This document shows, piece after piece, positions 1-64,000 of a stretch of 64,000 nucleotides of DNA. A program made the position numbers and the translations under genes. Location of the stretch: the NCBI GenBank assembly GCA_963675755.2, contig CAXXMD010000003.1, forward strand, positions 352,001 through 416,000, in the 5' to 3' direction. Within the stretch, counting starts at the first letter, position 1. The number at the start of each line of letters is the position of its first letter. This stretch comes from a bacterium. GTDB lineage: Bacteria > Zhuqueibacterota > Zhuqueibacteria > Residuimicrobiales > Krinioviventaceae. The notes under the pieces are model-generated. The model was not told where the DNA came from, did no database searches, and saw only the letters and a program-made list of their open reading frames with translations.

Positions 1-37
1 TGTAACAGTAGTACACAAAGAACTAGAAAAATAGGTT

Positions 38-1021
38 ATGGTATCAAAAACACACTGGAAAAACCTGACCCGCTTTATCTCCAATGGTGAACATTTCCTG
101 ATCACCACACATATTAATCCGGATGGAGACGGGTTGGGCAGCCAAATTGCAATGGCTGAATATTTGAAACAATGTGGTAAAAGCGTAACACTGATCAATA
201 ACAATCTGACTCCGGTTTATTTTAGCTTTCTGGATCCTGAAAACCAGATCCAAATCTACAATCCCGATCTGGATGATGCAATCAAATCCGTTGATGGTGC
301 TGTTATTGTAGATATCAGCGACTGGGAACGGCTGGGCAAATTGGGCCAGGTTATCAAAACGAACAACATTCCGGTTGCCTGTATAGATCATCATATACCC
401 ACAGATACAATGGGCGAAACACAAATTCTGGATCAGACTGTTTCTTCAACCGGAGAACTGGTGTATCAATATCTTGCAGAACAGAATGCGGATTTTAGTG
501 ACAGAATTTTGTCGGCTTTGTACACAACGATCCTGACAGATACGGGATCGTTTCGGTTTTCCAATACAACCCCTCAAACGCATCGCATAGCTGCTGACTT
601 GATTGAGCGTGGGGCTGATTTTAAAATGATCTTTAAAAACATTTACGAAAGCCATTCAAAAAACCGGGTGCGGCTGACCGGAGAATTATTAAGTAATCTG
701 CAATTTGCATGTGATGATAGACTGGCGTGGTTTGTGCTGTCTAAAGAACTGATTGAAAGGTGTGGTGTGGAAACCTGGGAGCTTGAAGGGCTGTCAGAAC
801 TTCCCCGACACCTGAAAAACCTGGAAATCAGTATCATGTTTACAGAAATAGATAAAGGTACAAAGGTTAGCTTGCGTTCAAGCGGCAATATTCCAATTAA
901 TGGCCTGGCGAACCTGTTCGGTGGTGGCGGGCACCAGTTTGCATCCGGTGCTCTGCTGAAAATGGACAAAGATACAGCCATTGAAACCATTATTAAAGAA
1001 GCTAAAAAATTATTCAATTAA
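38..1021 (+). CDS. nrnA: DHH/DHHA1 phosphoesterase, bifunctional oligoribonuclease/PAP phosphatase NrnA
   Basis: Motifs HINPDGDGLGS, VD, IDHH, TDTGSFRF, SLRS and GGGGHQFASG. Confidence 0.92.
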   Translation: MVSKTHWKNLTRFISNGEHFLITTHINPDGDGLGSQIAMAEYLKQCGKSVTLINNNLTPVYFSFLDPENQIQIYNPDLDDAIKSVDGAVIVDISDWERLGKLGQVIKTNNIPVACIDHHIPTDTMGETQILDQTVSSTGELVYQYLAEQNADFSDRILSALYTTILTDTGSFRFSNTTPQTHRIAADLIERGADFKMIFKNIYESHSKNRVRLTGELLSNLQFACDDRLAWFVLSKELIERCGVETWELEGLSELPRHLKNLEISIMFTEIDKGTKVSLRSSGNIPINGLANLFGGGGHQFASGALLKMDKDTAIETIIKEAKKLFN

Positions 1022-1034
1022 ATCAGTATAATTT

Positions 1035-4000
1035 ATGACCAAAGATGATGAAAAAATTGAATTGTTGCACCACCTGGCAGGGTTATCGCATTCCGGTTAT
1101 GATCCCGCAAATGTATTCAAACAGATGCGGAACACAACCGAACAGCTTTTGAATTGCGATTCTGTACTGGTGATGATCAATGATCATGAAAATAATGTTT
1201 TAACAGCAGCAAACCATTTTAACAATTTTTCTTCATCTTTTAACAATCTGACCATCCCTTATTCTGATCCACTGGTCATTGATATTCTTGTAAATAAAAA
1301 ACACAAGAGCAGGCTGGCCCCTGAAAATCCTTTGCTGCCGTCATCAAAGTCAGAAGTATTTGTACCCATCCAGTCCCCGCAAAAGATGATAGGCTGTCTC
1401 TATCTGGGTAGAAATAAAGAAACCGCGTTTTCTCCTCTTGAAATCAAATGGGCTGAAATGGCAATCGGTTATTTTGCTTCAGTCATGGAACGCACCGAGT
1501 GGGAAAAAGAAAGATACCATTATCAAGGCAGCCAGCAAAAATCAAAATCGCTTACCATTTCATTCATAGAATCTTTACAGCAGCCGGCTGTTATTGTTGA
1601 CATCCATAAAGATAAATTTTACCAGATCAATGCTGCGTTTACTGATCTGTTTGAAATCAGTCAAAATGATCTTTCTCACCTTGCTTTTTCAGCAATGTGT
1701 CGTGATCATTTAAAGATCAAAGACCTGGATCCTGAAGCAAAACAAAACTTTATCACCAACTGGACATTCAAAGATAACCAGTTAAAGAGCCTGAAAACCG
1801 TTTTCACATTTTTAGATAATGTTGAAACAGGCATGCTTCTATTGATCTTTCAGGAAGACAAACAAAATACCCAGGAATTGAACAATTTCTGGCTGCATGA
1901 ACTGTTTGCTTCTTTAAGCGCATTTGAATTTCAGGATCTTCAAACTGACTATAGAAATACGGCAAGTATTATCTTTAATCAGTTCAATACAGATTGTCTC
2001 ATCATTCATCGTACTCTGAACAAACATGTTCAAACACTGGCAAGTTATGAGAACAAAGACGGGGCAGCCATTGACGCTACTGACTCGATTTCAAAGCTGG
2101 TAAATCCCAACTATTTATTATCTATTGCAGAAAAAAAGAAACCCCTTTACCTTTCAGATATATCTAAAACCAAAGAGTTTGAAAAGCTTGCCAATTCCGG
2201 CATTCAGTCTGTCACTTGCATTCCGTTAACCATAAACGATCAAAGCCTGGGAATGCTAACGCTCTGCTGTAAAGAATCCGGCACATGGAACTCGAAAGAT
2301 AAAATAAAATTGTCAAGCATTTCTCAAATCTCTACCTATTTTATCTTTTCTCCTCAACTACTGACCGAGTTGAATACCACCAGAGAATACCAAAATTTAA
2401 TGGAAAAGGCAATAAAACAGACTTTTTCTGATCAACCTCTTGAAACCAAAGTAGTGAATATTGCTCAAAACCTGATTGAACAGATACCCTTTGATTACTT
2501 TTCCCTCACGCTTTTTGATGACACCGGCAATATTGAAAAAGCAATTGATCTTGCCCTGCCCGACTCGATAGATGCGTTTGAAACACCACTCCAACAGGAA
2601 AAGATTAAAGACTCTCACCTTTCAAGGGTGCATCAGGAATTGAAAAATTCTTCCACCAAAGCAAATATTATGCAGCCCTTTAGACTGCCTTTTTCATTAC
2701 CGGCACATACAAGTGTTGTAATGGTTAGCGGAGAACGATATTTGGGGAATTTTGCATTAGGACGGCTGCAAAAGACACCTTTTTCCCGCAAAGAGACGGA
2801 TCTTTTAAAGCTGTTGGGCACCTTTTTCTCCAGTGCGGTTTCGCTGCAGAACAACAACAAGAATGAACTCTGGATTAAAGCCAAAGCCATTCAGGAACAT
2901 CTCCAGCCGGACCTGAAAAAGGACATCAGCAAACAGGATTTGTTAAAATCAATTTGTGACACGGTTTCGACCGTTTTCGAGGGCACGCAATGTAAAGGTG
3001 CGTTTGTTCATGAAAATATGCGCATACTGGAACTGTTTGACTGGGTATCTCGGCAATCTCTAAAACATTTGTCCGTAGCAAAAATAAAAAAATTGCTGCT
3101 GGAACTATCAAAATCTCGTAAACCCATTTTAATTGCGAATTTAAACACGTTCAAAAAGGTTATATGCGTTCAGGAAGCGACTGATAAGGATTTATCCTTT
3201 TTCAAACCCTTTGTCATCTCGCCAATATTTAAAAACGAAAAAATCCATGTGCTGATGCTTACCAGCTGGAACAAACCCCATGTTCCCGATAGCATTTCAA
3301 TGCAGGCACTGGAAATGTACACCAATCAGACCAAAGCTATCCTTCAGAACTTTGAAGCTCTCCAGTCCTTGCAGCAAAAAGCAAACGCTCTTGAAGATTA
3401 TGCGCACATGGCAGCACACGAGTTAAAATCACCCCTGCAAACCATAAAAAACTATGCATCTATACTCAAAGAAGACCTGAACGAAAAAATTGATCCCGAT
3501 GCTGAACAATATTTAAACAGATTACTGATCAACCTGGACAATATGGAAAACATGATTTCAGAATTACTAAACATGTCCAGCCAACAGCATACTGAATCCG
3601 AAATGATTGAATTTGTTCCCCAACCGGTTATCCAAAAATCACTGGCTTCACTTGAAAAGATGATTCAGGAAAGCAAAGCCGAGATAAAAATAGATAAATC
3701 TTTGCCCAAAATCTATGCTAACAAACACGGATTTGAGCATATTATCACTAATCTGGTTTCCAATGCAATCAAATACACAAAATCTACAGATACTCCACAA
3801 ATAACAATCTATGGGCGTAAAAATGGCAGCAAGACAGAAATCACCGTTGCTGATTTGGGTATGGGTATTGCGGAAAAAGACCTGGATAAAGTGTTTGAAC
3901 CGTTTTTTAAACAAAATGACACTCCGGGTCAAAAAAGCACGGGTTTGGGATTACCCCTGGTTAAAAGGATTGTTGAACAGCACGAGGGTACAATTAAAAT

Positions 4001-4058
4001 AGAATCCCAACTCAATAAAGGAACTCGTTTTATTATTACATTCCCAAATAAAAAATAA
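1035..4058 (+). CDS. Large soluble multi-GAF/PAS sensor histidine kinase
   Basis: C-terminal HisKA/HATPase boxes AHELKSPL, NLVSNAIKY, DLGMGI, VFEPFF, TGLGL; GAF-like segments (VPIQSPQKMIGCLYL, CIPLTINDQSLGMLTL); no obvious transmembrane helix. Confidence 0.85.
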   Translation: MTKDDEKIELLHHLAGLSHSGYDPANVFKQMRNTTEQLLNCDSVLVMINDHENNVLTAANHFNNFSSSFNNLTIPYSDPLVIDILVNKKHKSRLAPENPLLPSSKSEVFVPIQSPQKMIGCLYLGRNKETAFSPLEIKWAEMAIGYFASVMERTEWEKERYHYQGSQQKSKSLTISFIESLQQPAVIVDIHKDKFYQINAAFTDLFEISQNDLSHLAFSAMCRDHLKIKDLDPEAKQNFITNWTFKDNQLKSLKTVFTFLDNVETGMLLLIFQEDKQNTQELNNFWLHELFASLSAFEFQDLQTDYRNTASIIFNQFNTDCLIIHRTLNKHVQTLASYENKDGAAIDATDSISKLVNPNYLLSIAEKKKPLYLSDISKTKEFEKLANSGIQSVTCIPLTINDQSLGMLTLCCKESGTWNSKDKIKLSSISQISTYFIFSPQLLTELNTTREYQNLMEKAIKQTFSDQPLETKVVNIAQNLIEQIPFDYFSLTLFDDTGNIEKAIDLALPDSIDAFETPLQQEKIKDSHLSRVHQELKNSSTKANIMQPFRLPFSLPAHTSVVMVSGERYLGNFALGRLQKTPFSRKETDLLKLLGTFFSSAVSLQNNNKNELWIKAKAIQEHLQPDLKKDISKQDLLKSICDTVSTVFEGTQCKGAFVHENMRILELFDWVSRQSLKHLSVAKIKKLLLELSKSRKPILIANLNTFKKVICVQEATDKDLSFFKPFVISPIFKNEKIHVLMLTSWNKPHVPDSISMQALEMYTNQTKAILQNFEALQSLQQKANALEDYAHMAAHELKSPLQTIKNYASILKEDLNEKIDPDAEQYLNRLLINLDNMENMISELLNMSSQQHTESEMIEFVPQPVIQKSLASLEKMIQESKAEIKIDKSLPKIYANKHGFEHIITNLVSNAIKYTKSTDTPQITIYGRKNGSKTEITVADLGMGIAEKDLDKVFEPFFKQNDTPGQKSTGLGLPLVKRIVEQHEGTIKIESQLNKGTRFIITFPNKK

Positions 4059-4135
4059 TATTTTTTTAGGAGTATTTTTTTATATTTTAATGTTAAATTA
4101 GCATTGATTTGTAATAACTTTTAATTAGTAAATTA

Positions 4136-4164
4136 TTGACAAAATTAGTATTTATCACTACATT
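4136..4164 (+). promoter_or_regulatory. Putative sigma70 promoter TTGACA-N17-TACATT
   Basis: Perfect -35, 17 bp spacer and near-consensus -10 upstream of the polyprenyl synthase gene. Confidence 0.6.
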
Positions 4165-4205
4165 CTGTTTGAATGATTGCAGAAACTTTCCATAAAGGAA
4201 CTTTT

Positions 4206-5180
4206 GTGAACGCAACCGAAATATTCTCAACTGTACAACACCATTTAGACAATTTTGAAATAGCCCTTAACAAGAAATTACATTCTAATATACCGCTTGC
4301 CGAGACTGTTGTCAGGTACGTAGCTGACAAACGCGGTAAACGTCTTCGGCCGCTTTTGGTTTTCCTTACTGCTGAAATGCATGGAACCCCAAATGATGTT
4401 ACCATGGCTTCAAGCCTGGTTATAGAATTACTGCACACTGCAACACTTGTGCATGATGATGTTGTTGATGATTCAGAGTTGAGAAGAGGCCACCCAACAG
4501 TTAACAGTCTCTGGAACAGTAAAATCTCTATATTGGTAGGTGACTTTTTATTCTCCAAAACCTTGTCAACCATGGTTGACTTGCAGAGCATTCAAGCGCT
4601 CGCAATACTGTCAGATTCTGCAAATCAAATCACCGAAGGTGAATTACTTCAAATGGACCAGGAATATCTTAACGGTCTGAACGAGTCCATCTATTACGAA
4701 CTGATAACGAAAAAAACCGCGTCTCTTTTCAGTGCTTCATGTCAGTTGGGCGCCTTGTCCGTCTCTGCGGATGAACTTGCCATCAAACGCATGGGATTAT
4801 TGGGCGAAAATTTAGGTATAGCATTCCAGATTACAGATGATCTGTTGGATTATATTGGGGATGAAAAAATTCTCGGCAAACCGGTGGGAAACGACATTCG
4901 GGAACATAAAATCACATTACCGCTGATCTTTGCGTTAAACAAGGCCGAAGCTCCTGTTAAGGAAAAAATTCTTGCTCATTTTGACAATGGCACCTTTTCA
5001 GACAAGGAAATTAAACACATTATCGACTTTGCTCACGACTATGGCGGCATTGAATACACCAAACAGACTGCTAATACTTTTGCAAACAAGGCTTCATCCG
5101 TGCTTACCGCGTATCCTGATTCCGAATACAACCAAACACTGAAGCAGCTGGTTGCATTTTCAATCAACCGCGATGTCTGA
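4206..5180 (+). CDS. ispB: Polyprenyl (octaprenyl-type) diphosphate synthase
   Basis: GKRLRP, LVHDDVVD..RRG, KKTA, FQITDDLLD motifs; GTG at 4206 preceded by AAGGAA preferred over the ORF start at 4173. Confidence 0.88.
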   Translation: MNATEIFSTVQHHLDNFEIALNKKLHSNIPLAETVVRYVADKRGKRLRPLLVFLTAEMHGTPNDVTMASSLVIELLHTATLVHDDVVDDSELRRGHPTVNSLWNSKISILVGDFLFSKTLSTMVDLQSIQALAILSDSANQITEGELLQMDQEYLNGLNESIYYELITKKTASLFSASCQLGALSVSADELAIKRMGLLGENLGIAFQITDDLLDYIGDEKILGKPVGNDIREHKITLPLIFALNKAEAPVKEKILAHFDNGTFSDKEIKHIIDFAHDYGGIEYTKQTANTFANKASSVLTAYPDSEYNQTLKQLVAFSINRDV

Positions 5181-5288
5181 TACTGCACAGCAAACATATT
5201 CCACGGTTAAAATTCTGTTTTTGAATTTCACAAATTTTATTAAATTTAATAAAATCCGGTATATAAATAGGGTAATTGATCTTTGAAA

Positions 5289-6317
5289 ATGGCAGCCCCG
5301 GAAAAAATACTGCTTATTCGACTCAGTTCCATGGGAGATATTATTCTTACTACTCCCCTGGTTCGGATATTGAAAAATAAATATCCCAATGCTGAAATTG
5401 ATTTTGTGGTAAAATCACAATTCCAGGATGTTCTTGCTGCAAATCCACATATCCATACATTATGGACGTTGGATACTGGCAAGGGTAAATCAGCAATGCG
5501 TGATTTAAAACAGAAATTGATTTCCCGTAATTATGACTGGGTGGTTGATATACACAAAAACTTTCGCAGCAGCTATCTCAAACGCGGCTTGAAAGCAGAT
5601 TATTTCTCGTATAAAAAATACAGACTGATTCGTCTTTTGCTGGTTAAATTCAACATCAACCTTTACGATGAAATCATACCCGTCAGTCAACGTTATATAA
5701 ACAGCGTACAATCTAAAGGTATTGAAAACGATTACAAGGGTGTTGATTTATTTTTGAATTCAGATACGCGTAACTCTATCCATAACAAACTCGTTGATTT
5801 GGGAGCGTTACATCAACCGATTGTATGCATTGCACCTGGGGCAGGCTTTTGGAACAAGCGCTGGCCCATTGAATATTTTAGCCAGGTTGCTCATGAATTG
5901 ACTGATAACCATAATATGAATGTTTTTGTTATGGGTGATTCACGGGATAAACCCCTGGCTGCCGAAATTGTAAAAAATTGCAGCAAAAACATTTTTGATT
6001 TTACCGGTCAGTTCAGCATTATGGAATCTGCTTGCGTTATGGACCATGCGAATCTGGTTCTCACCAATGACAGTGGATTGATGCACATGGCTGCCGCGCT
6101 CAACAAAAAAACGCTGTCAATTTTCGGTCCCACAACGCGGGAACTGGGTTTTTTCCCACAGCACCCGCAGGCAGTAGTTCTTGAAAATGCGGATCTGAAC
6201 TGCAGACCCTGCACACACATGGGATCAAACAAATGCCCAAAGAAGCATTTTAAATGCATGAAAGATATAACACCTAAACAGGTAACACAAGAACTTTTAC
6301 AATTGTTTTATTCATAA
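5289..6317 (+). CDS. waaF: Lipopolysaccharide heptosyltransferase II (GT9)
   Basis: KILLIRLSSMGDIIL, APGA..KRWP, NDSGLMHMAAA, FGPT, C-terminal CRPC..C..CM. Confidence 0.85.
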   Translation: MAAPEKILLIRLSSMGDIILTTPLVRILKNKYPNAEIDFVVKSQFQDVLAANPHIHTLWTLDTGKGKSAMRDLKQKLISRNYDWVVDIHKNFRSSYLKRGLKADYFSYKKYRLIRLLLVKFNINLYDEIIPVSQRYINSVQSKGIENDYKGVDLFLNSDTRNSIHNKLVDLGALHQPIVCIAPGAGFWNKRWPIEYFSQVAHELTDNHNMNVFVMGDSRDKPLAAEIVKNCSKNIFDFTGQFSIMESACVMDHANLVLTNDSGLMHMAAALNKKTLSIFGPTTRELGFFPQHPQAVVLENADLNCRPCTHMGSNKCPKKHFKCMKDITPKQVTQELLQLFYS

Positions 6318-6332
6318 ACAAAGGAAAAGCCT

Positions 6333-6707
6333 TTGCAAGGAAAAGCATTAGCCGAACAGATATCTCAACTTGTTCTTGATATTAAAGGACAGGATATTGT
6401 AATTATGGACCTTCAGGGTCTAACATCTATTGCGGATTATTTTGTAATCTGTACAGTAGACAGTGATGTACAGGCCAAAGCCATTAAAAACCACATTGCA
6501 GATGAACTGCTCTATCAATCTATTCGCCCCTGGCATGTTGAAGGCACCAACAACCTCAACTGGGTACTGATGGATTTTGTAGATGTGGTGGTCCATATCT
6601 TTTTAAAGGAATCTCGTGATTTCTATTCCCTTGAAAAATTGTGGGGAGATGCAAAAATTACACAAATAAAGGACGATGATGAAACCTCTGGAACACATAC
6701 GCAATAG
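6333..6707 (+). CDS. rsfS: Ribosome silencing factor RsfS (Iojap)
   Basis: KGQDIVIMDL, DYFVIC, WVLMDFVDVVVHIF, RDFYSLEKLW. Confidence 0.95.
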   Translation: MQGKALAEQISQLVLDIKGQDIVIMDLQGLTSIADYFVICTVDSDVQAKAIKNHIADELLYQSIRPWHVEGTNNLNWVLMDFVDVVVHIFLKESRDFYSLEKLWGDAKITQIKDDDETSGTHTQ

Positions 6708-8337
6708 TATAAAAAAAGCACTTGAAGAAAACGGATTCGACACATCCGACAAAACCCTGTTAAGCCTCGAGAAACCGAAACAGGCTGAACATGGCGATAT
6801 ATCTTCTACTGTTGCCATGAACCTGGCCAAAATCGCTAAAAAAGCGCCCCGTCAGATCGCGCAGGATCTGGTTAACAGCCTGAACCAGAATCTGGATACG
6901 GACTATATCACCAAAATCGACATTGCGGGTCCCGGTTTTATAAATTTTTATCTTGCTGAAAATTGTCTTCAGCAATCCGTTCTTACCATACTGGATGAAG
7001 GCAAAAATTTTGGTAACAGTAACTGGGGTGACGGCCACAAGATCAACTTTGAGTTTGTCAGCGCCAATCCTACCGGTCCTTTGAACATCGTCAGCGCGCG
7101 CGCCGCTGCTGTTGGTGATGTATTAACCACCCTGTTCAACATGGTGGGATACGAAGCAAAACGGGAATACTATATTAATGATGCCGGCAGACAAGTCCGG
7201 TTGTTAGGTGCGTCGGTTAGTGCCCGATACATGACCGAACTCGGGCAAGAACAGTCCGTTCCCGAAGATGGATACCATGGCGACTATTTGATCGACCTGG
7301 CTAAAGAAATTGTTGCCCAGGATGGTGATAAATATGCCTCTCTTGCCGACGATGATAGAGCAGCCAAATTAGGACGCATGGCACTGGAATATATGATTAG
7401 TCGTCACAAAGCCAGTATGAAAAACTATCGTCTGGAATATGACGAATGGTTTAACGAAACCCGTATTCGCGAAGCAAACGCGCACCAAAAAGTGCTTGAT
7501 CATTTTGCAAAAACAGACATGAGCTATGAAAAAGAAGATGCTCTCTGGTTTAAATCTTCTGAATACGGTGATGAAAAAGACCGTGTACTCATTACCAGCC
7601 AGGGTGAACCGACATATTTTCTCATCGACATTGCGTATCATCAGAACAAATATGATCGCGGATTCGAAACACTGATTGATTTCTGGGGTCCTGACCATCA
7701 CGGTTACATTCCCCGTATGAGCGCCGCATTACAGGCTTTGGGACATCCCAAAGAAAATTTTGACGTTAGCATCATTCAGCAGGTGAACCTGCTGCGCAGC
7801 GGTAAAACCATCAAAATGTCGAAACGCGCCGGCGAAATCGTAGAAATGGACGAGCTCATCAATGAAGTAGGTGTGGATGCCGCACGTTACTTTTTTGTAG
7901 ATCGTCGTATCTCACAGCCATTGGATTTTGACATTGATCTGGCAAAAAAACAAAGCGATGAGAATCCGGTTTTTTATGTTCAATACGCACACGCGCGTAT
8001 CTGTAACATTATGCGCCACGCGCAGGAAAATGGAGTGGAAATTCCGGAAACTGCGGACATGTCTCCCATGACCAACACTTACGAGTTGGCTCTTGTCATT
8101 AAACTGCTCGACTTTCCGGAAATGGTAACCAAAGCAGTTGAGAATATGGAGCCGCATCGTATCACCAATTATTTGCACGAAACCGCAACGGTATTTCATA
8201 AATTTTATCACGAGAACCGGGTAGTAACCGAAGACAACGCAATGACAGCAGCCAGATTAATGCTCTGCAAGGCAGCTAAACAGGTTATTGCCAACGGATT
8301 GGATGTTTTAGGTATTTCTGCACCCGAAAACATGTAA
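6676..8337 (+). CDS. argS: Arginine--tRNA ligase
   Basis: IAGPGFINF, EFVSANPTGPL, EYYINDAG, GPDHHGY, KMSKRAG, YVQYAHARI, GISAPENM. Confidence 0.97.
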   Translation: MMKPLEHIRNSIKKALEENGFDTSDKTLLSLEKPKQAEHGDISSTVAMNLAKIAKKAPRQIAQDLVNSLNQNLDTDYITKIDIAGPGFINFYLAENCLQQSVLTILDEGKNFGNSNWGDGHKINFEFVSANPTGPLNIVSARAAAVGDVLTTLFNMVGYEAKREYYINDAGRQVRLLGASVSARYMTELGQEQSVPEDGYHGDYLIDLAKEIVAQDGDKYASLADDDRAAKLGRMALEYMISRHKASMKNYRLEYDEWFNETRIREANAHQKVLDHFAKTDMSYEKEDALWFKSSEYGDEKDRVLITSQGEPTYFLIDIAYHQNKYDRGFETLIDFWGPDHHGYIPRMSAALQALGHPKENFDVSIIQQVNLLRSGKTIKMSKRAGEIVEMDELINEVGVDAARYFFVDRRISQPLDFDIDLAKKQSDENPVFYVQYAHARICNIMRHAQENGVEIPETADMSPMTNTYELALVIKLLDFPEMVTKAVENMEPHRITNYLHETATVFHKFYHENRVVTEDNAMTAARLMLCKAAKQVIANGLDVLGISAPENM

Positions 8338-8353
8338 CCACAAGGAGTTATTC

Positions 8354-9283
8354 ATGAGTAATGTATTGGTAGTTGGATCAATGGCATACGATTCAGTTGA
8401 AACACCGCAGGCCAAAGTAGACCGTGCCCTGGGTGGTTCAGCCACATTTTTCTCTGCTGCAGCAGGTAATTTTGCACCTGTGAACCTGGTTGCCGTTGTG
8501 GGAGAAGACTTTGATCATAACGACATTGCCTTTTTAAAAGATAAACAGGTCAACCTGGACGGCCTTACAACCGAACCGGGAAAAACCTTTTTCTGGGCCG
8601 GAAGGTACCTGGAAAACATGAACGACCGGGAAACATTGGATACCCAGTTGAACGTTTTTGAAAAATTTGATCCGGTTCTTCCCGAATCTTATCGCAACAG
8701 CGAATATGTATTTCTCGCCAATATCATGCCCGAACTGCAAACCAAAGTCGTAGAGCAGATCAAAAAACCCAAATTTGTTGCAATGGATACTATGAATTTC
8801 TGGATCACCGGTGCGCTTGATCCATTAAAAACCATTTTATCCAAAGTGGATGCGCTTGTGATCAATGATTCGGAAGTACAGTTATTATCCGGCAAGAACA
8901 ATATCTTTACCGGCGCACGTATCATCCAGGAAATGGGTCCTAAAACCCTGATCATCAAAAAAGGTGAACATGGCGCAATTCTGGTCCATAATGACAACTA
9001 TTTCACATGTCCGGCAATACCGGTAGAAAATCTGTTCGATCCCACAGGCGCTGGCGATACCTTTGCAGGTGGACTCATGGGTTACCTGGCAATGACCGAC
9101 AATGTAAACGAAGAAAATCTGCGCCGCGCCATGATTATGGCAACTACAATGGCCTCTTTTTGCGTTGAAGCGTTCAGTGTAGATCGTCTCAAAGGCCTTG
9201 AAAAAACGGAAATCCAGGAACGCGTTCACAAGCTGCTCAATCTTATTCATGTAGAATATGATAACGACTGGGTTAAACTATGA
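8354..9283 (+). CDS. PfkB family carbohydrate/nucleoside kinase
   Basis: LGGSA, DTMNFW, KKGEHGA, DPTGAGDTFAGG signature. Confidence 0.9.
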   Translation: MSNVLVVGSMAYDSVETPQAKVDRALGGSATFFSAAAGNFAPVNLVAVVGEDFDHNDIAFLKDKQVNLDGLTTEPGKTFFWAGRYLENMNDRETLDTQLNVFEKFDPVLPESYRNSEYVFLANIMPELQTKVVEQIKKPKFVAMDTMNFWITGALDPLKTILSKVDALVINDSEVQLLSGKNNIFTGARIIQEMGPKTLIIKKGEHGAILVHNDNYFTCPAIPVENLFDPTGAGDTFAGGLMGYLAMTDNVNEENLRRAMIMATTMASFCVEAFSVDRLKGLEKTEIQERVHKLLNLIHVEYDNDWVKL

Positions 9284-9699
9284 GCATAGTTACGGAAACC
9301 ATTACCGTTTCCACTCGCGGCAATACAGACATTCACGACATTACCCGTCAGGCCGCAGATAAATTAAAATCCTGTGGATTGACAGCAGGAACCGTTACCT
9401 TTTTTGTATCCGGTTCCACCGCAGGTCTGACAACGGTTGAATTTGAACCGGGATTAATGCAGGACCTGCCCGAGATGTTTGACAAGATTGCCCCCAAAGG
9501 CATACCTTATCACCACGATGCAACCTGGGGCGATGGGAATGGCCACTCTCATGTACGGGCATCACTACTGGGACCGTCATTAACTGTTCCCTTTGTAAAC
9601 GGCAGCATGATGCTGGGCACGTGGCAACAGATCATTTTGATCGATTTTGATAACCGGTCGCGTAACCGCGATATTGTAATGCAAATCATGGGCGAATAA
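9280..9699 (+). CDS. yjbQ: YjbQ/UPF0047 family protein
   Basis: GSTAGLT..E, YHHD, NGHSHVRASLLG, LGTWQQI..DFD. Confidence 0.92.
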   Translation: MSIVTETITVSTRGNTDIHDITRQAADKLKSCGLTAGTVTFFVSGSTAGLTTVEFEPGLMQDLPEMFDKIAPKGIPYHHDATWGDGNGHSHVRASLLGPSLTVPFVNGSMMLGTWQQIILIDFDNRSRNRDIVMQIMGE

Positions 9700-9723
9700 C
9701 CGCCTTTTTATAGATTAGGATTC

Positions 9724-9749
9724 AGCCCTGCTTCGGCAGGGCTTTTTTT
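9724..9749 (+). terminator. Intrinsic terminator after the housekeeping run
   Basis: AGCCCTGC-TTCG-GCAGGGCT stem-loop followed by a T run. Confidence 0.8.
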
Positions 9750-9752
9750 ACG

Positions 9753-10520
9753 ATGATAGAGATCAGAAACCTCACATTCTCATTCAACAGCCATGAGGAA
9801 AAGCGCACCATCCTCAATAATATTAATCTGGATTTCCATCCGGGTGAATCTGTGGTTATCATGGGACCCAATGGCTCCGGTAAATCCACACTTGCGCGCT
9901 GTCTGAACGGATTGCACCTGCCGGATTCCGGCACAGTCTCGGTGGACGGAATGCTCACCACAGACGAGAAACAATTGCTCGACATTCGCAGACAGGTGGG
10001 CATGGTATTCCAAAATCCGGACAACCAGATCGTTTCCGCAACAGTTGAACGCGAGATTGCGTTCGGCCTGGAAAACCTGGGCATTCCTTATGAAGAGATG
10101 CGAGAGATTGTAGATGCCAAGCTGCATGAATTTGATCTGTATCCCTACCGCACCCAATCACCGCATTATTTATCCGGTGGAGAGAAACAGCGTTTGGCCC
10201 TGGCCGCGGTACTGGCTATGGAACCGGAATACCTGGTTCTGGACGAGCCCACATCTCTGCTTGATCCCTATAACCGCAAAAGTATTCTGGATATTATTCA
10301 GTACCTCAACAAACGTGAGGACAATCCCCTTGCAACCATCCTCATCACCCAGTTCCCGGACGAAGCCCTCACCGCAGATCGATTGGTAATCGTCCACAAG
10401 GGAGAAATTTTCATGGACGACAAACCGGACACCCTTTTCAAACAGGTAGACACCCTGCTCGAGATCGGGCTCGAACCTCCGGTGCAGTATGTGCTGGAGA
10501 GGTTGTCAGCCGGGGCCTGA
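9753..10520 (+). CDS. ecfA1: Energy-coupling factor transporter ATPase (EcfA1/CbiO family)
   Basis: GPNGSGKST, GMVFQNPDNQIV..TVE.EIAFGLEN, LSGGEKQR, LDEPTS. Confidence 0.9.
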   Translation: MIEIRNLTFSFNSHEEKRTILNNINLDFHPGESVVIMGPNGSGKSTLARCLNGLHLPDSGTVSVDGMLTTDEKQLLDIRRQVGMVFQNPDNQIVSATVEREIAFGLENLGIPYEEMREIVDAKLHEFDLYPYRTQSPHYLSGGEKQRLALAAVLAMEPEYLVLDEPTSLLDPYNRKSILDIIQYLNKREDNPLATILITQFPDEALTADRLVIVHKGEIFMDDKPDTLFKQVDTLLEIGLEPPVQYVLERLSAGA

Positions 10521-11158
10521 GTATTCGCCAAAGGCGAATGTATCGAAGGCCCGATACAAAACGATCACGTCTAATCGTAACACAGATATCTGTATTACGG
10601 AACATTATTTAGGGACATTTGTTCCGAAAAAACCAATTCCCCAACATGATCGTGACACAGATGTCTGTGTCACGGAACTTTCTTTCGGGATATTTATCCC
10701 AAAAGGGTCTCCCCCCAAGTCCTAAAACAATCAACAAATCCCATCAGTTTTTCATCCGTGTGTCGATCCGTGGCTAACCATATTCCCATGACGGAGAACA
10801 CTGTCGTTTATCTCCGTCACAATCAAATTTGCATGCATCTTACCTCCCGGAGGTCAGACAAACCTCCGGGAGGTTAGTTCGTCGTCTGATCGCGTGATCG
10901 CGACACAGATGTCTGTGTCACGGAATATTACTTAGGGACATTTGTCCCGAAAATAAGCCCCCAATTCTAGAAATGATCCATTGAATCCATCCGTCCCGAT
11001 CCGTGGCTAAATCTTTCCCCATGACGGAGAACACTGTCGCTTAACTCCGTCACGATCAAATTTGTATTCAGTGATCAGAAAAAATCGACGCCTACACCCT
11101 GATCGTGACACAGATGTCTGTGTCACGGAATATTACTTTGGGACATTTATCCCAAAAA
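10516..11158. repeat. Mosaic cluster of palindromic REP-like repeats (unit A x4, hairpin B x2, palindrome C x1, ATCCGTG tracts)
   Basis: Unit A (GATCGTGACACAGATGTCTGTGTCACGGAA-N9-GGGACATTTGTCCC) at 10573, 10648, 10896, 11101; B (TGACGGAGA..TCTCCGTCA) at 10789, 11022; C (ACCTCCCGGAGGT-N7-ACCTCCGGGAGGT) at 10842. Confidence 0.9.
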
Positions 11159-11317
11159 CTTTTCACTCTCTTAAACCAATAACAACTCACATCTGTAACG
11201 AATCATATTTTTCAGTATAAAAAACAATCATCCTCCAATATAAATCAAGAAATCATATTTCACTTTGACATTTAAAAAACTATTAATATTTTATTATATA
11301 TAAACGAGGGGATTATT

Positions 11318-12373
11318 ATGTTTAAATTCAATTCTTATATTGCATTACTTTTATTTGTTATGCTGTTGTCCTGCGGCAAAAACTCGACAGAACCCAATAA
11401 CGATACAAAAGATACCGATGAACCGGTTTTCCTGCCTCAAAATGGAACATGGCAAACAATCCAGTCACCTACAAGTAAAGATCTGCAAAATATAGTATTC
11501 TCAAGCTCACAGGTGGGTTGGGCAAACTCGCTTGGAACAGTAATAAAAACAACCGATGGGGGTGCAAGCTGGCAAACAATTAAAGAAATAACGACGCCTC
11601 CTTATTTAAATTCAATTCAATTCTTAAATGACCAGATTGGCTGGGTAGGTACAAGTGACAGCCTGATACTCAAAACAACTGACGGGGGAACAACCTGGAC
11701 TACAATTTCAGTCCCGGAACGAGGCTGTCAAATAGTAACCTTTATAAATAAAAATGTGGGATGGGTTGGCGGATGGGGTTCAGGAATATTAAAAACTGAG
11801 GACGCAGGTACGACATGGACAAAACAGCTGGATATTGGAGAATGGGAACGTATTCAGGATATTTTTTTCATTGATGAACTGAATGGATGGGCGACTTGTT
11901 TATATTACTGGTATGGTACAGGTCCGGAGCCTGAAGTTACAATAACAGACGGGTATGTATTTAAAACCACCGATGGCGGGCAAAACTGGATCAAAATTGA
12001 ATTAAACAATGATCCATTTGCTATTTCATCAATACATTTTTTTGACAATAACGCTGGTATTCTCAATGCAAATGGTATCAAAAAATCGAGTGATAGCGGC
12101 CTGTCATGGCACGACACAAACAGCATTCAATCGTCCGATGCGGTCTTTTTTATAGATAATCAATATGGCTGGATATCAGGCTATGATACAAATTCCAATG
12201 TTTTCACAATTGGTGTTACCACAAATGGCGGAGAGACGTGGGAATACATGAACGATGTCATTCAGGATGTAAGTCACAAAATAAATTCAATATTCTTTCA
12301 TGACAGCACCAATGGTTGGGCTGTAGGTAATACCGGCACAATATTAAAATACATTCCACCGGTAAACAACTAG
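11318..12373 (+). CDS. Lipoprotein with BNR/Asp-box repeats (YCF48-related beta-propeller)
   Basis: Lipobox LLSC; repeated F..GW..G....KT.DGG.TW units. Confidence 0.85.
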   Translation: MFKFNSYIALLLFVMLLSCGKNSTEPNNDTKDTDEPVFLPQNGTWQTIQSPTSKDLQNIVFSSSQVGWANSLGTVIKTTDGGASWQTIKEITTPPYLNSIQFLNDQIGWVGTSDSLILKTTDGGTTWTTISVPERGCQIVTFINKNVGWVGGWGSGILKTEDAGTTWTKQLDIGEWERIQDIFFIDELNGWATCLYYWYGTGPEPEVTITDGYVFKTTDGGQNWIKIELNNDPFAISSIHFFDNNAGILNANGIKKSSDSGLSWHDTNSIQSSDAVFFIDNQYGWISGYDTNSNVFTIGVTTNGGETWEYMNDVIQDVSHKINSIFFHDSTNGWAVGNTGTILKYIPPVNN

Positions 12374-12394
12374 CAAAACCAGTTATTCACTATT

Positions 12395-12421
12395 TTCACG
12401 GTATTAGTTTGCCGTGAATTT
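12395..12421 (+). terminator. Possible terminator after the BNR lipoprotein gene
   Basis: TTCACGG-N10-CCGTGAA inverted repeat followed by T residues. Confidence 0.4.
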
Positions 12422-12568
12422 CAAGAGGGTTACTTGTTCGCGAAACAGATATTTCGGTAAACACTAAAGTGTGATCTACATATTTATTCGTTTTTTGTAG
12501 AATGAAATTCATTTTGTTTGTACGCCACAGGCGTACCTGGAGTCAATCATATAAAAGCTACTAACCAT

Positions 12569-12866
12569 GATAGTGACACAGATGTCTGTGTCTCGGAATA
12601 TTACTTAGGGACATTTGTCCCGAAAACAAGCTCCAATTCCAGAAATAATCCATTGAATCCATCTGTGTTTCATCCGCGTAAACCCCATGATCGTGACACA
12701 GATGTCTGTGTCACGGAACATTATCCAGGGACATTTGTCCCAAAACAAAATCCCAATTCCAGAAATGTTCCATTGAACCCATCCGTGTTTCATCCGTGTC
12801 GATCTGTGGCTATATCTTTTCCCGTGCCAGAGAACTCTTCGTTTATCTCCGCCACACTCAAAATCT
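12569..12866. repeat. Second cluster of the same composite repeat (unit A x2, 120 bp apart, plus ATCCGTG tract and degenerate hairpin B)
   Basis: Unit A at 12569 and 12689, each followed by CCAATTCCAGAAAT..CCATTGAA..CATC.GTGTTTCATCCG as after the 10896 copy; B-like hairpin at 12824-12855. Confidence 0.9.
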
Positions 12867-12869
12867 TTA

Positions 12870-12945
12870 CTGATTACTGACAACTGATGGCTGATAACTG
12901 TTTCCCCATCACTACCTTTGCCATATCCAACGGCCAGTTGTCAGT
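12870..12945. repeat. Degenerate heptamer tandem repeat (CTGATAA-like) with an inverted partial copy
   Basis: CTGATTA-CTGACAA-CTGATGG-CTGATAA-CTG at 12870-12900; CAGTTGTCAGT at 12935-12945. Confidence 0.6.
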
Positions 12946-12975
12946 AAAGGCCCGGAGCAGAACGCTCACACTATC

Positions 12976-13755
12976 CTACGGCAAATCCCCAAAACCGTAA
13001 AACTTCAACCCGATCTCTTCAGCATATTTCAAAATTGCCTCCAATGCATCGGGTGTTATATAATTTTTCGGTCCCTCGGTATGGTTCTCGCGTATATCAT
13101 GCGCGTACAAGACCAGTATCTCATTGTTCTGTTTAGCCCTGTCCATAGCCGCAAAAGTCTGTTTCAAAATATCATCATCGAGCGAATGCGGATGACAACT
13201 CGCTCCCAACAAGGTCATTTTAGCATACACATTGGCAATGGGAGTAAATAAAAGCGAATTGTCTTTCATCTCTACACCGGATTGTGAACCACCCCCGCGC
13301 ATATAATCAAAATACGCAAACAAGGCCGTGTCCGTTACCGTGTTCCGATTGGAATTGGGATACGCAAAACACATGGGCTCAAATCCATGCTGTTTCATAG
13401 CATCCAGAGCAGGCACTATCTCTTGCGCCAGATATTCCTCCATCGAATGTTCCACTATAAATTCTGCGGCTTTCCGGTGCCGTAGACTATGACATCCAAT
13501 GGTATGTCCTTTTTTACGCAAATGTTTTAATGCCTCAATCTGTTCCGGTGTTATTGTGTCGAACCGGTCCACAAAAAACGTACATCTCGCTCCATATTGT
13601 TCAAACAACGGAATGTGCTTTTCCCAATTGATCATATTCCGATCATCAAAGGTCATCAACACTCCGGGAGCAGACAATTCAGCTGCGTTGATTCTTATTA
13701 TCATTAAAAACAGTAAACCAGAAACGAACAAAAGAAATTTATTTATTTTTATCAT
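12976..13755 (-). CDS. Secreted polysaccharide deacetylase family protein (CE4/NodB-like)
   Basis: Signal peptide; TFDD, HSLRH, FAYPN, LYAHD motifs. Confidence 0.8.
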   Translation of the reverse strand: MIKINKFLLFVSGLLFLMIIRINAAELSAPGVLMTFDDRNMINWEKHIPLFEQYGARCTFFVDRFDTITPEQIEALKHLRKKGHTIGCHSLRHRKAAEFIVEHSMEEYLAQEIVPALDAMKQHGFEPMCFAYPNSNRNTVTDTALFAYFDYMRGGGSQSGVEMKDNSLLFTPIANVYAKMTLLGASCHPHSLDDDILKQTFAAMDRAKQNNEILVLYAHDIRENHTEGPKNYITPDALEAILKYAEEIGLKFYGFGDLP

Positions 13756-13818
13756 TCAAAATCCAATATATTAAAGTCTTTTTATAAACTACTTACAACT
13801 GACCACTCAAAACCTTTA

Positions 13819-14700
13819 TTATTTCCTTACCACTACCTTTTCCATCCCAGCCTGCCACCAGTCATCCAATGCCGGATTGCGCAGGCTCCGAATCGCGTTG
13901 CCTCCTGTTGCCTTGTTCATCTCCAGAACTGCAGATATTGTCTCTTCCGTAAACATGCCCGCCTCCACGATGATATTCCCATCCGGCCGGATTATTCGAC
14001 TCTGTCCGTGCGACATCATGGCAGGACTGTTTGCCTGCACAATATAGACATTGTTCTCAACCGCGCGTGCGCAGATTTGATAACGATACGGCTCGAGCTT
14101 GCTCTCTGCCTTGACATCAGATTCACTCGAGATATAAAACACAAGCCGCGCGCCCGCCAATACCGGCAAACGAACCAGCTCGGGATAGCGCTCATCATGA
14201 CAAATAATAATAGAACAGGGTATTCTATCAATATAAAATACAGACATGACCTCGCCGGCAGCGGCCCAGTCGTCTCCGCCTACCAATTGTATTTTGGCAT
14301 AACGTTCTATGATTTTGCCATCAGGATTAAAAACTACTGCGGTGTTATAACGCACACCGTTAGAATCAAAAGGAGTACCCACAACTGCATAAATATTATT
14401 TACATCACAGGCTTTTGCAATGTCATCCTCGGCACGCAAAAGCTGTTCAGCTGTTGCACTGTTGATCACCTCTTTATCGTATCCTGTAATCACACACTCT
14501 TCAAAAACCACAACACGAACACCCTGTTCAGCACAGGCTGCAATCTTTTCTACAATGGCTTTTGTGTTTTCAATTACCGAACCCCGTGTTTGTATTTGTA
14601 CTGCTGCCACGTGCAGCAACGGTCCCTCTGTATTAGCAAAGGAACATGACAGCAAAAGTAAAACCATACAGGCTGAAATAAAAAATCTGTTATTCATCAT
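13819..14700 (-). CDS. Secreted carbon-nitrogen hydrolase (nitrilase/amidase superfamily)
   Basis: Signal peptide; VAAVQ, E-K-C triad contexts VFEE, YAKIQL, IICHD; ARAVEN; GQSRII.PDG. Confidence 0.85.
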   Translation of the reverse strand: MMNNRFFISACMVLLLLSCSFANTEGPLLHVAAVQIQTRGSVIENTKAIVEKIAACAEQGVRVVVFEECVITGYDKEVINSATAEQLLRAEDDIAKACDVNNIYAVVGTPFDSNGVRYNTAVVFNPDGKIIERYAKIQLVGGDDWAAAGEVMSVFYIDRIPCSIIICHDERYPELVRLPVLAGARLVFYISSESDVKAESKLEPYRYQICARAVENNVYIVQANSPAMMSHGQSRIIRPDGNIIVEAGMFTEETISAVLEMNKATGGNAIRSLRNPALDDWWQAGMEKVVVRK

Positions 14701-14816
14701 CCGGGTCCTTTATAAAAGAATTAAATAATGATAACAGATTCTTTATTAAATAGCAAGAGGATTTATAATGCCTTATCCCATCTATCATTACTCAGGATGC
14801 ATCCCCCCTATTCCAT

Positions 14817-14837
14817 CTGACTACTGATAACTGACTA
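14817..14837. repeat. Heptamer tandem repeat CTGACTA-CTGATAA-CTGACTA
   Basis: Same motif family as 12870 and 26471; abuts the TolC stop codon. Confidence 0.5.
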
Positions 14838-16340
14838 CTACTTGTAATCAATCCCCCGTCTTTCCAGCAAGGTACCTTCCATCTGGTACAGGTTGACCAG
14901 AGCATTGAGATAATCCACCATAGCTCTGGCTTCATCCAGTTGACTGGAGGTATATTCACGCTGTGCCTGTAAAACCAAATAGTTTGTGGATTTTCCCACG
15001 CGAAACTTTTCCAGTTCCGCGTCCAGCTTGCTGGCCTGCAACTCGCGCGTAATAATAGTGGCGCTTATCTGCTGACGCGCGCGTTCCACCTCAACAAACG
15101 CGCCGCGGACATCCCACTCGACGAGTTGTTTCATATTATCAAGAGAAATTTCCATTTGTTCATGCGACCACTTGGCCCGGGCTAAGCGCGCGCGTGCCTG
15201 ACGATTGGGAACCGGAAATTCAAAATTCACACCCATATTTACATCGTAATAAGGACTGCGAATCTTGGGCATACTCTGCTCAAAAGATTCTGCATAAGTA
15301 GAGCGGCCCAGGGAAATAAAGAAATCCAGTCTGGGCAGCAAGCCGTTTTTTGTACGGGTAATATCCAGCTCGCCCTGCTGCAGCTCGTATTTGGCCTGGC
15401 GAAGATCTGACCGAAATTCCAATCCCGCTTCTACATGCAGCTCTACAGCATCCAGCGTATCTACCGGAATAAAAGGACGGTCAGTGGGTCGGGGAACTAA
15501 ACTCCAGGCATTCCGCGCAGAGGGATTCAAGAGATAAAGAAACTGCAATCTTGCCTGTTCATAATTACTTTGCGCGTCTATCAATGCAGATTTACGGGTA
15601 GAAACTTCCGCATGCACGGCTGCAAGCTCCAATTCCGGCAAACGACCTACTGTTACTCGCTCAATGGATTCCTGCAACTGTTTCTCTGCCAATTCAAGGG
15701 ATTGGTGTTGTATATCGATTGCCTGTTTGGCAAGATATAAACTCCAATAGGCGTTCTCAACACTGGCAACGGTTTCTTCTGCAACAGCTTTAAATTCTGC
15801 ATCCGATATATCCACATCCAAACGTGCACGTCGTAGATCTGCCATGTTCACACCCAGCCCGAATCCACGTAAAATCGCCTGAGTAACGGTTATATTCATA
15901 TTACCGGTATATTGATCGGTATATATATTGGAAATTGAACTGTTTAGCGTATAGTTGGCAGAAACATTTGTACCGGTTGGTAAGTTCTGGGACAAAGTCG
16001 CTTCATAAGAGGATCGTTCTGACAACAATTCATAAGCCGTTCGCTGTGCACCCAAAAATCGCTGTGTTTTGCTTTCTGTCCGGGTGCCACCGGCAGACAA
16101 TACAGGATCATAAGTAGATTTTTCCTGCATAACAAAAGTCTCTGCAATTAGCGGATCTAAACGCTGAATTCGAATGGAGGGATTGTTATCCAACGCAATA
16201 GTTATTGCCTTTCTCAGGTCAAGAAACAAGGTGTCATCCTGAATGGTAACCTTTTCGTTTGTTTCCTGTGACCAGGTTATTCCGGCAAGCAAGACCAATA
16301 AAATTGTATTAATATATATATTGTTCATCTTTTTCATCAC
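14838..16340 (-). CDS. TolC family outer membrane efflux protein
   Basis: Signal peptide; AL.NNP, AYW.L, LLPRLD, G.ST...VL.AQ OEP pattern; last gene of the RND operon. Confidence 0.88.
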   Translation of the reverse strand: MMKKMNNIYINTILLVLLAGITWSQETNEKVTIQDDTLFLDLRKAITIALDNNPSIRIQRLDPLIAETFVMQEKSTYDPVLSAGGTRTESKTQRFLGAQRTAYELLSERSSYEATLSQNLPTGTNVSANYTLNSSISNIYTDQYTGNMNITVTQAILRGFGLGVNMADLRRARLDVDISDAEFKAVAEETVASVENAYWSLYLAKQAIDIQHQSLELAEKQLQESIERVTVGRLPELELAAVHAEVSTRKSALIDAQSNYEQARLQFLYLLNPSARNAWSLVPRPTDRPFIPVDTLDAVELHVEAGLEFRSDLRQAKYELQQGELDITRTKNGLLPRLDFFISLGRSTYAESFEQSMPKIRSPYYDVNMGVNFEFPVPNRQARARLARAKWSHEQMEISLDNMKQLVEWDVRGAFVEVERARQQISATIITRELQASKLDAELEKFRVGKSTNYLVLQAQREYTSSQLDEARAMVDYLNALVNLYQMEGTLLERRGIDYK

Positions 16341-19300
16341 GAATGTCTGGTCCTTTCTTTTTCGAATATTGAATACACCACAGGGATCAGCACCAATGTG
16401 ATCAGAGTAGAGCTCAACAATCCGCCAATTACCACTCGGGCCAGAGGCGCCTGGGCTTCACCACCTTCTCCCAAACCAAAAGAAAGGGGAAGCAAGCCTA
16501 ATGCAGTTGTCAGAGTTGTCATGATAATAGGACGTAAACGTCTTGCACCGGCGGTTTTAATTGCTTCCAAAAGAGGTACGCCATGCTTGTCCCGCAATTG
16601 GTTGGTATAATCCACCAAAAGAATGGCATTGTTCACCACAATTCCGGCAAGCATAATACACCCAATAAATGCCTGCATGGTAAACATGGTGCCGGTCAAA
16701 ATCATGGTCAAGACCACACCAATCAATGCCATGGGGATGGAAAACAATACAATAAATGGATCTCGAAATGATTCAAACTGTCCCGCCATAACCAGGTATA
16801 CCAGAAAAATAGCCAGGATCAAGCCAAACATAAGCTCACGATACGAACGCTGCTGCTCTTCATAATCACTGCCAAATACCACAGCAAAATCTCGGGGAAC
16901 CGGAATTTTCTGCAACTCTTTACGTATATCCGCAACAACAGATCCCATATCACGCTCGGCAATATTGGCATCAATAGAGATAATGCGCTCCTGGTCTTTA
17001 CGCTCAATTCGGGCCGGACCTTCTTTTGCTTCGGTACTGATAACATTTCGCAAAATAACCGGTTCGCCCCGGTTATTGTTCACGGTAATATCCATCAGTC
17101 CTTCCATATCCTGACGACCTTCACGATTCAAACGGACCAAAATGCGGTATTCCTTACCACCTTCACGATAATAAGACGCATATGTACCGCCAATAACGGT
17201 TTCCAGTGCCTCACCAATTCGGGATACGGTCAAACCCAGATCTGCCGCTTTCTGACGATCAATGATTACCAGTTCTTCAGGACTTCCCTCTTCACGACTG
17301 ATACGGGTATCGGTAATACCGTTAACCCGCTGGACGGCCTCATTTACCTGCTGGGCCAGGGCCTGTGCGGTTTCCAGATTGTATCCACGTACTTCAACGG
17401 TTATACTTTCAGCATCTCCCGTTCCCATACGCAGCAAAAACAATCCCTGTCCTACACGGGTACGGATGGTTACACCGGGTATGCTGGTTAATTTTTTACG
17501 CAGGTCAATGGCAATATCATCACTACTGCGTGAACGCTCGGCTTTGGGTACCAGAGTTACTCTAACCTCGCCAGTATGCCCACCGGATGACCGCCTTCCA
17601 CCGCCGCCAACCATGGTCAATACAGATATTTTTTCAGGCACTTCACTATTTATTATTTCTTCAACCTGTCTTGTAATTTCATCCAATATTTCATAACGGG
17701 TGCCCACCTCCATTTCAAGATTCACACGCACTTCGCCTTCATCAGCAGCAGGCATCAGTTCAACACCTATGAACCTAATCATAAAAACAGACAGGATGAA
17801 CAATACGGCCATAGAGCCAACCACCCATTTTTTACGGTTAAGGGCTTTTTGTAAAAAGTCCGAATAAAATGTTTCAAAATCCTGAAACCATTTTTCGCTT
17901 CTATCATAAATCCGTTGTAACAACTTGTGTTCCCTGTCACCGGGTTTACGGAAACGTAAAAATCGGGATGACAGCATAGGAATAAGGGTCAATGCCACAA
18001 TCAAAGAACACAGTAGAGAAAAGCTAACCACATATGCCATCTGCTGGAACATGATACCGGACATGCCCCGAATAAAAATCACCGGAAAGAACACAACCAA
18101 TGTTGTCAATGTACTGGCAAGAATTGCCGACCACACCTCGGATGTTCCTGTTAAAGCGCTGTTTATGGGATCCATCCCCTCTTCCCTGTGCCGGTAAATA
18201 TTTTCCAGCACCACAATGGAATTGTCAACAAGCATACCTATACCCAGCGCAAGCCCGCCAAAGGTGATAATGTTTAGCGTAAAGTCCCCGAAATACATGA
18301 GCGCAAAGGTTGCCACCACAGAGATGGGTATTGCCGTTGCAATAATAGCCGTACTGGAAACATTGCGCAGGAACACAAACAGGATCAATATTGCCAAAAA
18401 ACCACCCACAAGTGTTGAATTACCCACATTGTTGATGGAGCGTTTAATATATACCGAAGTATCAATAAGGGGAACCAGCTCAATTTGGGGGATATCTCTA
18501 TTGATACGTTCCATTTCTTTTTTCAATTCTTCTGCAGCCTTGACCGTATTGGCGCCGGATTGCTTGTTTACGGATATCCGTAAACCCGCTTTGCCATTCA
18601 CACGATATAAACGTCGCACTTCTTCCCATGAATCTTCAATTTGTGCAACATCACGAATACGAATAGGGGTACCTTCACGGATCGTAATAACCGTATTGCG
18701 GATCTGGTCCAGGCTGGTAAATTCACCCTGGGTACGAATCAATACGTCCATTTTACCTTTTTCAAGCAAACCTGCCGGTATATTTCGGTTTTCATTACGA
18801 AGCGCGGTCAGAATATCGTTGGGTGATAATCCCAGCGATTTCAGCTTTTCCGCCTGCAAATCCACATGGATCTCTCGCATCAAACCGCCATAAATATTCA
18901 AAGCCGCTACACCCGGTACACGCTCTATACGATATTTCACCTGATCTTCAACAATCTGTCTTAAATCCAGAGGATTCAGATTGCTTGATACACCAAAGAT
19001 CATAATTGGAAACGCAGACAAGTCAAATTTGCGGATCTGGGGACGTTCAATATCATCGGGTAAACGTCCCATAACCCGGTCTACACGGTCACGGATATCA
19101 TTCGCGGCAACATCCAGATCGCTGCCCCAGGCAAAAGAGACACGTACGCGGCTGTTCCCCTCTGTTGAGGTAGAGGTTATTTCCTCCACTCCCTGAACAG
19201 CGGCAATAGCCTCTTCTATAGGTCGGGTTACCAGTTCTTCCATTTCCTGGGGTCCTATATTACCATAAGAAGTAGATACCGATATGGTAGGATAGGTTAT

Positions 19301-19417
19301 CTCGGGCATCAAATCAATGGAAAGACGGGTAAATGAAACCATACCAATGGTTATTACAATAATAAATATAATTGAAGTCAAAATGGGTCGTTGTACCGGC
19401 CCTTGAGCGATATGCAT
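16337..19417 (-). CDS. RND efflux transporter permease (AcrB/AcrD/AcrF family)
   Basis: 1026 aa; GMLVDNSIVVLENI, GIVVNNAILLVD, RLRPIIMTT, VIGGL. Confidence 0.95.
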   Translation of the reverse strand: MHIAQGPVQRPILTSIIFIIVITIGMVSFTRLSIDLMPEITYPTISVSTSYGNIGPQEMEELVTRPIEEAIAAVQGVEEITSTSTEGNSRVRVSFAWGSDLDVAANDIRDRVDRVMGRLPDDIERPQIRKFDLSAFPIMIFGVSSNLNPLDLRQIVEDQVKYRIERVPGVAALNIYGGLMREIHVDLQAEKLKSLGLSPNDILTALRNENRNIPAGLLEKGKMDVLIRTQGEFTSLDQIRNTVITIREGTPIRIRDVAQIEDSWEEVRRLYRVNGKAGLRISVNKQSGANTVKAAEELKKEMERINRDIPQIELVPLIDTSVYIKRSINNVGNSTLVGGFLAILILFVFLRNVSSTAIIATAIPISVVATFALMYFGDFTLNIITFGGLALGIGMLVDNSIVVLENIYRHREEGMDPINSALTGTSEVWSAILASTLTTLVVFFPVIFIRGMSGIMFQQMAYVVSFSLLCSLIVALTLIPMLSSRFLRFRKPGDREHKLLQRIYDRSEKWFQDFETFYSDFLQKALNRKKWVVGSMAVLFILSVFMIRFIGVELMPAADEGEVRVNLEMEVGTRYEILDEITRQVEEIINSEVPEKISVLTMVGGGGRRSSGGHTGEVRVTLVPKAERSRSSDDIAIDLRKKLTSIPGVTIRTRVGQGLFLLRMGTGDAESITVEVRGYNLETAQALAQQVNEAVQRVNGITDTRISREEGSPEELVIIDRQKAADLGLTVSRIGEALETVIGGTYASYYREGGKEYRILVRLNREGRQDMEGLMDITVNNNRGEPVILRNVISTEAKEGPARIERKDQERIISIDANIAERDMGSVVADIRKELQKIPVPRDFAVVFGSDYEEQQRSYRELMFGLILAIFLVYLVMAGQFESFRDPFIVLFSIPMALIGVVLTMILTGTMFTMQAFIGCIMLAGIVVNNAILLVDYTNQLRDKHGVPLLEAIKTAGARRLRPIIMTTLTTALGLLPLSFGLGEGGEAQAPLARVVIGGLLSSTLITLVLIPVVYSIFEKERTRHS

Positions 19418-19454
19418 AATCAGAATCCTTTAAATAATGAATTCCTAATGTGGA

Positions 19455-20609
19455 TTATTGTTGTGAATCAATAACATTTACAGGACTTCCATCTTCCAAA
19501 AGGTGTTGTCCCAATACGACAACCAGCCCCTGCAGAGGAGGATCGACAATTTCTATAATATCTGTCTGAGAAATACCGGTAACAACCGGAACAAATTTCG
19601 CCTTGCTGGCCTCAACATCCACCAGGTACACACCGGTTTCTCCGTTATGATTCACCACCGCATCCCTTGGTACAGTGCAAACATTGTTTTTTTCAGCCAA
19701 TACAACCCGTACATGCGTAAACATACCCGGTTTTAAAATGAGTGAATCATTATCTACCTCTACTTCAAGCTGAGCCACACGAGACGTTTCCTGAAGCATG
19801 GGCGCAATACGTGTTACAATACCGGGAAAAAATCTGCCGGGATAGGCATCCACCTCAACCTGGGCTTCCTGGCCCTCTTTCATCAAAGCATAATCACGTT
19901 CAACAACGGAGGTTTGCACAATCACTTTTTTATAACCGATCACAGATACAATGGGTGAATTGGTTGCAATTAAACCACCTTCATCTACAAAGCGTTCTCC
20001 AATATAACCGGGTTCTGTAGCTTTAAGAATGGTATAACTCAACCGGATCTGTGCCGATTTTAGCGAAGCTTCACGCTGTTCAACCTGTGCGTTAGCAAGT
20101 TCAAGGCGTGAGCTTTGGGCCTCAAAGGTACTGGTAGTTGCATCCAATTCGGATGGTGATGCTATTCCCTTTTGCTGCAATGATTTTACACGGTCCAGTT
20201 CCTGACGGGCAAGTTCATACTGACTTTTGGCTTCTAAAAGCGATGCCTTGGCAATTCTTAAATTAGCTTCAGCTTCAATAACAGCCTGTTCATATTCAGC
20301 AGCATCCAGACTGGCAATAATCTCATCGCGGTCAACCCAGTCCCCAATCCGCTTGTGTATACGTAATATTCTACCCGAAACCTTGGGCGAAACCATATAT
20401 CGATACAAGGGATGGATACTTCCCGTAAACTGACGGGTTTGTTTAATGCCGGTATATTGTACGCTGTCCACCTGTACTGCAACAGGTGGACGTGCCTCCC
20501 GTTCTTCACCTTTGCCTCCGGTAAACAGAGTAACAATTCTCCAGCCCAGAAATACAATAAAGACAACTAGCAGCGGATAAAGGGTCTTTTTTTTCATGTC
20601 TTTTAGCAC
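19455..20609 (-). CDS. RND efflux periplasmic adaptor (MFP) subunit
   Basis: N-terminal anchor, VSPKVSGRI, coiled-coil hairpin, LKPGMF; upstream of the RND permease. Confidence 0.92.
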   Translation of the reverse strand: MLKDMKKKTLYPLLVVFIVFLGWRIVTLFTGGKGEEREARPPVAVQVDSVQYTGIKQTRQFTGSIHPLYRYMVSPKVSGRILRIHKRIGDWVDRDEIIASLDAAEYEQAVIEAEANLRIAKASLLEAKSQYELARQELDRVKSLQQKGIASPSELDATTSTFEAQSSRLELANAQVEQREASLKSAQIRLSYTILKATEPGYIGERFVDEGGLIATNSPIVSVIGYKKVIVQTSVVERDYALMKEGQEAQVEVDAYPGRFFPGIVTRIAPMLQETSRVAQLEVEVDNDSLILKPGMFTHVRVVLAEKNNVCTVPRDAVVNHNGETGVYLVDVEASKAKFVPVVTGISQTDIIEIVDPPLQGLVVVLGQHLLEDGSPVNVIDSQQ

Positions 20610-20750
20610 CTTTTTGATGATTGAGGAAATAAAAAATATTTTTTAACTAAAAAACCAAGTGTGAGAAAATATCGGTAGCAGAGATCAGTATTTAATTATA
20701 AACATACAGCATAACTTGAACACTATTATAAAGTTAGCAATACAGTATAT

Positions 20751-20776
20751 AACGTAAACATGCATTTTTTGTTCTG
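20751..20776 (-). promoter_or_regulatory. Putative ECF-sigma promoter CAGAAC-N16-CGTT for the RND operon
   Basis: AAC-N16-CGT geometry on the minus strand about 140 bp upstream of the adaptor gene. Confidence 0.45.
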
Positions 20777-20872
20777 GGAAACGTAAATCAAACTTGTAAA
20801 ATAGTGTAAAATGCTGATAATCTTTTCAGATCATCAACATTTCGCAATATAATGATAAATAAATTATAAAAT

Positions 20873-21223
20873 CTAGTATTTTTTCAAGAGGGATGAAAGC
20901 CACCAACCCAGCCCACCCAGTATGCCCCCAACAATTCCGGTGACTAAGAACATGACAATTGCAAATTGAGAGGGTAAAAACGTAATTTGTACCAGTTTAC
21001 CGGCAAGCAGCCAACCGGGTGCACCTATAGCAGGTACAATCGCAAGCAGAAACCATGCTAATCCGGCCCCCGCAAATCCTGTCCGAAATGACTTTTTTTG
21101 AACAGAAAACACAAATCCCACTACTATTCCGGCAACCAAGGCAGAGGGCCAGCCGATCAATAAATCCAGTATAATGGTTAACACAAAGAGAATAAGCATA
21201 CCCATCCATGATTTATTTCGCAT
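20873..21223 (-). CDS. Small hypothetical membrane protein (about 4 TM helices)
   Basis: Hydrophobic, Gly-rich; start overlaps the end of the acylase gene. Confidence 0.7.
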   Translation of the reverse strand: MRNKSWMGMLILFVLTIILDLLIGWPSALVAGIVVGFVFSVQKKSFRTGFAGAGLAWFLLAIVPAIGAPGWLLAGKLVQITFLPSQFAIVMFLVTGIVGGILGGLGWWLSSLLKKY

Positions 21224-23786
21224 TCTTCTGCCCTCCCGGAGTTAATGTAAGAACCGATTCAATATTTTTTTCTTCCAACGCATCAGCTGTTTTGGGGTAC
21301 AGCAATTCAAAATACTTTTGATTGTACCACGGCGCAATATTGTCATCATAATGTTTGCTGGCAGGGTTACCGCTTTGCCCGCCGGGGTAAACACCTACTT
21401 TTCGACCATCATCACCCGGCTCTACAACCATTCGCCAGAGCGGACCCACATTCCGGGAAGCATAAGAGATTGTATACCTGCTGCCTTTTAAGGGCAAACG
21501 GGGGTATCCCAGTCCCGGCAGATCGGTTAGATGATCAATATAAAAAGCTCTTTTCTCAGTTCCATATCTCAAGTCTTCTAGTTCGATGCCATTTCGTATT
21601 GCAAACCAATCATAAGCTTTTTTTAGTAAAGAAATAATATAATCATCACGGGTTTCAAGTTCGTCAGTTTGGGTATTATCAAACCATTCCGGACCCGTTT
21701 CATTGAGAAATATGGACTCTGTGGTTTCATTCCGTAAATGGATGAATGACCGGTTGTATTTGCTACGGAATTTATTTTCTATGGGTAATGAAAAATTTAA
21801 TACATGATTAAATATAACCGCAGCACTTGACTCGGGTGTGAAACGGCCGTCCCAGGTTTTAAACATATCATATATTTCACGCAAGATTGGATCATCCATG
21901 CCCTTATTTTCAATCGCTGTAAGCATTATCGGCAAAAGATTTTGCACTCTTGCGTCCACGATATCACACTGTATGCGCTGCATATCCGCAAAAGAGATTT
22001 TTTCTTTGGATTGCAGCAATTGGGTGATGCGCCTGGCGCGAAAGCCTTCTTCCCAGCCGTCTCCCAGGTAATACGGATACCCTTTTCTGACCGGGTACTG
22101 GTTGGCGGAAACCAGAAATCCCTGTTCCGGATTCACACTGTGCGGCATCTGTTCAAACGGAATAAACTTGCTCCAATTCGTTTCTACCCTGCTGCCGTCA
22201 AACTGATAGCGGCCATCACTATTGCTTCTCACCGGCACTTTGGCTGAAGCATACATGCCAATATTTCCGTATACATCCGCATAGGCAATGTAATGGGGAG
22301 AAACAAAATAATCATCCAGTGCCTGTTCGAATTCGTGGTTAGTCTGCGCCCGATTGATGTTACGAAAAGCATTCATCTCGTTAGAGACCTCGTGGCCAAC
22401 CCATCTAAACGCAAATTTACCATTTTTCCAGTTCATTACCGAACCGTGGACTGATTTTTCAAACACACAAAAGCTGTCTTTGCCGTTACGTACTTTGATC
22501 AATACGGTGTCTTTTTCAATCGGCAGCCACGCGCCATCATAGAGATATTTCTCACCACTCTCATCCAACTGCAGCGTAAAGCAGTCCCGTACATCCGCGT
22601 TGAATGTGGTAGATCCCCAGGCCATATAGCGATTAAATCCATAAATAATATAGGGTGTGTTTAGCAAAGCAATACCATACACATCGTATTCGGGACAAAC
22701 CAGGTGCGCTTCGTACCACATGCTGGGCAGGGTGAGCCATACATGTGGATCATGCGCCAGTATCGCCTTGCCGGAAGCGGATTTTTCGGGACTGATCACC
22801 CAGTTGTTGCTGCCAATTCCTCTTATATAGGGTGAGGATTGAGATTCCGGTCCAGAAGCATATACCATCTTTTGCTGATGCCCAGTTTCCGCATTGTTGT
22901 CAACAAACGACACGACTTTATCAGCATCTATTACCAGATTGACTGGCCCCTCATCAGTATCCGAGACCTGCCCCAAACCGGGATGCGGATTCGATTTGCT
23001 GTAAATGGTTCGGTCTTGCGGCGGCACACCATTCTTTTCCGGAATAACAGGCGGAGAGTATGCCGGAAATTCAGGATAAAACCGGTTGTATAGACTGTCC
23101 CCAAAAATCTCCCGCAAATCCGTCTCGGTTTTCTGCCATTCATAGGGATAATATCCTCCGGAACTAAGCTCCCAGGTCAGGGATTTGATCTGGTAAAAAC
23201 ACTGCTTGACGGTCCAGGGCTCCGGGGCATAATTAAACAATTTGAACTCGAGCGGCAATTCTGATGGATTTAATGACGCCATATAGGCATTGATACCAGA
23301 GACATACGCTTCCAGTTCCCCGTATAAGGGACTCCCCTCAAGCGCGGCACAATTACGCTCAGCAGCCGCTACCAGACCCAATTCATGTTTTCTGAAATTG
23401 TCTCGTAAAGCGAATTTTCCGAATACCTCCGCAGACCTTCCCGATGCATTACGCTGTCCGATATCCATCTGCCAGAGCCGGTCCTGTGCCTGCACATAAC
23501 CAAAAGCATAGCACAGGTCTTTTGCATTTTGTGCAAATATATGCGGCACCCCGCGCTTGTCACGAATGACCGTAACCTTGTCACTCAATCCTTCAAGCGT
23601 TACTGACTGCTCCTGTGAATGCTCAGCCTGCCGGGCATTCAGCCACACCCCTTTTGAAGGGTCCAGCAGTTTAGCCAGCGGCGGCATAGGATAAAAACCA
23701 AATCCCAACAACAGAACAATCAATACGGAAGCGATCAATGCGACTACGCTCTTCCAAACAATATACTGCTTTCGATCTTTTTGCAT
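21213..23786 (-). CDS. Penicillin acylase family Ntn-hydrolase (peptidase S45), membrane anchored
   Basis: RDKRGVPHI, GYVQAQDRLWQMD, GSNNW catalytic Ser, HDPH, SANQ, PGGQSGNP.S.HY.D. Confidence 0.92.
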   Translation of the reverse strand: MQKDRKQYIVWKSVVALIASVLIVLLLGFGFYPMPPLAKLLDPSKGVWLNARQAEHSQEQSVTLEGLSDKVTVIRDKRGVPHIFAQNAKDLCYAFGYVQAQDRLWQMDIGQRNASGRSAEVFGKFALRDNFRKHELGLVAAAERNCAALEGSPLYGELEAYVSGINAYMASLNPSELPLEFKLFNYAPEPWTVKQCFYQIKSLTWELSSGGYYPYEWQKTETDLREIFGDSLYNRFYPEFPAYSPPVIPEKNGVPPQDRTIYSKSNPHPGLGQVSDTDEGPVNLVIDADKVVSFVDNNAETGHQQKMVYASGPESQSSPYIRGIGSNNWVISPEKSASGKAILAHDPHVWLTLPSMWYEAHLVCPEYDVYGIALLNTPYIIYGFNRYMAWGSTTFNADVRDCFTLQLDESGEKYLYDGAWLPIEKDTVLIKVRNGKDSFCVFEKSVHGSVMNWKNGKFAFRWVGHEVSNEMNAFRNINRAQTNHEFEQALDDYFVSPHYIAYADVYGNIGMYASAKVPVRSNSDGRYQFDGSRVETNWSKFIPFEQMPHSVNPEQGFLVSANQYPVRKGYPYYLGDGWEEGFRARRITQLLQSKEKISFADMQRIQCDIVDARVQNLLPIMLTAIENKGMDDPILREIYDMFKTWDGRFTPESSAAVIFNHVLNFSLPIENKFRSKYNRSFIHLRNETTESIFLNETGPEWFDNTQTDELETRDDYIISLLKKAYDWFAIRNGIELEDLRYGTEKRAFYIDHLTDLPGLGYPRLPLKGSRYTISYASRNVGPLWRMVVEPGDDGRKVGVYPGGQSGNPASKHYDDNIAPWYNQKYFELLYPKTADALEEKNIESVLTLTPGGQKNAK

Positions 23787-23810
23787 TCCAGTCTCCCCTC
23801 TGTTTGCAAA

Positions 23811-24371
23811 TCATGTTTTCGGCACGGATTCTGTTAACCTGCTTACAATAACTCCATTTTTCTTCATTTCACAATCACATCGTTCAGAGATGGCTTTTAA
23901 CAGTTCATATTTATCATCAAAATATGCAAGATTAATGCGCGTTGCCTCTGTAGAATATTTATATTTGGTTGGCAAGTGAATGACCAGATACTCAAAATTG
24001 GTACTTTTACGCTTTAAATCCATTTTAACATACTCTACTTTTACTACTTTGTTAAAATCAATTTGTTTTGCTTTTCCCAAGAAATATTTAAAATTCCGGT
24101 AAATTAATACATGATCGTCATAAATAAAAACGGATATAACACGGTATATTAACTTGCCAATTAAAATAATAAAAAGAGGCAAATAGATATAAAGTAATAA
24201 AAGTTTAACTCCTTTTATAATTAAATTGAATGTAAAGCCGCCCTGAGAGAATACAAAAGCAAAAGAAAAAACAAATATTATTGTTAAAAAAACAATATTC
24301 AAGAATTGATCTTTAATAAAAACAAACAACCTTGGCTTGAATTTCAGTACCTGCCCCGAATCAATACTCAT
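23811..24371 (-). CDS. AT-rich hypothetical membrane protein (2 TM helices plus soluble domain)
   Basis: 186 aa ORF with GGAG RBS; co-oriented with the acylase; no family recognised. Confidence 0.6.
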   Translation of the reverse strand: MSIDSGQVLKFKPRLFVFIKDQFLNIVFLTIIFVFSFAFVFSQGGFTFNLIIKGVKLLLLYIYLPLFIILIGKLIYRVISVFIYDDHVLIYRNFKYFLGKAKQIDFNKVVKVEYVKMDLKRKSTNFEYLVIHLPTKYKYSTEATRINLAYFDDKYELLKAISERCDCEMKKNGVIVSRLTESVPKT

Positions 24372-24490
24372 ATTTCACTCCCCAGCTTTTCATATTGTGC
24401 TACAATAGTCAGAATTAAACAAAACCATCCCCTTGCAGGTCATTCCAAAATAGGATTTTATTCACCATAAATCAACACATTTCTATGTTA

Positions 24491-24800
24491 AACCTCCGGG
24501 AGGTCTGGCGGACCTCCGGGTGACTGTTGAAAAAGTTCATAATCTTGCAATAATCACCAACTCTCCAACCCATCCGTCAGCTGACGGATGGGTCAAAACT
24601 ACGGTGCAAAGTTCTGCTTCGCAAGCATTTGTAAATTAACAACCTGCCCATCATGAAATTTTCCCAACTTTATAAAAAGGCAATAAAATTTCTCTCTGTG
24701 TCCTTTGTGCCTCTGTGGTTAAGCTTTTAATCTCTCCTGATTGCAACACAGATGTCTGTGTCGCGGAATATTATCATGGGACATTCGTCCCATCCGTGGT
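24491..24800. repeat. Third repeat mosaic: C-type palindrome, perfect 26-bp palindrome, CTCTGTG tract and unit A
   Basis: AACCTCCGGGAGGT at 24491; ACCCATCCGTCAGCTGACGGATGGGT at 24568-24593; CTCTGTGTCCTTTGTGCCTCTGTGGTT near 24694-24720; unit A at 24739-24791. Confidence 0.82.
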
Positions 24801-24841
24801 TAATTCGCATCCGGATTCTATCTTTATATACAGAAAAACAC

Positions 24842-24870
24842 TTGCCTTGCTCACCAATTTTTAGTAAAAT
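24842..24870 (+). promoter_or_regulatory. Putative sigma70 promoter TTGCCT-N17-TAAAAT
   Basis: Correct spacing about 50 bp upstream of the ALDH start. Confidence 0.45.
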
Positions 24871-24921
24871 ATCCCATCACAATCCCATGAAAACCAATTT
24901 AACCAAATAACAGGACCCGCA

Positions 24922-26340
24922 ATGCCTGAAACTGCTTTTGAACCTGAATTTATTATACCCCGGACCGCAATTAAACAGATCATACAATCTCAACGAGATT
25001 TTTTCAAAACCCAAAAACCGGATTACTCTTTTCGCATGCAACAACTGGCTACGCTCAAAACCGCTATCGAAGCGTATGAATCCGAGTTACTGCTTGCCAT
25101 GGAAAAAGACATGCGCAAACCCCGGTTTGAAGGCTATTTAAGTGACATTGCCTTTACCGTAACAGAGATAGACCTGGCCCTGAAAAGACTAAAATCATGG
25201 ATGAAACCCAAACGCGTTTCTACTCCCATTGCCCATTTGCCCGGCTCCAGTTACATCCATGCCGAACCCTTTGGGGTTACCCTGGTCATGGCCCCCTGGA
25301 ACTATCCCATTTACCTGCTGCTCGTTCCGCTGATTGGCGCCATGGCAGCCGGAAACTGTACCGTTCTAAAGCCCTCAGAGCTGACGCCCAATACCTCGAA
25401 CGTTATTGCCAAAATGTTCAAAGAATATTTTGATCCGGCATATATTGCTGTGGTTGAAGGAGACGGACAAACCGCGCAGGAACTGCTGAATGAAAAATGG
25501 GATTATATTTTCTTTACCGGCAGTCCCGCCATTGGCAAAATAGTCATGCAAGCTGCGGCACAACACCTGACTCCGGTTACCCTTGAACTGGGCGGTAAAA
25601 GTCCCTGTATTGTAGACAAGAACATAAATATGGAAACCGCTGCCCGGCGCATCATCTGGGGAAAATTCCTCAATGCGGGTCAAACCTGCATTGCCCCGGA
25701 TTATTTGCTGGTCCATCAATCCATCAAAGATGCTTTTATTGAACAATGCAAAAAGACATTGCTCGAGTTCTACGGAAGCGATATGGCCAACAGCCCGGAT
25801 CTGGCACGCATCGTCAATGAACGGCACTTTGATCGGTTGAGCAGCCTGCTCAAAGATGCCAACATACTCGTCGGGGGAGAAACCGACCGGGATTCCCGCT
25901 ATATTGCCCCCACTTTGCTGGACGGAGTGGATTGGGAGCATCCCGTTATGCAGGATGAAATATTTGGCCCCATTCTACCAGTACTGGAATTTAGTGATCT
26001 GAATGATGCGATTGAAACCATCAACAGCCACCCCAAACCTCTGGCTTTGTACTTTTTCTCTAATGACAAATCACTACAGAATAAAGTTATTGACGAAACC
26101 AGTTCCGGCGGAGTGTGTATTAACGATACCATCAATCACATTATCCCAAACAATCTGCCTTTTGGCGGCGTGGGCACCAGCGGTATGGGCGCATACCACG
26201 GTAAAGCCAGTTTCGATATTTTCTCACATCACAAAAGCACGCTCAAGCGCTCTTTTCTTTTAGATATAAAAATAAAATACGCACCCTATACTGTAAAAAT
26301 CGAACACGCAAAAAAACTTTTAAAGCTGATGACGGGATAA
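24922..26340 (+). CDS. NAD(P)-dependent aldehyde dehydrogenase (ALDH3/YwdH-like)
   Basis: PWNYP, KPSE, FFTGS, LELGGKSP, NAGQTCIAPDY, EIFGP, PFGGVG.SGMG.YHG. Confidence 0.95.
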   Translation: MPETAFEPEFIIPRTAIKQIIQSQRDFFKTQKPDYSFRMQQLATLKTAIEAYESELLLAMEKDMRKPRFEGYLSDIAFTVTEIDLALKRLKSWMKPKRVSTPIAHLPGSSYIHAEPFGVTLVMAPWNYPIYLLLVPLIGAMAAGNCTVLKPSELTPNTSNVIAKMFKEYFDPAYIAVVEGDGQTAQELLNEKWDYIFFTGSPAIGKIVMQAAAQHLTPVTLELGGKSPCIVDKNINMETAARRIIWGKFLNAGQTCIAPDYLLVHQSIKDAFIEQCKKTLLEFYGSDMANSPDLARIVNERHFDRLSSLLKDANILVGGETDRDSRYIAPTLLDGVDWEHPVMQDEIFGPILPVLEFSDLNDAIETINSHPKPLALYFFSNDKSLQNKVIDETSSGGVCINDTINHIIPNNLPFGGVGTSGMGAYHGKASFDIFSHHKSTLKRSFLLDIKIKYAPYTVKIEHAKKLLKLMTG

Positions 26341-26372
26341 TCAAGTATATTGAATGATATAAAGGAAAATAC

Positions 26373-26420
26373 AAATTACTCAATATATTGAGTAATTTTA
26401 CTCAACGTGCTGAGTAATTT
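26373..26420. repeat. Tandem TTACTCA-N6-TGAGTAA palindromes between convergent genes
   Basis: AAATTACTCAATATATTGAGTAATTT (perfect, 26373-26398) abutting TTACTCAACGTGCTGAGTAA (26398-26417). Confidence 0.7.
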
Positions 26421-26500
26421 GTAAGAATTTAGTAAACATGAATAAACTTTATTGGCCCCTAAAATTCACAACTGAAAACTGATTACTGATATATGTAAAG

Positions 26501-27760
26501 TCAATTCTCCACATCCCAGAACAACGCATCTTTTTGGGGTCTGGCATCGAGGACCCGTTTTTTTAAGGTATTTAGTTTGCCCTCAATATCTTTTTGCAGG
26601 ACATCGGGACCCACTTCCATATCAATGCCCACACCACCGCAGCTTGGCAGCCACAATTTGATCGTTTCGGTACCATTTTCAATTTCACGTGTATGTTCAA
26701 ACCTCTCAATGCGGGAGATCCCTTCCAGCGTTTTGGGTACCGGTGTATCACCAACCGCATGCTGTTCCAGAAGATAATCCATATCCACGATATTCCGGAG
26801 TTTGTAATACTCCATCAGCTTGGCAAGTGCAACCAGACGAAACAGTTCCTCAAGCTCTGCATACAAGGGCTCGGTCTCTGCCAGCTCCTGATAATGTGAG
26901 GTAAAATTATTCGTAAACGCCTCCGCCATGGGATCAGCTTTTCCGGAACCCATCAATTTCTTTTCCGACGAGTGCAGATATTGCGATTCTGTCAACAGCG
27001 TTACAGGACAATCATCAATCTTTGCAACCTGATCATCATAACTGAACTGATAATCACCGGGATAAAACCAGAACCGATTCATGGAAGCAATTCCCACGGT
27101 AATAGAATTGCCTACCCTGATATCCGTTTCCATCTGTGATTTTACAGCAGGTAATAATCCGGTAATACCGTTTACATCCGGCACAAACGAACCATCTACA
27201 ATGCGTTTTAACAGGTAATCCGCATCTACCATAACCGAAGCAAACCGGGACTCGAATGGAATGCCAAACACCCGCACAGTCTGGGGCAATTTACAGATAT
27301 CATGCCACATCTCAATCACAGTGTCTTTGGCTTCAGCATCGGTTACGGAATTCAAGCGTTGAGACAATTCATTCAATTGCGCCAGCACTTTTGCATTCGG
27401 ATCTATAGAACAACCGGGATTGCTGTAATAATAAGTATTATCTTTCAACTCGGCATAAACCATCCACGCATTTCGTAATGCGATCACAAAATCATTTGTG
27501 TACAGCGGCATACGGTCCTCTAATACCTGACCATACACTACAACATCCTGGTTCTCTGCATCCGTTACAAATCCATCAACCCGGTTGATTCCACACAAAT
27601 ACAGCAAAATGGCATTATCCGTATCTTTACCTGCCTGCTCCCATTGATCTTGAAACTGTGTCAATGAAAACGCACGGGTACCTGCAAAAGACGCTGCCGG
27701 TCCTGTAAAACCGGCAGCAATCATATAAACTATCAAAATAAATATAAAATAACGTCTCAA
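26501..27760 (-). CDS. Secreted DUF1598-like protein
   Basis: Signal peptide; GCSIDP, FASVMVDADYLLKRI, RFWF, GGV motifs resembling DUF1598. Confidence 0.65.
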   Translation of the reverse strand: MRRYFIFILIVYMIAAGFTGPAASFAGTRAFSLTQFQDQWEQAGKDTDNAILLYLCGINRVDGFVTDAENQDVVVYGQVLEDRMPLYTNDFVIALRNAWMVYAELKDNTYYYSNPGCSIDPNAKVLAQLNELSQRLNSVTDAEAKDTVIEMWHDICKLPQTVRVFGIPFESRFASVMVDADYLLKRIVDGSFVPDVNGITGLLPAVKSQMETDIRVGNSITVGIASMNRFWFYPGDYQFSYDDQVAKIDDCPVTLLTESQYLHSSEKKLMGSGKADPMAEAFTNNFTSHYQELAETEPLYAELEELFRLVALAKLMEYYKLRNIVDMDYLLEQHAVGDTPVPKTLEGISRIERFEHTREIENGTETIKLWLPSCGGVGIDMEVGPDVLQKDIEGKLNTLKKRVLDARPQKDALFWDVEN

Positions 27761-27770
27761 AAAAACCTCA

Positions 27771-28469
27771 TTATTTCATTTTAGCAAGTTTATTGAGATC
27801 AATCTTGTCAACGGCTTTTTTAATATCATCCATATCTACATTATTACCATCAACTTTAACAACAAACCGCTCTGCCACAAACAAGGTTACCTGACCATAT
27901 TCCTGATCTTTGTCCCAGCTTTCAAATGCCCGGTGTCCCTTGATAGTTGTGGTTTTTTCATAACCGGAATCACCTTCCTGGTCTATATCAGTTGCCAGCC
28001 ATGCAAGCTGGGTCATCCTTACCAGCTTGTTCATATTACCCATATCCGTGATCTCGATCTCTATAGAACCCCCGTCATTGTTCTCATATTCCGCGGTAGC
28101 CTGTGAAATCTTCATACCCAATGCAGAGGTCTTTTCTCCACTAGCATCGGTTCTGTTCAGGCCTCGTAAATCACCAGGCAGCAAAGATTTTAGATCTTTA
28201 TAATCAACCGGTTCAACTTTGGAATCAACCACTTCATCACTCATTTGTCCCAGGGCTTTAGCCATTTCTTCCATACCTTTGGCCATCTCTTCCATGCCCT
28301 CGCCAAAGCCTTCAGCCATTTTTTCACCAGCCTTGGCCATTTGCTCACTTGCTTCCTCCATTTGGCGTTCTGCTTTTTCCATCTGTTTTTCTTCAGGTGA
28401 TTTTCCACATCCGTTTAAAACAGATATAACCAGTACAGTGGAAACCAGAATGATCAAACAGCGTTTCAT
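27771..28469 (-). CDS. Hypothetical lipoprotein with Met/Glu-rich coiled-coil linker
   Basis: Lipobox LNGC; repeated GMEEMAK; globular C-terminal domain. Confidence 0.75.
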   Translation of the reverse strand: MKRCLIILVSTVLVISVLNGCGKSPEEKQMEKAERQMEEASEQMAKAGEKMAEGFGEGMEEMAKGMEEMAKALGQMSDEVVDSKVEPVDYKDLKSLLPGDLRGLNRTDASGEKTSALGMKISQATAEYENNDGGSIEIEITDMGNMNKLVRMTQLAWLATDIDQEGDSGYEKTTTIKGHRAFESWDKDQEYGQVTLFVAERFVVKVDGNNVDMDDIKKAVDKIDLNKLAKMK

Positions 28470-28625
28470 TGTTGCCTCCTTTTATCATAATTACATTTTT
28501 TTACAAGATATTGTCAATATACGAAAAAAAAATTGACTCGTTACTCATTTTTTTCTATTTTCATTGAATAAAATGTTGTTTTGTGTTTATCATCACAAAG
28601 CAAACATTCAGGAAAATGTATACAA

Positions 28626-29246
28626 ATGGAGATTGTATTGAACAACCCCAATTCCGCCGCACCGGCAATGGTATCGCAAGCCCGTCAAACCATAACCAGC
28701 GATACAGATGCGATACGCTATTGCCAGCAAGGTAACGCGCAAGCGTTTGGCTATCTGGTGGAAAAATATATGCAAAGGGCCTACTATTCCGCTTTAGGAC
28801 TGGTTGGCTCGCATGACAATGCGGTTGACTTGTCTCAAGACGCATTTGTAAGGGCGTTTAAAGCGATAAAATCCTTTGATCCCAGTCGCAGCTTTTTTAC
28901 CTGGTATTATCGTATTTTACGCAACCTGTGCTTTAACCATTTACGTGACAAATCCCGTCATGCCCGCTCTTTTTCGGAAATGGACGAGTACGAGATCAAT
29001 TCCATTGCAGATGATTCTCACAGCACAGAATCAATGGTAGAGCAAAACGAAGCTCAAAAAGCGGTCTGGCAGGGCCTTGAACAAATTAAAGAACAGGAAC
29101 GAGAAATTATCATACTCAAAGATATTCAAGATTATTCATATAAAGAAATTGCCGAAATTCTGGAATGCCCCATCGGCACCGTTATGTCCCGCCTTTATAA
29201 TGCCCGCAAAGCATTGAAAGCAAAACTGGAAGGTTTCTACTCATGA
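28626..29246 (+). CDS. ECF RNA polymerase sigma factor (SigW/RpoE-like)
   Basis: DLSQDAFVRAF, FFTWYYRI..N, SYKEIAEIL.CPIGTVMSRL..AR; ATG at 28626 preferred. Confidence 0.92.
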   Translation: MEIVLNNPNSAAPAMVSQARQTITSDTDAIRYCQQGNAQAFGYLVEKYMQRAYYSALGLVGSHDNAVDLSQDAFVRAFKAIKSFDPSRSFFTWYYRILRNLCFNHLRDKSRHARSFSEMDEYEINSIADDSHSTESMVEQNEAQKAVWQGLEQIKEQEREIIILKDIQDYSYKEIAEILECPIGTVMSRLYNARKALKAKLEGFYS

Positions 29247-29704
29247 CAGATTATAATCATATTAAAGAAAAATTTCAAATATTAATGATGGGTGCTATAG
29301 ACGGTGAACTGGACGAGAAGCAGCAACAGGAATTTGAATCACTACTTGCAGAACACCCGGAATTTGTTCAGGAATATCAGGAATTTCAACAGCTCAAGGA
29401 GAAAACCACAGCAATGAAGTTTAAAACCCCACCTGATGAATTATGGGATACCTATTGGGTTGACATATATAACCGTATTGAACGGGGTATCGGTTGGATA
29501 TTTTTCTCAATCGGTGCAATGATACTGCTTACCTATGGTGGTTACAAATTTTTCAAAGCCATCATTCAGGACGCGCAAATGCCGGTCATAATGAAGTTTG
29601 GCACTTTTTTTCTGATCGGTGGATTGGCGGTTCTGCTGGTGTCTGTAGCACGTGAACGCATGTTCACCTACAAATCTGACCCTTATAAGGAGATTAAACG
29701 ATGA
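29243..29704 (+). CDS. Putative membrane-bound anti-sigma factor
   Basis: 4-bp overlap with the sigma gene; N-terminal DGEL..FE..L..H anti-sigma-like domain lacking CxxC; two C-terminal TM helices. Confidence 0.75.
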   Translation: MTDYNHIKEKFQILMMGAIDGELDEKQQQEFESLLAEHPEFVQEYQEFQQLKEKTTAMKFKTPPDELWDTYWVDIYNRIERGIGWIFFSIGAMILLTYGGYKFFKAIIQDAQMPVIMKFGTFFLIGGLAVLLVSVARERMFTYKSDPYKEIKR

Positions 29705-30027
29705 TTCTCACCACTACACATACAATACATCACAAACACATTATAAAAACTCTGGGAATGGTCAAAGGCAACACCATTCGGGCCCGTTTTGTGGGTAAAG
29801 ACATAATCGCCGGTTTCAAACAACTTGTTGGTGGAGAAATTGAAGATTATACCAAACTCATGGCAGAATCACGTGAACAAGCCCTGGATCGACTGATTGC
29901 CGATGCAAAAAGTCTTGGCGCAAATGCCGTTGTAGGTGTACGGTTCAGCACCAGCGAGCTCATGGCAAACGCAGCAGAAATCCTGGTGTATGGTACTGCT
30001 GTTATAGTTGAAGAAGATGAGGATTAA
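29701..30027 (+). CDS. ybjQ: YbjQ/UPF0145 family protein
   Basis: GGEI..YT.LM.ESREQA..R, LGANAVVGVRF, YGTAV. Confidence 0.92.
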   Translation: MILTTTHTIHHKHIIKTLGMVKGNTIRARFVGKDIIAGFKQLVGGEIEDYTKLMAESREQALDRLIADAKSLGANAVVGVRFSTSELMANAAEILVYGTAVIVEEDED

Positions 30028-30248
30028 TGATGGATCCACATATCAATTTTAATTTTATATGTCCCAAATGCAGAAACACCCAGTGTGAAATTGATCAAAT
30101 GCGCGCTACCGGTGGCGCGCTGGCTAAAATATTTGATGTACAGAATAAAAAATTCACCTCAGTTACCTGCACCAAGTGTAGATATACAGAATTCTACAAA
30201 ACCGATTCCAGCACGATTGGCAATATTTTTGATTTTTTAACAAATTAA
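30027..30248 (+). CDS. Zinc-ribbon protein (DUF2082-like)
   Basis: CPKC..C, ATGG..KIFDVQN.KF..VTC.KC.YTEFY. Confidence 0.8.
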   Translation: MMDPHINFNFICPKCRNTQCEIDQMRATGGALAKIFDVQNKKFTSVTCTKCRYTEFYKTDSSTIGNIFDFLTN

Positions 30249-30284
30249 ACTTGAACCCCAAACATTGTTGTTTTATATTCAACA

Positions 30285-31043
30285 ATGATAACCCCTTTCA
30301 GGAAAAATTGTTCACAAAGATCATTTTCCGGTCTGTTAACAATCTGGACTGTTTTGCTTGCAGCGTTTCCCATGTTTGCGCAAGTATCTGTATATAATAA
30401 CATCGTTTTCCAGCAATCCCCAAGACGCACATCTTTTTCTAATTTTAAAAGACCTCAGGTATTGCATGCAAACTATCAGATAGAATTGATATCTGGTGAA
30501 AATAAAGTCTATGGCGAAGAATTTCACAGCAACAATCCCTTTTCTATAACCAAATTCTCTTTTCTGCCAATCCCAGGACACAAAGGCTGGGGTATCACAG
30601 CTGCATACATCGACGAAACAATTCCCACAGCAGACCGATATTTTTACATCTCTCCACGTTACTATTTTCAAACCAGACATGGTTGCGTTATGTATGGATT
30701 TCGTTACCACTATTCGCTAAAATATGACGAGGGCCCAACCAAAGACAGGTTGCAGCCCCTCATTGCATATAAATATGGTAACCTGGAAAAATTATACATT
30801 TCTATCGATATTTTTTCTGAAAATGTTTTTGGCGTTTTAAATATCAGCATGAATTATATTTTTCCGGATAAATATAGCAGTATCTCATTGGGGTATGTGA
30901 ATACAAAACGAGGTATCTATAACGGCTTGTCTTACAGATTGAATTATAAAGTCTATAAACGGTTCATGTTTGTTTTTCAAGGGAATCTGCACAACAAGCA
31001 TTATAATACCGGTATGCAGGCAGGGCTGGGAGTTTTGTGGTAA
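30285..31043 (+). CDS. Hypothetical secreted/outer-membrane beta-rich protein
   Basis: Signal-like N-terminus, Tyr-rich alternating strands, C-terminal aromatic residue (W). Confidence 0.55.
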   Translation: MITPFRKNCSQRSFSGLLTIWTVLLAAFPMFAQVSVYNNIVFQQSPRRTSFSNFKRPQVLHANYQIELISGENKVYGEEFHSNNPFSITKFSFLPIPGHKGWGITAAYIDETIPTADRYFYISPRYYFQTRHGCVMYGFRYHYSLKYDEGPTKDRLQPLIAYKYGNLEKLYISIDIFSENVFGVLNISMNYIFPDKYSSISLGYVNTKRGIYNGLSYRLNYKVYKRFMFVFQGNLHNKHYNTGMQAGLGVLW

Positions 31044-31227
31044 AAAAGATTCTGTTTTAAAATTTGTGTCTAAACTTGAATTTATTAATAAACTTTCAGA
31101 ACACACATCAAGTGAATTATACAGTTTGTCATTCCATTTAATACAATTCGTGTGAATTACTGTTATTCGTATTTTCGTATTCTATCAAGTTAATTCACTT
31201 GAATCATTTATCAATTGACAACATGGC

Positions 31228-31258
31228 AAAAAAAAAGGTGCTGAGAACAGCACCTTTT
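31228..31258. terminator. Bidirectional intrinsic terminator
   Basis: AAAAGGTGCTG-AGAA-CAGCACCTTTT between convergent genes. Confidence 0.8.
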
Positions 31259-31260
31259 AA

Positions 31261-32508
31261 TTATTCATATCTCAAAGCATCTACAGGTTCTACATTTGCG
31301 GCTTTTCTTGCCGGAAACACTCCCGAAAGCAGACCAATCAGGGTAAGTATAATTATCGTCGTCAAAACAACACCATGTGACAATAGAGGCCTGCCAAGGA
31401 ACTGCATGGGTCCGTCTCCCTGGGCCGGCATCATCCATAGCAGCTTGATCACGCCAAGAGCAACGAGAAGCCCCAATCCACCTCCAATCGCAGATATAAG
31501 CAAAGACTCGAATACAAATTGTGAAATAATATGCCTTTTTTTGGCGCCTATAGCACGTTTGATTCCAATCTCACGAGTACGTTCTTTAGCCACAACATAC
31601 ATGATATTGGCTACGCCCACACCGGCAATCACCAGGGTCATTGCACCAATTACACCCAAAAAGATATTAATCCCTTTGAATACTTTATCGCTTTGTTTTT
31701 CCTGCTCGATAAAGTCCCACATGGGTACCGCTCGTTCATCCGTGGGATCAAAACCATATTTTTTACCAAGGATGCGTCTCACTTCAGATTTCACAAGTTC
31801 GCTATTATGTGGCTGGTCCGGCTTTACAATCAATTCTCCCAGATAACGATATCCGTAAATACTCTGAAAAGTGGAAAAAGGGATAATTGCACGCCGGTCA
31901 TCCGGACCGTTATTCATTGAAGTTTGCAGTTTCTTTGGCATGATCCCAATCACCTTGAATGGGATACCATCAATGGTCAGGCTTTGCCCGATAGGGTCCT
32001 GGCTACCAAACACATCTTTGGCTACTTCGCCTCCCAGAAAAACCACACGTTTCTTTTCAAGCTGGTCTTTTTGGTTTAAAAAACGCCCACCGGCAGCAGG
32101 ATATGTTCTGCGCAAAAATTCAAATTCCGGGTACACACCTTCCATAAAAGTAGAAGCACTTAATTCACCATTGCGCAGACGCACATGTCTGCCCATTTGC
32201 GCGTTAACAGCCACTACTTCGGGTATACTTTCCAATAAAATCCGAGCATCATCTTCAACCAGGCGAATGCGTCTGCCAATGGGCATTCCCTGGTATTTTT
32301 TGGTTGTCTGACCACCATAGATTCGGATGATCCGGTCACCGGCATTTAAAAATCCTTCTTTCATCCGGAAAGCCAAGCCTTCACCAAAAGCCATCAGCAG
32401 GATAACCGCCAGCGTACCCCAGGTGATTGCAATAGTGGTTAAAAACGCACGGGTCTTTTGCTTTTTTAAATCACCAATAAATTCCTGTAAAAAAATCATT
32501 ATTTGCAT
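31261..32508 (-). CDS. ABC transporter permease (MacB/FtsX-like)
   Basis: GGRFLN, GVGVANIMYV...ERTREIGIKRAIGA, PARKAA...P.DALRYE. Confidence 0.9.
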   Translation of the reverse strand: MQIMIFLQEFIGDLKKQKTRAFLTTIAITWGTLAVILLMAFGEGLAFRMKEGFLNAGDRIIRIYGGQTTKKYQGMPIGRRIRLVEDDARILLESIPEVVAVNAQMGRHVRLRNGELSASTFMEGVYPEFEFLRRTYPAAGGRFLNQKDQLEKKRVVFLGGEVAKDVFGSQDPIGQSLTIDGIPFKVIGIMPKKLQTSMNNGPDDRRAIIPFSTFQSIYGYRYLGELIVKPDQPHNSELVKSEVRRILGKKYGFDPTDERAVPMWDFIEQEKQSDKVFKGINIFLGVIGAMTLVIAGVGVANIMYVVAKERTREIGIKRAIGAKKRHIISQFVFESLLISAIGGGLGLLVALGVIKLLWMMPAQGDGPMQFLGRPLLSHGVVLTTIIILTLIGLLSGVFPARKAANVEPVDALRYE

Positions 32509-32523
32509 TGCGCAACCTTTTCT

Positions 32524-33762
32524 CTAGTATCGCAAACATTCAATAACATCCAGACGTGAGGCTTTGCGTGCCGGGAAATAACCGGCTAAAAATCCTATCA
32601 AGCCCAAAACTGCTGTAGATGCAATTGCCACACTCCATGACAATTCCGGATGTCCTACATATTCTTCTATTGGAAGCTTGGAAATCAGTTTAATCAAAAC
32701 AACTGCCAACGCCAGCCCGATTGCCGCACTCATACCAATTATCATAAAAGACTCGAACAGAAACTGGCCCATGATCTGCTTGCTTTTTGCGCCTATCGAG
32801 CGCTTGATCCCAATTTCCCGGGTACGCTCCTGGACCACAACATACATAATATTAGCGAGTCCAATGCCTCCAACAATCAGAGTGATAGTACCAATTATAC
32901 CCAAAAAGATTTTGAATCCCAGGCTGAAATAATATATAAACTTGTCCTGCTCGGTGGTATCCCAAATACCAAGAGCCTGTTTATCTGTGGGATCAAACTT
33001 TAATTTCTTGCCCAAAACTTTATATATTTTATCTTCCGCAATCTTGTTCCTGCGTGGATCAGCAACCTGGTATACTACATTACTTACATATACATAACCA
33101 TAAATGGATTGAAACGTAGTCATTGGCATAAATACACGATCATGATCGCGTGATGAATAACTGGAAGGCTGGGTCTTCTCTTGCAATACACCAATAATAC
33201 GGAAAGGGATATCTCCTACCATCAAATACTTGCCTATAACCGATGCATTCTCACCGTACAAAAGATCTCGCAGCTTGTACCCGATGAAACAAACCCGCCG
33301 TTTTTCCTTTAAATCCATATCATTCAACCATCTGCCTCCGGGACGAGGCAAAACATTGCGCATTGCACCGTATTCCGGGAGCATTCCGGCAATGGTAGCC
33401 TGGTTGATCTTGTCACCATGACGTACCGGAACACCATATTTAATAAACTCGGGACTTATGGCACTAAACTCACCGACTTCATTACGCATCAGTTCCACAT
33501 CTTCGGCACGTAAACGAATACGTCTTTCTTTATTATATCCCTGAAAAACCTTGCTGGTTCTTCCCGGCCACATGATTGCTATACTTTCACCCATGCCGTG
33601 CATGTTTTTTTTCATGGATTTTTCAACGCCAACACCAAAAGCCAGCAGCAATACAATGGTCATGGTTCCCCAAATAATACCAAACATGGTCATAAATGTT
33701 CGGCCTTTGTATTGCCTGAGGTAATAAAAAACTTCTCGAATATTATCTAAAAGCTGGTTCAT
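32524..33762 (-). CDS. ABC transporter permease (MacB/FtsX-like)
   Basis: TMFGIIWG, GIGLANIMYV...ERTREIGIKRSIGA, PARKAS. Confidence 0.9.
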   Translation of the reverse strand: MNQLLDNIREVFYYLRQYKGRTFMTMFGIIWGTMTIVLLLAFGVGVEKSMKKNMHGMGESIAIMWPGRTSKVFQGYNKERRIRLRAEDVELMRNEVGEFSAISPEFIKYGVPVRHGDKINQATIAGMLPEYGAMRNVLPRPGGRWLNDMDLKEKRRVCFIGYKLRDLLYGENASVIGKYLMVGDIPFRIIGVLQEKTQPSSYSSRDHDRVFMPMTTFQSIYGYVYVSNVVYQVADPRRNKIAEDKIYKVLGKKLKFDPTDKQALGIWDTTEQDKFIYYFSLGFKIFLGIIGTITLIVGGIGLANIMYVVVQERTREIGIKRSIGAKSKQIMGQFLFESFMIIGMSAAIGLALAVVLIKLISKLPIEEYVGHPELSWSVAIASTAVLGLIGFLAGYFPARKASRLDVIECLRY

Positions 33763-33771
33763 ACGCTCACC

Positions 33772-34878
33772 TTATATGATCTCTTTGATCTTTTTTTCCA
33801 GCACTTCATCACCTTCATTCAGACCAGAGGTAATCTCTATGGTAATGGCATCGCTTAAACCGGTTTCAATAAATTTTTCTGTGGCTTCTTCACCCTCGGG
33901 AGCAGGCAGCATAACAAAAGCAGAATCACTGCGAAAGGTTATCACACGTTCTGGTAAAGACAGTACACTATCTTTTTTCGCGATAATAACATTTACATTT
34001 GCAGAGAACCCGGCCCGTAATACAGCATCGTCGGCCTTGTCAATAACAATTTCTACAGGGAATACGGTGGTATTGTCTTCTTTACGTGCTTTAAGAGAGA
34101 TCAATGTTACATGCCCTGTAACTTTTTTGCCCGGTAACGCGCCAATTTGCAAGTCACAATTCATACCTTCTTTGATTTTGCCAACATCAATTTCATCAAC
34201 TGTGCCCTTGAATATCAAATCATCCATATTGGCCATTTTCATCAGTTCAGTACCCGCCTGATATGATGTTAAAGGCACAACCGGATCACCAACATTTACA
34301 CTTTTTTCAAGAATAAAGCCAGAAATGGGGGCCTTGACAACGGTTTCAATATCTGTATCTGCAATTTTCACTTTACCTTTTTCTATCAGGTCCAGTCCTT
34401 CTTTTGCAATTTTGTGACTCAAAACAGCTTGTTCATATTCCTGATTCAGGGTTTCATATTCCTGATCAGAGATCAGGCCTTTTTCAAGCAGGTTCTTTTT
34501 ACGGGCTATTTCTTTTTTAACAGTTTCAAGTTCAATCCAGGCGCTTTCAACCCGTCGTTTGGCAGCCGCCAGTTCAAGCGGTGTAGGATCGGGATTCACC
34601 TCTAAAATAACCTGCCCCTTTTCAACAAAATCCCCAACATCTACCAAGAGTTTCCCAACTACCCCGGAAACTTTGGATTTAACCGCAATCTCATTTCTGG
34701 GTTCAATAGAGCCCACCGCAAGGGCTTTATCTATAATATCTGCACGTGATACCTTGACTGTATTTTGGGGTGCTTCTTTTTTGCCAGTCTTTGACAAAAC
34801 AACAGCCGCACCAACAATTAATACCAATAATATAATGATCACGATCCAAACTATTTTTTTTCTGGATTTCCTTGCCAT
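33772..34878 (-). CDS. Efflux periplasmic adaptor (MacA/HlyD-like)
   Basis: TM anchor, VKSKVSGVV, KAPISG, VDEIDVGKI, GFSANV. Confidence 0.9.
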   Translation of the reverse strand: MARKSRKKIVWIVIIILLVLIVGAAVVLSKTGKKEAPQNTVKVSRADIIDKALAVGSIEPRNEIAVKSKVSGVVGKLLVDVGDFVEKGQVILEVNPDPTPLELAAAKRRVESAWIELETVKKEIARKKNLLEKGLISDQEYETLNQEYEQAVLSHKIAKEGLDLIEKGKVKIADTDIETVVKAPISGFILEKSVNVGDPVVPLTSYQAGTELMKMANMDDLIFKGTVDEIDVGKIKEGMNCDLQIGALPGKKVTGHVTLISLKARKEDNTTVFPVEIVIDKADDAVLRAGFSANVNVIIAKKDSVLSLPERVITFRSDSAFVMLPAPEGEEATEKFIETGLSDAITIEITSGLNEGDEVLEKKIKEII

Positions 34879-34938
34879 TTGGGTGATTCCTCCATAAATA
34901 ATAAATACCGGAATTAAAAAAAGGGCTACATGTATTAT

Positions 34939-34964
34939 TACGCATGCAGCCCTGAATTGTTACA
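34939..34964 (-). promoter_or_regulatory. ECF-sigma promoter TGTAAC-N16-CGTA
   Basis: Matches the SigW/SigX-type TG(A/T)AAC-N16-CGT(A) consensus about 60 bp upstream of the macA-like start. Confidence 0.65.
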
Positions 34965-34992
34965 AAAATAGAATGAATAGTTTTCACCTATT

Positions 34993-36144
34993 TCATGCGG
35001 CAAGTTCCAAAATTTCTTCAACTTCTTTAAACGTAATCTTGCCATGCTCACCCAACTTAACCTTGCGGTTTTCAAGTTGTGTTACAGCTTTACTACAATC
35101 TGCCGGTGTCAAATCCACATCCTTCAAGCTCACCGGTACCTGCATCTGCTTGAAAAACGCAACCGTTTTTTCTATAGCATGATCAATTGCTTTTTCATCA
35201 TCAGAGGTCTCAACGCCCCAAACTCTGCGGGCATATCTCGCAAGCTTTTCACCTTTTTCTTTGCGTTGATGTTTCCAAACTGCGGGCATTACAATTGCCA
35301 GCGTGCGGGCATGATCAATTCCATAAAGTGCGGTTAATTCATGACCTATCATATGCGTTGCCCAGTCCTGAGGCACTCCGGTTCCGTTCAAATGATTCAG
35401 AGCCATTGTAGCAGCCCACATAATATTGGCACGCACATCATAATCCTTTGGATTCTCAAGAGCCTTGGGGCCTTCTTCAATCAAGGTCATCAATAGTGCT
35501 TCTGCATATCTGTCCTGAATAGGTGCATTTACATCATAGGTCATATATTGTTCCATAATATGAGCAAATGCATCTACAACACCATTAGAGATTTGTCGTA
35601 CCGGTAATGAAAATGTGGATTCAGGGTCCAGGACTGAAAATTTCGGATATACATTGGGATTTCCAAAAGCCAGTTTTTCACCGGTTTCATCTCTCGATAT
35701 CACGGCATTCATGTTCATTTCTGACCCGGTAGCCGGCAAAGTCAACACGCTTCCAAAAGGCATAGCAGATTGTATTTTAGCACCGGATGTCAAAATATCC
35801 CAGGGTTCGCCATCAAACTTGACTGCTGCTGAAATAAACTTGACCGCATCCAGTACCGAACCGCCACCAACCGACAATACAAAATCCACTTTTTCCTTTT
35901 TAATCACATCTACCGCCTTCATACAGGTAGTATACTGTGGATTTGCTTCAATTCCGCTGAATTCAACAATATCATAACCAGTTAATGCATTCATAACCTG
36001 ATCATAAACGCCGTTATTTTTTATGGAACCGCCACCATAAGCGATCATAACCTTTGAGGATTTATCAATCAACCGAGACAATTCTTTTATAGTACCTTTA
36101 CCAAAAACAATTCGTACTGGATTATAAAACTCAAAATTATACAT
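34993..36144 (-). CDS. yqhD: Iron-containing NADPH-dependent alcohol dehydrogenase (YqhD/BdhA-like)
   Basis: NP.RIVFGKG, YGGGSIK, VGGGSVLD, TLPATGSEMN, DWATHMIGHELTA, DHARTLA. Confidence 0.9.
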   Translation of the reverse strand: MYNFEFYNPVRIVFGKGTIKELSRLIDKSSKVMIAYGGGSIKNNGVYDQVMNALTGYDIVEFSGIEANPQYTTCMKAVDVIKKEKVDFVLSVGGGSVLDAVKFISAAVKFDGEPWDILTSGAKIQSAMPFGSVLTLPATGSEMNMNAVISRDETGEKLAFGNPNVYPKFSVLDPESTFSLPVRQISNGVVDAFAHIMEQYMTYDVNAPIQDRYAEALLMTLIEEGPKALENPKDYDVRANIMWAATMALNHLNGTGVPQDWATHMIGHELTALYGIDHARTLAIVMPAVWKHQRKEKGEKLARYARRVWGVETSDDEKAIDHAIEKTVAFFKQMQVPVSLKDVDLTPADCSKAVTQLENRKVKLGEHGKITFKEVEEILELAA

Positions 36145-36230
36145 CTAAAATTACTCCTTTTTTTATACAGTCATAAAAATAATAAAATCTCTAAACATTT
36201 AAAAAGGATTTGTTGGGTAAATTATTCCAT

Positions 36231-36268
36231 AAAAAAAGCCCTCTGCTTATTGGTACAAACAGAGGGCA
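36231..36268 (-). terminator. Intrinsic terminator of the MCP operon
   Basis: GCCCTCTG..CAGAGGGC stem with an A7 run on the + strand (U run on the - strand). Confidence 0.7.
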
Positions 36269-36300
36269 TGGCAGGACACTATTATGAGCAATGCAGTTTT

Positions 36301-38343
36301 TTAAAATCTTTCAAAATCACTGTCATATGAATCGCCTCCATTAGAAGATGTGGATTCAAGTTGAATATGAACACCACCATTAGCTTTGCTGGTACCATTT
36401 TTCGTATTGATTTTTGTAGTTTTTGCAACATTTATAGTCTTGTGTTGTCTTGCCCGCTTTGTAACATTGCCAATATTGAAAAACTCAACGGTTTCAAGCA
36501 ATTGTTCTGCCTGGCTGGACAATTCTTCAGAAGTTGATGACATTTCTTCAGCAGCAGAAGCATTCTGTTGAATAACCTGATCCAGTTGCTGCATGGCTTT
36601 GTTAACCTGCTCAACACCGGTACGTTGTTCTATACTTGCAGCAGAAATTTCCTGCACCAGGTCAGCAGTACGCCGGATATCAGGCACCAATTCTTTCAAC
36701 ATTTCACCGGCTTTTTCAGCGACTTCAGAAGAGGATCCGGCAAGCGTGTTAATCTCTGCGGCAGTTTGTTGGCTGCGCTCAGACAACTTGCGAACACCTT
36801 CCGCAACAACAGCAAATCCCTTTCCATGTTCACCGGCGCGGGCAGCTTCAATAGCAGCATTCAATGCGAGTAAATCGGTTTGGCGTGCAATCTCTTCAAT
36901 TATTGAAATCTTACTTGCAATTTCTCTCATCGCAGCTACTGTTTCATCAACTGCTCTGCCACTTTCCTCCGCATCTTTGGATGCTTTGGTGGCTATTTTT
37001 TCGGTCTGCTGGGCATTATCTGCATTAGCTTCAATGTTTGAAGCCATTTGTTCCATTGAAGAAGATGCCTCTTCTGAAGAAGCTGCCTGTTCAGTTGCAC
37101 CCTGTGACATTTCTTGTGAACTGGAGCTCAATTCCATACTACCAGATGAAACATTATCAGCAGCAGTTTGAACATCCATAATTACACTACGGAGTTTTTC
37201 AATCATGTTCCGTAACGCCTTGGCCAATTGGCCAATTTCATCATCCTGTTCCAAATCAAGTTCAGCTGTCAAATCACCGTTAGCAACACGTTTTGCAAAC
37301 TCTACACCTTTGATCAATGGTGCTGTAATAATCCGTGTCAGAAAGACTGCAAAAGAAATACCAATCAATAAAGCGAGTACCAGTCCAACGATCATGGTTA
37401 AAGATGATGATTTGAGTATTCCCACAGTATCTTTTGCAATGCCTTCAGTCTGGTTAATACCAGCCAATGCAACATTTTGAGAGCCTTCTAGCACCTGATT
37501 AGCAGATTGGTCACGTTTTACATTCAAATCTTCTAATTTATTCCAATCATCCAAAATAGCCAGACCCGTGTTTTTATAAAGATCCGCAGCTGCTTTGGTA
37601 TCATCAATCTCTTTAATATCCTGAGCTTTACGGGTAATTTCCCGCAATTCCAAAAACTTTTCATCCATCTGAGTAAATAGTGGAGTACCTTGTTCCATCA
37701 ACTCTGGCTTTCTTAATGCTTGAGATTTCCAAGCGATTAATCGTGCTGCATTTCCAAGATCTATCACATCATTTACAAGATTGATTTTACTAACCCGTTC
37801 TAACAATTTTTCATTACCGACATTACTGCGAATGTCTGATACCATTTGCGAGTTCTGACTCTGCAAAAACATACTACAACTCGTCATAAAATCTGCAGCG
37901 GCTTTATCCAGTTGCGTTTGTAATTTTGCCATATTTTGATTGGTTTGTTCGGTTTCATCAACCAGGTTTTTATAAATAGTAACTTGCTCTTCAACATTTT
38001 CAACAGATCCTTGTAATTTCACAAGATGTTTTGCATGGTCTGCAAGCTCAAGTGCATCGGACAAACTGGACTCTACTTCACCCAGATATTTACGTCCTTC
38101 ATCCAAAAACTTTTGTTCTTTTGTTAAACCATATCCCCTGATATTATACATTGTTAATAAAGAATTTCTTTCAATTTGATTTGCAACACCCACTTCAGGA
38201 ACATATTCATCTGCCAGCATATTCGCTTTTGTTTGCACTCTTGCCATATTTATAACGGCCATAGCTCCCAAAATAATCGATATGGCAATTAAAATCCCAA
38301 ATCCTAATCCCAGTTTTGTACCTAATTTAAAATTCTTTAGCAT
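36301..38343 (-). CDS. Methyl-accepting chemotaxis protein
   Basis: TM, periplasmic helical sensor, TM, HAMP, signalling hairpin [30 protein letters not shown]; C-terminal DFERF pentapeptide; ATG at 38343 with GGAGG RBS. Confidence 0.95.
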
Positions 38344-38344
38344 G

Positions 38345-38896
38345 TTACGCCTCCTGCGCTTCAAGTTCTTTTTTGGGCTCTTTTTTATTTACCTTTTTAC
38401 TTTTCGGTTTTTCTTCAGATTGTTGAATATTGATGATATCATCCACTGAGAATATTTTATCAATATCTAATAAAATGATAAAGTCTTCATCACTTTTTCC
38501 CATTCCGTTAATGAAATCATTGTTAATTCGTGTTCCCATTTTGGGTGCAGCTTCAATTTGTTCTTTTAATAGTTCCATCACTTCATTAACAGAATCTGCC
38601 AGCAGCCCCAATGTTATGGATTCACCATCCAGCTTGACTTCAACAATAATGATACAGGTATCACGCGTATGTTCAACTTGTCCCATATCAAATTTCATTT
38701 TCATGTCAACTACAGGTACAACACTGCCACGCAAATTAATTACACCCAGCATAAATTCAGGTGTACGCGGCACCTTGGTAATTTTTGTTAAATCCAATAC
38801 TTCTTTAACTTTTGCAATATTTATCGCATATAATTCTTTATCAAGCCTAAAGGATAAATACTGCGGAAAATCATTCTGAACATCTTTACTCATCAA
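38345..38896 (-). CDS. cheW: Chemotaxis coupling protein CheW
   Basis: QYLSF.L, ITKVP.TP...GVINLRG.VVPVVD, GLLADSV.EV. Confidence 0.95.
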
Positions 38897-38897
38897 C

Positions 38898-39554
38898 TTA
38901 CCTCCCTAACGATTCTTGAAGAATATCTATATTATAATCATATTTAATTCCCACAACGGTATTGTTTGGCGAAAGCAAAAATATGGTATTTCCACAACAA
39001 TCAATATGTTCTATTTCATGGTTATGTATAGTAACCTTGATCTTGCCTGAGATTTTACCCTTGATCAAAACGAATGCTTTTGAAGGCGTTTCACATAGTT
39101 TTAATAGTTCAACACGTCGTTCTTTTAAATAATATAAAATCGAATCCAGTGTCCGTTGACGATTTATCAACTTGTCCATTTCTTCCTGGACATTACCAGC
39201 AATATTTTCTTTAATCGAGGTAGATATATTTTCAATTCGTTGTTCAAGACTTGCAATTTCTTCTTCCAAAGCATCAAGTTTATCTTCTATATCATAATCG
39301 CTGCCAACCTTGAAATGAATAACAGCATTTTCAGCAACCTCCACATCTTTGACAATTATCCTTTCCCCAGCCACTAAAATTGAATTTTGAGAACTTTTAA
39401 TCTTGCCATCAATCTGAATCGTCTCGGCAGCAAACAGACATGAATTTTCTACATCATTTTCTACAAAAATATTCTGACGTGTTTTATAAATTTTATTTTG
39501 AATGGATTTACATTCAATATTTGATTCTAAAAGTGAAATCGAACACATAGCCAC
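38898..39554 (-). CDS. Protein resembling the C-terminal part of FapA/DUF342
   Basis: Beta-solenoid-like repeats, VG.D followed by coiled coil, then I.G.I...I.VTI; first gene of the cheW-MCP operon. Confidence 0.55.
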   Translation of the reverse strand: MAMCSISLLESNIECKSIQNKIYKTRQNIFVENDVENSCLFAAETIQIDGKIKSSQNSILVAGERIIVKDVEVAENAVIHFKVGSDYDIEDKLDALEEEIASLEQRIENISTSIKENIAGNVQEEMDKLINRQRTLDSILYYLKERRVELLKLCETPSKAFVLIKGKISGKIKVTIHNHEIEHIDCCGNTIFLLSPNNTVVGIKYDYNIDILQESLGR

Positions 39555-39644
39555 CCTCTACACATTTTAACTTAAGTAGATACCACCCTGGCGATAACCA
39601 CCCACCAATTAATAACTATTAATCAATATAATTGATTCTTTTAT

Positions 39645-39660
39645 ATCAAATCCTGTACCA
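39645..39660 (-). promoter_or_regulatory. sigma54 (-24/-12) promoter TGGTAC-AGGAT-TTGAT
   Basis: Consensus TGGCAC-N5-TTGC geometry about 90 bp upstream of the operon start. Confidence 0.7.
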
Positions 39661-39678
39661 AAATTGCAAATCATTATA

Positions 39679-39691
39679 AATCAATAAGTTA
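39679..39691 (+). promoter_or_regulatory. IHF-like binding site AATCAATAAGTTA
   Basis: Exact WATCAA-N4-TTR match between the sigma54 promoter and the enhancer. Confidence 0.55.
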
Positions 39692-39721
39692 GGCGCATTG
39701 CAGGTGTGAGGAATTTATACA

Positions 39722-39740
39722 AATTGTCATTTTGACAATT
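39722..39740. promoter_or_regulatory. Enhancer (UAS) palindrome AATTGTCA-TTT-TGACAATT, copy 1
   Basis: Perfect 8-bp arms; identical copy at 39858-39876. Confidence 0.7.
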
Positions 39741-39857
39741 CTAAAAAATTTGCTCAAAATTATTACTTTTTTAAAGCATAAATCAACATATTTGCGGTTT
39801 TCGGGCAAATACCTGGATAAGAATAGCATTTGAAGGTTTATGAAATTGGATTTCCCC

Positions 39858-39876
39858 AATTGTCATTTTGACAATT
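39858..39876. promoter_or_regulatory. Enhancer (UAS) palindrome AATTGTCA-TTT-TGACAATT, copy 2
   Basis: Identical 19-mer touching the stop codon of the sigma54 activator gene. Confidence 0.7.
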
Positions 39877-41219
39877 TAGGACTGATATGAATGGAGTTTG
39901 CGATACAACGTCTTTAAGCCAATATCTAACAGTTTTGCGGTTTTTTCTTTGTCGTGATTGCAGTATTCGTATATTTTGAGGATATGTTTACGTTCAACGG
40001 TTTGAAGTGTTTCAATTTGCTCTTCACTGAGCTGTTCCGCTTCCTGCCTTGCAAGATGCGCTTTTTGAATTTCAACAGGCAAATGAATGATTTTGGGCGG
40101 TTTGCCTTTTGATAACAGTAATGCCCGGTCAATTACATTTTCAAGCTCCCTTACATTACCCGGCCAATCATACATCATTAATGCTATAATAAATGATTCA
40201 GAAAACTGCATGGTGCATTGTTTTCTGCGGATAAAATGCTCCATAATTAAGGGTATATCCTGCTTTCTTTCTCGCAATGGCGGCAAGGTTATCTCGAATC
40301 CGGCGAGTCTAAAATACAGGTCTTTTCTAAACATACCATTTTCAATTTCCTCTTCCAGATTACGATTTGTAGAACAAACAAACCGAACATCCACATTTAT
40401 TTCTGCAGTTCCACCTACCCTGCGCACCGTACCGGTTTCTACAACTCGCAACAGCTTGGCTTGCAGTTCAATAGGCATTTCTCCAATCTCATCCAGAAAC
40501 AAGGTTCCTTGGTTTGCGACTTCAAATAAACCGTATTTACGATTAATAGCTCCGGAGAAAGCTCCTTTTTCATGTCCAAAAAACTCACTTTCAAGTAAAT
40601 CTTGGGGAATTGCCGCACAGTTGACAGGAATAAAAGGTTCATTGCTTCGCGAACTCTTTTGATGTATGGCCTTGGCAATCAACTCTTTACCCGTACCGCT
40701 CTCTCCGGTCACCAGTACAGAGATATCAGAATCTGCAACAGAATCAACCTGTTCAAGCGTTTTGTGTAATTTCTCAGATTTGCCTGCAATTGCCGGAAAT
40801 TGTTCACGATGTAACTGTTGTTTTAACTTTTGATTTTTTTCATATAGCAGCTTGTTCTGATATAACCGTTCAACCACTTTATTAATTTTATCAAGATCAA
40901 AGGGTTTGGTAAAATAATCATCAGCGCCAATTTTAATTGCCTCAACGGCTCCCTGAATGGATGAATATCCTGTAACCAATATAACCTGGGCATTGATATC
41001 AAACGATTTGATCATTTTCAATAGTTCAATACCATCAATCTTGCTCATGACTACATCAGATATCACAAGATCATATACATACTGTCGATAGAGCTGAAAT
41101 GCCTCTATTGCAGTACCAATAGTTTCAACCTGATACCCCTGACTATTGAGGAAATCTGCCAGACTTTCCCGCAAGTCAAGATCATCATCCACAATCAATA
41201 TATTAAAATCGCGGTTCAA
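39876..41219 (-). CDS. sigma54-dependent response regulator (NtrC/AtoC/ZraR family)
   Basis: Receiver domain (ILIVDDD, D..M..IDG, KPF), GESGTGKE, ESEFFGHEKGAFSGA, FLDEIGE, WPGNVREL, Fis HTH. Confidence 0.95.
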   Translation of the reverse strand: MNRDFNILIVDDDLDLRESLADFLNSQGYQVETIGTAIEAFQLYRQYVYDLVISDVVMSKIDGIELLKMIKSFDINAQVILVTGYSSIQGAVEAIKIGADDYFTKPFDLDKINKVVERLYQNKLLYEKNQKLKQQLHREQFPAIAGKSEKLHKTLEQVDSVADSDISVLVTGESGTGKELIAKAIHQKSSRSNEPFIPVNCAAIPQDLLESEFFGHEKGAFSGAINRKYGLFEVANQGTLFLDEIGEMPIELQAKLLRVVETGTVRRVGGTAEINVDVRFVCSTNRNLEEEIENGMFRKDLYFRLAGFEITLPPLRERKQDIPLIMEHFIRRKQCTMQFSESFIIALMMYDWPGNVRELENVIDRALLLSKGKPPKIIHLPVEIQKAHLARQEAEQLSEEQIETLQTVERKHILKIYEYCNHDKEKTAKLLDIGLKTLYRKLHSYQS

Positions 41220-42288
41220 TATCCTTTCCCTGCGCTATAGGTAATAATACTGTAAACGTAGTTCCTTCATACAACATACTGGTAACAAATATGGTCCCGT
41301 TGTGTTCCTGAACAATACTATGACAAATAAAAAGGCCTAATCCTGTACCTTTACCCGGAGGTTTTGTAGTAAAAAATGGATCAAAAATATGATTTTTAAT
41401 TTTATCAGGGATCCCATCACCTGTATCACTTGTACTGATCATAACACATTCTTGCCCCTTGTAAACCATATTTTTTGTAATAACTGTAATTTTACCATTT
41501 GTATGAATTGCATCCATTGCATTGATTAACAGATTTAACAACACCTGCTCGATTTTGGTTTTAATAGCAGAAATTGCCTTTAAATCCGGATCAAGTTGGG
41601 TTATAAACTCTATACTGTTTTTCTTTAATTGTGTCTCTAAAAGACTATTGACGGTTTGTATTAATTTATTAATATCAACAGATTCATAAAACTGGTCAGC
41701 ATTTCTGGAAAATCCCAACAGATTTTGGATGATATCCGCCATACGGTCTACATTCTCATCAATATTCATAGCCTGTTTTAAAAGCTTTTCATCATCAATT
41801 GCATTGGCAATAATCTTCATTCGGGTTTTAATAACAGTAAGGGGAGTATTTAATTGATGGGCCATACCCGCAGCAAGCTGACCCACGGTTTCCATTTTAT
41901 GTGATTGGTAGAGTCGCTGTTCAAGCTGTTTTTTCTGGGTTATATCTGTTACCATTAATAAATAAACAAAGCTGAGACCATTTTCATTTTTAACGGGCCA
42001 GGTCTTTATATTAACCGGTATCAAATTGCCGTTTTTGTGTATACATTCTATTTCAAACTCTTTTGCAATTTGATCATTGTCAATCTCAACCCAGGTCTTT
42101 TCAATTATTTCAGTCCATTTAAGGGGAAGCAATTGTGTAAAGGCCAGCCCTTCTAGTTCAGAATGTTCGTACCCCAGCAGCTCACAAAACGAGGTATTTA
42201 CGCCGGTGATGGTGTGATCTTTAGCCAAAAATACAATTCCATCTTTACTGGTATCAAATAAAAATTTGTAATCTGAACAGTTGGGCAT
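41203..42288 (-). CDS. Cytoplasmic PAS sensor histidine kinase (NtrB-like)
   Basis: PAS/PAC then GQLAAGMAHQLNTPL, QVLLNLLINA, DTGDGI, FDPFFTTK..GKGTGLGL. Confidence 0.92.
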   Translation of the reverse strand: MPNCSDYKFLFDTSKDGIVFLAKDHTITGVNTSFCELLGYEHSELEGLAFTQLLPLKWTEIIEKTWVEIDNDQIAKEFEIECIHKNGNLIPVNIKTWPVKNENGLSFVYLLMVTDITQKKQLEQRLYQSHKMETVGQLAAGMAHQLNTPLTVIKTRMKIIANAIDDEKLLKQAMNIDENVDRMADIIQNLLGFSRNADQFYESVDINKLIQTVNSLLETQLKKNSIEFITQLDPDLKAISAIKTKIEQVLLNLLINAMDAIHTNGKITVITKNMVYKGQECVMISTSDTGDGIPDKIKNHIFDPFFTTKPPGKGTGLGLFICHSIVQEHNGTIFVTSMLYEGTTFTVLLPIAQGKDIEPRF

Positions 42289-42339
42289 ATTAATATTAAC
42301 CCCTCTAAATTAAGAGAATAGTTGAATACAAATTCATAT

Positions 42340-42355
42340 AACAAGAATAATGCCA
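42340..42355 (-). promoter_or_regulatory. Putative sigma54 promoter TGGCAT-TATTC-TTGTT for the two-component pair
   Basis: -24/-12 geometry about 50 bp upstream of the kinase ATG. Confidence 0.5.
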
Positions 42356-42430
42356 GTTTTAACAGTTGATTGTAATTAATATATTTAATAAGCGTTTATG
42401 GTACAAAAATGCCCCTGGATCTATTGAAAT

Positions 42431-42464
42431 AAAAAAGGGATGACAACGATAGAGTTATCACCCC
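42431..42464 (-). terminator. Possible terminator at the end of the GH109 genes
   Basis: Imperfect GGGATGACAAC/GTTATCACCC stem with an A run on the + strand. Confidence 0.4.
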
Positions 42465-42475
42465 ATGAAAAAAAA

Positions 42476-43879
42476 TTATGCAATAATCTGAAGCGGATTG
42501 GTATTTTTCCACTCACCACGGGTAAAATCAGGAAAGACTTGTGGTGATCCATCTTGAGCAACAGAATCTTCGCTTAACGGTCCTACCGCACTCCAGAAAC
42601 ACCCTTCATATACATTCTGGTCCATCGGCAGTCCTTTCCGCAGACATTCAATGATGCGATAAAGCATAATAAAATCCATTCCACCATGTCCACCCATCTT
42701 TTTCGCCAGTTCACCCAAACGAACATACAACGGATGTTCATACTTTTCATAAATAGCATGTAACTTTTCACCTTCTACCCATTCATGATGTGTTTCAGTT
42801 ACACCTTCCACACCGCCTTCAAGGGCTATTCGTGCAGGAAAACCCGCCAGCGTTCCTTTGGTTCCCTGGATCAAATTATGACGGGTATAAGGACGTGGAC
42901 TGGTTTCGTCCCATTGTACCATAATCGTTCGACCGATACCGGTTTTAATTATTGATGTATTAATATCACCACCTTGAAAATCCAGCTGGTTCCATTTGTG
43001 TTCCGGTGGAAAATGTGATTTTGCCCAGGCATTCCTGCCTTTTGCAGGTGAAGAAAAAGCAACGATACGGGAGAAATAATCTTCCCCACGGGCAAGGTTC
43101 ATATATTGCGCAACAGGTCCTAATCCATGAGTAGGATACAGGTTACCGTTACGTTTGGAATAATGATATGTACGCCACGATCCGGTTCCACGTTCTACAT
43201 CGTTCATCTGAGTACGTAGTTCATGAATATAAGCGGCTTCTCCATGTAACAGTTCACCAATAACTCCCTGCCGACACATATTGAGATAGAGCAGTTCTTC
43301 ACGCCCGTAATTAACGTTCTCCATCATCATACAATGCTTGCCGGTCTTTTCAGAAGTATTTACAATCTCCCACATTTCTTTCAAGTTTATACCAATAGGG
43401 ACCTCAACAAACGCATGAGCTCCATTTTTCATGGCTTCAATAACCATTGGCGCATGCAGTCTCCAGGGGGTAGCTATAATTACAGCGTCGGGTTTAACAT
43501 CAGCCAGCATTTTTTTCCATAAATTTTCATCACCAAAATAGGTAGCAATATTCTGGTGACGGGTGCCCTTGCCCCGTTCTTTACAGGCATTAGCGGTTTT
43601 CATTGCCAGATCTTCATACAGATCACTGATTGCAACAATTTCGGTCCCTTCTATCTCGGCAATCTGGTGTGCATGACCGGGTCCACGCGATCCGACTCCA
43701 ATAAATGCACATCTTACGGTCTCTATTGGTGGTGCTGCATAATCGCCCATGTATTTTGAACCGGTAGGACGGTCCTTTTGTTGACTGCCTGCTCCATTAC
43801 ACCCCAGAATTATTCCAGCCCCAATACCGCTTATAGATTTGATAAATCCGCGGCGATTAAAAGCATTACTGTTTTCCAT
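42476..43879 (-). CDS. GH109 family NAD+-dependent glycosidase (alpha-N-acetylgalactosaminidase-like), Tat lipoprotein
   Basis: Tat RRGFIK and LGC lipobox; IGVGSRG, ATPW..H, MMMENVNY, YPTHGLGP, GGHGGMDF, PDFTRG; ATG at 43879 with GAGG RBS. Confidence 0.88.
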   Translation of the reverse strand: MENSNAFNRRGFIKSISGIGAGIILGCNGAGSQQKDRPTGSKYMGDYAAPPIETVRCAFIGVGSRGPGHAHQIAEIEGTEIVAISDLYEDLAMKTANACKERGKGTRHQNIATYFGDENLWKKMLADVKPDAVIIATPWRLHAPMVIEAMKNGAHAFVEVPIGINLKEMWEIVNTSEKTGKHCMMMENVNYGREELLYLNMCRQGVIGELLHGEAAYIHELRTQMNDVERGTGSWRTYHYSKRNGNLYPTHGLGPVAQYMNLARGEDYFSRIVAFSSPAKGRNAWAKSHFPPEHKWNQLDFQGGDINTSIIKTGIGRTIMVQWDETSPRPYTRHNLIQGTKGTLAGFPARIALEGGVEGVTETHHEWVEGEKLHAIYEKYEHPLYVRLGELAKKMGGHGGMDFIMLYRIIECLRKGLPMDQNVYEGCFWSAVGPLSEDSVAQDGSPQVFPDFTRGEWKNTNPLQIIA

Positions 43880-44075
43880 TTCGACCTCTGATTGTTCATT
43901 TATTTTGAGTTTTTTATGTCTATTCATAATGGTTCAAGATTATTACTAATATCTTCAATCCTGCTGCAAAAATCAACCAATATCTGTTGACCAGATTAAT
44001 GCAATACAAATACCGGCGTTAAAATCAAAACGTTTTACTGATTTTCAATTCGAGATTTGCCCTAAGGAATAATAA

Positions 44076-45425
44076 TCAGGCTCCTATAATTCCAATAGGC
44101 TCACGGTTTTTCCAGGTCCCTCGGGTAAAATCCGGTATATCCACAGGACTACTTTTATGGGCCACTGAAATCTCACTCAAGGGTGATATCACACTCCACG
44201 ATGTGGCATCATATACATCCAGATCAGGATTTTTCCCTTCCCGCAGGCATTTGATCAAACGGTAATCTTCAATAAAATCCATTCCACCATGACTGGCGCC
44301 TTTGGATTTCTCCTCAAGCTCTTTCCACAAAGGATGTTCATATTCATCCTGATATACCTGAAATTCTTCCCATTCATGTTTTGGGCTTTTACCTTCAATA
44401 TGAATTCGTGACGGCCATTTTTCAGCAATACCTCGGGTTCCCTGAATCACATTCTTACGACTGTATGGACGGGGTAGATTGGTATCATGGTATAGCGTTA
44501 TGGAACGCCCCTGTTTGGTTTGTATCAAGCTTACATTTATATCGCCCAGGGTAAATTTTTGCCGGGCCCAGTTACTGTCTGCTCCATATTTCTCTACAGC
44601 AAATTCGTGTAAACCTGCTGCTTTACTGCTCATGGAAACCATAAAATCAAACTGATCACCACGGTTTACATTCATACACTGTGCAGCCGGTCCCAAACCA
44701 TGGGTTGTATAAAGATTACCATTGCGTTTGATGGAATGCTCTGTCCGCCAGATCGCCTCTCCTTTGGATTCAAAATCAAACTTGCCCTCACGTAGATCGT
44801 GCAAATATCCAACTTCGGCATGAACAATTTCACCCAGCAAACCCTTGCGAACCAAATTCAGCACCATGAGTTCAATTCTATCATAACAGCAGTTTTCCAT
44901 CATGATACAATATTTTTTTGTCCGTTCACTGGTCTCAACCAACTGCCAGCACTCGTCAATGGTTAACGCGGCAGGCACCTCTGTTGCAGCATGCTTGCCG
45001 GATTCCATTGCGGTTACACAGATAGGAGTATGCCATTTCCAGGGAGTTGCGGTATAAACCAGGTCAATATCATCACGGTCGCAAAGACGATAAAAATCAT
45101 ATTCGCCTTTGGAATATCCTTCAGGTACATACTTGCCTGCTTCTTTACACATATTCTGTACCCGCTCAATACGCTCCGTAAAGAGATCACCCACAGCACG
45201 AATCTCAACACCATCAATTTTCAACAAATTACGAACATGTGCTGTGCCCATTCCTCCAACACCTACAAAACCTATACGTACTTTGTCTAAAGGTTTTGCT
45301 GTAAAAAATTCAGGCTGGGTTGTTAAACGTTCAGTTGAAGCATATTTCCCCACAACAGCCCCCAACGGAGCGGCTGCACCCACTTTTAAAAAATCACGAC
45401 GATTACATTTGGACCTGCTTTTCAC
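44076..45425 (-). CDS. GH109 family glycosidase, Tat-exported paralog
   Basis: Tat RRDFLK; GVGGMG, ATPWKWH, MMENCCY, YTTHGLGP, HGGMDF, PDFTRG; GTG at 45425 after GGAGG. Confidence 0.88.
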   Translation of the reverse strand: MKSRSKCNRRDFLKVGAAAPLGAVVGKYASTERLTTQPEFFTAKPLDKVRIGFVGVGGMGTAHVRNLLKIDGVEIRAVGDLFTERIERVQNMCKEAGKYVPEGYSKGEYDFYRLCDRDDIDLVYTATPWKWHTPICVTAMESGKHAATEVPAALTIDECWQLVETSERTKKYCIMMENCCYDRIELMVLNLVRKGLLGEIVHAEVGYLHDLREGKFDFESKGEAIWRTEHSIKRNGNLYTTHGLGPAAQCMNVNRGDQFDFMVSMSSKAAGLHEFAVEKYGADSNWARQKFTLGDINVSLIQTKQGRSITLYHDTNLPRPYSRKNVIQGTRGIAEKWPSRIHIEGKSPKHEWEEFQVYQDEYEHPLWKELEEKSKGASHGGMDFIEDYRLIKCLREGKNPDLDVYDATSWSVISPLSEISVAHKSSPVDIPDFTRGTWKNREPIGIIGA

Positions 45426-45555
45426 CTGCTCCTCCTGTTGATAATGTTTGCAATGATAAATTCTGTTTAAATATAATATTGATTGCTCCCATACTGGCAG
45501 GCAAATTGTATAAAAGGCATTCACAATAATGGATTTATCTATTGTGCGTCCAGAG

Positions 45556-47073
45556 TTACATTTTCTCCGGTGGAACACAAAACCAGCTCAACTGTTCATC
45601 AACTGACAAATCATTCGGAAGCTTGTTAGCAAATGGATGTGTTTGTTTAAAATGGTTCAACATTATATTTTGCATTTTTTTCAAAATTTCTGAATTCTCT
45701 GCAAGATTTGCAACATCCCGATGTTCAAAAGGATCATTCACCACATCATACAATCTATGCATCAATCCCGATGGACCGTTGCCGGTTGCATAGCCCTGTC
45801 CCAGATCACTTACCCCGGAGGTAAATATATATTTCCACTTTTCCGTGCGGATCATGGCCTTGTTGTCTATTAAAAACTCGGAAAACACATAAGGCTTGTG
45901 TTCAGTTGTTTTGTTCTCAATCAAAGGTACCAGACTTTTACCCTGTACCTGCTGCATCTGATCCAATCCTAAAAGATCAGTTATTGTAGGAGCCAGATCC
46001 ACAAATTCGCAAATGGGATCAATTTCGTTTTCAGCATCACAACGGTTACCGGGTCGAAGAATCAACGGAGAACGTACAGCTTCTTCCCACATCATGTGTT
46101 TTTCAAACCGTTTATGATGACCCAACAGGTAACCCTGATCCCCTATATATATGACAAGTGTTTCATCCGCCAGCCCTTGCTTGTCCAGTTCGTCTAATAT
46201 AATCCCCACATTCTTGTCCAGATACTCTACAGAAGTATAACAAGAAGCGATAATGCCCTTTTTATCTTTATCGCTCAGGTCTTTAAAAATTGCGGGTATC
46301 CACCGATCGTCTTGATCACTTACCGGCGGCAGTTTTATATCATCAGGATTGTATTTTTTCTGATATTCTATTGGAAAATTAAATGGAGAATGCGGTTCAT
46401 GAAAGCCAACCCACAGGCAGAATCGCTCGTCTTTATGATCTCGAATAAATCCGGCAGATTCATTGGCAAGATATGTTCCCAGATCATCCTTGTCATAATA
46501 TTCCGAAGGCAGTCCATCTGCGTTTAACCAGATTCTTGCGGGCGTTTTAAACGGCTTCCAAACAGGACGGTGTTCCAATGTTTCCGGTGTCTTTTGAGGA
46601 GGATTTGCCTGCAAATATTCTTTCCAGGCTTTAGTATCTTTGAGCACATCAAAACCGTGGGGCAAATCATTATTAAAATGGGTTTTGCCAATCACTCCGG
46701 TAGCAAAGCCATAGGTTTTCAAATGCTCCGCTATGGTTTCCTGTTTATCAGAAAATGAAGTCTGCAGCAGGGTTACACCGCTGGCATGCGGATACCGCCC
46801 AGTTAATAACGACTGCCGGGAAGCACTGCACACCGGTGCATTGGCGTATGCGTGTGAAAAACGAACACTTTTTGTCGCCAGCTTGTCCAGATTGGGGGTT
46901 TTCACCAAATCATTTCCATAACAGCCCAGTGCATGTGCGGCATGATCATCCCCAATAATACATATCACATTCTTTAATGGTTTAGCGGGTTTACGAGCAC
47001 AACTCCAGGGAGCTGTTAATCCTGCTAATGTAAATACGGCAGACTGTTTTAAAAACTGGCGTCTTGTTTTCAT
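45556..47073 (-). CDS. Formylglycine-dependent sulfatase (S1), Tat lipoprotein
   Basis: RRQFLK and WSC; DDH, TPNLD.LA, CSASRQSLLTG, GKTH, EPHSP, GDQG. Confidence 0.9.
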   Translation of the reverse strand: MKTRRQFLKQSAVFTLAGLTAPWSCARKPAKPLKNVICIIGDDHAAHALGCYGNDLVKTPNLDKLATKSVRFSHAYANAPVCSASRQSLLTGRYPHASGVTLLQTSFSDKQETIAEHLKTYGFATGVIGKTHFNNDLPHGFDVLKDTKAWKEYLQANPPQKTPETLEHRPVWKPFKTPARIWLNADGLPSEYYDKDDLGTYLANESAGFIRDHKDERFCLWVGFHEPHSPFNFPIEYQKKYNPDDIKLPPVSDQDDRWIPAIFKDLSDKDKKGIIASCYTSVEYLDKNVGIILDELDKQGLADETLVIYIGDQGYLLGHHKRFEKHMMWEEAVRSPLILRPGNRCDAENEIDPICEFVDLAPTITDLLGLDQMQQVQGKSLVPLIENKTTEHKPYVFSEFLIDNKAMIRTEKWKYIFTSGVSDLGQGYATGNGPSGLMHRLYDVVNDPFEHRDVANLAENSEILKKMQNIMLNHFKQTHPFANKLPNDLSVDEQLSWFCVPPEKM

Positions 47074-47831
47074 TTAACCTCTTTGTCTACAAAGTATAAA
47101 GGTTCATTTTTCAATTGATTATGCGCGCGTGACCACAATTCCGGGGCCTCTAATAAATAAGAGTGGGCCTGCAATATCTTACCCTGGCGCAGTCCCTGTT
47201 TTATGCGTTCAACTTTATCATATCTCTGGATCCATCCATCAAAACCATGCCGACGATAGGTTTTAACTGCCTGATTCCCTTTTCCATCTACCAAGGTATG
47301 TTCCACATCCGGTCCCCAAAGATATTCGGGATTCACCAGTTCTTCAATACCATGCATAGATGTGTTGGGTTTTAATCCACAACCCAGCATCAAAATCTGG
47401 CCATTCAGGTTGCGTAACTGAGAAAATGGTGAATTACTGCCGCATGGAGTAGTATCAAGTATATGTTTTTCAAGGATCTTTTGTGCTTTTGGGCCCACAC
47501 CACAAACCGAATGGGTGGGGTGCATGCTGCGAATTGTACCTTCCCGCTTACGGAAATACTCGGGAATGGCGCCAACACAGGATGGAGTTTTTGCAATATC
47601 AAAAACGGATTGTTCAGGAGTAACGCTTTCATAAGACAATGCGGGCATTAACAACGTACCATCACCACCTATAGCTTTAAGAATTCCACGGATTACTGTT
47701 TCTGCGCCCCCGGGTACATGACCAAGTGCTTTTAACGAAGAATGTACCATCAAAACACCACCTTTGCGAACGCCAAGATTTTGCAAGCCATTGGCAATGT
47801 TTTGTTCAAATTGCTGGTTCATGTTTGTCAT
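47070..47831 (-). CDS. AAC(3)/Antibiotic_NAT family N-acetyltransferase
   Basis: LMVHSSL, GTLLMP, GAIPEYFR, RS.HPTHS, SPF, LG....NTSMH.IEE. Confidence 0.88.
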   Translation of the reverse strand: MTNMNQQFEQNIANGLQNLGVRKGGVLMVHSSLKALGHVPGGAETVIRGILKAIGGDGTLLMPALSYESVTPEQSVFDIAKTPSCVGAIPEYFRKREGTIRSMHPTHSVCGVGPKAQKILEKHILDTTPCGSNSPFSQLRNLNGQILMLGCGLKPNTSMHGIEELVNPEYLWGPDVEHTLVDGKGNQAVKTYRRHGFDGWIQRYDKVERIKQGLRQGKILQAHSYLLEAPELWSRAHNQLKNEPLYFVDKEVK

Positions 47832-48068
47832 AACGAGTCCTGCTGTTCTGAATTAATTTTCGATCTGTTTTATTATTGAAAAAATTACAAATATTAAATA
47901 TTGATTATATAGTATAAAAAATTCCAACAAAAAAACAGAAAAATTTTGGCCTCGCATTGATTCTGATAGTTAAATTATATTCAAAAAGGCAGTAACTGAA
48001 AGAACACGAAAAAAAAGAATTATACAAATTCTCACGTTTCTTTTATTGAAAAAAAAGTTTATACAGCA

Positions 48069-50900
48069 TCAGGATTTTATTTTATATATGCGCACAGGAC
48101 CCAATAATCCTGCAGGTTCCGGTTCTGTTCTTTTGGTCCGATCAACCCATAATTGTGCAATTTTGTTATCTTTTAAAGAAGCACAATAATTGAATAATAA
48201 ATTGGTAACCGATATCTGTAAAACATGTTCCGTATTGGGTAAAAGCTCTACTACAAACTGGCGTTCTCCCCACCACTTAACACCCAATCCCTTACCATCG
48301 AGCTCTGGTTCAGCAATATCATACACTTGGCCCAAGTCCAATATACATTTCCCGCTCCAACCGGACTTGAATTTGCAGGTATAAACAGCCGTTCCGGAAA
48401 AGCTGCTCAATTCAGGATCCAAAGACAAGTCTTTAAGATCTTTTAAGGATTTATGATAAACCTTGCCATTGACATGTTTCAACTCTACGGACCAACTTTT
48501 ATCGATTTCGAAAAATTGTTCCGGATCTTTGATTGTAAAAAAGTCCTTGTCTATAAATTGATTTGAAAAGATGGCATCTACCCCTTTTTTAGACTCGGCA
48601 GGTTCTGCTTCCGGCTTGTAGACTACCAGCAGAGATTCCAAAGGCCCCAGTTTAACATTGATGATTTCGGGCAGCATTCCATGCGGATAACGTTTTATCT
48701 CACCGGTTTCTGCATCCAGTTTCCAGGGGATCTTTTTTCCTGTAGAAAAACTGGCATCAAACTCTAATCGTTTATCCCGGTTCTGATTGCTGATCAGAAA
48801 AATATCGTTATCGCCCTCAGCATGATGGATGAAGAACAGCTTTTCGTCCGGTACCGTAAACAAAACATCAGGCACCAGCCGCATGCCCTGTATGGTATGC
48901 AATGCCCACGGTATTACCTGACCTTTTTCAGGGGCCGGTACGCGCTTTACCATTCCCGGATATTGAGCAAATAGCTGTTCAATTGTTGATTTTACAAATT
49001 CATCATCTTGCATTGTCCCATTGTAGCCCAAACTCCTTACAGGTACCTGGCCGATAAAAACAATCTGCCCACCGCTTGCGGCAAAGAACTGTAAAGCCTC
49101 AACCGTTTTAGGGGAAAGCGAGGATACATCGGTAACCAGCAACAACTTGTAAGCCATGGGGCCGTATCGCAATTCGCCTCTTTCAAAAATTGCATTTTCC
49201 ATCACGGTGGAATTAATATAATCACTCATGTAGCCAAAATGATTAAACGCCTGCCACAACTGGTGCAGATAATGTGGTTCTGTATTCCATGGATTTCGAT
49301 CCAAACCGTATTTTGACCATTTGTCCGGTGTATTTCCAAGGATTGCAATCTGCGTAACAGGAGCCGAATTTTGGAATATATGACAGAGTCGCGCGGCGTA
49401 ATCAAACCACAATCCAGCAAAGGGCCACCAGGTATTATTTTCATTAAAATAAGTACCATACCGGATCCATCCCGGAAAACCCGCTTCGGGCGGTGAATAA
49501 TTAAATCCATGTAGAACCAGTTGATTGACTCCACAAATAATGTTCAAATCCGTGGCTTGCTTTATATATTCCAGAGTAGCACGAAAAACTCCGATTGTGT
49601 TGGTCATTGCCTCGCAGCTTGTAATCTTTTTACCGGTTAAATGCACCCCGGAGGATGCATATTTGTTCCATATAGCATACCGGATCTGGTCAATTTCCGC
49701 CTCATGTACCCAACCGCGATTAAATAACCACTGATCGCTTTCCGGGATATCGGGAACCAGATAACCGTCGAGTAGATCCGTATATAAAAAGGGGACACCA
49801 TACGCCTGATATCGGCTCTGAACATTGTTTTGACCACACCACTGATGGAATGGCTGAATAAACCTTTCCATAAACAGGTCTGCCAAAAGTTTGCTCATAT
49901 CATAACGCACCCGGTCGAGTTTTTCTTTAAAATCATCTTTAACAGTAACTTCCAGGTTCAACAGTAAGGGCAGCCAGGGCATTAACGAATATGCATACCG
50001 TTTTTTAAATTCATCCGGCAGATCTCCGGTCCAGTTTGCGCCTTTCAGTTCTATACTGTCGCAAAACATGGAGCGGATATGTGCACCCAAGTCATCACCC
50101 AAAACGGATTTCAACTCATCAGACATGCGGTTCAGATATTTTTCAACTGCGGATTTGTTAAAATGGTCCAGCACCGGACCGTCAGCCCCCGGTGCTCCGT
50201 GCAACACATCGCGAAAACGGTTACGCCAGGTTACAATATAGAGTTTATACTCACCATCCTCTAATTCTATCTGCAATTTACCACTTGACGACAGCTGGTC
50301 CATCACATCCAGACCGTCAGATTCAGACTGTGGTACAGCAGGAAACAGCTTTAACTGCACGAGTTTGTGGTTATCGTCATTTGGGATTTCGATCCGGGTC
50401 TCAAAAGTTCCAGGTCCCTTGCAATCCCTCACTTCCAACTCAACCCCCTGTATGGTCTCCTCGGGCAAGAGAAATTTTCCACCAAAAGGCCATCCGGTAC
50501 CGACAATCAAGTCCACATACATATCCAAAGATTTGGCTTCTTTGCACGCAACCTTGACCATATCCAGCCATTCTTTACTCAACCAGTCCAAAGGTTTTGC
50601 AGGCAAGTGCGGGTACAATTCTTCATCCAAAGCTATGGGATTGATCTCTACCCCACCGGCGCCTTTTTCTTTCATCAAAAGTAATTCTCTGCGGATCTCT
50701 TTTGCGGTCACCCGATTGCCATTCCACCACCAGCGGTAAAACGGACGCGCCAGCGATGGAGGATTCACAAATGAATCTATTAAAGCCTTGGGTTCCTGCG
50801 CACTCCAGGATCTAATGGAAAGCGGAGCAAGAGACATTGCACTGCTGCAAACAACTGTTTTTTTAAGAAACGAACGACGGGTACAACGGGTATCGATCAT
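48069..50900 (-). CDS. GH106 alpha-L-rhamnosidase family, Tat-exported
   Basis: RRSFLK; ARP..RWWWNG, GGVEI, GTGWPFGG, FCDSIE, SCEA, HGFNYSP....PGW, GLLGPV. Confidence 0.85.
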   Translation of the reverse strand: MIDTRCTRRSFLKKTVVCSSAMSLAPLSIRSWSAQEPKALIDSFVNPPSLARPFYRWWWNGNRVTAKEIRRELLLMKEKGAGGVEINPIALDEELYPHLPAKPLDWLSKEWLDMVKVACKEAKSLDMYVDLIVGTGWPFGGKFLLPEETIQGVELEVRDCKGPGTFETRIEIPNDDNHKLVQLKLFPAVPQSESDGLDVMDQLSSSGKLQIELEDGEYKLYIVTWRNRFRDVLHGAPGADGPVLDHFNKSAVEKYLNRMSDELKSVLGDDLGAHIRSMFCDSIELKGANWTGDLPDEFKKRYAYSLMPWLPLLLNLEVTVKDDFKEKLDRVRYDMSKLLADLFMERFIQPFHQWCGQNNVQSRYQAYGVPFLYTDLLDGYLVPDIPESDQWLFNRGWVHEAEIDQIRYAIWNKYASSGVHLTGKKITSCEAMTNTIGVFRATLEYIKQATDLNIICGVNQLVLHGFNYSPPEAGFPGWIRYGTYFNENNTWWPFAGLWFDYAARLCHIFQNSAPVTQIAILGNTPDKWSKYGLDRNPWNTEPHYLHQLWQAFNHFGYMSDYINSTVMENAIFERGELRYGPMAYKLLLVTDVSSLSPKTVEALQFFAASGGQIVFIGQVPVRSLGYNGTMQDDEFVKSTIEQLFAQYPGMVKRVPAPEKGQVIPWALHTIQGMRLVPDVLFTVPDEKLFFIHHAEGDNDIFLISNQNRDKRLEFDASFSTGKKIPWKLDAETGEIKRYPHGMLPEIINVKLGPLESLLVVYKPEAEPAESKKGVDAIFSNQFIDKDFFTIKDPEQFFEIDKSWSVELKHVNGKVYHKSLKDLKDLSLDPELSSFSGTAVYTCKFKSGWSGKCILDLGQVYDIAEPELDGKGLGVKWWGERQFVVELLPNTEHVLQISVTNLLFNYCASLKDNKIAQLWVDRTKRTEPEPAGLLGPVRIYKIKS

Positions 50901-50912
50901 AATTTCCTCTCT

Positions 50913-53555
50913 TTATATCGAAAACCAGTAATTGAGTTTCATCATGAACACATTTTGCGGTTCAACAGAAAATAACCGGTCAGCATTTTTACCCAGCGAT
51001 CGCACAGGCTCATGTATATAATCTGAACGGCCATGTGTCCACACAAAATAAAAGGTAGACCCGGGAGTAAATTCCCAGCGCAGCACCATATTTGATCGCA
51101 TCTCGAAAAAGTTAAAATTCGGATGCCCAATACTGTAATCTGCATTGCCATCATGTGTTTCATCAAACGCCATGGTATTGTTATCAGCATCAATCACAGT
51201 CTCTTCATCAGAAAAGGTATAAAATCTATCATCATATTCATCTGCATCCGCATCTTTAACATATTTGATATGAGAAAAAGAACCGGCTGAAATATAAGGG
51301 CTCACATAATATTGCAAAATCAGATTAGGTGTAAACGCGTAATTGGCACGCAAGGTCATTTCCCAGGTATCATGATCAATGCGACCCAGCACATAACGAT
51401 TCACATCATTAAAATTGATTGTGCTGATATATTGCGTGTCATCAATATTATGGCTGTATGTTAATTCACCCGACATGTTGAAACGATTACCCACACGGAG
51501 TGTTACACCGGGATTCAGACTAAACAATGACGTGATATCATCATCAACTTTGGTAACGGAACTGTGCAAAGTATAACTGAATTTTTTGCGGGAATCAGAT
51601 TGAATACCCGCAGAATAATACCAGTACCCATCCAAAGTCAATGCCGGGCCGCCGCGAAGCAAACGGGTATCCTGCCATTGTGGTACCCGGCTGAGATATG
51701 CATTAAATTTCCAGTAATTTTTAAAGGTCCATGAATTTTTAAATTCATAGCTGGACATAATCAAAGAACCGTCAAAACCCCACTCGTTTGATTGATCTAC
51801 AGTAACGGAATAAGTACGATATAACGATGTTGGGGTCTGTACAACATATGCCAACTCTGTATTTTGAGACACAACATCAGTCATTCTCAAATAACCCAGG
51901 TCATTCAGGTCCAGTCCGGGAGATAACCAGCTTATATTTTCAGAGTACTGCCAGCGGCCAAGGCCACCCTTTCCTACACCAATACTTCCACCAAAACCGC
52001 CAAGCGATGTTCTGGTAGTATCCAGCTCTATATGATCGATATCCGGACGTTGAAAATAATGTCTCGAATTTCTTTGAAGGGCCAAAATAGCTTCGGGTTC
52101 ACCCTGAATTTGGCTGAATATGGTTTTCACATCCAGATAATAGGTACGGTTCTTCCAACGCTGTAAATAATCAATACCACCGGTAAAGGCGTCTGTTGCA
52201 AGCGAGTTCAGGTGCACATCTTCATCAGCAATAAATCGCTGCGTTGATGTAAACATGGCGCCAATTGAAGAGTTGCCCTTGTTGTAATCTTTTAAAACAC
52301 GCGCCAGGAAATAGTTTGACCAGGGTTCAACAGTTTGCTTGCTTCGATTGCCATTATCATCGATCTCTGCTGTTTCTTTTGGGGTAATGCTTTGAATTAC
52401 ACCTACTGACAAACCATTTTTGGTTTTACCTGTTATTTTAAGCGCATTGAGGATGGTTGTTTCTTCCGGTTCGTTTGCATGTTGATTACCCGTCAGGTCT
52501 GCGGAATAAGAGGGTTGGTGCCCAATTCTTCTTGAATAAAACAACTGGTTACCACCTACTGCAAAATCAAAAATGGTTTTCCCTTCCAAAAAGAAGGGAC
52601 GCTTTTCATCATAAAACGTTTCAAATGCTGTCAGATTCAATACAGATGGGTCCGCTTCTACCTGCCCAAAATCAGGATTCACGGTAAAATCCATAGTGAA
52701 ATTGTTAGACAATCCCACTTTGCCATCAAAACCTATATTATATTTAAAATCCTTTCCATCAGCAAAAGGATTCCCCTCCTCTTTTGGATAAAAATTACCA
52801 CTGGTTAAGCCATAGGGCATCAACTCAATTCTTCGTATCTTGTTTAAACCGCTAATACCATGCAGCTCACCATAATTATCTACCCAGCTTGGCGTATTGA
52901 TAGCAAACACATTCCACTGATCTTCTTCTTTATTACGGTTGATCCATCTCCAAATATGCATGCCCCATACCTGGTCGTGGGCATCAGAGAACCGTAACTG
53001 ACTAAAAGGAATTCGCATTTCCACTGTCCACGCCGAATCTTCAAATGCAACATCTCCGTACCATACCGGGTCCCAATTTGTATGATAATCTTTATCATGT
53101 ATAGTTAGATCAATTTTACTCCCCGCGGCTGTCAGATCAAATTCAAAAGATGATCGCATGTCATGATAGCTGTCAAAACCAATACCTACTATATCCCCTC
53201 TAAACTGGTCACGTCTTGCGCCCTGTATATCAATTGAATCCAGATCATCAAAACAACGTATCGCAACATAGATGTTTAAATCATCATACAGTATTTTGAA
53301 CTCGGTTTCCCGTGTCGGTTTGGCATAATTATCCGGCATGAATTGCTGAAACCGTGTTGCCCATTCGCCCTGTTCAAGCCAGCAATCATCTTTGATTACA
53401 CCGTCAATTTCCGGAGCGTTGCCCTGTAAGCGTTGTGTGTAATATTTCCGCTTTTCTTTTAACGGTTTATGATATTCCTGCGCAAAAACAACCGATACCT
53501 GAAACAGTATGGCAATAAAGATGAATATTGAAATGTTCCTTCCATAACCTCGCAT
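50913..53555 (-). CDS. DUF5916 outer-membrane protein with N-terminal CBM9-like domain
   Basis: P.IDG...D..W, LYDD..IY, WTVEMRIPFSQLRF, TVNPDFGQVEAD, EKRPFFLEG, FYSRRIG, C-terminal KLNYWF. Confidence 0.82.
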   Translation of the reverse strand: MRGYGRNISIFIFIAILFQVSVVFAQEYHKPLKEKRKYYTQRLQGNAPEIDGVIKDDCWLEQGEWATRFQQFMPDNYAKPTRETEFKILYDDLNIYVAIRCFDDLDSIDIQGARRDQFRGDIVGIGFDSYHDMRSSFEFDLTAAGSKIDLTIHDKDYHTNWDPVWYGDVAFEDSAWTVEMRIPFSQLRFSDAHDQVWGMHIWRWINRNKEEDQWNVFAINTPSWVDNYGELHGISGLNKIRRIELMPYGLTSGNFYPKEEGNPFADGKDFKYNIGFDGKVGLSNNFTMDFTVNPDFGQVEADPSVLNLTAFETFYDEKRPFFLEGKTIFDFAVGGNQLFYSRRIGHQPSYSADLTGNQHANEPEETTILNALKITGKTKNGLSVGVIQSITPKETAEIDDNGNRSKQTVEPWSNYFLARVLKDYNKGNSSIGAMFTSTQRFIADEDVHLNSLATDAFTGGIDYLQRWKNRTYYLDVKTIFSQIQGEPEAILALQRNSRHYFQRPDIDHIELDTTRTSLGGFGGSIGVGKGGLGRWQYSENISWLSPGLDLNDLGYLRMTDVVSQNTELAYVVQTPTSLYRTYSVTVDQSNEWGFDGSLIMSSYEFKNSWTFKNYWKFNAYLSRVPQWQDTRLLRGGPALTLDGYWYYSAGIQSDSRKKFSYTLHSSVTKVDDDITSLFSLNPGVTLRVGNRFNMSGELTYSHNIDDTQYISTINFNDVNRYVLGRIDHDTWEMTLRANYAFTPNLILQYYVSPYISAGSFSHIKYVKDADADEYDDRFYTFSDEETVIDADNNTMAFDETHDGNADYSIGHPNFNFFEMRSNMVLRWEFTPGSTFYFVWTHGRSDYIHEPVRSLGKNADRLFSVEPQNVFMMKLNYWFSI

Positions 53556-53583
53556 TTCTTTTACCCGCTTTCTGTATGAATTC

Positions 53584-55035
53584 TTAATTTACGTTTATCT
53601 TTCCTGGTGGTGTGTACAATTTATCCCCGTTATCTAATACCAAAACCCAATCGTTCTCGGGACCCTGGTATGGGGTAATAAATGTTGTGTAATTTTTCTC
53701 TTTCAACTGTCCAATTTTTTCAGCAACTCCGTTCACCGGCATATACCACCACGCCGTTATCGAGCTGCCGCTTAATTTATTCAAATCGATTTCAACTTTG
53801 CCGCCTTGCGGCAGATAAATCATTGCGTAACTGCCGTCAACTGCACGTGTTGCCAACATATGTGTACTGTCATCCGGATTTTCAGACATGATTAACGATG
53901 GATCCGGTATACGCTCCAACATGGGGCGCGATTCCATTAAATTCCGTACATAGGTCATCTGGGTTGCTCCGGGCAGATCCATTGCTACAGGCCATGGGGT
54001 ACGTGCCGCTGCTTTTTTCTCCCTGCCAGGCAGCCATAACTGCCAGATATCATTGCAGCCATATGTGTATCCAAACGCTCCGGCAAATAACGATCTGTAC
54101 GCGGCTTTACGGACATCACATGCACCAAACCAGCCTGCTTCTCCGGGTTTAAAATTAACAGGATGGTCCTCGTAATTGGGTTCTCCATCAAAAACCGGTT
54201 TGGTGGGAGAACGCCGGTAATCCGTTGTGATCTTTTGCCAATTGGGATCATCCCTACGGCTATGTCCTGATTGCCAGGTATTGAAATCCAGCCAGGCATC
54301 ATCATGAAACCAATGTGACGAACTGGTGCCGCCCCAGGAATGGTATCCCATCAAATGCCGTTTATCGACAGATTTTATGGCGTTTGCCATAGCCCGCCAG
54401 ATGGGTTTATAATCCTCTTCTTCCCATTCAGGGGCCCTGTCTCCGCCCAATATCCAGATGATATTGGGTTTATTTTTATAACGTTTGGCAATCCATTTAC
54501 CATATGCGACAGCGTTGGTGGAATCAAACACCACGGGACCTACTCCCCAGCGTTTCAAAACCTTGTCTCCCCAGGTGGGAAGGAGCGCAATATAAATACC
54601 CTTTTCCGCAGCCTTGTTAATGACCCAGTCCACATGGTCCCAGTAATCATAAGCATCATCATTGGCAATGGTGCTGCCCGCAGTGGTATCTGGCTTTGCA
54701 GGATCATTATCCACCAGAGGTCTGTCTCCATAGCTGTTTGGGGTATCCAATCCATCAAGCTCTGCCAACGCGACTGCCTGAATAACGGTAAACCGCTTTT
54801 GTCTGCGATTTTCCAGGTATCTCTCGGCTTCTTCCCGCGTGGTACGATGAAACAGTTCCCAGCAGGTATCTCCCAGATAAAAGAACGGAGTGCCATCGGC
54901 ATGCACTATCATACGATGATCGTCAGAAACCCTCAGATCGCCATGACTAAAATCCACAGACGGTTCAGGCCGCTCAACAATCGGCGAACAGGCAAACATA
55001 GATAATATTAATAATAAAGTTGTAAATCTTTTCAT
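53584..55035 (-). CDS. GH140 (DUF4038) apiosidase-like lipoprotein
   Basis: Lipobox FAC; DGTPFFYLGDT.WELFHR, LLPTWGD, IIWILGGDR, QSGH, KPVFDGEPNYE, GYTYG, DWVLVL. Confidence 0.88.
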   Translation of the reverse strand: MKRFTTLLLILSMFACSPIVERPEPSVDFSHGDLRVSDDHRMIVHADGTPFFYLGDTCWELFHRTTREEAERYLENRRQKRFTVIQAVALAELDGLDTPNSYGDRPLVDNDPAKPDTTAGSTIANDDAYDYWDHVDWVINKAAEKGIYIALLPTWGDKVLKRWGVGPVVFDSTNAVAYGKWIAKRYKNKPNIIWILGGDRAPEWEEEDYKPIWRAMANAIKSVDKRHLMGYHSWGGTSSSHWFHDDAWLDFNTWQSGHSRRDDPNWQKITTDYRRSPTKPVFDGEPNYEDHPVNFKPGEAGWFGACDVRKAAYRSLFAGAFGYTYGCNDIWQLWLPGREKKAAARTPWPVAMDLPGATQMTYVRNLMESRPMLERIPDPSLIMSENPDDSTHMLATRAVDGSYAMIYLPQGGKVEIDLNKLSGSSITAWWYMPVNGVAEKIGQLKEKNYTTFITPYQGPENDWVLVLDNGDKLYTPPGKINVN

Positions 55036-55066
55036 AATAACTTTCTACTATATAATTAAAAACATT

Positions 55067-55257
55067 AACCACAGAGATCACAAAGAGTTAGCTTTTACCT
55101 TTGAGTTCATAATAATTCATAAATCATTCAAACTTGGTATCTCTTCAAGCAATTTTAATTTTTATAACTATTTTTCTATTTCACTTAATCTTTTTACAAC
55201 ACACCCAATTTATCTACTCCAGAGCTTTTCCTCTGTGGCCTCTGTGACTCCGTGGTT
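55067..55257. mobile_element. MITE-like remnant bounded by AACCAC(A/G)GAG..CACAGAG inverted repeats
   Basis: Left arm AACCACAGAGATCACAAAGAG (55067-55087); right arm CTCTGTGGCCTCTGTGACTCCGTGGTT (55231-55257); AT-rich interior without ORF; a related arm at 55331-55360. Confidence 0.5.
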
Positions 55258-55392
55258 CAGTATTCACTATTATTTCAACTATTACAATATAAACACAAAG
55301 CAACAGCTTCTAACAAACTCATTATTACTTTTTCCGTGTCTTTCCGTATATTCTGTGGTTATTATTTAACACTCAGGGTCCGGTTTTACACC

Positions 55393-57294
55393 TTACGGCA
55401 CTGTAATATTGGCTATCAACCATGCAAACAAAATCACCAGAATAGAAATAGCAATACAGGCGAAAAAGCCCCACACATCGGTTTTACTGAATTTCTTTAA
55501 TCCCCACGCAGAGGGATTGGCTTCCTGTTCATACGCCAGAATCTGTGCATCCACGTTTTTCACGTCCTGGTCCGGATCACTGCTCACCGGCATATTTAAA
55601 CGTGCAAACACATTATCAACAGCTTTCCGCTCCGGTTTGGATGTAAACAGGCTCACAACAACCAGCAGTACAAATGGCAGGATTATGTTCAACGAATAAT
55701 TCAACGTCATCAATATAGGATTCGAAGCGCCGTCAAAGCCAATACCCATCAAGGCCAATACAACCAGCATGGGTTTGTCCGCAACACCCGCAGGCACTTG
55801 GCCCGCCACAAACGCCATCTGCGGCAGAATATTGGGCAGCATTACAATCACCATCCACGAGAAAAAAACAGTAACCAGCGCAGCAGTCCGGGTTACATAA
55901 CGCCAGAGAATACTGACCCAGAAAACCGCTCCAAAAATAACCGGCAATTGCCAGTAATATTTGATCAGGCTCAACACATCATTAAAATAAAGACTGATGG
56001 CAATTGCACCACCAATCATAACCGCAGAAACCAAACGTCCGACTTTGACATAGTGTTCTTCACTCTTGTCTGATACCAATGGACGATAAAAGTTGCGTGT
56101 AAACAGGGCAGAACCGCAGATCATGAATGCATCCGCACTGGACATGGATGCCGCAAGCAAACAGGCAATCATAATCCCCACAAATCCGGGACCCAGGAGC
56201 TGGTCGGTTGCGTATCCCCAGATCATATCAGGATCACTGATCACATTCTTGTACAAAGCAAAGGCAACCACACCGGTAAAGCCCCACATGATGGTTGTAA
56301 ATCTTTTTAAATAGTTGCCAAAAACCAGACCTACACGTGCGGTCATTTCATCTTTGGCACTGCCGCCACCGGTAACAAATATATGCGGCTGCGCAGCCAC
56401 ACCCACCAGATTCATGGCTATAAGCGCTACGATATAATACCAGGTATAATCGCTGCTGGCGGAGGTACTGATAATTTTAAACATGTCAGCGGGTACTGTG
56501 GCATGCAGTCCGGAGAACCAGCCCGCTTTGTACATTCCCATGGGCAACAGGAGCACGGAAAGGACCAAAATCAGAATCCCCTGCAAGGTATCGGTCCAGG
56601 CAGCGGCATAGAGTCCACCTAAAAGTCCATAGATCAAAATGATCAATGCAATAATAGGTACAATTTGTTGAGTGGTAATATGTGAATAATAGGCCTTAAT
56701 TTTTTCCTGTTTTTCAAGCTGCTTTAGATCAGCAAGCTGCTGTTTTTGTTCAACGGTAGGATTTTCAAGAGCCGTAAGGGTTTTCAGCGTTTTATATTGA
56801 TCAACACTCTGCTTTTCCGATACTGTCAGCACAGATTCCGATTTTACGGTCACTATCTCGATTGTTTTTCCAATGGCCGTCAGCCCGATTGCAATGTAAA
56901 ACATTAACCAGATAATACTGGTCCAAACATACAAAGCTGTCAAGCCCTTGCTCTGAAATCGCTGTTGAAAGTAATCTCCACCCGTAATAACACGCAATCG
57001 GCGGTACCAGGGCGCAATGATCCAGTAAAAAGGAGTGATAAACAACCAAAGCAACTGAATCCAGATCCCGGACATCCCCACGCGATACGTCTCACGGGAC
57101 GCAGAGATGGCCGTATCCGAACTGGTGCCGGTTCCAAATGATAAAAAGATGGAAACCAGTTTGCCAAACCGGCGCCCGCCAAGGAAATAATCTGTTTCGT
57201 TTTTTATTAATCGCTTTGACAACCAACCGATACCAATTACCAGCAAAAAATAGCCTGCAATGGCAAGAATATCCAGAATGTGCAATCCAAACAT
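55393..57294 (-). CDS. Sodium:solute symporter (SSS) family transporter
   Basis: DYFLGGR, GGL.AAAWTDTLQG, GPGFVGIMIA.LLAASMSS, many TM helices. Confidence 0.9.
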   Translation of the reverse strand: MFGLHILDILAIAGYFLLVIGIGWLSKRLIKNETDYFLGGRRFGKLVSIFLSFGTGTSSDTAISASRETYRVGMSGIWIQLLWLFITPFYWIIAPWYRRLRVITGGDYFQQRFQSKGLTALYVWTSIIWLMFYIAIGLTAIGKTIEIVTVKSESVLTVSEKQSVDQYKTLKTLTALENPTVEQKQQLADLKQLEKQEKIKAYYSHITTQQIVPIIALIILIYGLLGGLYAAAWTDTLQGILILVLSVLLLPMGMYKAGWFSGLHATVPADMFKIISTSASSDYTWYYIVALIAMNLVGVAAQPHIFVTGGGSAKDEMTARVGLVFGNYLKRFTTIMWGFTGVVAFALYKNVISDPDMIWGYATDQLLGPGFVGIMIACLLAASMSSADAFMICGSALFTRNFYRPLVSDKSEEHYVKVGRLVSAVMIGGAIAISLYFNDVLSLIKYYWQLPVIFGAVFWVSILWRYVTRTAALVTVFFSWMVIVMLPNILPQMAFVAGQVPAGVADKPMLVVLALMGIGFDGASNPILMTLNYSLNIILPFVLLVVVSLFTSKPERKAVDNVFARLNMPVSSDPDQDVKNVDAQILAYEQEANPSAWGLKKFSKTDVWGFFACIAISILVILFAWLIANITVP

Positions 57295-57296
57295 GA

Positions 57297-58433
57297 TTAT
57301 TGACCGCCTCTCAGGGTTTCTATAAATTCATATAATGCCAACTGCTCTTTTTGAGTCTCACAATAACTGGTCACTATCAGTTTTATTCCCGGTGCCCACA
57401 ACTCGCTGATTTTCTCTTTCAATGTTTCCAGATCACCTACAATACGTGCGTTAACAATCACACCGGTGCCCGTAAAAGTATCTCTGAACGGTGCACAGGG
57501 ATTCGGATCCGGATCCGTTTGTACGGAAAACGCTGCATCGATCACTTTGAGCCCGGGGATGTCGCGAATAGTGGCTGCCTTGCTGCTCCAGTTTCCGCAG
57601 GAATGAAATACAGCTCCGCCAAATGCCTCGCCAATACGCTGCATTGCGGGATATTCAAATTCAACATACTGATCTGGCGAAATCATTACCGAAACATCAC
57701 TGCTTAATCCCAGGCCGTTAAAGACACGAATACTGGGAAAACCGTGACCGGGTAATACCATTGCATCACCAATAAGTTCTTTTTGTTTTTGAGTAAATTC
57801 TATGGTCAAATCGGTTATTATGGCTAAAATCTTTTTCAGCGCATCAGGATTCATGATCATATCCATGAAAAACGTATCCGTCGGAAACAAAAAAGAAGCC
57901 GCGTTTAACGATGCCTGAGAATCCGTAGGCGACATGGGTATTTTGCCTCCAGTATTTTCCAGAAAATAGTCGATCATGTTGAGAATGTGCTTACCAATGG
58001 GGGTTTCGTGTACGGGAACAATCTCCCGCTCTAATGCTTCTTCAATGGATTTAAACGGGGGATGGATTGCCGGTGCGTTCCCCTCTTTCCAGTCATATTC
58101 AATGCCAAAGGCGCTTGCGGTAACACCAATGCCGTACCAGGGTTCCAGAAAATTGGCAATATCTCCGGCATATTCCATACTTTGCTGAAGCAGTCCCAGT
58201 TGAAGTGCCAGGGATTTTTTCATGTCCCTGCTGTCATAAGCAAAAACACCGGGACTCCGGAACCGTCGGTACACCAGAATGCCCTCCGAAGCGTTCCAGA
58301 ACGACTGGTTCTTTTCCAGCAGGGATTGTTCATAATCATAATATCTTTCGATATCAAATTTTTTCGGATCCAGCTCATTTCCAAGGGTTCCCTGAGAATC
58401 CGACAGGGTATAATCAAATTCTTTAGACATCAT
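57297..58433 (-). CDS. Uroporphyrinogen decarboxylase-like superfamily protein (MtaA/CmuA-type HxC motif)
   Basis: P.....G....ASAFG, D.Q..LN.A, MISP..Y.EF..P, FHSCG; lacks the HemE WxMRQAGR motif. Confidence 0.75.
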   Translation of the reverse strand: MMSKEFDYTLSDSQGTLGNELDPKKFDIERYYDYEQSLLEKNQSFWNASEGILVYRRFRSPGVFAYDSRDMKKSLALQLGLLQQSMEYAGDIANFLEPWYGIGVTASAFGIEYDWKEGNAPAIHPPFKSIEEALEREIVPVHETPIGKHILNMIDYFLENTGGKIPMSPTDSQASLNAASFLFPTDTFFMDMIMNPDALKKILAIITDLTIEFTQKQKELIGDAMVLPGHGFPSIRVFNGLGLSSDVSVMISPDQYVEFEYPAMQRIGEAFGGAVFHSCGNWSSKAATIRDIPGLKVIDAAFSVQTDPDPNPCAPFRDTFTGTGVIVNARIVGDLETLKEKISELWAPGIKLIVTSYCETQKEQLALYEFIETLRGGQ

Positions 58434-58492
58434 ATTCTCCCAACCGATTATGTAATGCCCCAAAAATCTAAATCTAATTTCACATTATAACA

Positions 58493-59920
58493 TCAGGCTT
58501 TATCTTTTAATGGCCACAGTTCATGATCTGTACGCACGGTATCCAACAGTTCCTTCATTTTGGCAACAATTTGAGGATACTGGTCCGCAATATTGTTCAG
58601 TTCTTCAATATCAACGGACAAATCATACAATTCAATGGGTCCGGAAGGATAATGCCTTACAGCCTTCCATTCTCCCATTCGTACCGCCTGATCTGTGGCT
58701 TTGTTTTCATGAAACTCCCAATACAGGTATTCATGCTGTGGTTGCTTTTTGCCCAACAATTCCGGCAGAAATGAAATACCATCAATATCTTGCGGTACAT
58801 CAACTCTGGCTAATTGACAAGCTGTAGGCAAAAAGTCCCAAAATGCAGATACATGTTTGGATGTGCTCTCTGCCTTGATCTTTCCGGGCCAGCGTACCAT
58901 AAACGGAACACGTATACCACCATCATACAGATCACGTTTATATCCACGTACAGGACCGTTACTATCAAAAAAGTCAGGGTCCGCACCGCCTTCTTTATGA
59001 GGTCCATTATCGCTTGAAAACATGACAATGGTATTATCATCAATTCCCAATTCTTTTAACAGGTCCATCATACGGCCCACATCCCTGTCCATTCGCTCAA
59101 CCATACCGGCAAAAGCAGCTTTCGGCATGAGCTGTGTACCATAGTGTCCACGGCCTCCATCTTTGGCACTGTAATGTGGTGTTTCCTCAAACTTGCCTTT
59201 AAAGGGATCAATAGAATCTTCCGGTACCAGCAATTCCGCATGCGGAATGGTAAAGGGAACGTATAAAAAGAACGGTTCATCTTTATGGCGTTTAATAAAA
59301 TCCAGTGTTTCATTAGCAATCAGATCATGGGTATACTGTTGCTGCTTACCGTCCTGGTTCCCTTCAAGTGTGATCTTTTCACCGTTTTTCCAGAGGTAAT
59401 CTGTATAATAGAAATGGGCATGCCCCTGGTTCAGATACCCCATAAACTCGTCAAATCCTTGTTTGTCCGGTTGACCGGTAGTGGTCATTACACCCAAACT
59501 CCACTTGCCAAATATGCCGGTGGCATAACCGGCAGGTTTTAACAGTTCAGCAACGGTAACATCCTGCGGACGCAGTTCCAAACACGCACCAAATCCATGT
59601 GGACCGGCTTCATAGTTTCCACGTACACGGGAATGCCCGGTATGGAATCCGGTCATCAGGCTGCATCGCGAAGGTGCGCAAACGGTACTACCGGCGTAAT
59701 GATCTGTAAATTTCATCCCTTCTGCGGCCAATCTGTCCAGATTAGGAGTTTTAAAATGCGTTTGTCCATAACACCCCAAATCTCCATATCCCAGATCATC
59801 TGCAAGAATATAAATAATATTGGGTTTAGCTGTTGGTTTTGAACAGGAAGAAAAGCCCAATGGCAGTGCGGCAAATCCTGCAAGGCCGCCCAATTGTTTC
59901 ATAAATTGTCTGCGATTCAT
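58493..59920 (-). CDS. Arylsulfatase (S1), Tat lipoprotein
   Basis: RRQFMK and SSC; PNIIYILADDLGYGD, CAPSRCSLMTG, GKW, SDNG, KRDLYDGGIRVP. Confidence 0.93.
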   Translation of the reverse strand: MNRRQFMKQLGGLAGFAALPLGFSSCSKPTAKPNIIYILADDLGYGDLGCYGQTHFKTPNLDRLAAEGMKFTDHYAGSTVCAPSRCSLMTGFHTGHSRVRGNYEAGPHGFGACLELRPQDVTVAELLKPAGYATGIFGKWSLGVMTTTGQPDKQGFDEFMGYLNQGHAHFYYTDYLWKNGEKITLEGNQDGKQQQYTHDLIANETLDFIKRHKDEPFFLYVPFTIPHAELLVPEDSIDPFKGKFEETPHYSAKDGGRGHYGTQLMPKAAFAGMVERMDRDVGRMMDLLKELGIDDNTIVMFSSDNGPHKEGGADPDFFDSNGPVRGYKRDLYDGGIRVPFMVRWPGKIKAESTSKHVSAFWDFLPTACQLARVDVPQDIDGISFLPELLGKKQPQHEYLYWEFHENKATDQAVRMGEWKAVRHYPSGPIELYDLSVDIEELNNIADQYPQIVAKMKELLDTVRTDHELWPLKDKA

Positions 59921-59945
59921 ATTTACCCGATTCTTTCCATAACCA

Positions 59946-60785
59946 TTATTGTAAATAGCCAAGTTTTGTTAAAAACTGGTCCATTTCTTCTACTGTTTTA
60001 ATATAGTATTTGTTTTCAAATTTCCCATAATTAAAAAAACCATGTCCCACATCGGGAAAAGTAATCAGCTCGCATGTATTGCCGTTTTCATGCATGAGAC
60101 GGCTAAAACGCTCTACATTTTCAACCGGCACTGCGGTATCACTCTGTCCATGAAAGATTATTGTTGGAGGTAAACCCGCTCTTACATGATGAGCAGGAGA
60201 AATCTGTTCCCAGTTCTCGCCGCACTTTTCCCGACCATATCCTTTTTCAGAGGTGTCAATAACAGGATTAAATAAAACCAGGGCATTGGGAACAGAACTG
60301 ACGGTCAAATCTTCATCTGGCGAATCAAATCCTTCTATAACCGCGGTACATGCTGCCACATGTCCACCGGCGGAACCACCGCCAGCGGCAATCATATCGG
60401 GAGCTATACCCAGTTCACCGGCATGAAGGCGTATCCAACGGACTACGGATTTGCCATCGGTTACGCACTCGAATGGTGTGGTGCCATGTTTTTCTTTAAT
60501 ACGGTATTCTGCACAAATTGCAACCATTCCCCGGGAGGCAAGATGTTTACTATGCTCATAAAAATGTTTGGCAGTACCATGTGTCCATCCTCCGCCAAAA
60601 AAGAAAACAATTGCCGGTAAAGGCTCCCCATCTGTTTGTGTGGGTTTAAAAACATGTAAATTCAGTCGGGTTGTATCAATTTGTTTGTACTGAACAACCT
60701 CCAAAGTGTATTTTTCTTGGTCCTGCGCATAAAGAAAAGACACCCCAATAAAAAGAAAAACCAGAATAAATCGTACAATCTTCAA
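59946..60785 (-). CDS. Secreted alpha/beta hydrolase (carbohydrate esterase/acetylesterase-like)
   Basis: FFGGGW, GGSAGGH nucleophile elbow, HG..D..VP, GHGFFN. Confidence 0.85.
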   Translation of the reverse strand: MKIVRFILVFLFIGVSFLYAQDQEKYTLEVVQYKQIDTTRLNLHVFKPTQTDGEPLPAIVFFFGGGWTHGTAKHFYEHSKHLASRGMVAICAEYRIKEKHGTTPFECVTDGKSVVRWIRLHAGELGIAPDMIAAGGGSAGGHVAACTAVIEGFDSPDEDLTVSSVPNALVLFNPVIDTSEKGYGREKCGENWEQISPAHHVRAGLPPTIIFHGQSDTAVPVENVERFSRLMHENGNTCELITFPDVGHGFFNYGKFENKYYIKTVEEMDQFLTKLGYLQ

Positions 60786-60881
60786 ATCAACACCTCAAAA
60801 TTAATAAAGTGATAAACATGTTATCGAATATTATACTATAACATAAAGCATGATTTAAGATAAAACAGTACTCTATAAAAT

Positions 60882-60919
60882 AAAAATGCGGGACATATTA
60901 TATACTATATCCCGCATTT
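60882..60919 (-). terminator. Possible terminator after the rhaI-permease unit
   Basis: ATGCGGGA..TCCCGCAT inverted repeat with an A run on the + strand. Confidence 0.55.
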
Positions 60920-60936
60920 ATTGAATATCTAAAAAA

Positions 60937-61134
60937 TTATTGATCTTTTTTCTTATCTGCAATCAGCCAAAAGGGAGAGAATACAAACCATAGCAGGGTG
61001 CTGATATTGGTAACAATAATAAATAATTCTTTGCTCTGATTTCCCAGGAAAACCTGAGTAGCAAACAAAAGGATCATTACAAGAGCAAATATAGATACAA
61101 ACGGTGCCAGTTTACGCATAATTGTTTTGAACAT
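60937..61134 (-). CDS. Small two-TM hypothetical protein
   Basis: GAGGAG RBS; 65 aa, two hydrophobic helices; directly downstream of the NCS1 permease. Confidence 0.65.
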   Translation of the reverse strand: MFKTIMRKLAPFVSIFALVMILLFATQVFLGNQSKELFIIVTNISTLLWFVFSPFWLIADKKKDQ

Positions 61135-61152
61135 ATCATTCTCCTCTCTTGG

Positions 61153-62523
61153 TTACGCTTTTTTCAGGTTAACGGCATAGCTCAAACCAATATATAAAAT
61201 TTGAGCAATAAAATAACCTGGCAGCCATTTAAAAAACATATCCAGGGGAAGTATAAACACAATAATCAGCGTAGCAGCCCAGGTAACCAGAGCTGGCCAA
61301 CTGATAAACAACTTTTGGGTTTCAGCGCGATATTGCGGCAATCCCAATTTGGGGATGAGCCAATGCTCTGCAAAAACAACAGCGCCCATAGGCATGAGAA
61401 TCAATCCATACAGAGCTACAAAATCCAGCAAACGGGTAAATACCAATGGAAAACATGCAACCGCAGAGGTTACCAAACCCGCAACCAATGTCACTTTCCA
61501 GCGCTGCCAGTTGGGTGTAACCACCTGAAGCGCCAGTCCGGCCCGGTACATGGTAGGATTAGAAGTTGTCCAACCCGCGATAACTACAGCAACCGCACCA
61601 GAAAAACCGGCAGCAGCAAAAGCCATCATGCCGGGATTCATATCACGTGCAACAGCGGCAACCATAATTCCCGAACAAATCCAGGCCAAAAAGTGACCGG
61701 GGTACATGCCAAAAGCACTGTAAAAGCCGTATTTCCAGTTTTTAGCATATCGTAATGTAGCCATATCTGCAAGGCCTACATGCATAGCAAGATTGGCAAA
61801 CCAGGCAAAAAACAATACATGCCACATGGTATATTTCTGCTGACCGGGAGTAGGTACACCTGTCCAGATCTTGGTTTCAGCGATATGCCAGAAATCAGAA
61901 AGGCTGTGAATATGACCCAGACTGGGCAGTAATGCAAGAGCACCCGCAATAAAAATGGCAAACATCCAGGGAGAACAAACGGATGAAAACTTGCTCACTT
62001 TATCAAAACCCAGAATTGCAAACAAGGTTACTATGGCTCCAACAAACAATGTGATCACAACCCAACCAACACTGTTGGGTAAAACATCTGTTAGCGCTGG
62101 GGTAGGCACATTGAATGCTAGCCCCACCGCGCTTGCGGAAACAGAGATCATTGCCCCGGCTAGAACACAATACAAAAAGGCATTGATAATATTATAAATA
62201 ATTGTTACTCCGGGTCCGGCAACCTTTCGAAGATACCAGTATAATGTCAAACGGGTACGAACCGCAATAGGGGCAACAATAAAGCCCCAGGATAAAACAG
62301 CCAAAAGATTTCCAATAAGCAAACCAATAAACAGGTCTTTGGCCGCAACACCATGTATTACAAACATGGCACCAATTACAAACTCGGTTGCCGCAACATG
62401 TTCACCTGCAAACAGACCAATAAATCGGCCTGATCCATGCAGCTTGTCTTCAGTGACCGGTTGACGGTCAAATTCAAACAAGGCATCTAAACGTTTTGCT
62501 AATGTAGTTTTTTCCATTCCCAA
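61153..62523 (-). CDS. NCS1/cytosine-permease-like membrane transporter
   Basis: About 12 TM helices; EF.R.PV, GEHVAATEFVIG, GLLIGNLLA, GWTTSNPTMY. Confidence 0.75.
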   Translation of the reverse strand: MGMEKTTLAKRLDALFEFDRQPVTEDKLHGSGRFIGLFAGEHVAATEFVIGAMFVIHGVAAKDLFIGLLIGNLLAVLSWGFIVAPIAVRTRLTLYWYLRKVAGPGVTIIYNIINAFLYCVLAGAMISVSASAVGLAFNVPTPALTDVLPNSVGWVVITLFVGAIVTLFAILGFDKVSKFSSVCSPWMFAIFIAGALALLPSLGHIHSLSDFWHIAETKIWTGVPTPGQQKYTMWHVLFFAWFANLAMHVGLADMATLRYAKNWKYGFYSAFGMYPGHFLAWICSGIMVAAVARDMNPGMMAFAAAGFSGAVAVVIAGWTTSNPTMYRAGLALQVVTPNWQRWKVTLVAGLVTSAVACFPLVFTRLLDFVALYGLILMPMGAVVFAEHWLIPKLGLPQYRAETQKLFISWPALVTWAATLIIVFILPLDMFFKWLPGYFIAQILYIGLSYAVNLKKA

Positions 62524-62542
62524 CCTTTTTTTTAAATGTTAA

Positions 62543-63766
62543 CTACTGACGTTCTTTTTCAATCTTTTCCTGATATCCGCTTTCAACATATGCAGCAACA
62601 GGATCTAGCGGTAAATTATTTTCCAAACGTGCCGCGCCAACCAGAGGTCTTACATCGGCATTCATCATGGCATTATTGAATAAACGGTTTGCCAGAATAA
62701 TCTCATCTTTATCCTGAAATTTTGCCAGTGCATCACTGTCAACCAGCGCAGCTTTGGCCAAAGAGATCTGCAAAGAATCAATTGAATGCAAAATAGCGTG
62801 AATACGATTTTCACGACTGCTACATTGATCGATCATATAAGCCCAATTCTTTGAAGCATCAGAATTCACAACCACATTACCCGCAACCAGTTCATAAAAA
62901 ATACGCGCCATTTCACCATTGGGTTCAACAGAATGATCATCATCCGCTGCATAGCGTGTATTAAAATGAAATCCACATTTCATATCATCATTAATAAGGC
63001 GGGCAACAATCTGCTCAATATTGGTAGCATGTGCATGGTGGCCCAAATCTACCAGAACACCTGTATTACCACCGGCTTTTTTCGCCATCATGTAAGCGCT
63101 GCCCCAATCGGAAATAACTGTGCTATAAGTACCGGGTTCAAAAACTTTGTACTCGATAAGGATGGAAACATCATTGATCATTTTGGATCGCATCTCAACA
63201 ATACTGGCTTCAGCAAGGTCATAAGCTTTTCTTAACTCAACTTGTCCCGGGTAGGCAGAGCCATCAGAAACCCACAGAGTAACCAATTTGTCTCCATATT
63301 TCTCTGCTATTTCACCTGCCAATATAGTTTGGTTAATATATCTTTCACGGGTTTCCTTTTCAGTAGCGGAAAGACTGCCACGATACGAACCCCGTAAAAA
63401 ATAAGTTGGACTGATTGAACCAATGCGCAAACCTCGTGCCTTTGTTTCTTTTGCTATGTTCTCCGCTATTTTCATATCCGATTCCATACAATCATCGGAA
63501 AAATCCCACAACATGTGCATAGCAACCGAATCTGCAGCACCGGTTATTTTGTTAACCATTGCAGCATCGTCCAGTTTTTCTAAAATCGTTCTGCCAAACG
63601 CTGGTGGCATATAGTCGCCAAAACGTCCACCACCAAATTCTCCAAATATCCAGCTGGGTATCTCTATCCGAAAGCGGGCCACTTTATCTATCGCGTCTTT
63701 TACTCTTTCTTTGCCAAATTCGAGTTCTAACAGCTGAACTCCCAATGTTACTTGTTTTTCATTCAT
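62543..63766 (-). CDS. rhaI: L-rhamnose isomerase (RhaI, xylose-isomerase-like TIM barrel)
   Basis: IEIPSW, H..WD, W..DG..YPGQ, EYK.FEP, DWG, VDLGHH...TNIEQIV, FHFN.RYAADDD, YMIDQ. Confidence 0.8.
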   Translation of the reverse strand: MNEKQVTLGVQLLELEFGKERVKDAIDKVARFRIEIPSWIFGEFGGGRFGDYMPPAFGRTILEKLDDAAMVNKITGAADSVAMHMLWDFSDDCMESDMKIAENIAKETKARGLRIGSISPTYFLRGSYRGSLSATEKETRERYINQTILAGEIAEKYGDKLVTLWVSDGSAYPGQVELRKAYDLAEASIVEMRSKMINDVSILIEYKVFEPGTYSTVISDWGSAYMMAKKAGGNTGVLVDLGHHAHATNIEQIVARLINDDMKCGFHFNTRYAADDDHSVEPNGEMARIFYELVAGNVVVNSDASKNWAYMIDQCSSRENRIHAILHSIDSLQISLAKAALVDSDALAKFQDKDEIILANRLFNNAMMNADVRPLVGAARLENNLPLDPVAAYVESGYQEKIEKERQ

Positions 63767-63802
63767 TTCAATTCCTGTTTTTTAATACATATTAAAATGT
63801 TG

Positions 63803-64000
63803 TTATAATTTTCTTTTTATACCAATATCATGGTATATTAATTTGGATTTGATGATTTTGTGGACCGGTTTCTTGTGTTTTACTGGATTGTCTATCAGAT
63901 CTACCATCATATCTACTGCCATGCTACCAATTTTATAAGGATACTGGTAAACAGTCAAAAAAGGAACACCCAAACGCGCTACAATATCATTATCACCAAA
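63803..64000 (-). CDS. C-terminal end of a LacI/AraR-type transcriptional regulator (truncated by the window edge)
   Basis: Manual translation FGDNDIVARLGVPFLTVYQYPYKIGSMAVDMMVDLIDNPVKHKKPVHKIIKSKLIYHDIGIKRKL* resembles the GFD..P.LTTV.Q...IG..A sugar-binding domain tail. Confidence 0.7.
   Translation of the reverse strand, partial: FGDNDIVARLGVPFLTVYQYPYKIGSMAVDMMVDLIDNPVKHKKPVHKIIKSKLIYHDIGIKRKL

Follow-up and report, generated by a model that had tools for sequence, protein, structure and literature searches.

A deep, unnamed clade of the URO-D/MtaA superfamily coupled to solute transporters and pectin-related genes, with a tentative role in processing anionic glycan-derived solutes

A barrel protein and its symporter in a glycan locus

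What would a protein with the fold of uroporphyrinogen decarboxylase be doing between a sulfatase and a glycoside hydrolase, directly ahead of a sodium:solute symporter? We followed this question for a URO-D-like protein, here called F, that is encoded in a 64,000-nt stretch of DNA (the window; contig CAXXMD010000003.1, positions 352,001-416,000), in which all features described below lie on the minus strand. The open reading frame of F spans 57297-58463, and an ATG at 58433 gives a cytoplasmic protein of 378 aa (57297..58433). Its stop codon is followed after a 2-nt gap by the start of a gene for a 633-aa SSS-family symporter (55393..57294; PF00474, 101.2 bits against a cut-off of 22.8), the junction reading ...CAA TAA TC ATG... 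with a GAGAGG stretch upstream. On TIGR00813 the symporter scores 129 bits, under the superfamily cut-off of 184, and it reaches none of the substrate-specific equivalogs.

Upstream of F, at a distance of 59 nt, lies the sulfatase (58493..59962; PF00884, 207 bits, with SGSH_C), whose start is overlapped by a gene for a BD-FAE/alpha-beta hydrolase esterase (59946..60785; PF20434, 96.5 bits). Models for acetylxylan and pectin acetylesterases also match this esterase weakly, each under its cut-off. Beyond it are genes for a 456-aa hydrophobic protein of unknown function that matches neither Pfam nor NCBIfam models (61153..62523) and for a RhaI-family sugar isomerase-like protein (62543..63766; TIGR02635, 330 bits, under the cut-off of 531). 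Downstream of the symporter follow a GH140 apiosidase-like glycoside hydrolase (53584..55035; PF13204, 408 bits), a DUF5916/CBM9 protein (50913..53555; PF19313, 271.7 bits, and PF06452), and a GH106 alpha-L-rhamnosidase-like protein (48069..50900; PF17132, 256.9 bits). The open reading frames, Pfam matches, and junction sequence thus agree with the original prediction, which had described F and the symporter as a pair with a 2-nt gap between the sulfatase and the GH140 gene. The 456-aa protein was considered as a relative of MtaB or of a protein designated c16_463, and BLASTP similarity to either was absent; c16_463 in turn was ruled out on testing as a URO-D-like protein, and the protein Atlas points, as a lead only, to GHL10-like hydrolases for it.

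Family membership and conserved residues of F

F scores 51.1 bits on the Pfam URO-D model PF01208 (cut-off, 23.9), which places it in this superfamily of (beta/alpha)8 barrels, and the protein Atlas yields only "URO-D family" names. The URO-D fold and the lack of HemE character had both been predicted, and both hold: the HemE model TIGR01464 (equivalog cut-off, 302.95 bits) gave no match to F at E <= 0.01, and a genuine HemE is encoded elsewhere in the genome (C3:3304818-3305819; PF01208, 419 bits). In a quick, midpoint-rooted maximum likelihood tree of 92 rows, with the host genome's own HemE as the single HemE reference, the F clade (SH-aLRT, 100) groups with F-like, c0, and X363 proteins and apart from the HemE-containing group, so the clustering with true HemE that was named beforehand as the outcome counting against the prediction did not appear. 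F and its paralogue c0 also branch away from the MtaA/CmuA-like proteins sampled in the tree, and F remains at 17-33 bits on the curated MtaA and MtaA/CmuA models, which have cut-offs of 235-400 (24.1 versus 235.4 for TIGR01463, 32.9 versus 244 for NF004889, and 17 versus 400 for NF040654). F represents a deep, unnamed, and previously unstudied clade of the URO-D/MtaA superfamily.

Because searches of PDB sequences with F alone and with a family profile gave no usable match, structure prediction was needed. The best Foldseek match of the F model was MtaA, while VIA Z values were 22.5 for UROD and 21.1 for MtaA; MetE barrels were also among the structural matches, at a much lower score. The translation of F contains an FHSCG motif (57594..57608) with H277 and C279 as candidate zinc ligands, an SYCE motif (57357..57368) with C358 as a candidate third ligand that is variable in the family, and a YRRFR loop (58257..58271) with R56, R57, and R59 as candidate anion-binding residues, which sits after the first barrel strand (strand E51-56 in the predicted model). 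Through a paralogue, FHSCG matches LHICGN of MtaA (4AY7) and SYC aligns with APGCG of the same structure, the motifs that carry the zinc-binding residues of MtaA.

In an alignment of F-family sequences (121 stand-alone and 33 fused forms), all 154 share H277, C279, D299, and three arginines, in a layout like that of the MtaA zinc site; within the loop, R59 is present in 154/154, R57 in 153/154, and R56 in 150/154 sequences. The C358 position is a cysteine in 112 of the 121 stand-alone but in only 4 of the 33 fused forms, and the third cysteine is dispensable in the family. The MtaA-type H-x-C...C motif that had been proposed for F is therefore present, with its distal cysteine variable. A preprint argues that a His-Cys-Cys zinc site identifies members of this superfamily as methyltransferases of S/Se and not of O (PMC10418091).

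Recurrent neighbors, the paralogue c0, and the corrinoid link

The F clade was found in 360 species genomes, largely of anaerobe type, whose carriers include gut and rumen Bacteroidales, spirochaetes, planctomycetes, KSB1, and clostridia; Geosporobacter ferrireducens, Phocaeicola coprophilus, and Butyricicoccus pullicaecorum are cultured examples. A transporter lies beside F in 36 of 71 loci, a raw count rather than an excess over a background rate, as are all neighborhood counts given here for 71, 72, or 80 loci. Orthologues of the window's symporter directly adjoin F on the same strand in 12/72 loci, with one more cut at a contig end, and these records are labelled KSB1, Cytophagia, Calditrichota, Chlorobiota, Bacteroidota, Phycisphaerae, Pirellulales, and Anaerohalosphaeraceae; the pairing of F with SSS symporters exceeds chance. 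Carbohydrate genes occur within four genes of F in 32/71 loci and pectin/uronate genes near it in 22/71, and UxaE, KduI, or UxuA adjoin F in several. Both the transporter coupling and the sugar-catabolic neighborhood, which is mainly pectin/uronate in kind, are recurrent, in line with the original prediction, and the outcome named beforehand as refuting it, homologs not enriched near sugar catabolic genes, did not appear. F was also considered as a general stand-in for the uronate isomerase UxaC and rejected: the window's genome encodes UxaC, as do 2/4 other F genomes tested, and the two that lack it are MAGs of unknown completeness.

Anion (sugar-acid) types, namely, ACS-family MFS and TRAP systems, are the most frequent transporter partners, and because of these and of the invariant arginine cluster we suggest that the F family acts on an acidic substrate. 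Nothing specific points to 2-O-methyl-fucose or 2-O-methyl-xylose, the substrates originally proposed. The sole hints of fucose across F loci are a same-strand FucP-type permease no more than two genes away in 2/71 loci, a FucP cluster within four genes in 4 loci, and a GH29 fucosidase near F in 1 locus.

A second, Pfam-invisible paralogue, c0, is distantly homologous to F (hhalign, 98.5%). It adjoins F in 28/72 loci, and in 34 of the 36 longer matches (34 protein clusters) it is fused N-terminally to F. The fusions measure 664-763 aa, all but one 724-763 aa, which is a MetE-like size. In the fusion model (pLDDT, 73; pTM, 0.70), both barrels align with MetE only at an rmsd of 22-24 A and a TM of ~0.3. 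The c0-like gene of the window's genome was rejected as a c0 orthologue, being a 24%-identical paralogue located elsewhere in the genome.

Regarding a corrinoid partner, the original observation that the window contains none is borne out: no B12-binding domain occurs in the window, all seven PF02310 matches of the genome lying outside C3:352001-416000, and the genome encodes a single small corrinoid protein (G000:C1:281935-282600). This protein is encoded next to CobW and an MtaA/CmuA-like fusion that carries a thioredoxin-like (seleno)protein domain. Neither MtaB nor a RACo-type activase was found in the window's genome, and its pterin-binding proteins comprise only one FolP-like and one MetH-like protein. 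Across the family, 3/80 loci have a corrinoid protein no farther than 10 kb from F, and these three contain near-complete methyl-transfer modules, one of them with MtaB-MtaC; in some F loci, a corrinoid protein occurs together with a folate methyltransferase, an activation domain, and a protein of MtaA/CmuA-like type. In locus L007, no URO-D-type protein other than F accompanies MtaB-MtaC. Among the 31 genomes of the host's order, small corrinoid proteins are found in all 31 and F in 8, with no signal of co-occurrence. F is sometimes found beside MtaB-MtaC next to pectate lyases. The SSS symporter adjoining the corrinoid module in Bacteroides shares just 23% identity with that of the window.

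A tentative function and its alternatives

We tentatively favor the reading that F is a cytoplasmic, zinc-dependent group-transfer enzyme, most likely a methyl-transfer enzyme, that acts on an imported anionic solute derived from a glycan; zinc binding, methyl transfer, substrate, and acceptor are each what we infer. The cotranslated symporter would import a small anionic solute of a pectic or rhamnose/apiose-rich glycan, released by the neighboring GH106, GH140, esterase, and sulfatase enzymes, with a methyl-esterified or O-methylated acidic sugar as the likeliest candidate. R56, R57, R59, and R330 of F would hold the anion, and a zinc ion on H277, C279, and D299 (joined in most members by C358) would polarize the methyl-bearing heteroatom. 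The methyl group may then pass to a nucleophile, either Co(I) of the corrinoid protein encoded at G000:C1:281935-282600 or a thiol directly, and the demethylated sugar would enter catabolism. The idea that the pair imports and demethylates or otherwise processes O-methylated sugars accordingly keeps its transporter and sugar context, while its methyl transfer is conjectural and methyl-fucose and methyl-xylose are unsupported as substrates. We consider it doubtful that F, alone or with c0, forms the core of an oxygen-independent demethylation of methylated pectic sugars in which the methyl group goes to a corrinoid or thiol and no methanol is released; its substrates would be acidic sugars, uronic ones among them, in methyl-esterified or O-methylated form, and possibly methyl-fucose as well, and such a carbohydrate demethylation chemistry is not known from any anaerobe.

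Weighing against methyl transfer are the scarcity of corrinoid proteins in F loci (3/80), the lack of MtaB and of a RACo-type activase in the window's genome, the missing co-occurrence with corrinoid proteins, the 24 versus 235 bits on the MtaA/CmuA model, and the preprint's S/Se assignment of His-Cys-Cys sites (PMC10418091); demethylation of an aliphatic ether by Co(I) would, moreover, be chemically hard. F could instead perform an MtaA-like second step with sulfur or selenium as its target: a methyl-corrinoid that had received its methyl group from methanol or a different donor would pass it on, through F, to a thiol or selenol, or F would demethylate methylthio compounds, and the sugar context would then reflect methanol or methyl release from pectin and not a sugar substrate. 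MtaA has an established role in methanol systems, and F in L007 holds the MtaA position beside MtaB-MtaC. MtaA as the best Foldseek match, the (seleno)protein domain in the genome's corrinoid-linked partner, and the full His-Cys-Cys set in 112/121 stand-alone forms, which the preprint assigns to S/Se-methyltransferases (PMC10418091), point the same way. We nevertheless think this unlikely, as F has a solute importer beside it in 36/71 loci and a corrinoid protein in 3/80, the third cysteine is lost in 9/121 stand-alone and 29/33 fused forms, the window's genome has no MtaB, and the invariant arginines and aromatic residues would be better suited to binding a sugar acid than to binding a small thiol.

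The 77/80 loci without a corrinoid protein also fit a URO-D barrel that transfers no methyl group at all and decarboxylates, isomerizes, or otherwise converts an imported sugar acid in a cofactor-light reaction, any metal serving as a Lewis acid or structural ion. The VIA Z values put UROD at least as near to F as MtaA, UxaE, KduI, or UxuA adjoin F in several loci, and the arginine-rich loop right after strand 1 resembles the carboxylate-binding loop of URO-D. Such an enzyme is improbable in our view, given that H-x-C-G is invariant and arranged as in MtaA, that the HemE model does not match F, that the distribution of UxaC leaves F no simple role as a uronate isomerase replacement, and that full corrinoid/folate modules, present in a minority of loci, would be hard to account for. 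We give still less credence to a cobalamin-independent, MetE-like, two-barrel methyltransferase made of F and c0 that transfers methyl groups directly from donor to acceptor, with the window's F working alone or as a homodimer. The homology, adjacency, and fusion of c0, the MetE-like size, the MetE barrels among the structural matches, and the dearth of corrinoid proteins would suit it, but the fusion model does not show a MetE-like arrangement and the window's genome has only the 24%-identical c0-like paralogue. That F is a true uroporphyrinogen decarboxylase present by chance can be dismissed despite its passing the Pfam URO-D threshold, since TIGR01464, the second, genuine HemE, the tree, and the conserved transporter/glycan context all contradict it.

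Comparison with known systems underlines the distinctness of F. MtaA, the methylcobamide:coenzyme M methyltransferase of Methanosarcina mazei (PDB 4AY7/4AY8), shares ~15% identity with F; unlike it, F has an arginine cluster after strand 1, a dispensable third cysteine, mostly no adjacent corrinoid protein, and a coupling to solute importers and glycan genes in a host that is no methanogen. HemE/UROD (PDB 1R3Y and 1URO) lacks the H-x-C zinc-type motif of F and falls outside its clade, and F differs from MetE, the cobalamin-independent methionine synthase with a zinc barrel, in having no Pfam Meth_synt match and in a barrel arrangement that the fusion model does not reproduce. F shares its superfamily with the bacterial corrinoid methyltransferases OdmB/MtvB (O-demethylase MTI), CdmB, CmuA, and Mlp of type 1 mlp clusters, whose systems resemble the F loci with corrinoid, MtaA/CmuA-like, activation, and folate components. 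However, Mlps are ~30% identical to MtaA-type enzymes, a similarity that F hardly shows; a corrinoid protein is a constant part of Cdm and mlp clusters and a rare one of F loci, and none of these systems is known to be tied to carbohydrate loci.

Methyl ethers and esters of plant and algal glycans block sugar catabolism, and F is a concrete candidate for how gut, rumen, and sediment anaerobes deal with methylated pectic sugars. Our literature search, which covered few subscription journals, found nothing on the F family or on sugar demethylation that depends on a corrinoid or zinc. It brought up a single carbohydrate demethylase, a P450 for 6-O-methyl-galactose that needs oxygen (PMC6292453) and would perform the same task of removing a catabolism-blocking methyl group. 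It is a heme enzyme of unrelated fold. If the proposed function is correct, F would open a new substrate class for corrinoid or zinc methyltransferases, pectin methyl carbon would be kept in the cell rather than given off as methanol to cross-feeders, and two large protein families, F and c0, would gain names. Were F thiol-directed or a nonmethyl enzyme, its family would be a large unannotated clade all the same.

The F-SSS gene pair and its glycan locus

F, the URO-D-fold protein of this locus, is encoded on the minus strand in an open reading frame at 57297-58463 whose ATG at 58433 gives 378 aa, and the sodium:solute symporter (SSS) frame (55393-57294, minus strand, 633 aa) comes directly after it, with a 2-nt gap at the junction (CAA TAA TC ATG). 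Pfam places F in URO-D (PF01208, 51.1 bits; cut-off, 23.9) and the symporter in SSF (PF00474, 101.2 bits). Genes for a sulfatase (58493-59962), a BD-FAE esterase, and a RhaI-like isomerase lie upstream of F, and those for GH140 (53584-55035), a DUF5916/CBM9 protein, and GH106 lie downstream of the pair. The motifs FHSCG, SYCE, and YRRFR were confirmed at the positions assigned to them in F, and the window holds no B12-binding domain, as all seven matches of the genome fall outside it. The original prediction described the gene pair, flanks, motifs, and missing corrinoid protein correctly, since open reading frames, Pfam matches, flanks, motif positions, and the B12-domain search all agree.

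Between the esterase and isomerase genes, a hydrophobic 456-aa protein (61153-62523, minus strand) with zero Pfam or NCBIfam matches may be an unclassified transporter. The glycan locus extends upstream of GH106 at 42476-47831 (minus strand), where a further sulfatase and an aminoglycoside 3-N-acetyltransferase-family protein accompany two GH109-like oxidoreductase-type glycosidases, of which one has a TAT signal; housekeeping, efflux, and regulatory genes unrelated to this locus occupy the first half of the window. SSS itself bears, at about residues 150 to 200, a hydrophilic stretch of about 50 residues, rich in Lys, Glu, and Gln, that is inserted between transmembrane segments and has no counterpart in the aligned Bacteroides SSS, and its orthologues at the closest loci are 699 aa long.

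F was recovered by open reading frame picking in 72 of 80 fetched loci (L043, L051, L056, L059, L061, L069, L072, and L073 were dropped), and L001, a 96%-identical relative with unchanged gene order, was left out of the transporter and carbohydrate counts, leaving 71. The 456 proteins encoded within four genes of F were clustered, and domain scans covered one representative each for 39 of the 40 largest clusters and, within three genes of F, one protein from each remaining cluster (178 in all). By raw count, a same-strand transporter directly adjoins F in 36 of the 71 loci and a transporter lies within two genes in 43, comprising 19 ACS-type MFS (best model TIGR00893, below its cut-off), 13 SSS, 5 TRAP, 3 Opp-type ABC, 2 FucP (631 bits, above cut-off), and 1 other. 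Carbohydrate genes occur within four genes of F in 32 of 71 loci, and pectin, hexuronate, or rhamnogalacturonan genes (GH28, PL1, PL11, UxaE, KduI, UxuA, GH88, and GH78) in 22 of 71, again as raw counts. F and SSS are a real and conserved gene pair with coupled functions.

Two Pfam-unmatched proteins are also conserved beside F-SSS at the closest loci (L004:4044-5435, 463 aa, and L004:5479-7380, 633 aa), the former with an Atlas lead, and a lead only, to GHL10-like hydrolases (score 0.93).

Family, fold, and active-site motifs

The F family is well conserved and comprises 1276 proteins at E <= 0.001 out of 6523 candidates, the best 120 relatives having full-length identities of 51 to 96%; among 50%-identity representatives, 724 match at E <= 0.001, 56 of them at E <= 1e-30. 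In the species-genome collection an F relative is encoded in 360 of 374 pattern matches, and carriers are labelled KSB1, Cytophagia, Bacteroidales (Phocaeicola, Alistipes, and Prevotella), Spirochaetota/Treponema, Planctomycetota, Bacillota, Atribacterota, Cloacimonadota, and others. No paper on the family was found in the published literature searched, which covers few subscription journals, and no PDB chain was found with the F sequence or the family profile. The AF2 model of F is confident (pLDDT 93.8, pTM 0.92), and Foldseek searches with it returned Methanosarcina mazei MtaA on top (E 6e-13 and 1e-11), then URODs, and then MetE. The MtaA/CmuA models score F at 17 to 33 bits (cut-offs, 235 to 400).

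In a quick maximum-likelihood tree of 92 superfamily members, midpoint rooted and with the canonical MtaA sequence left out, F forms its own clade (SH-aLRT 100), nested in a larger group of F-like proteins and two Pfam-invisible relatives, the paralogue family c0 and the protein X363; this group is separate from the one that includes MtaA/CmuA-like proteins and the HemE of this genome. That F is a true HemE has next to nothing in its favour, since no HemE model matches it, the tree places it apart, and a genuine HemE is encoded at C3:3304818-3305819, one of 12 URO-D-family matches in the genome.

Residue conservation was counted over 154 family members, 121 stand-alone and 33 fused. All 154 carry H277, C279, D299, R59, and R330, 153 carry R57, and 150 carry R56. 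At position 358 the residue is Cys in 112 of the 121 stand-alone sequences but in just 4 of the 33 fused ones. With strand positions taken from the predicted model, FHSCGN is followed by D299 on the next strand, N328-x-R330, and C358 after the following strand, an order that runs parallel to LHICGN, LSVEE, LVGNVS, and APGCG of MtaA (4AY7), whose zinc ligands we take to be His, Cys, and Cys (and Glu). The arginine cluster right after strand 1 of F presumably resembles the carboxylate-binding loop of HemE, whereas the 4AY7 sequence lacks arginines there. Because of this parallel motif order and the arginine cluster, F, judged by its sequence, joins a putative MtaA/MetE-type metal motif with an anion-binding feature.

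The 360-aa c0 family, which lacks a Pfam match, adjoins F in 28 of 72 loci, is distantly homologous to it (hhalign 98.5%, E 2e-15), and bears an H-x-C-G ... C-C motif of its own. Of 36 longer hits, 34 carry c0 fused to the N-terminal side of F, and these fusions (P0123 and 33 further clusters) span 664 to 763 aa, all but one being 724 to 763 aa. The distal Cys of the fused F domain is replaced by Ala in 26 and Ser in 3 of the 33 fusions aligned and kept in 4, and the c0 domain retains H-x-C and C-C. Together, F and c0 might form a MetE-like, corrinoid-independent two-barrel enzyme, which we consider improbable; the only c0-like gene in the window's genome is a 24%-identical paralogue (C2:1305236-1306312) beside a DHDPS-family gene.

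Proposed methyl transfer and its rivals

A corrinoid protein lies within 10 kb of F at only 3 of 80 loci, but these few are telling. At L007, where F is 61% identical to ours, the order is pectate lyase, GHL15-like, F, SSS, GHL10-like (lead only), full-length MtaB (PF12176, E 4e-163), and corrinoid protein, and the last two make up a methanol methyltransferase pair, here located in a pectin locus of a genome that is of neither methanogen nor acetogen type. L033, from a rumen Bacteroidales, encodes F, an ACS-type MFS, a corrinoid protein, an MtaA/CmuA-like protein, and a MetH-activation-like domain in order, with divergent genes for a methyl-THF:corrinoid methyltransferase (309 bits; cut-off, 259), ETF, and an ETF-MTHFR fusion; this stretch (L033:7434-14851) looks like a complete methyl-oxidation module. 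A corrinoid protein is present at L014 too. At L011, genes for an MtaA/CmuA-like-thioredoxin fusion and CobW come after F, and the orthologue of this fusion in the window's genome (C1:279614-280975, SH-aLRT 100) precedes CobW and the single small corrinoid protein of that genome (C1:281935-282600, 221 aa) in a GH92 locus. In Phocaeicola coprophilus and two Bacteroides carriers of F, the sole non-MetH corrinoid domain is fused to or adjoins X363 and an SSS transporter.

Evidence against corrinoid-dependent sugar demethylation comes from the window's genome (98% complete), in which neither MtaB nor a RACo-type activase was found and the only pterin-binding proteins are one FolP-like and one MetH-like. 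Co-occurrence is uninformative, because all 31 genomes examined from the order have small corrinoid proteins and only 8 of the 31 have F. According to Kountz and Balskus (PMC10418091), His-Cys-Cys zinc spheres of the superfamily belong to S/Se-methyltransferases, and O-methyltransferases have carboxylates instead of Cys. This objection is softened, though not lifted, by the pattern in F, where invariance among the candidate ligands is limited to His, Cys, and Asp. CdmB is an example of a UroD-superfamily methyltransferase able to act without zinc (PMC13222342).

The best-supported mechanism, which we put forward tentatively, is that zinc assists F in methyl transfer on an imported anionic solute of glycan origin; the methyl acceptor would then be either a thiol or a corrinoid protein from another part of the genome. 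An MtaA-like step directed at S or Se, to which the His-Cys-Cys pattern points and from which the incompletely conserved C358 detracts, is unlikely; equally doubtful is non-methyl chemistry on a sugar acid, with which the arginine cluster and hexuronate genes are consistent and against which the corrinoid-bearing loci may be set. Of the original prediction, import coupled to methyl processing is partly upheld, and 2-O-methyl-fucose and 2-O-methyl-xylose as the substrates are not.

Other URO-D-like and corrinoid loci

The MtaB and MtaC-like genes of L007 (L007:14719-16781), directly downstream of F-SSS and near the pectate lyase, come from a metagenome-assembled genome labelled Cytophagia. In the window's genome, L105 (C1:270241-290240) is a corrinoid methyl-transfer module within a mannoside-type glycan locus: at locus positions 8348-12360, a GntR/LacI-type regulator accompanies the 453-aa MtaA/CmuA-like-thioredoxin-like (HUIPC-type) fusion, CobW, and the corrinoid protein, flanked by two GH92 genes and a DUF5916/CBM9 protein. 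At L106 (C1:312000-331999), a further pair of URO-D paralogues, of 381 and 344 aa, flanks genes for an MFS transporter, a GFO/IDH/MocA oxidoreductase, a 3-keto-disaccharide hydrolase, GH28, a GH63-like protein, and a pectate-lyase-like protein. X363 is fused to a corrinoid-binding domain in P. coprophilus (L115:322-2127, 601 aa), where it has YHLDG in the position of the FHSCG of F, and is a separate neighbour of a corrinoid-binding protein in Bacteroides sp. 51 (L109:1096-2932), and an SSS transporter comes next in both.
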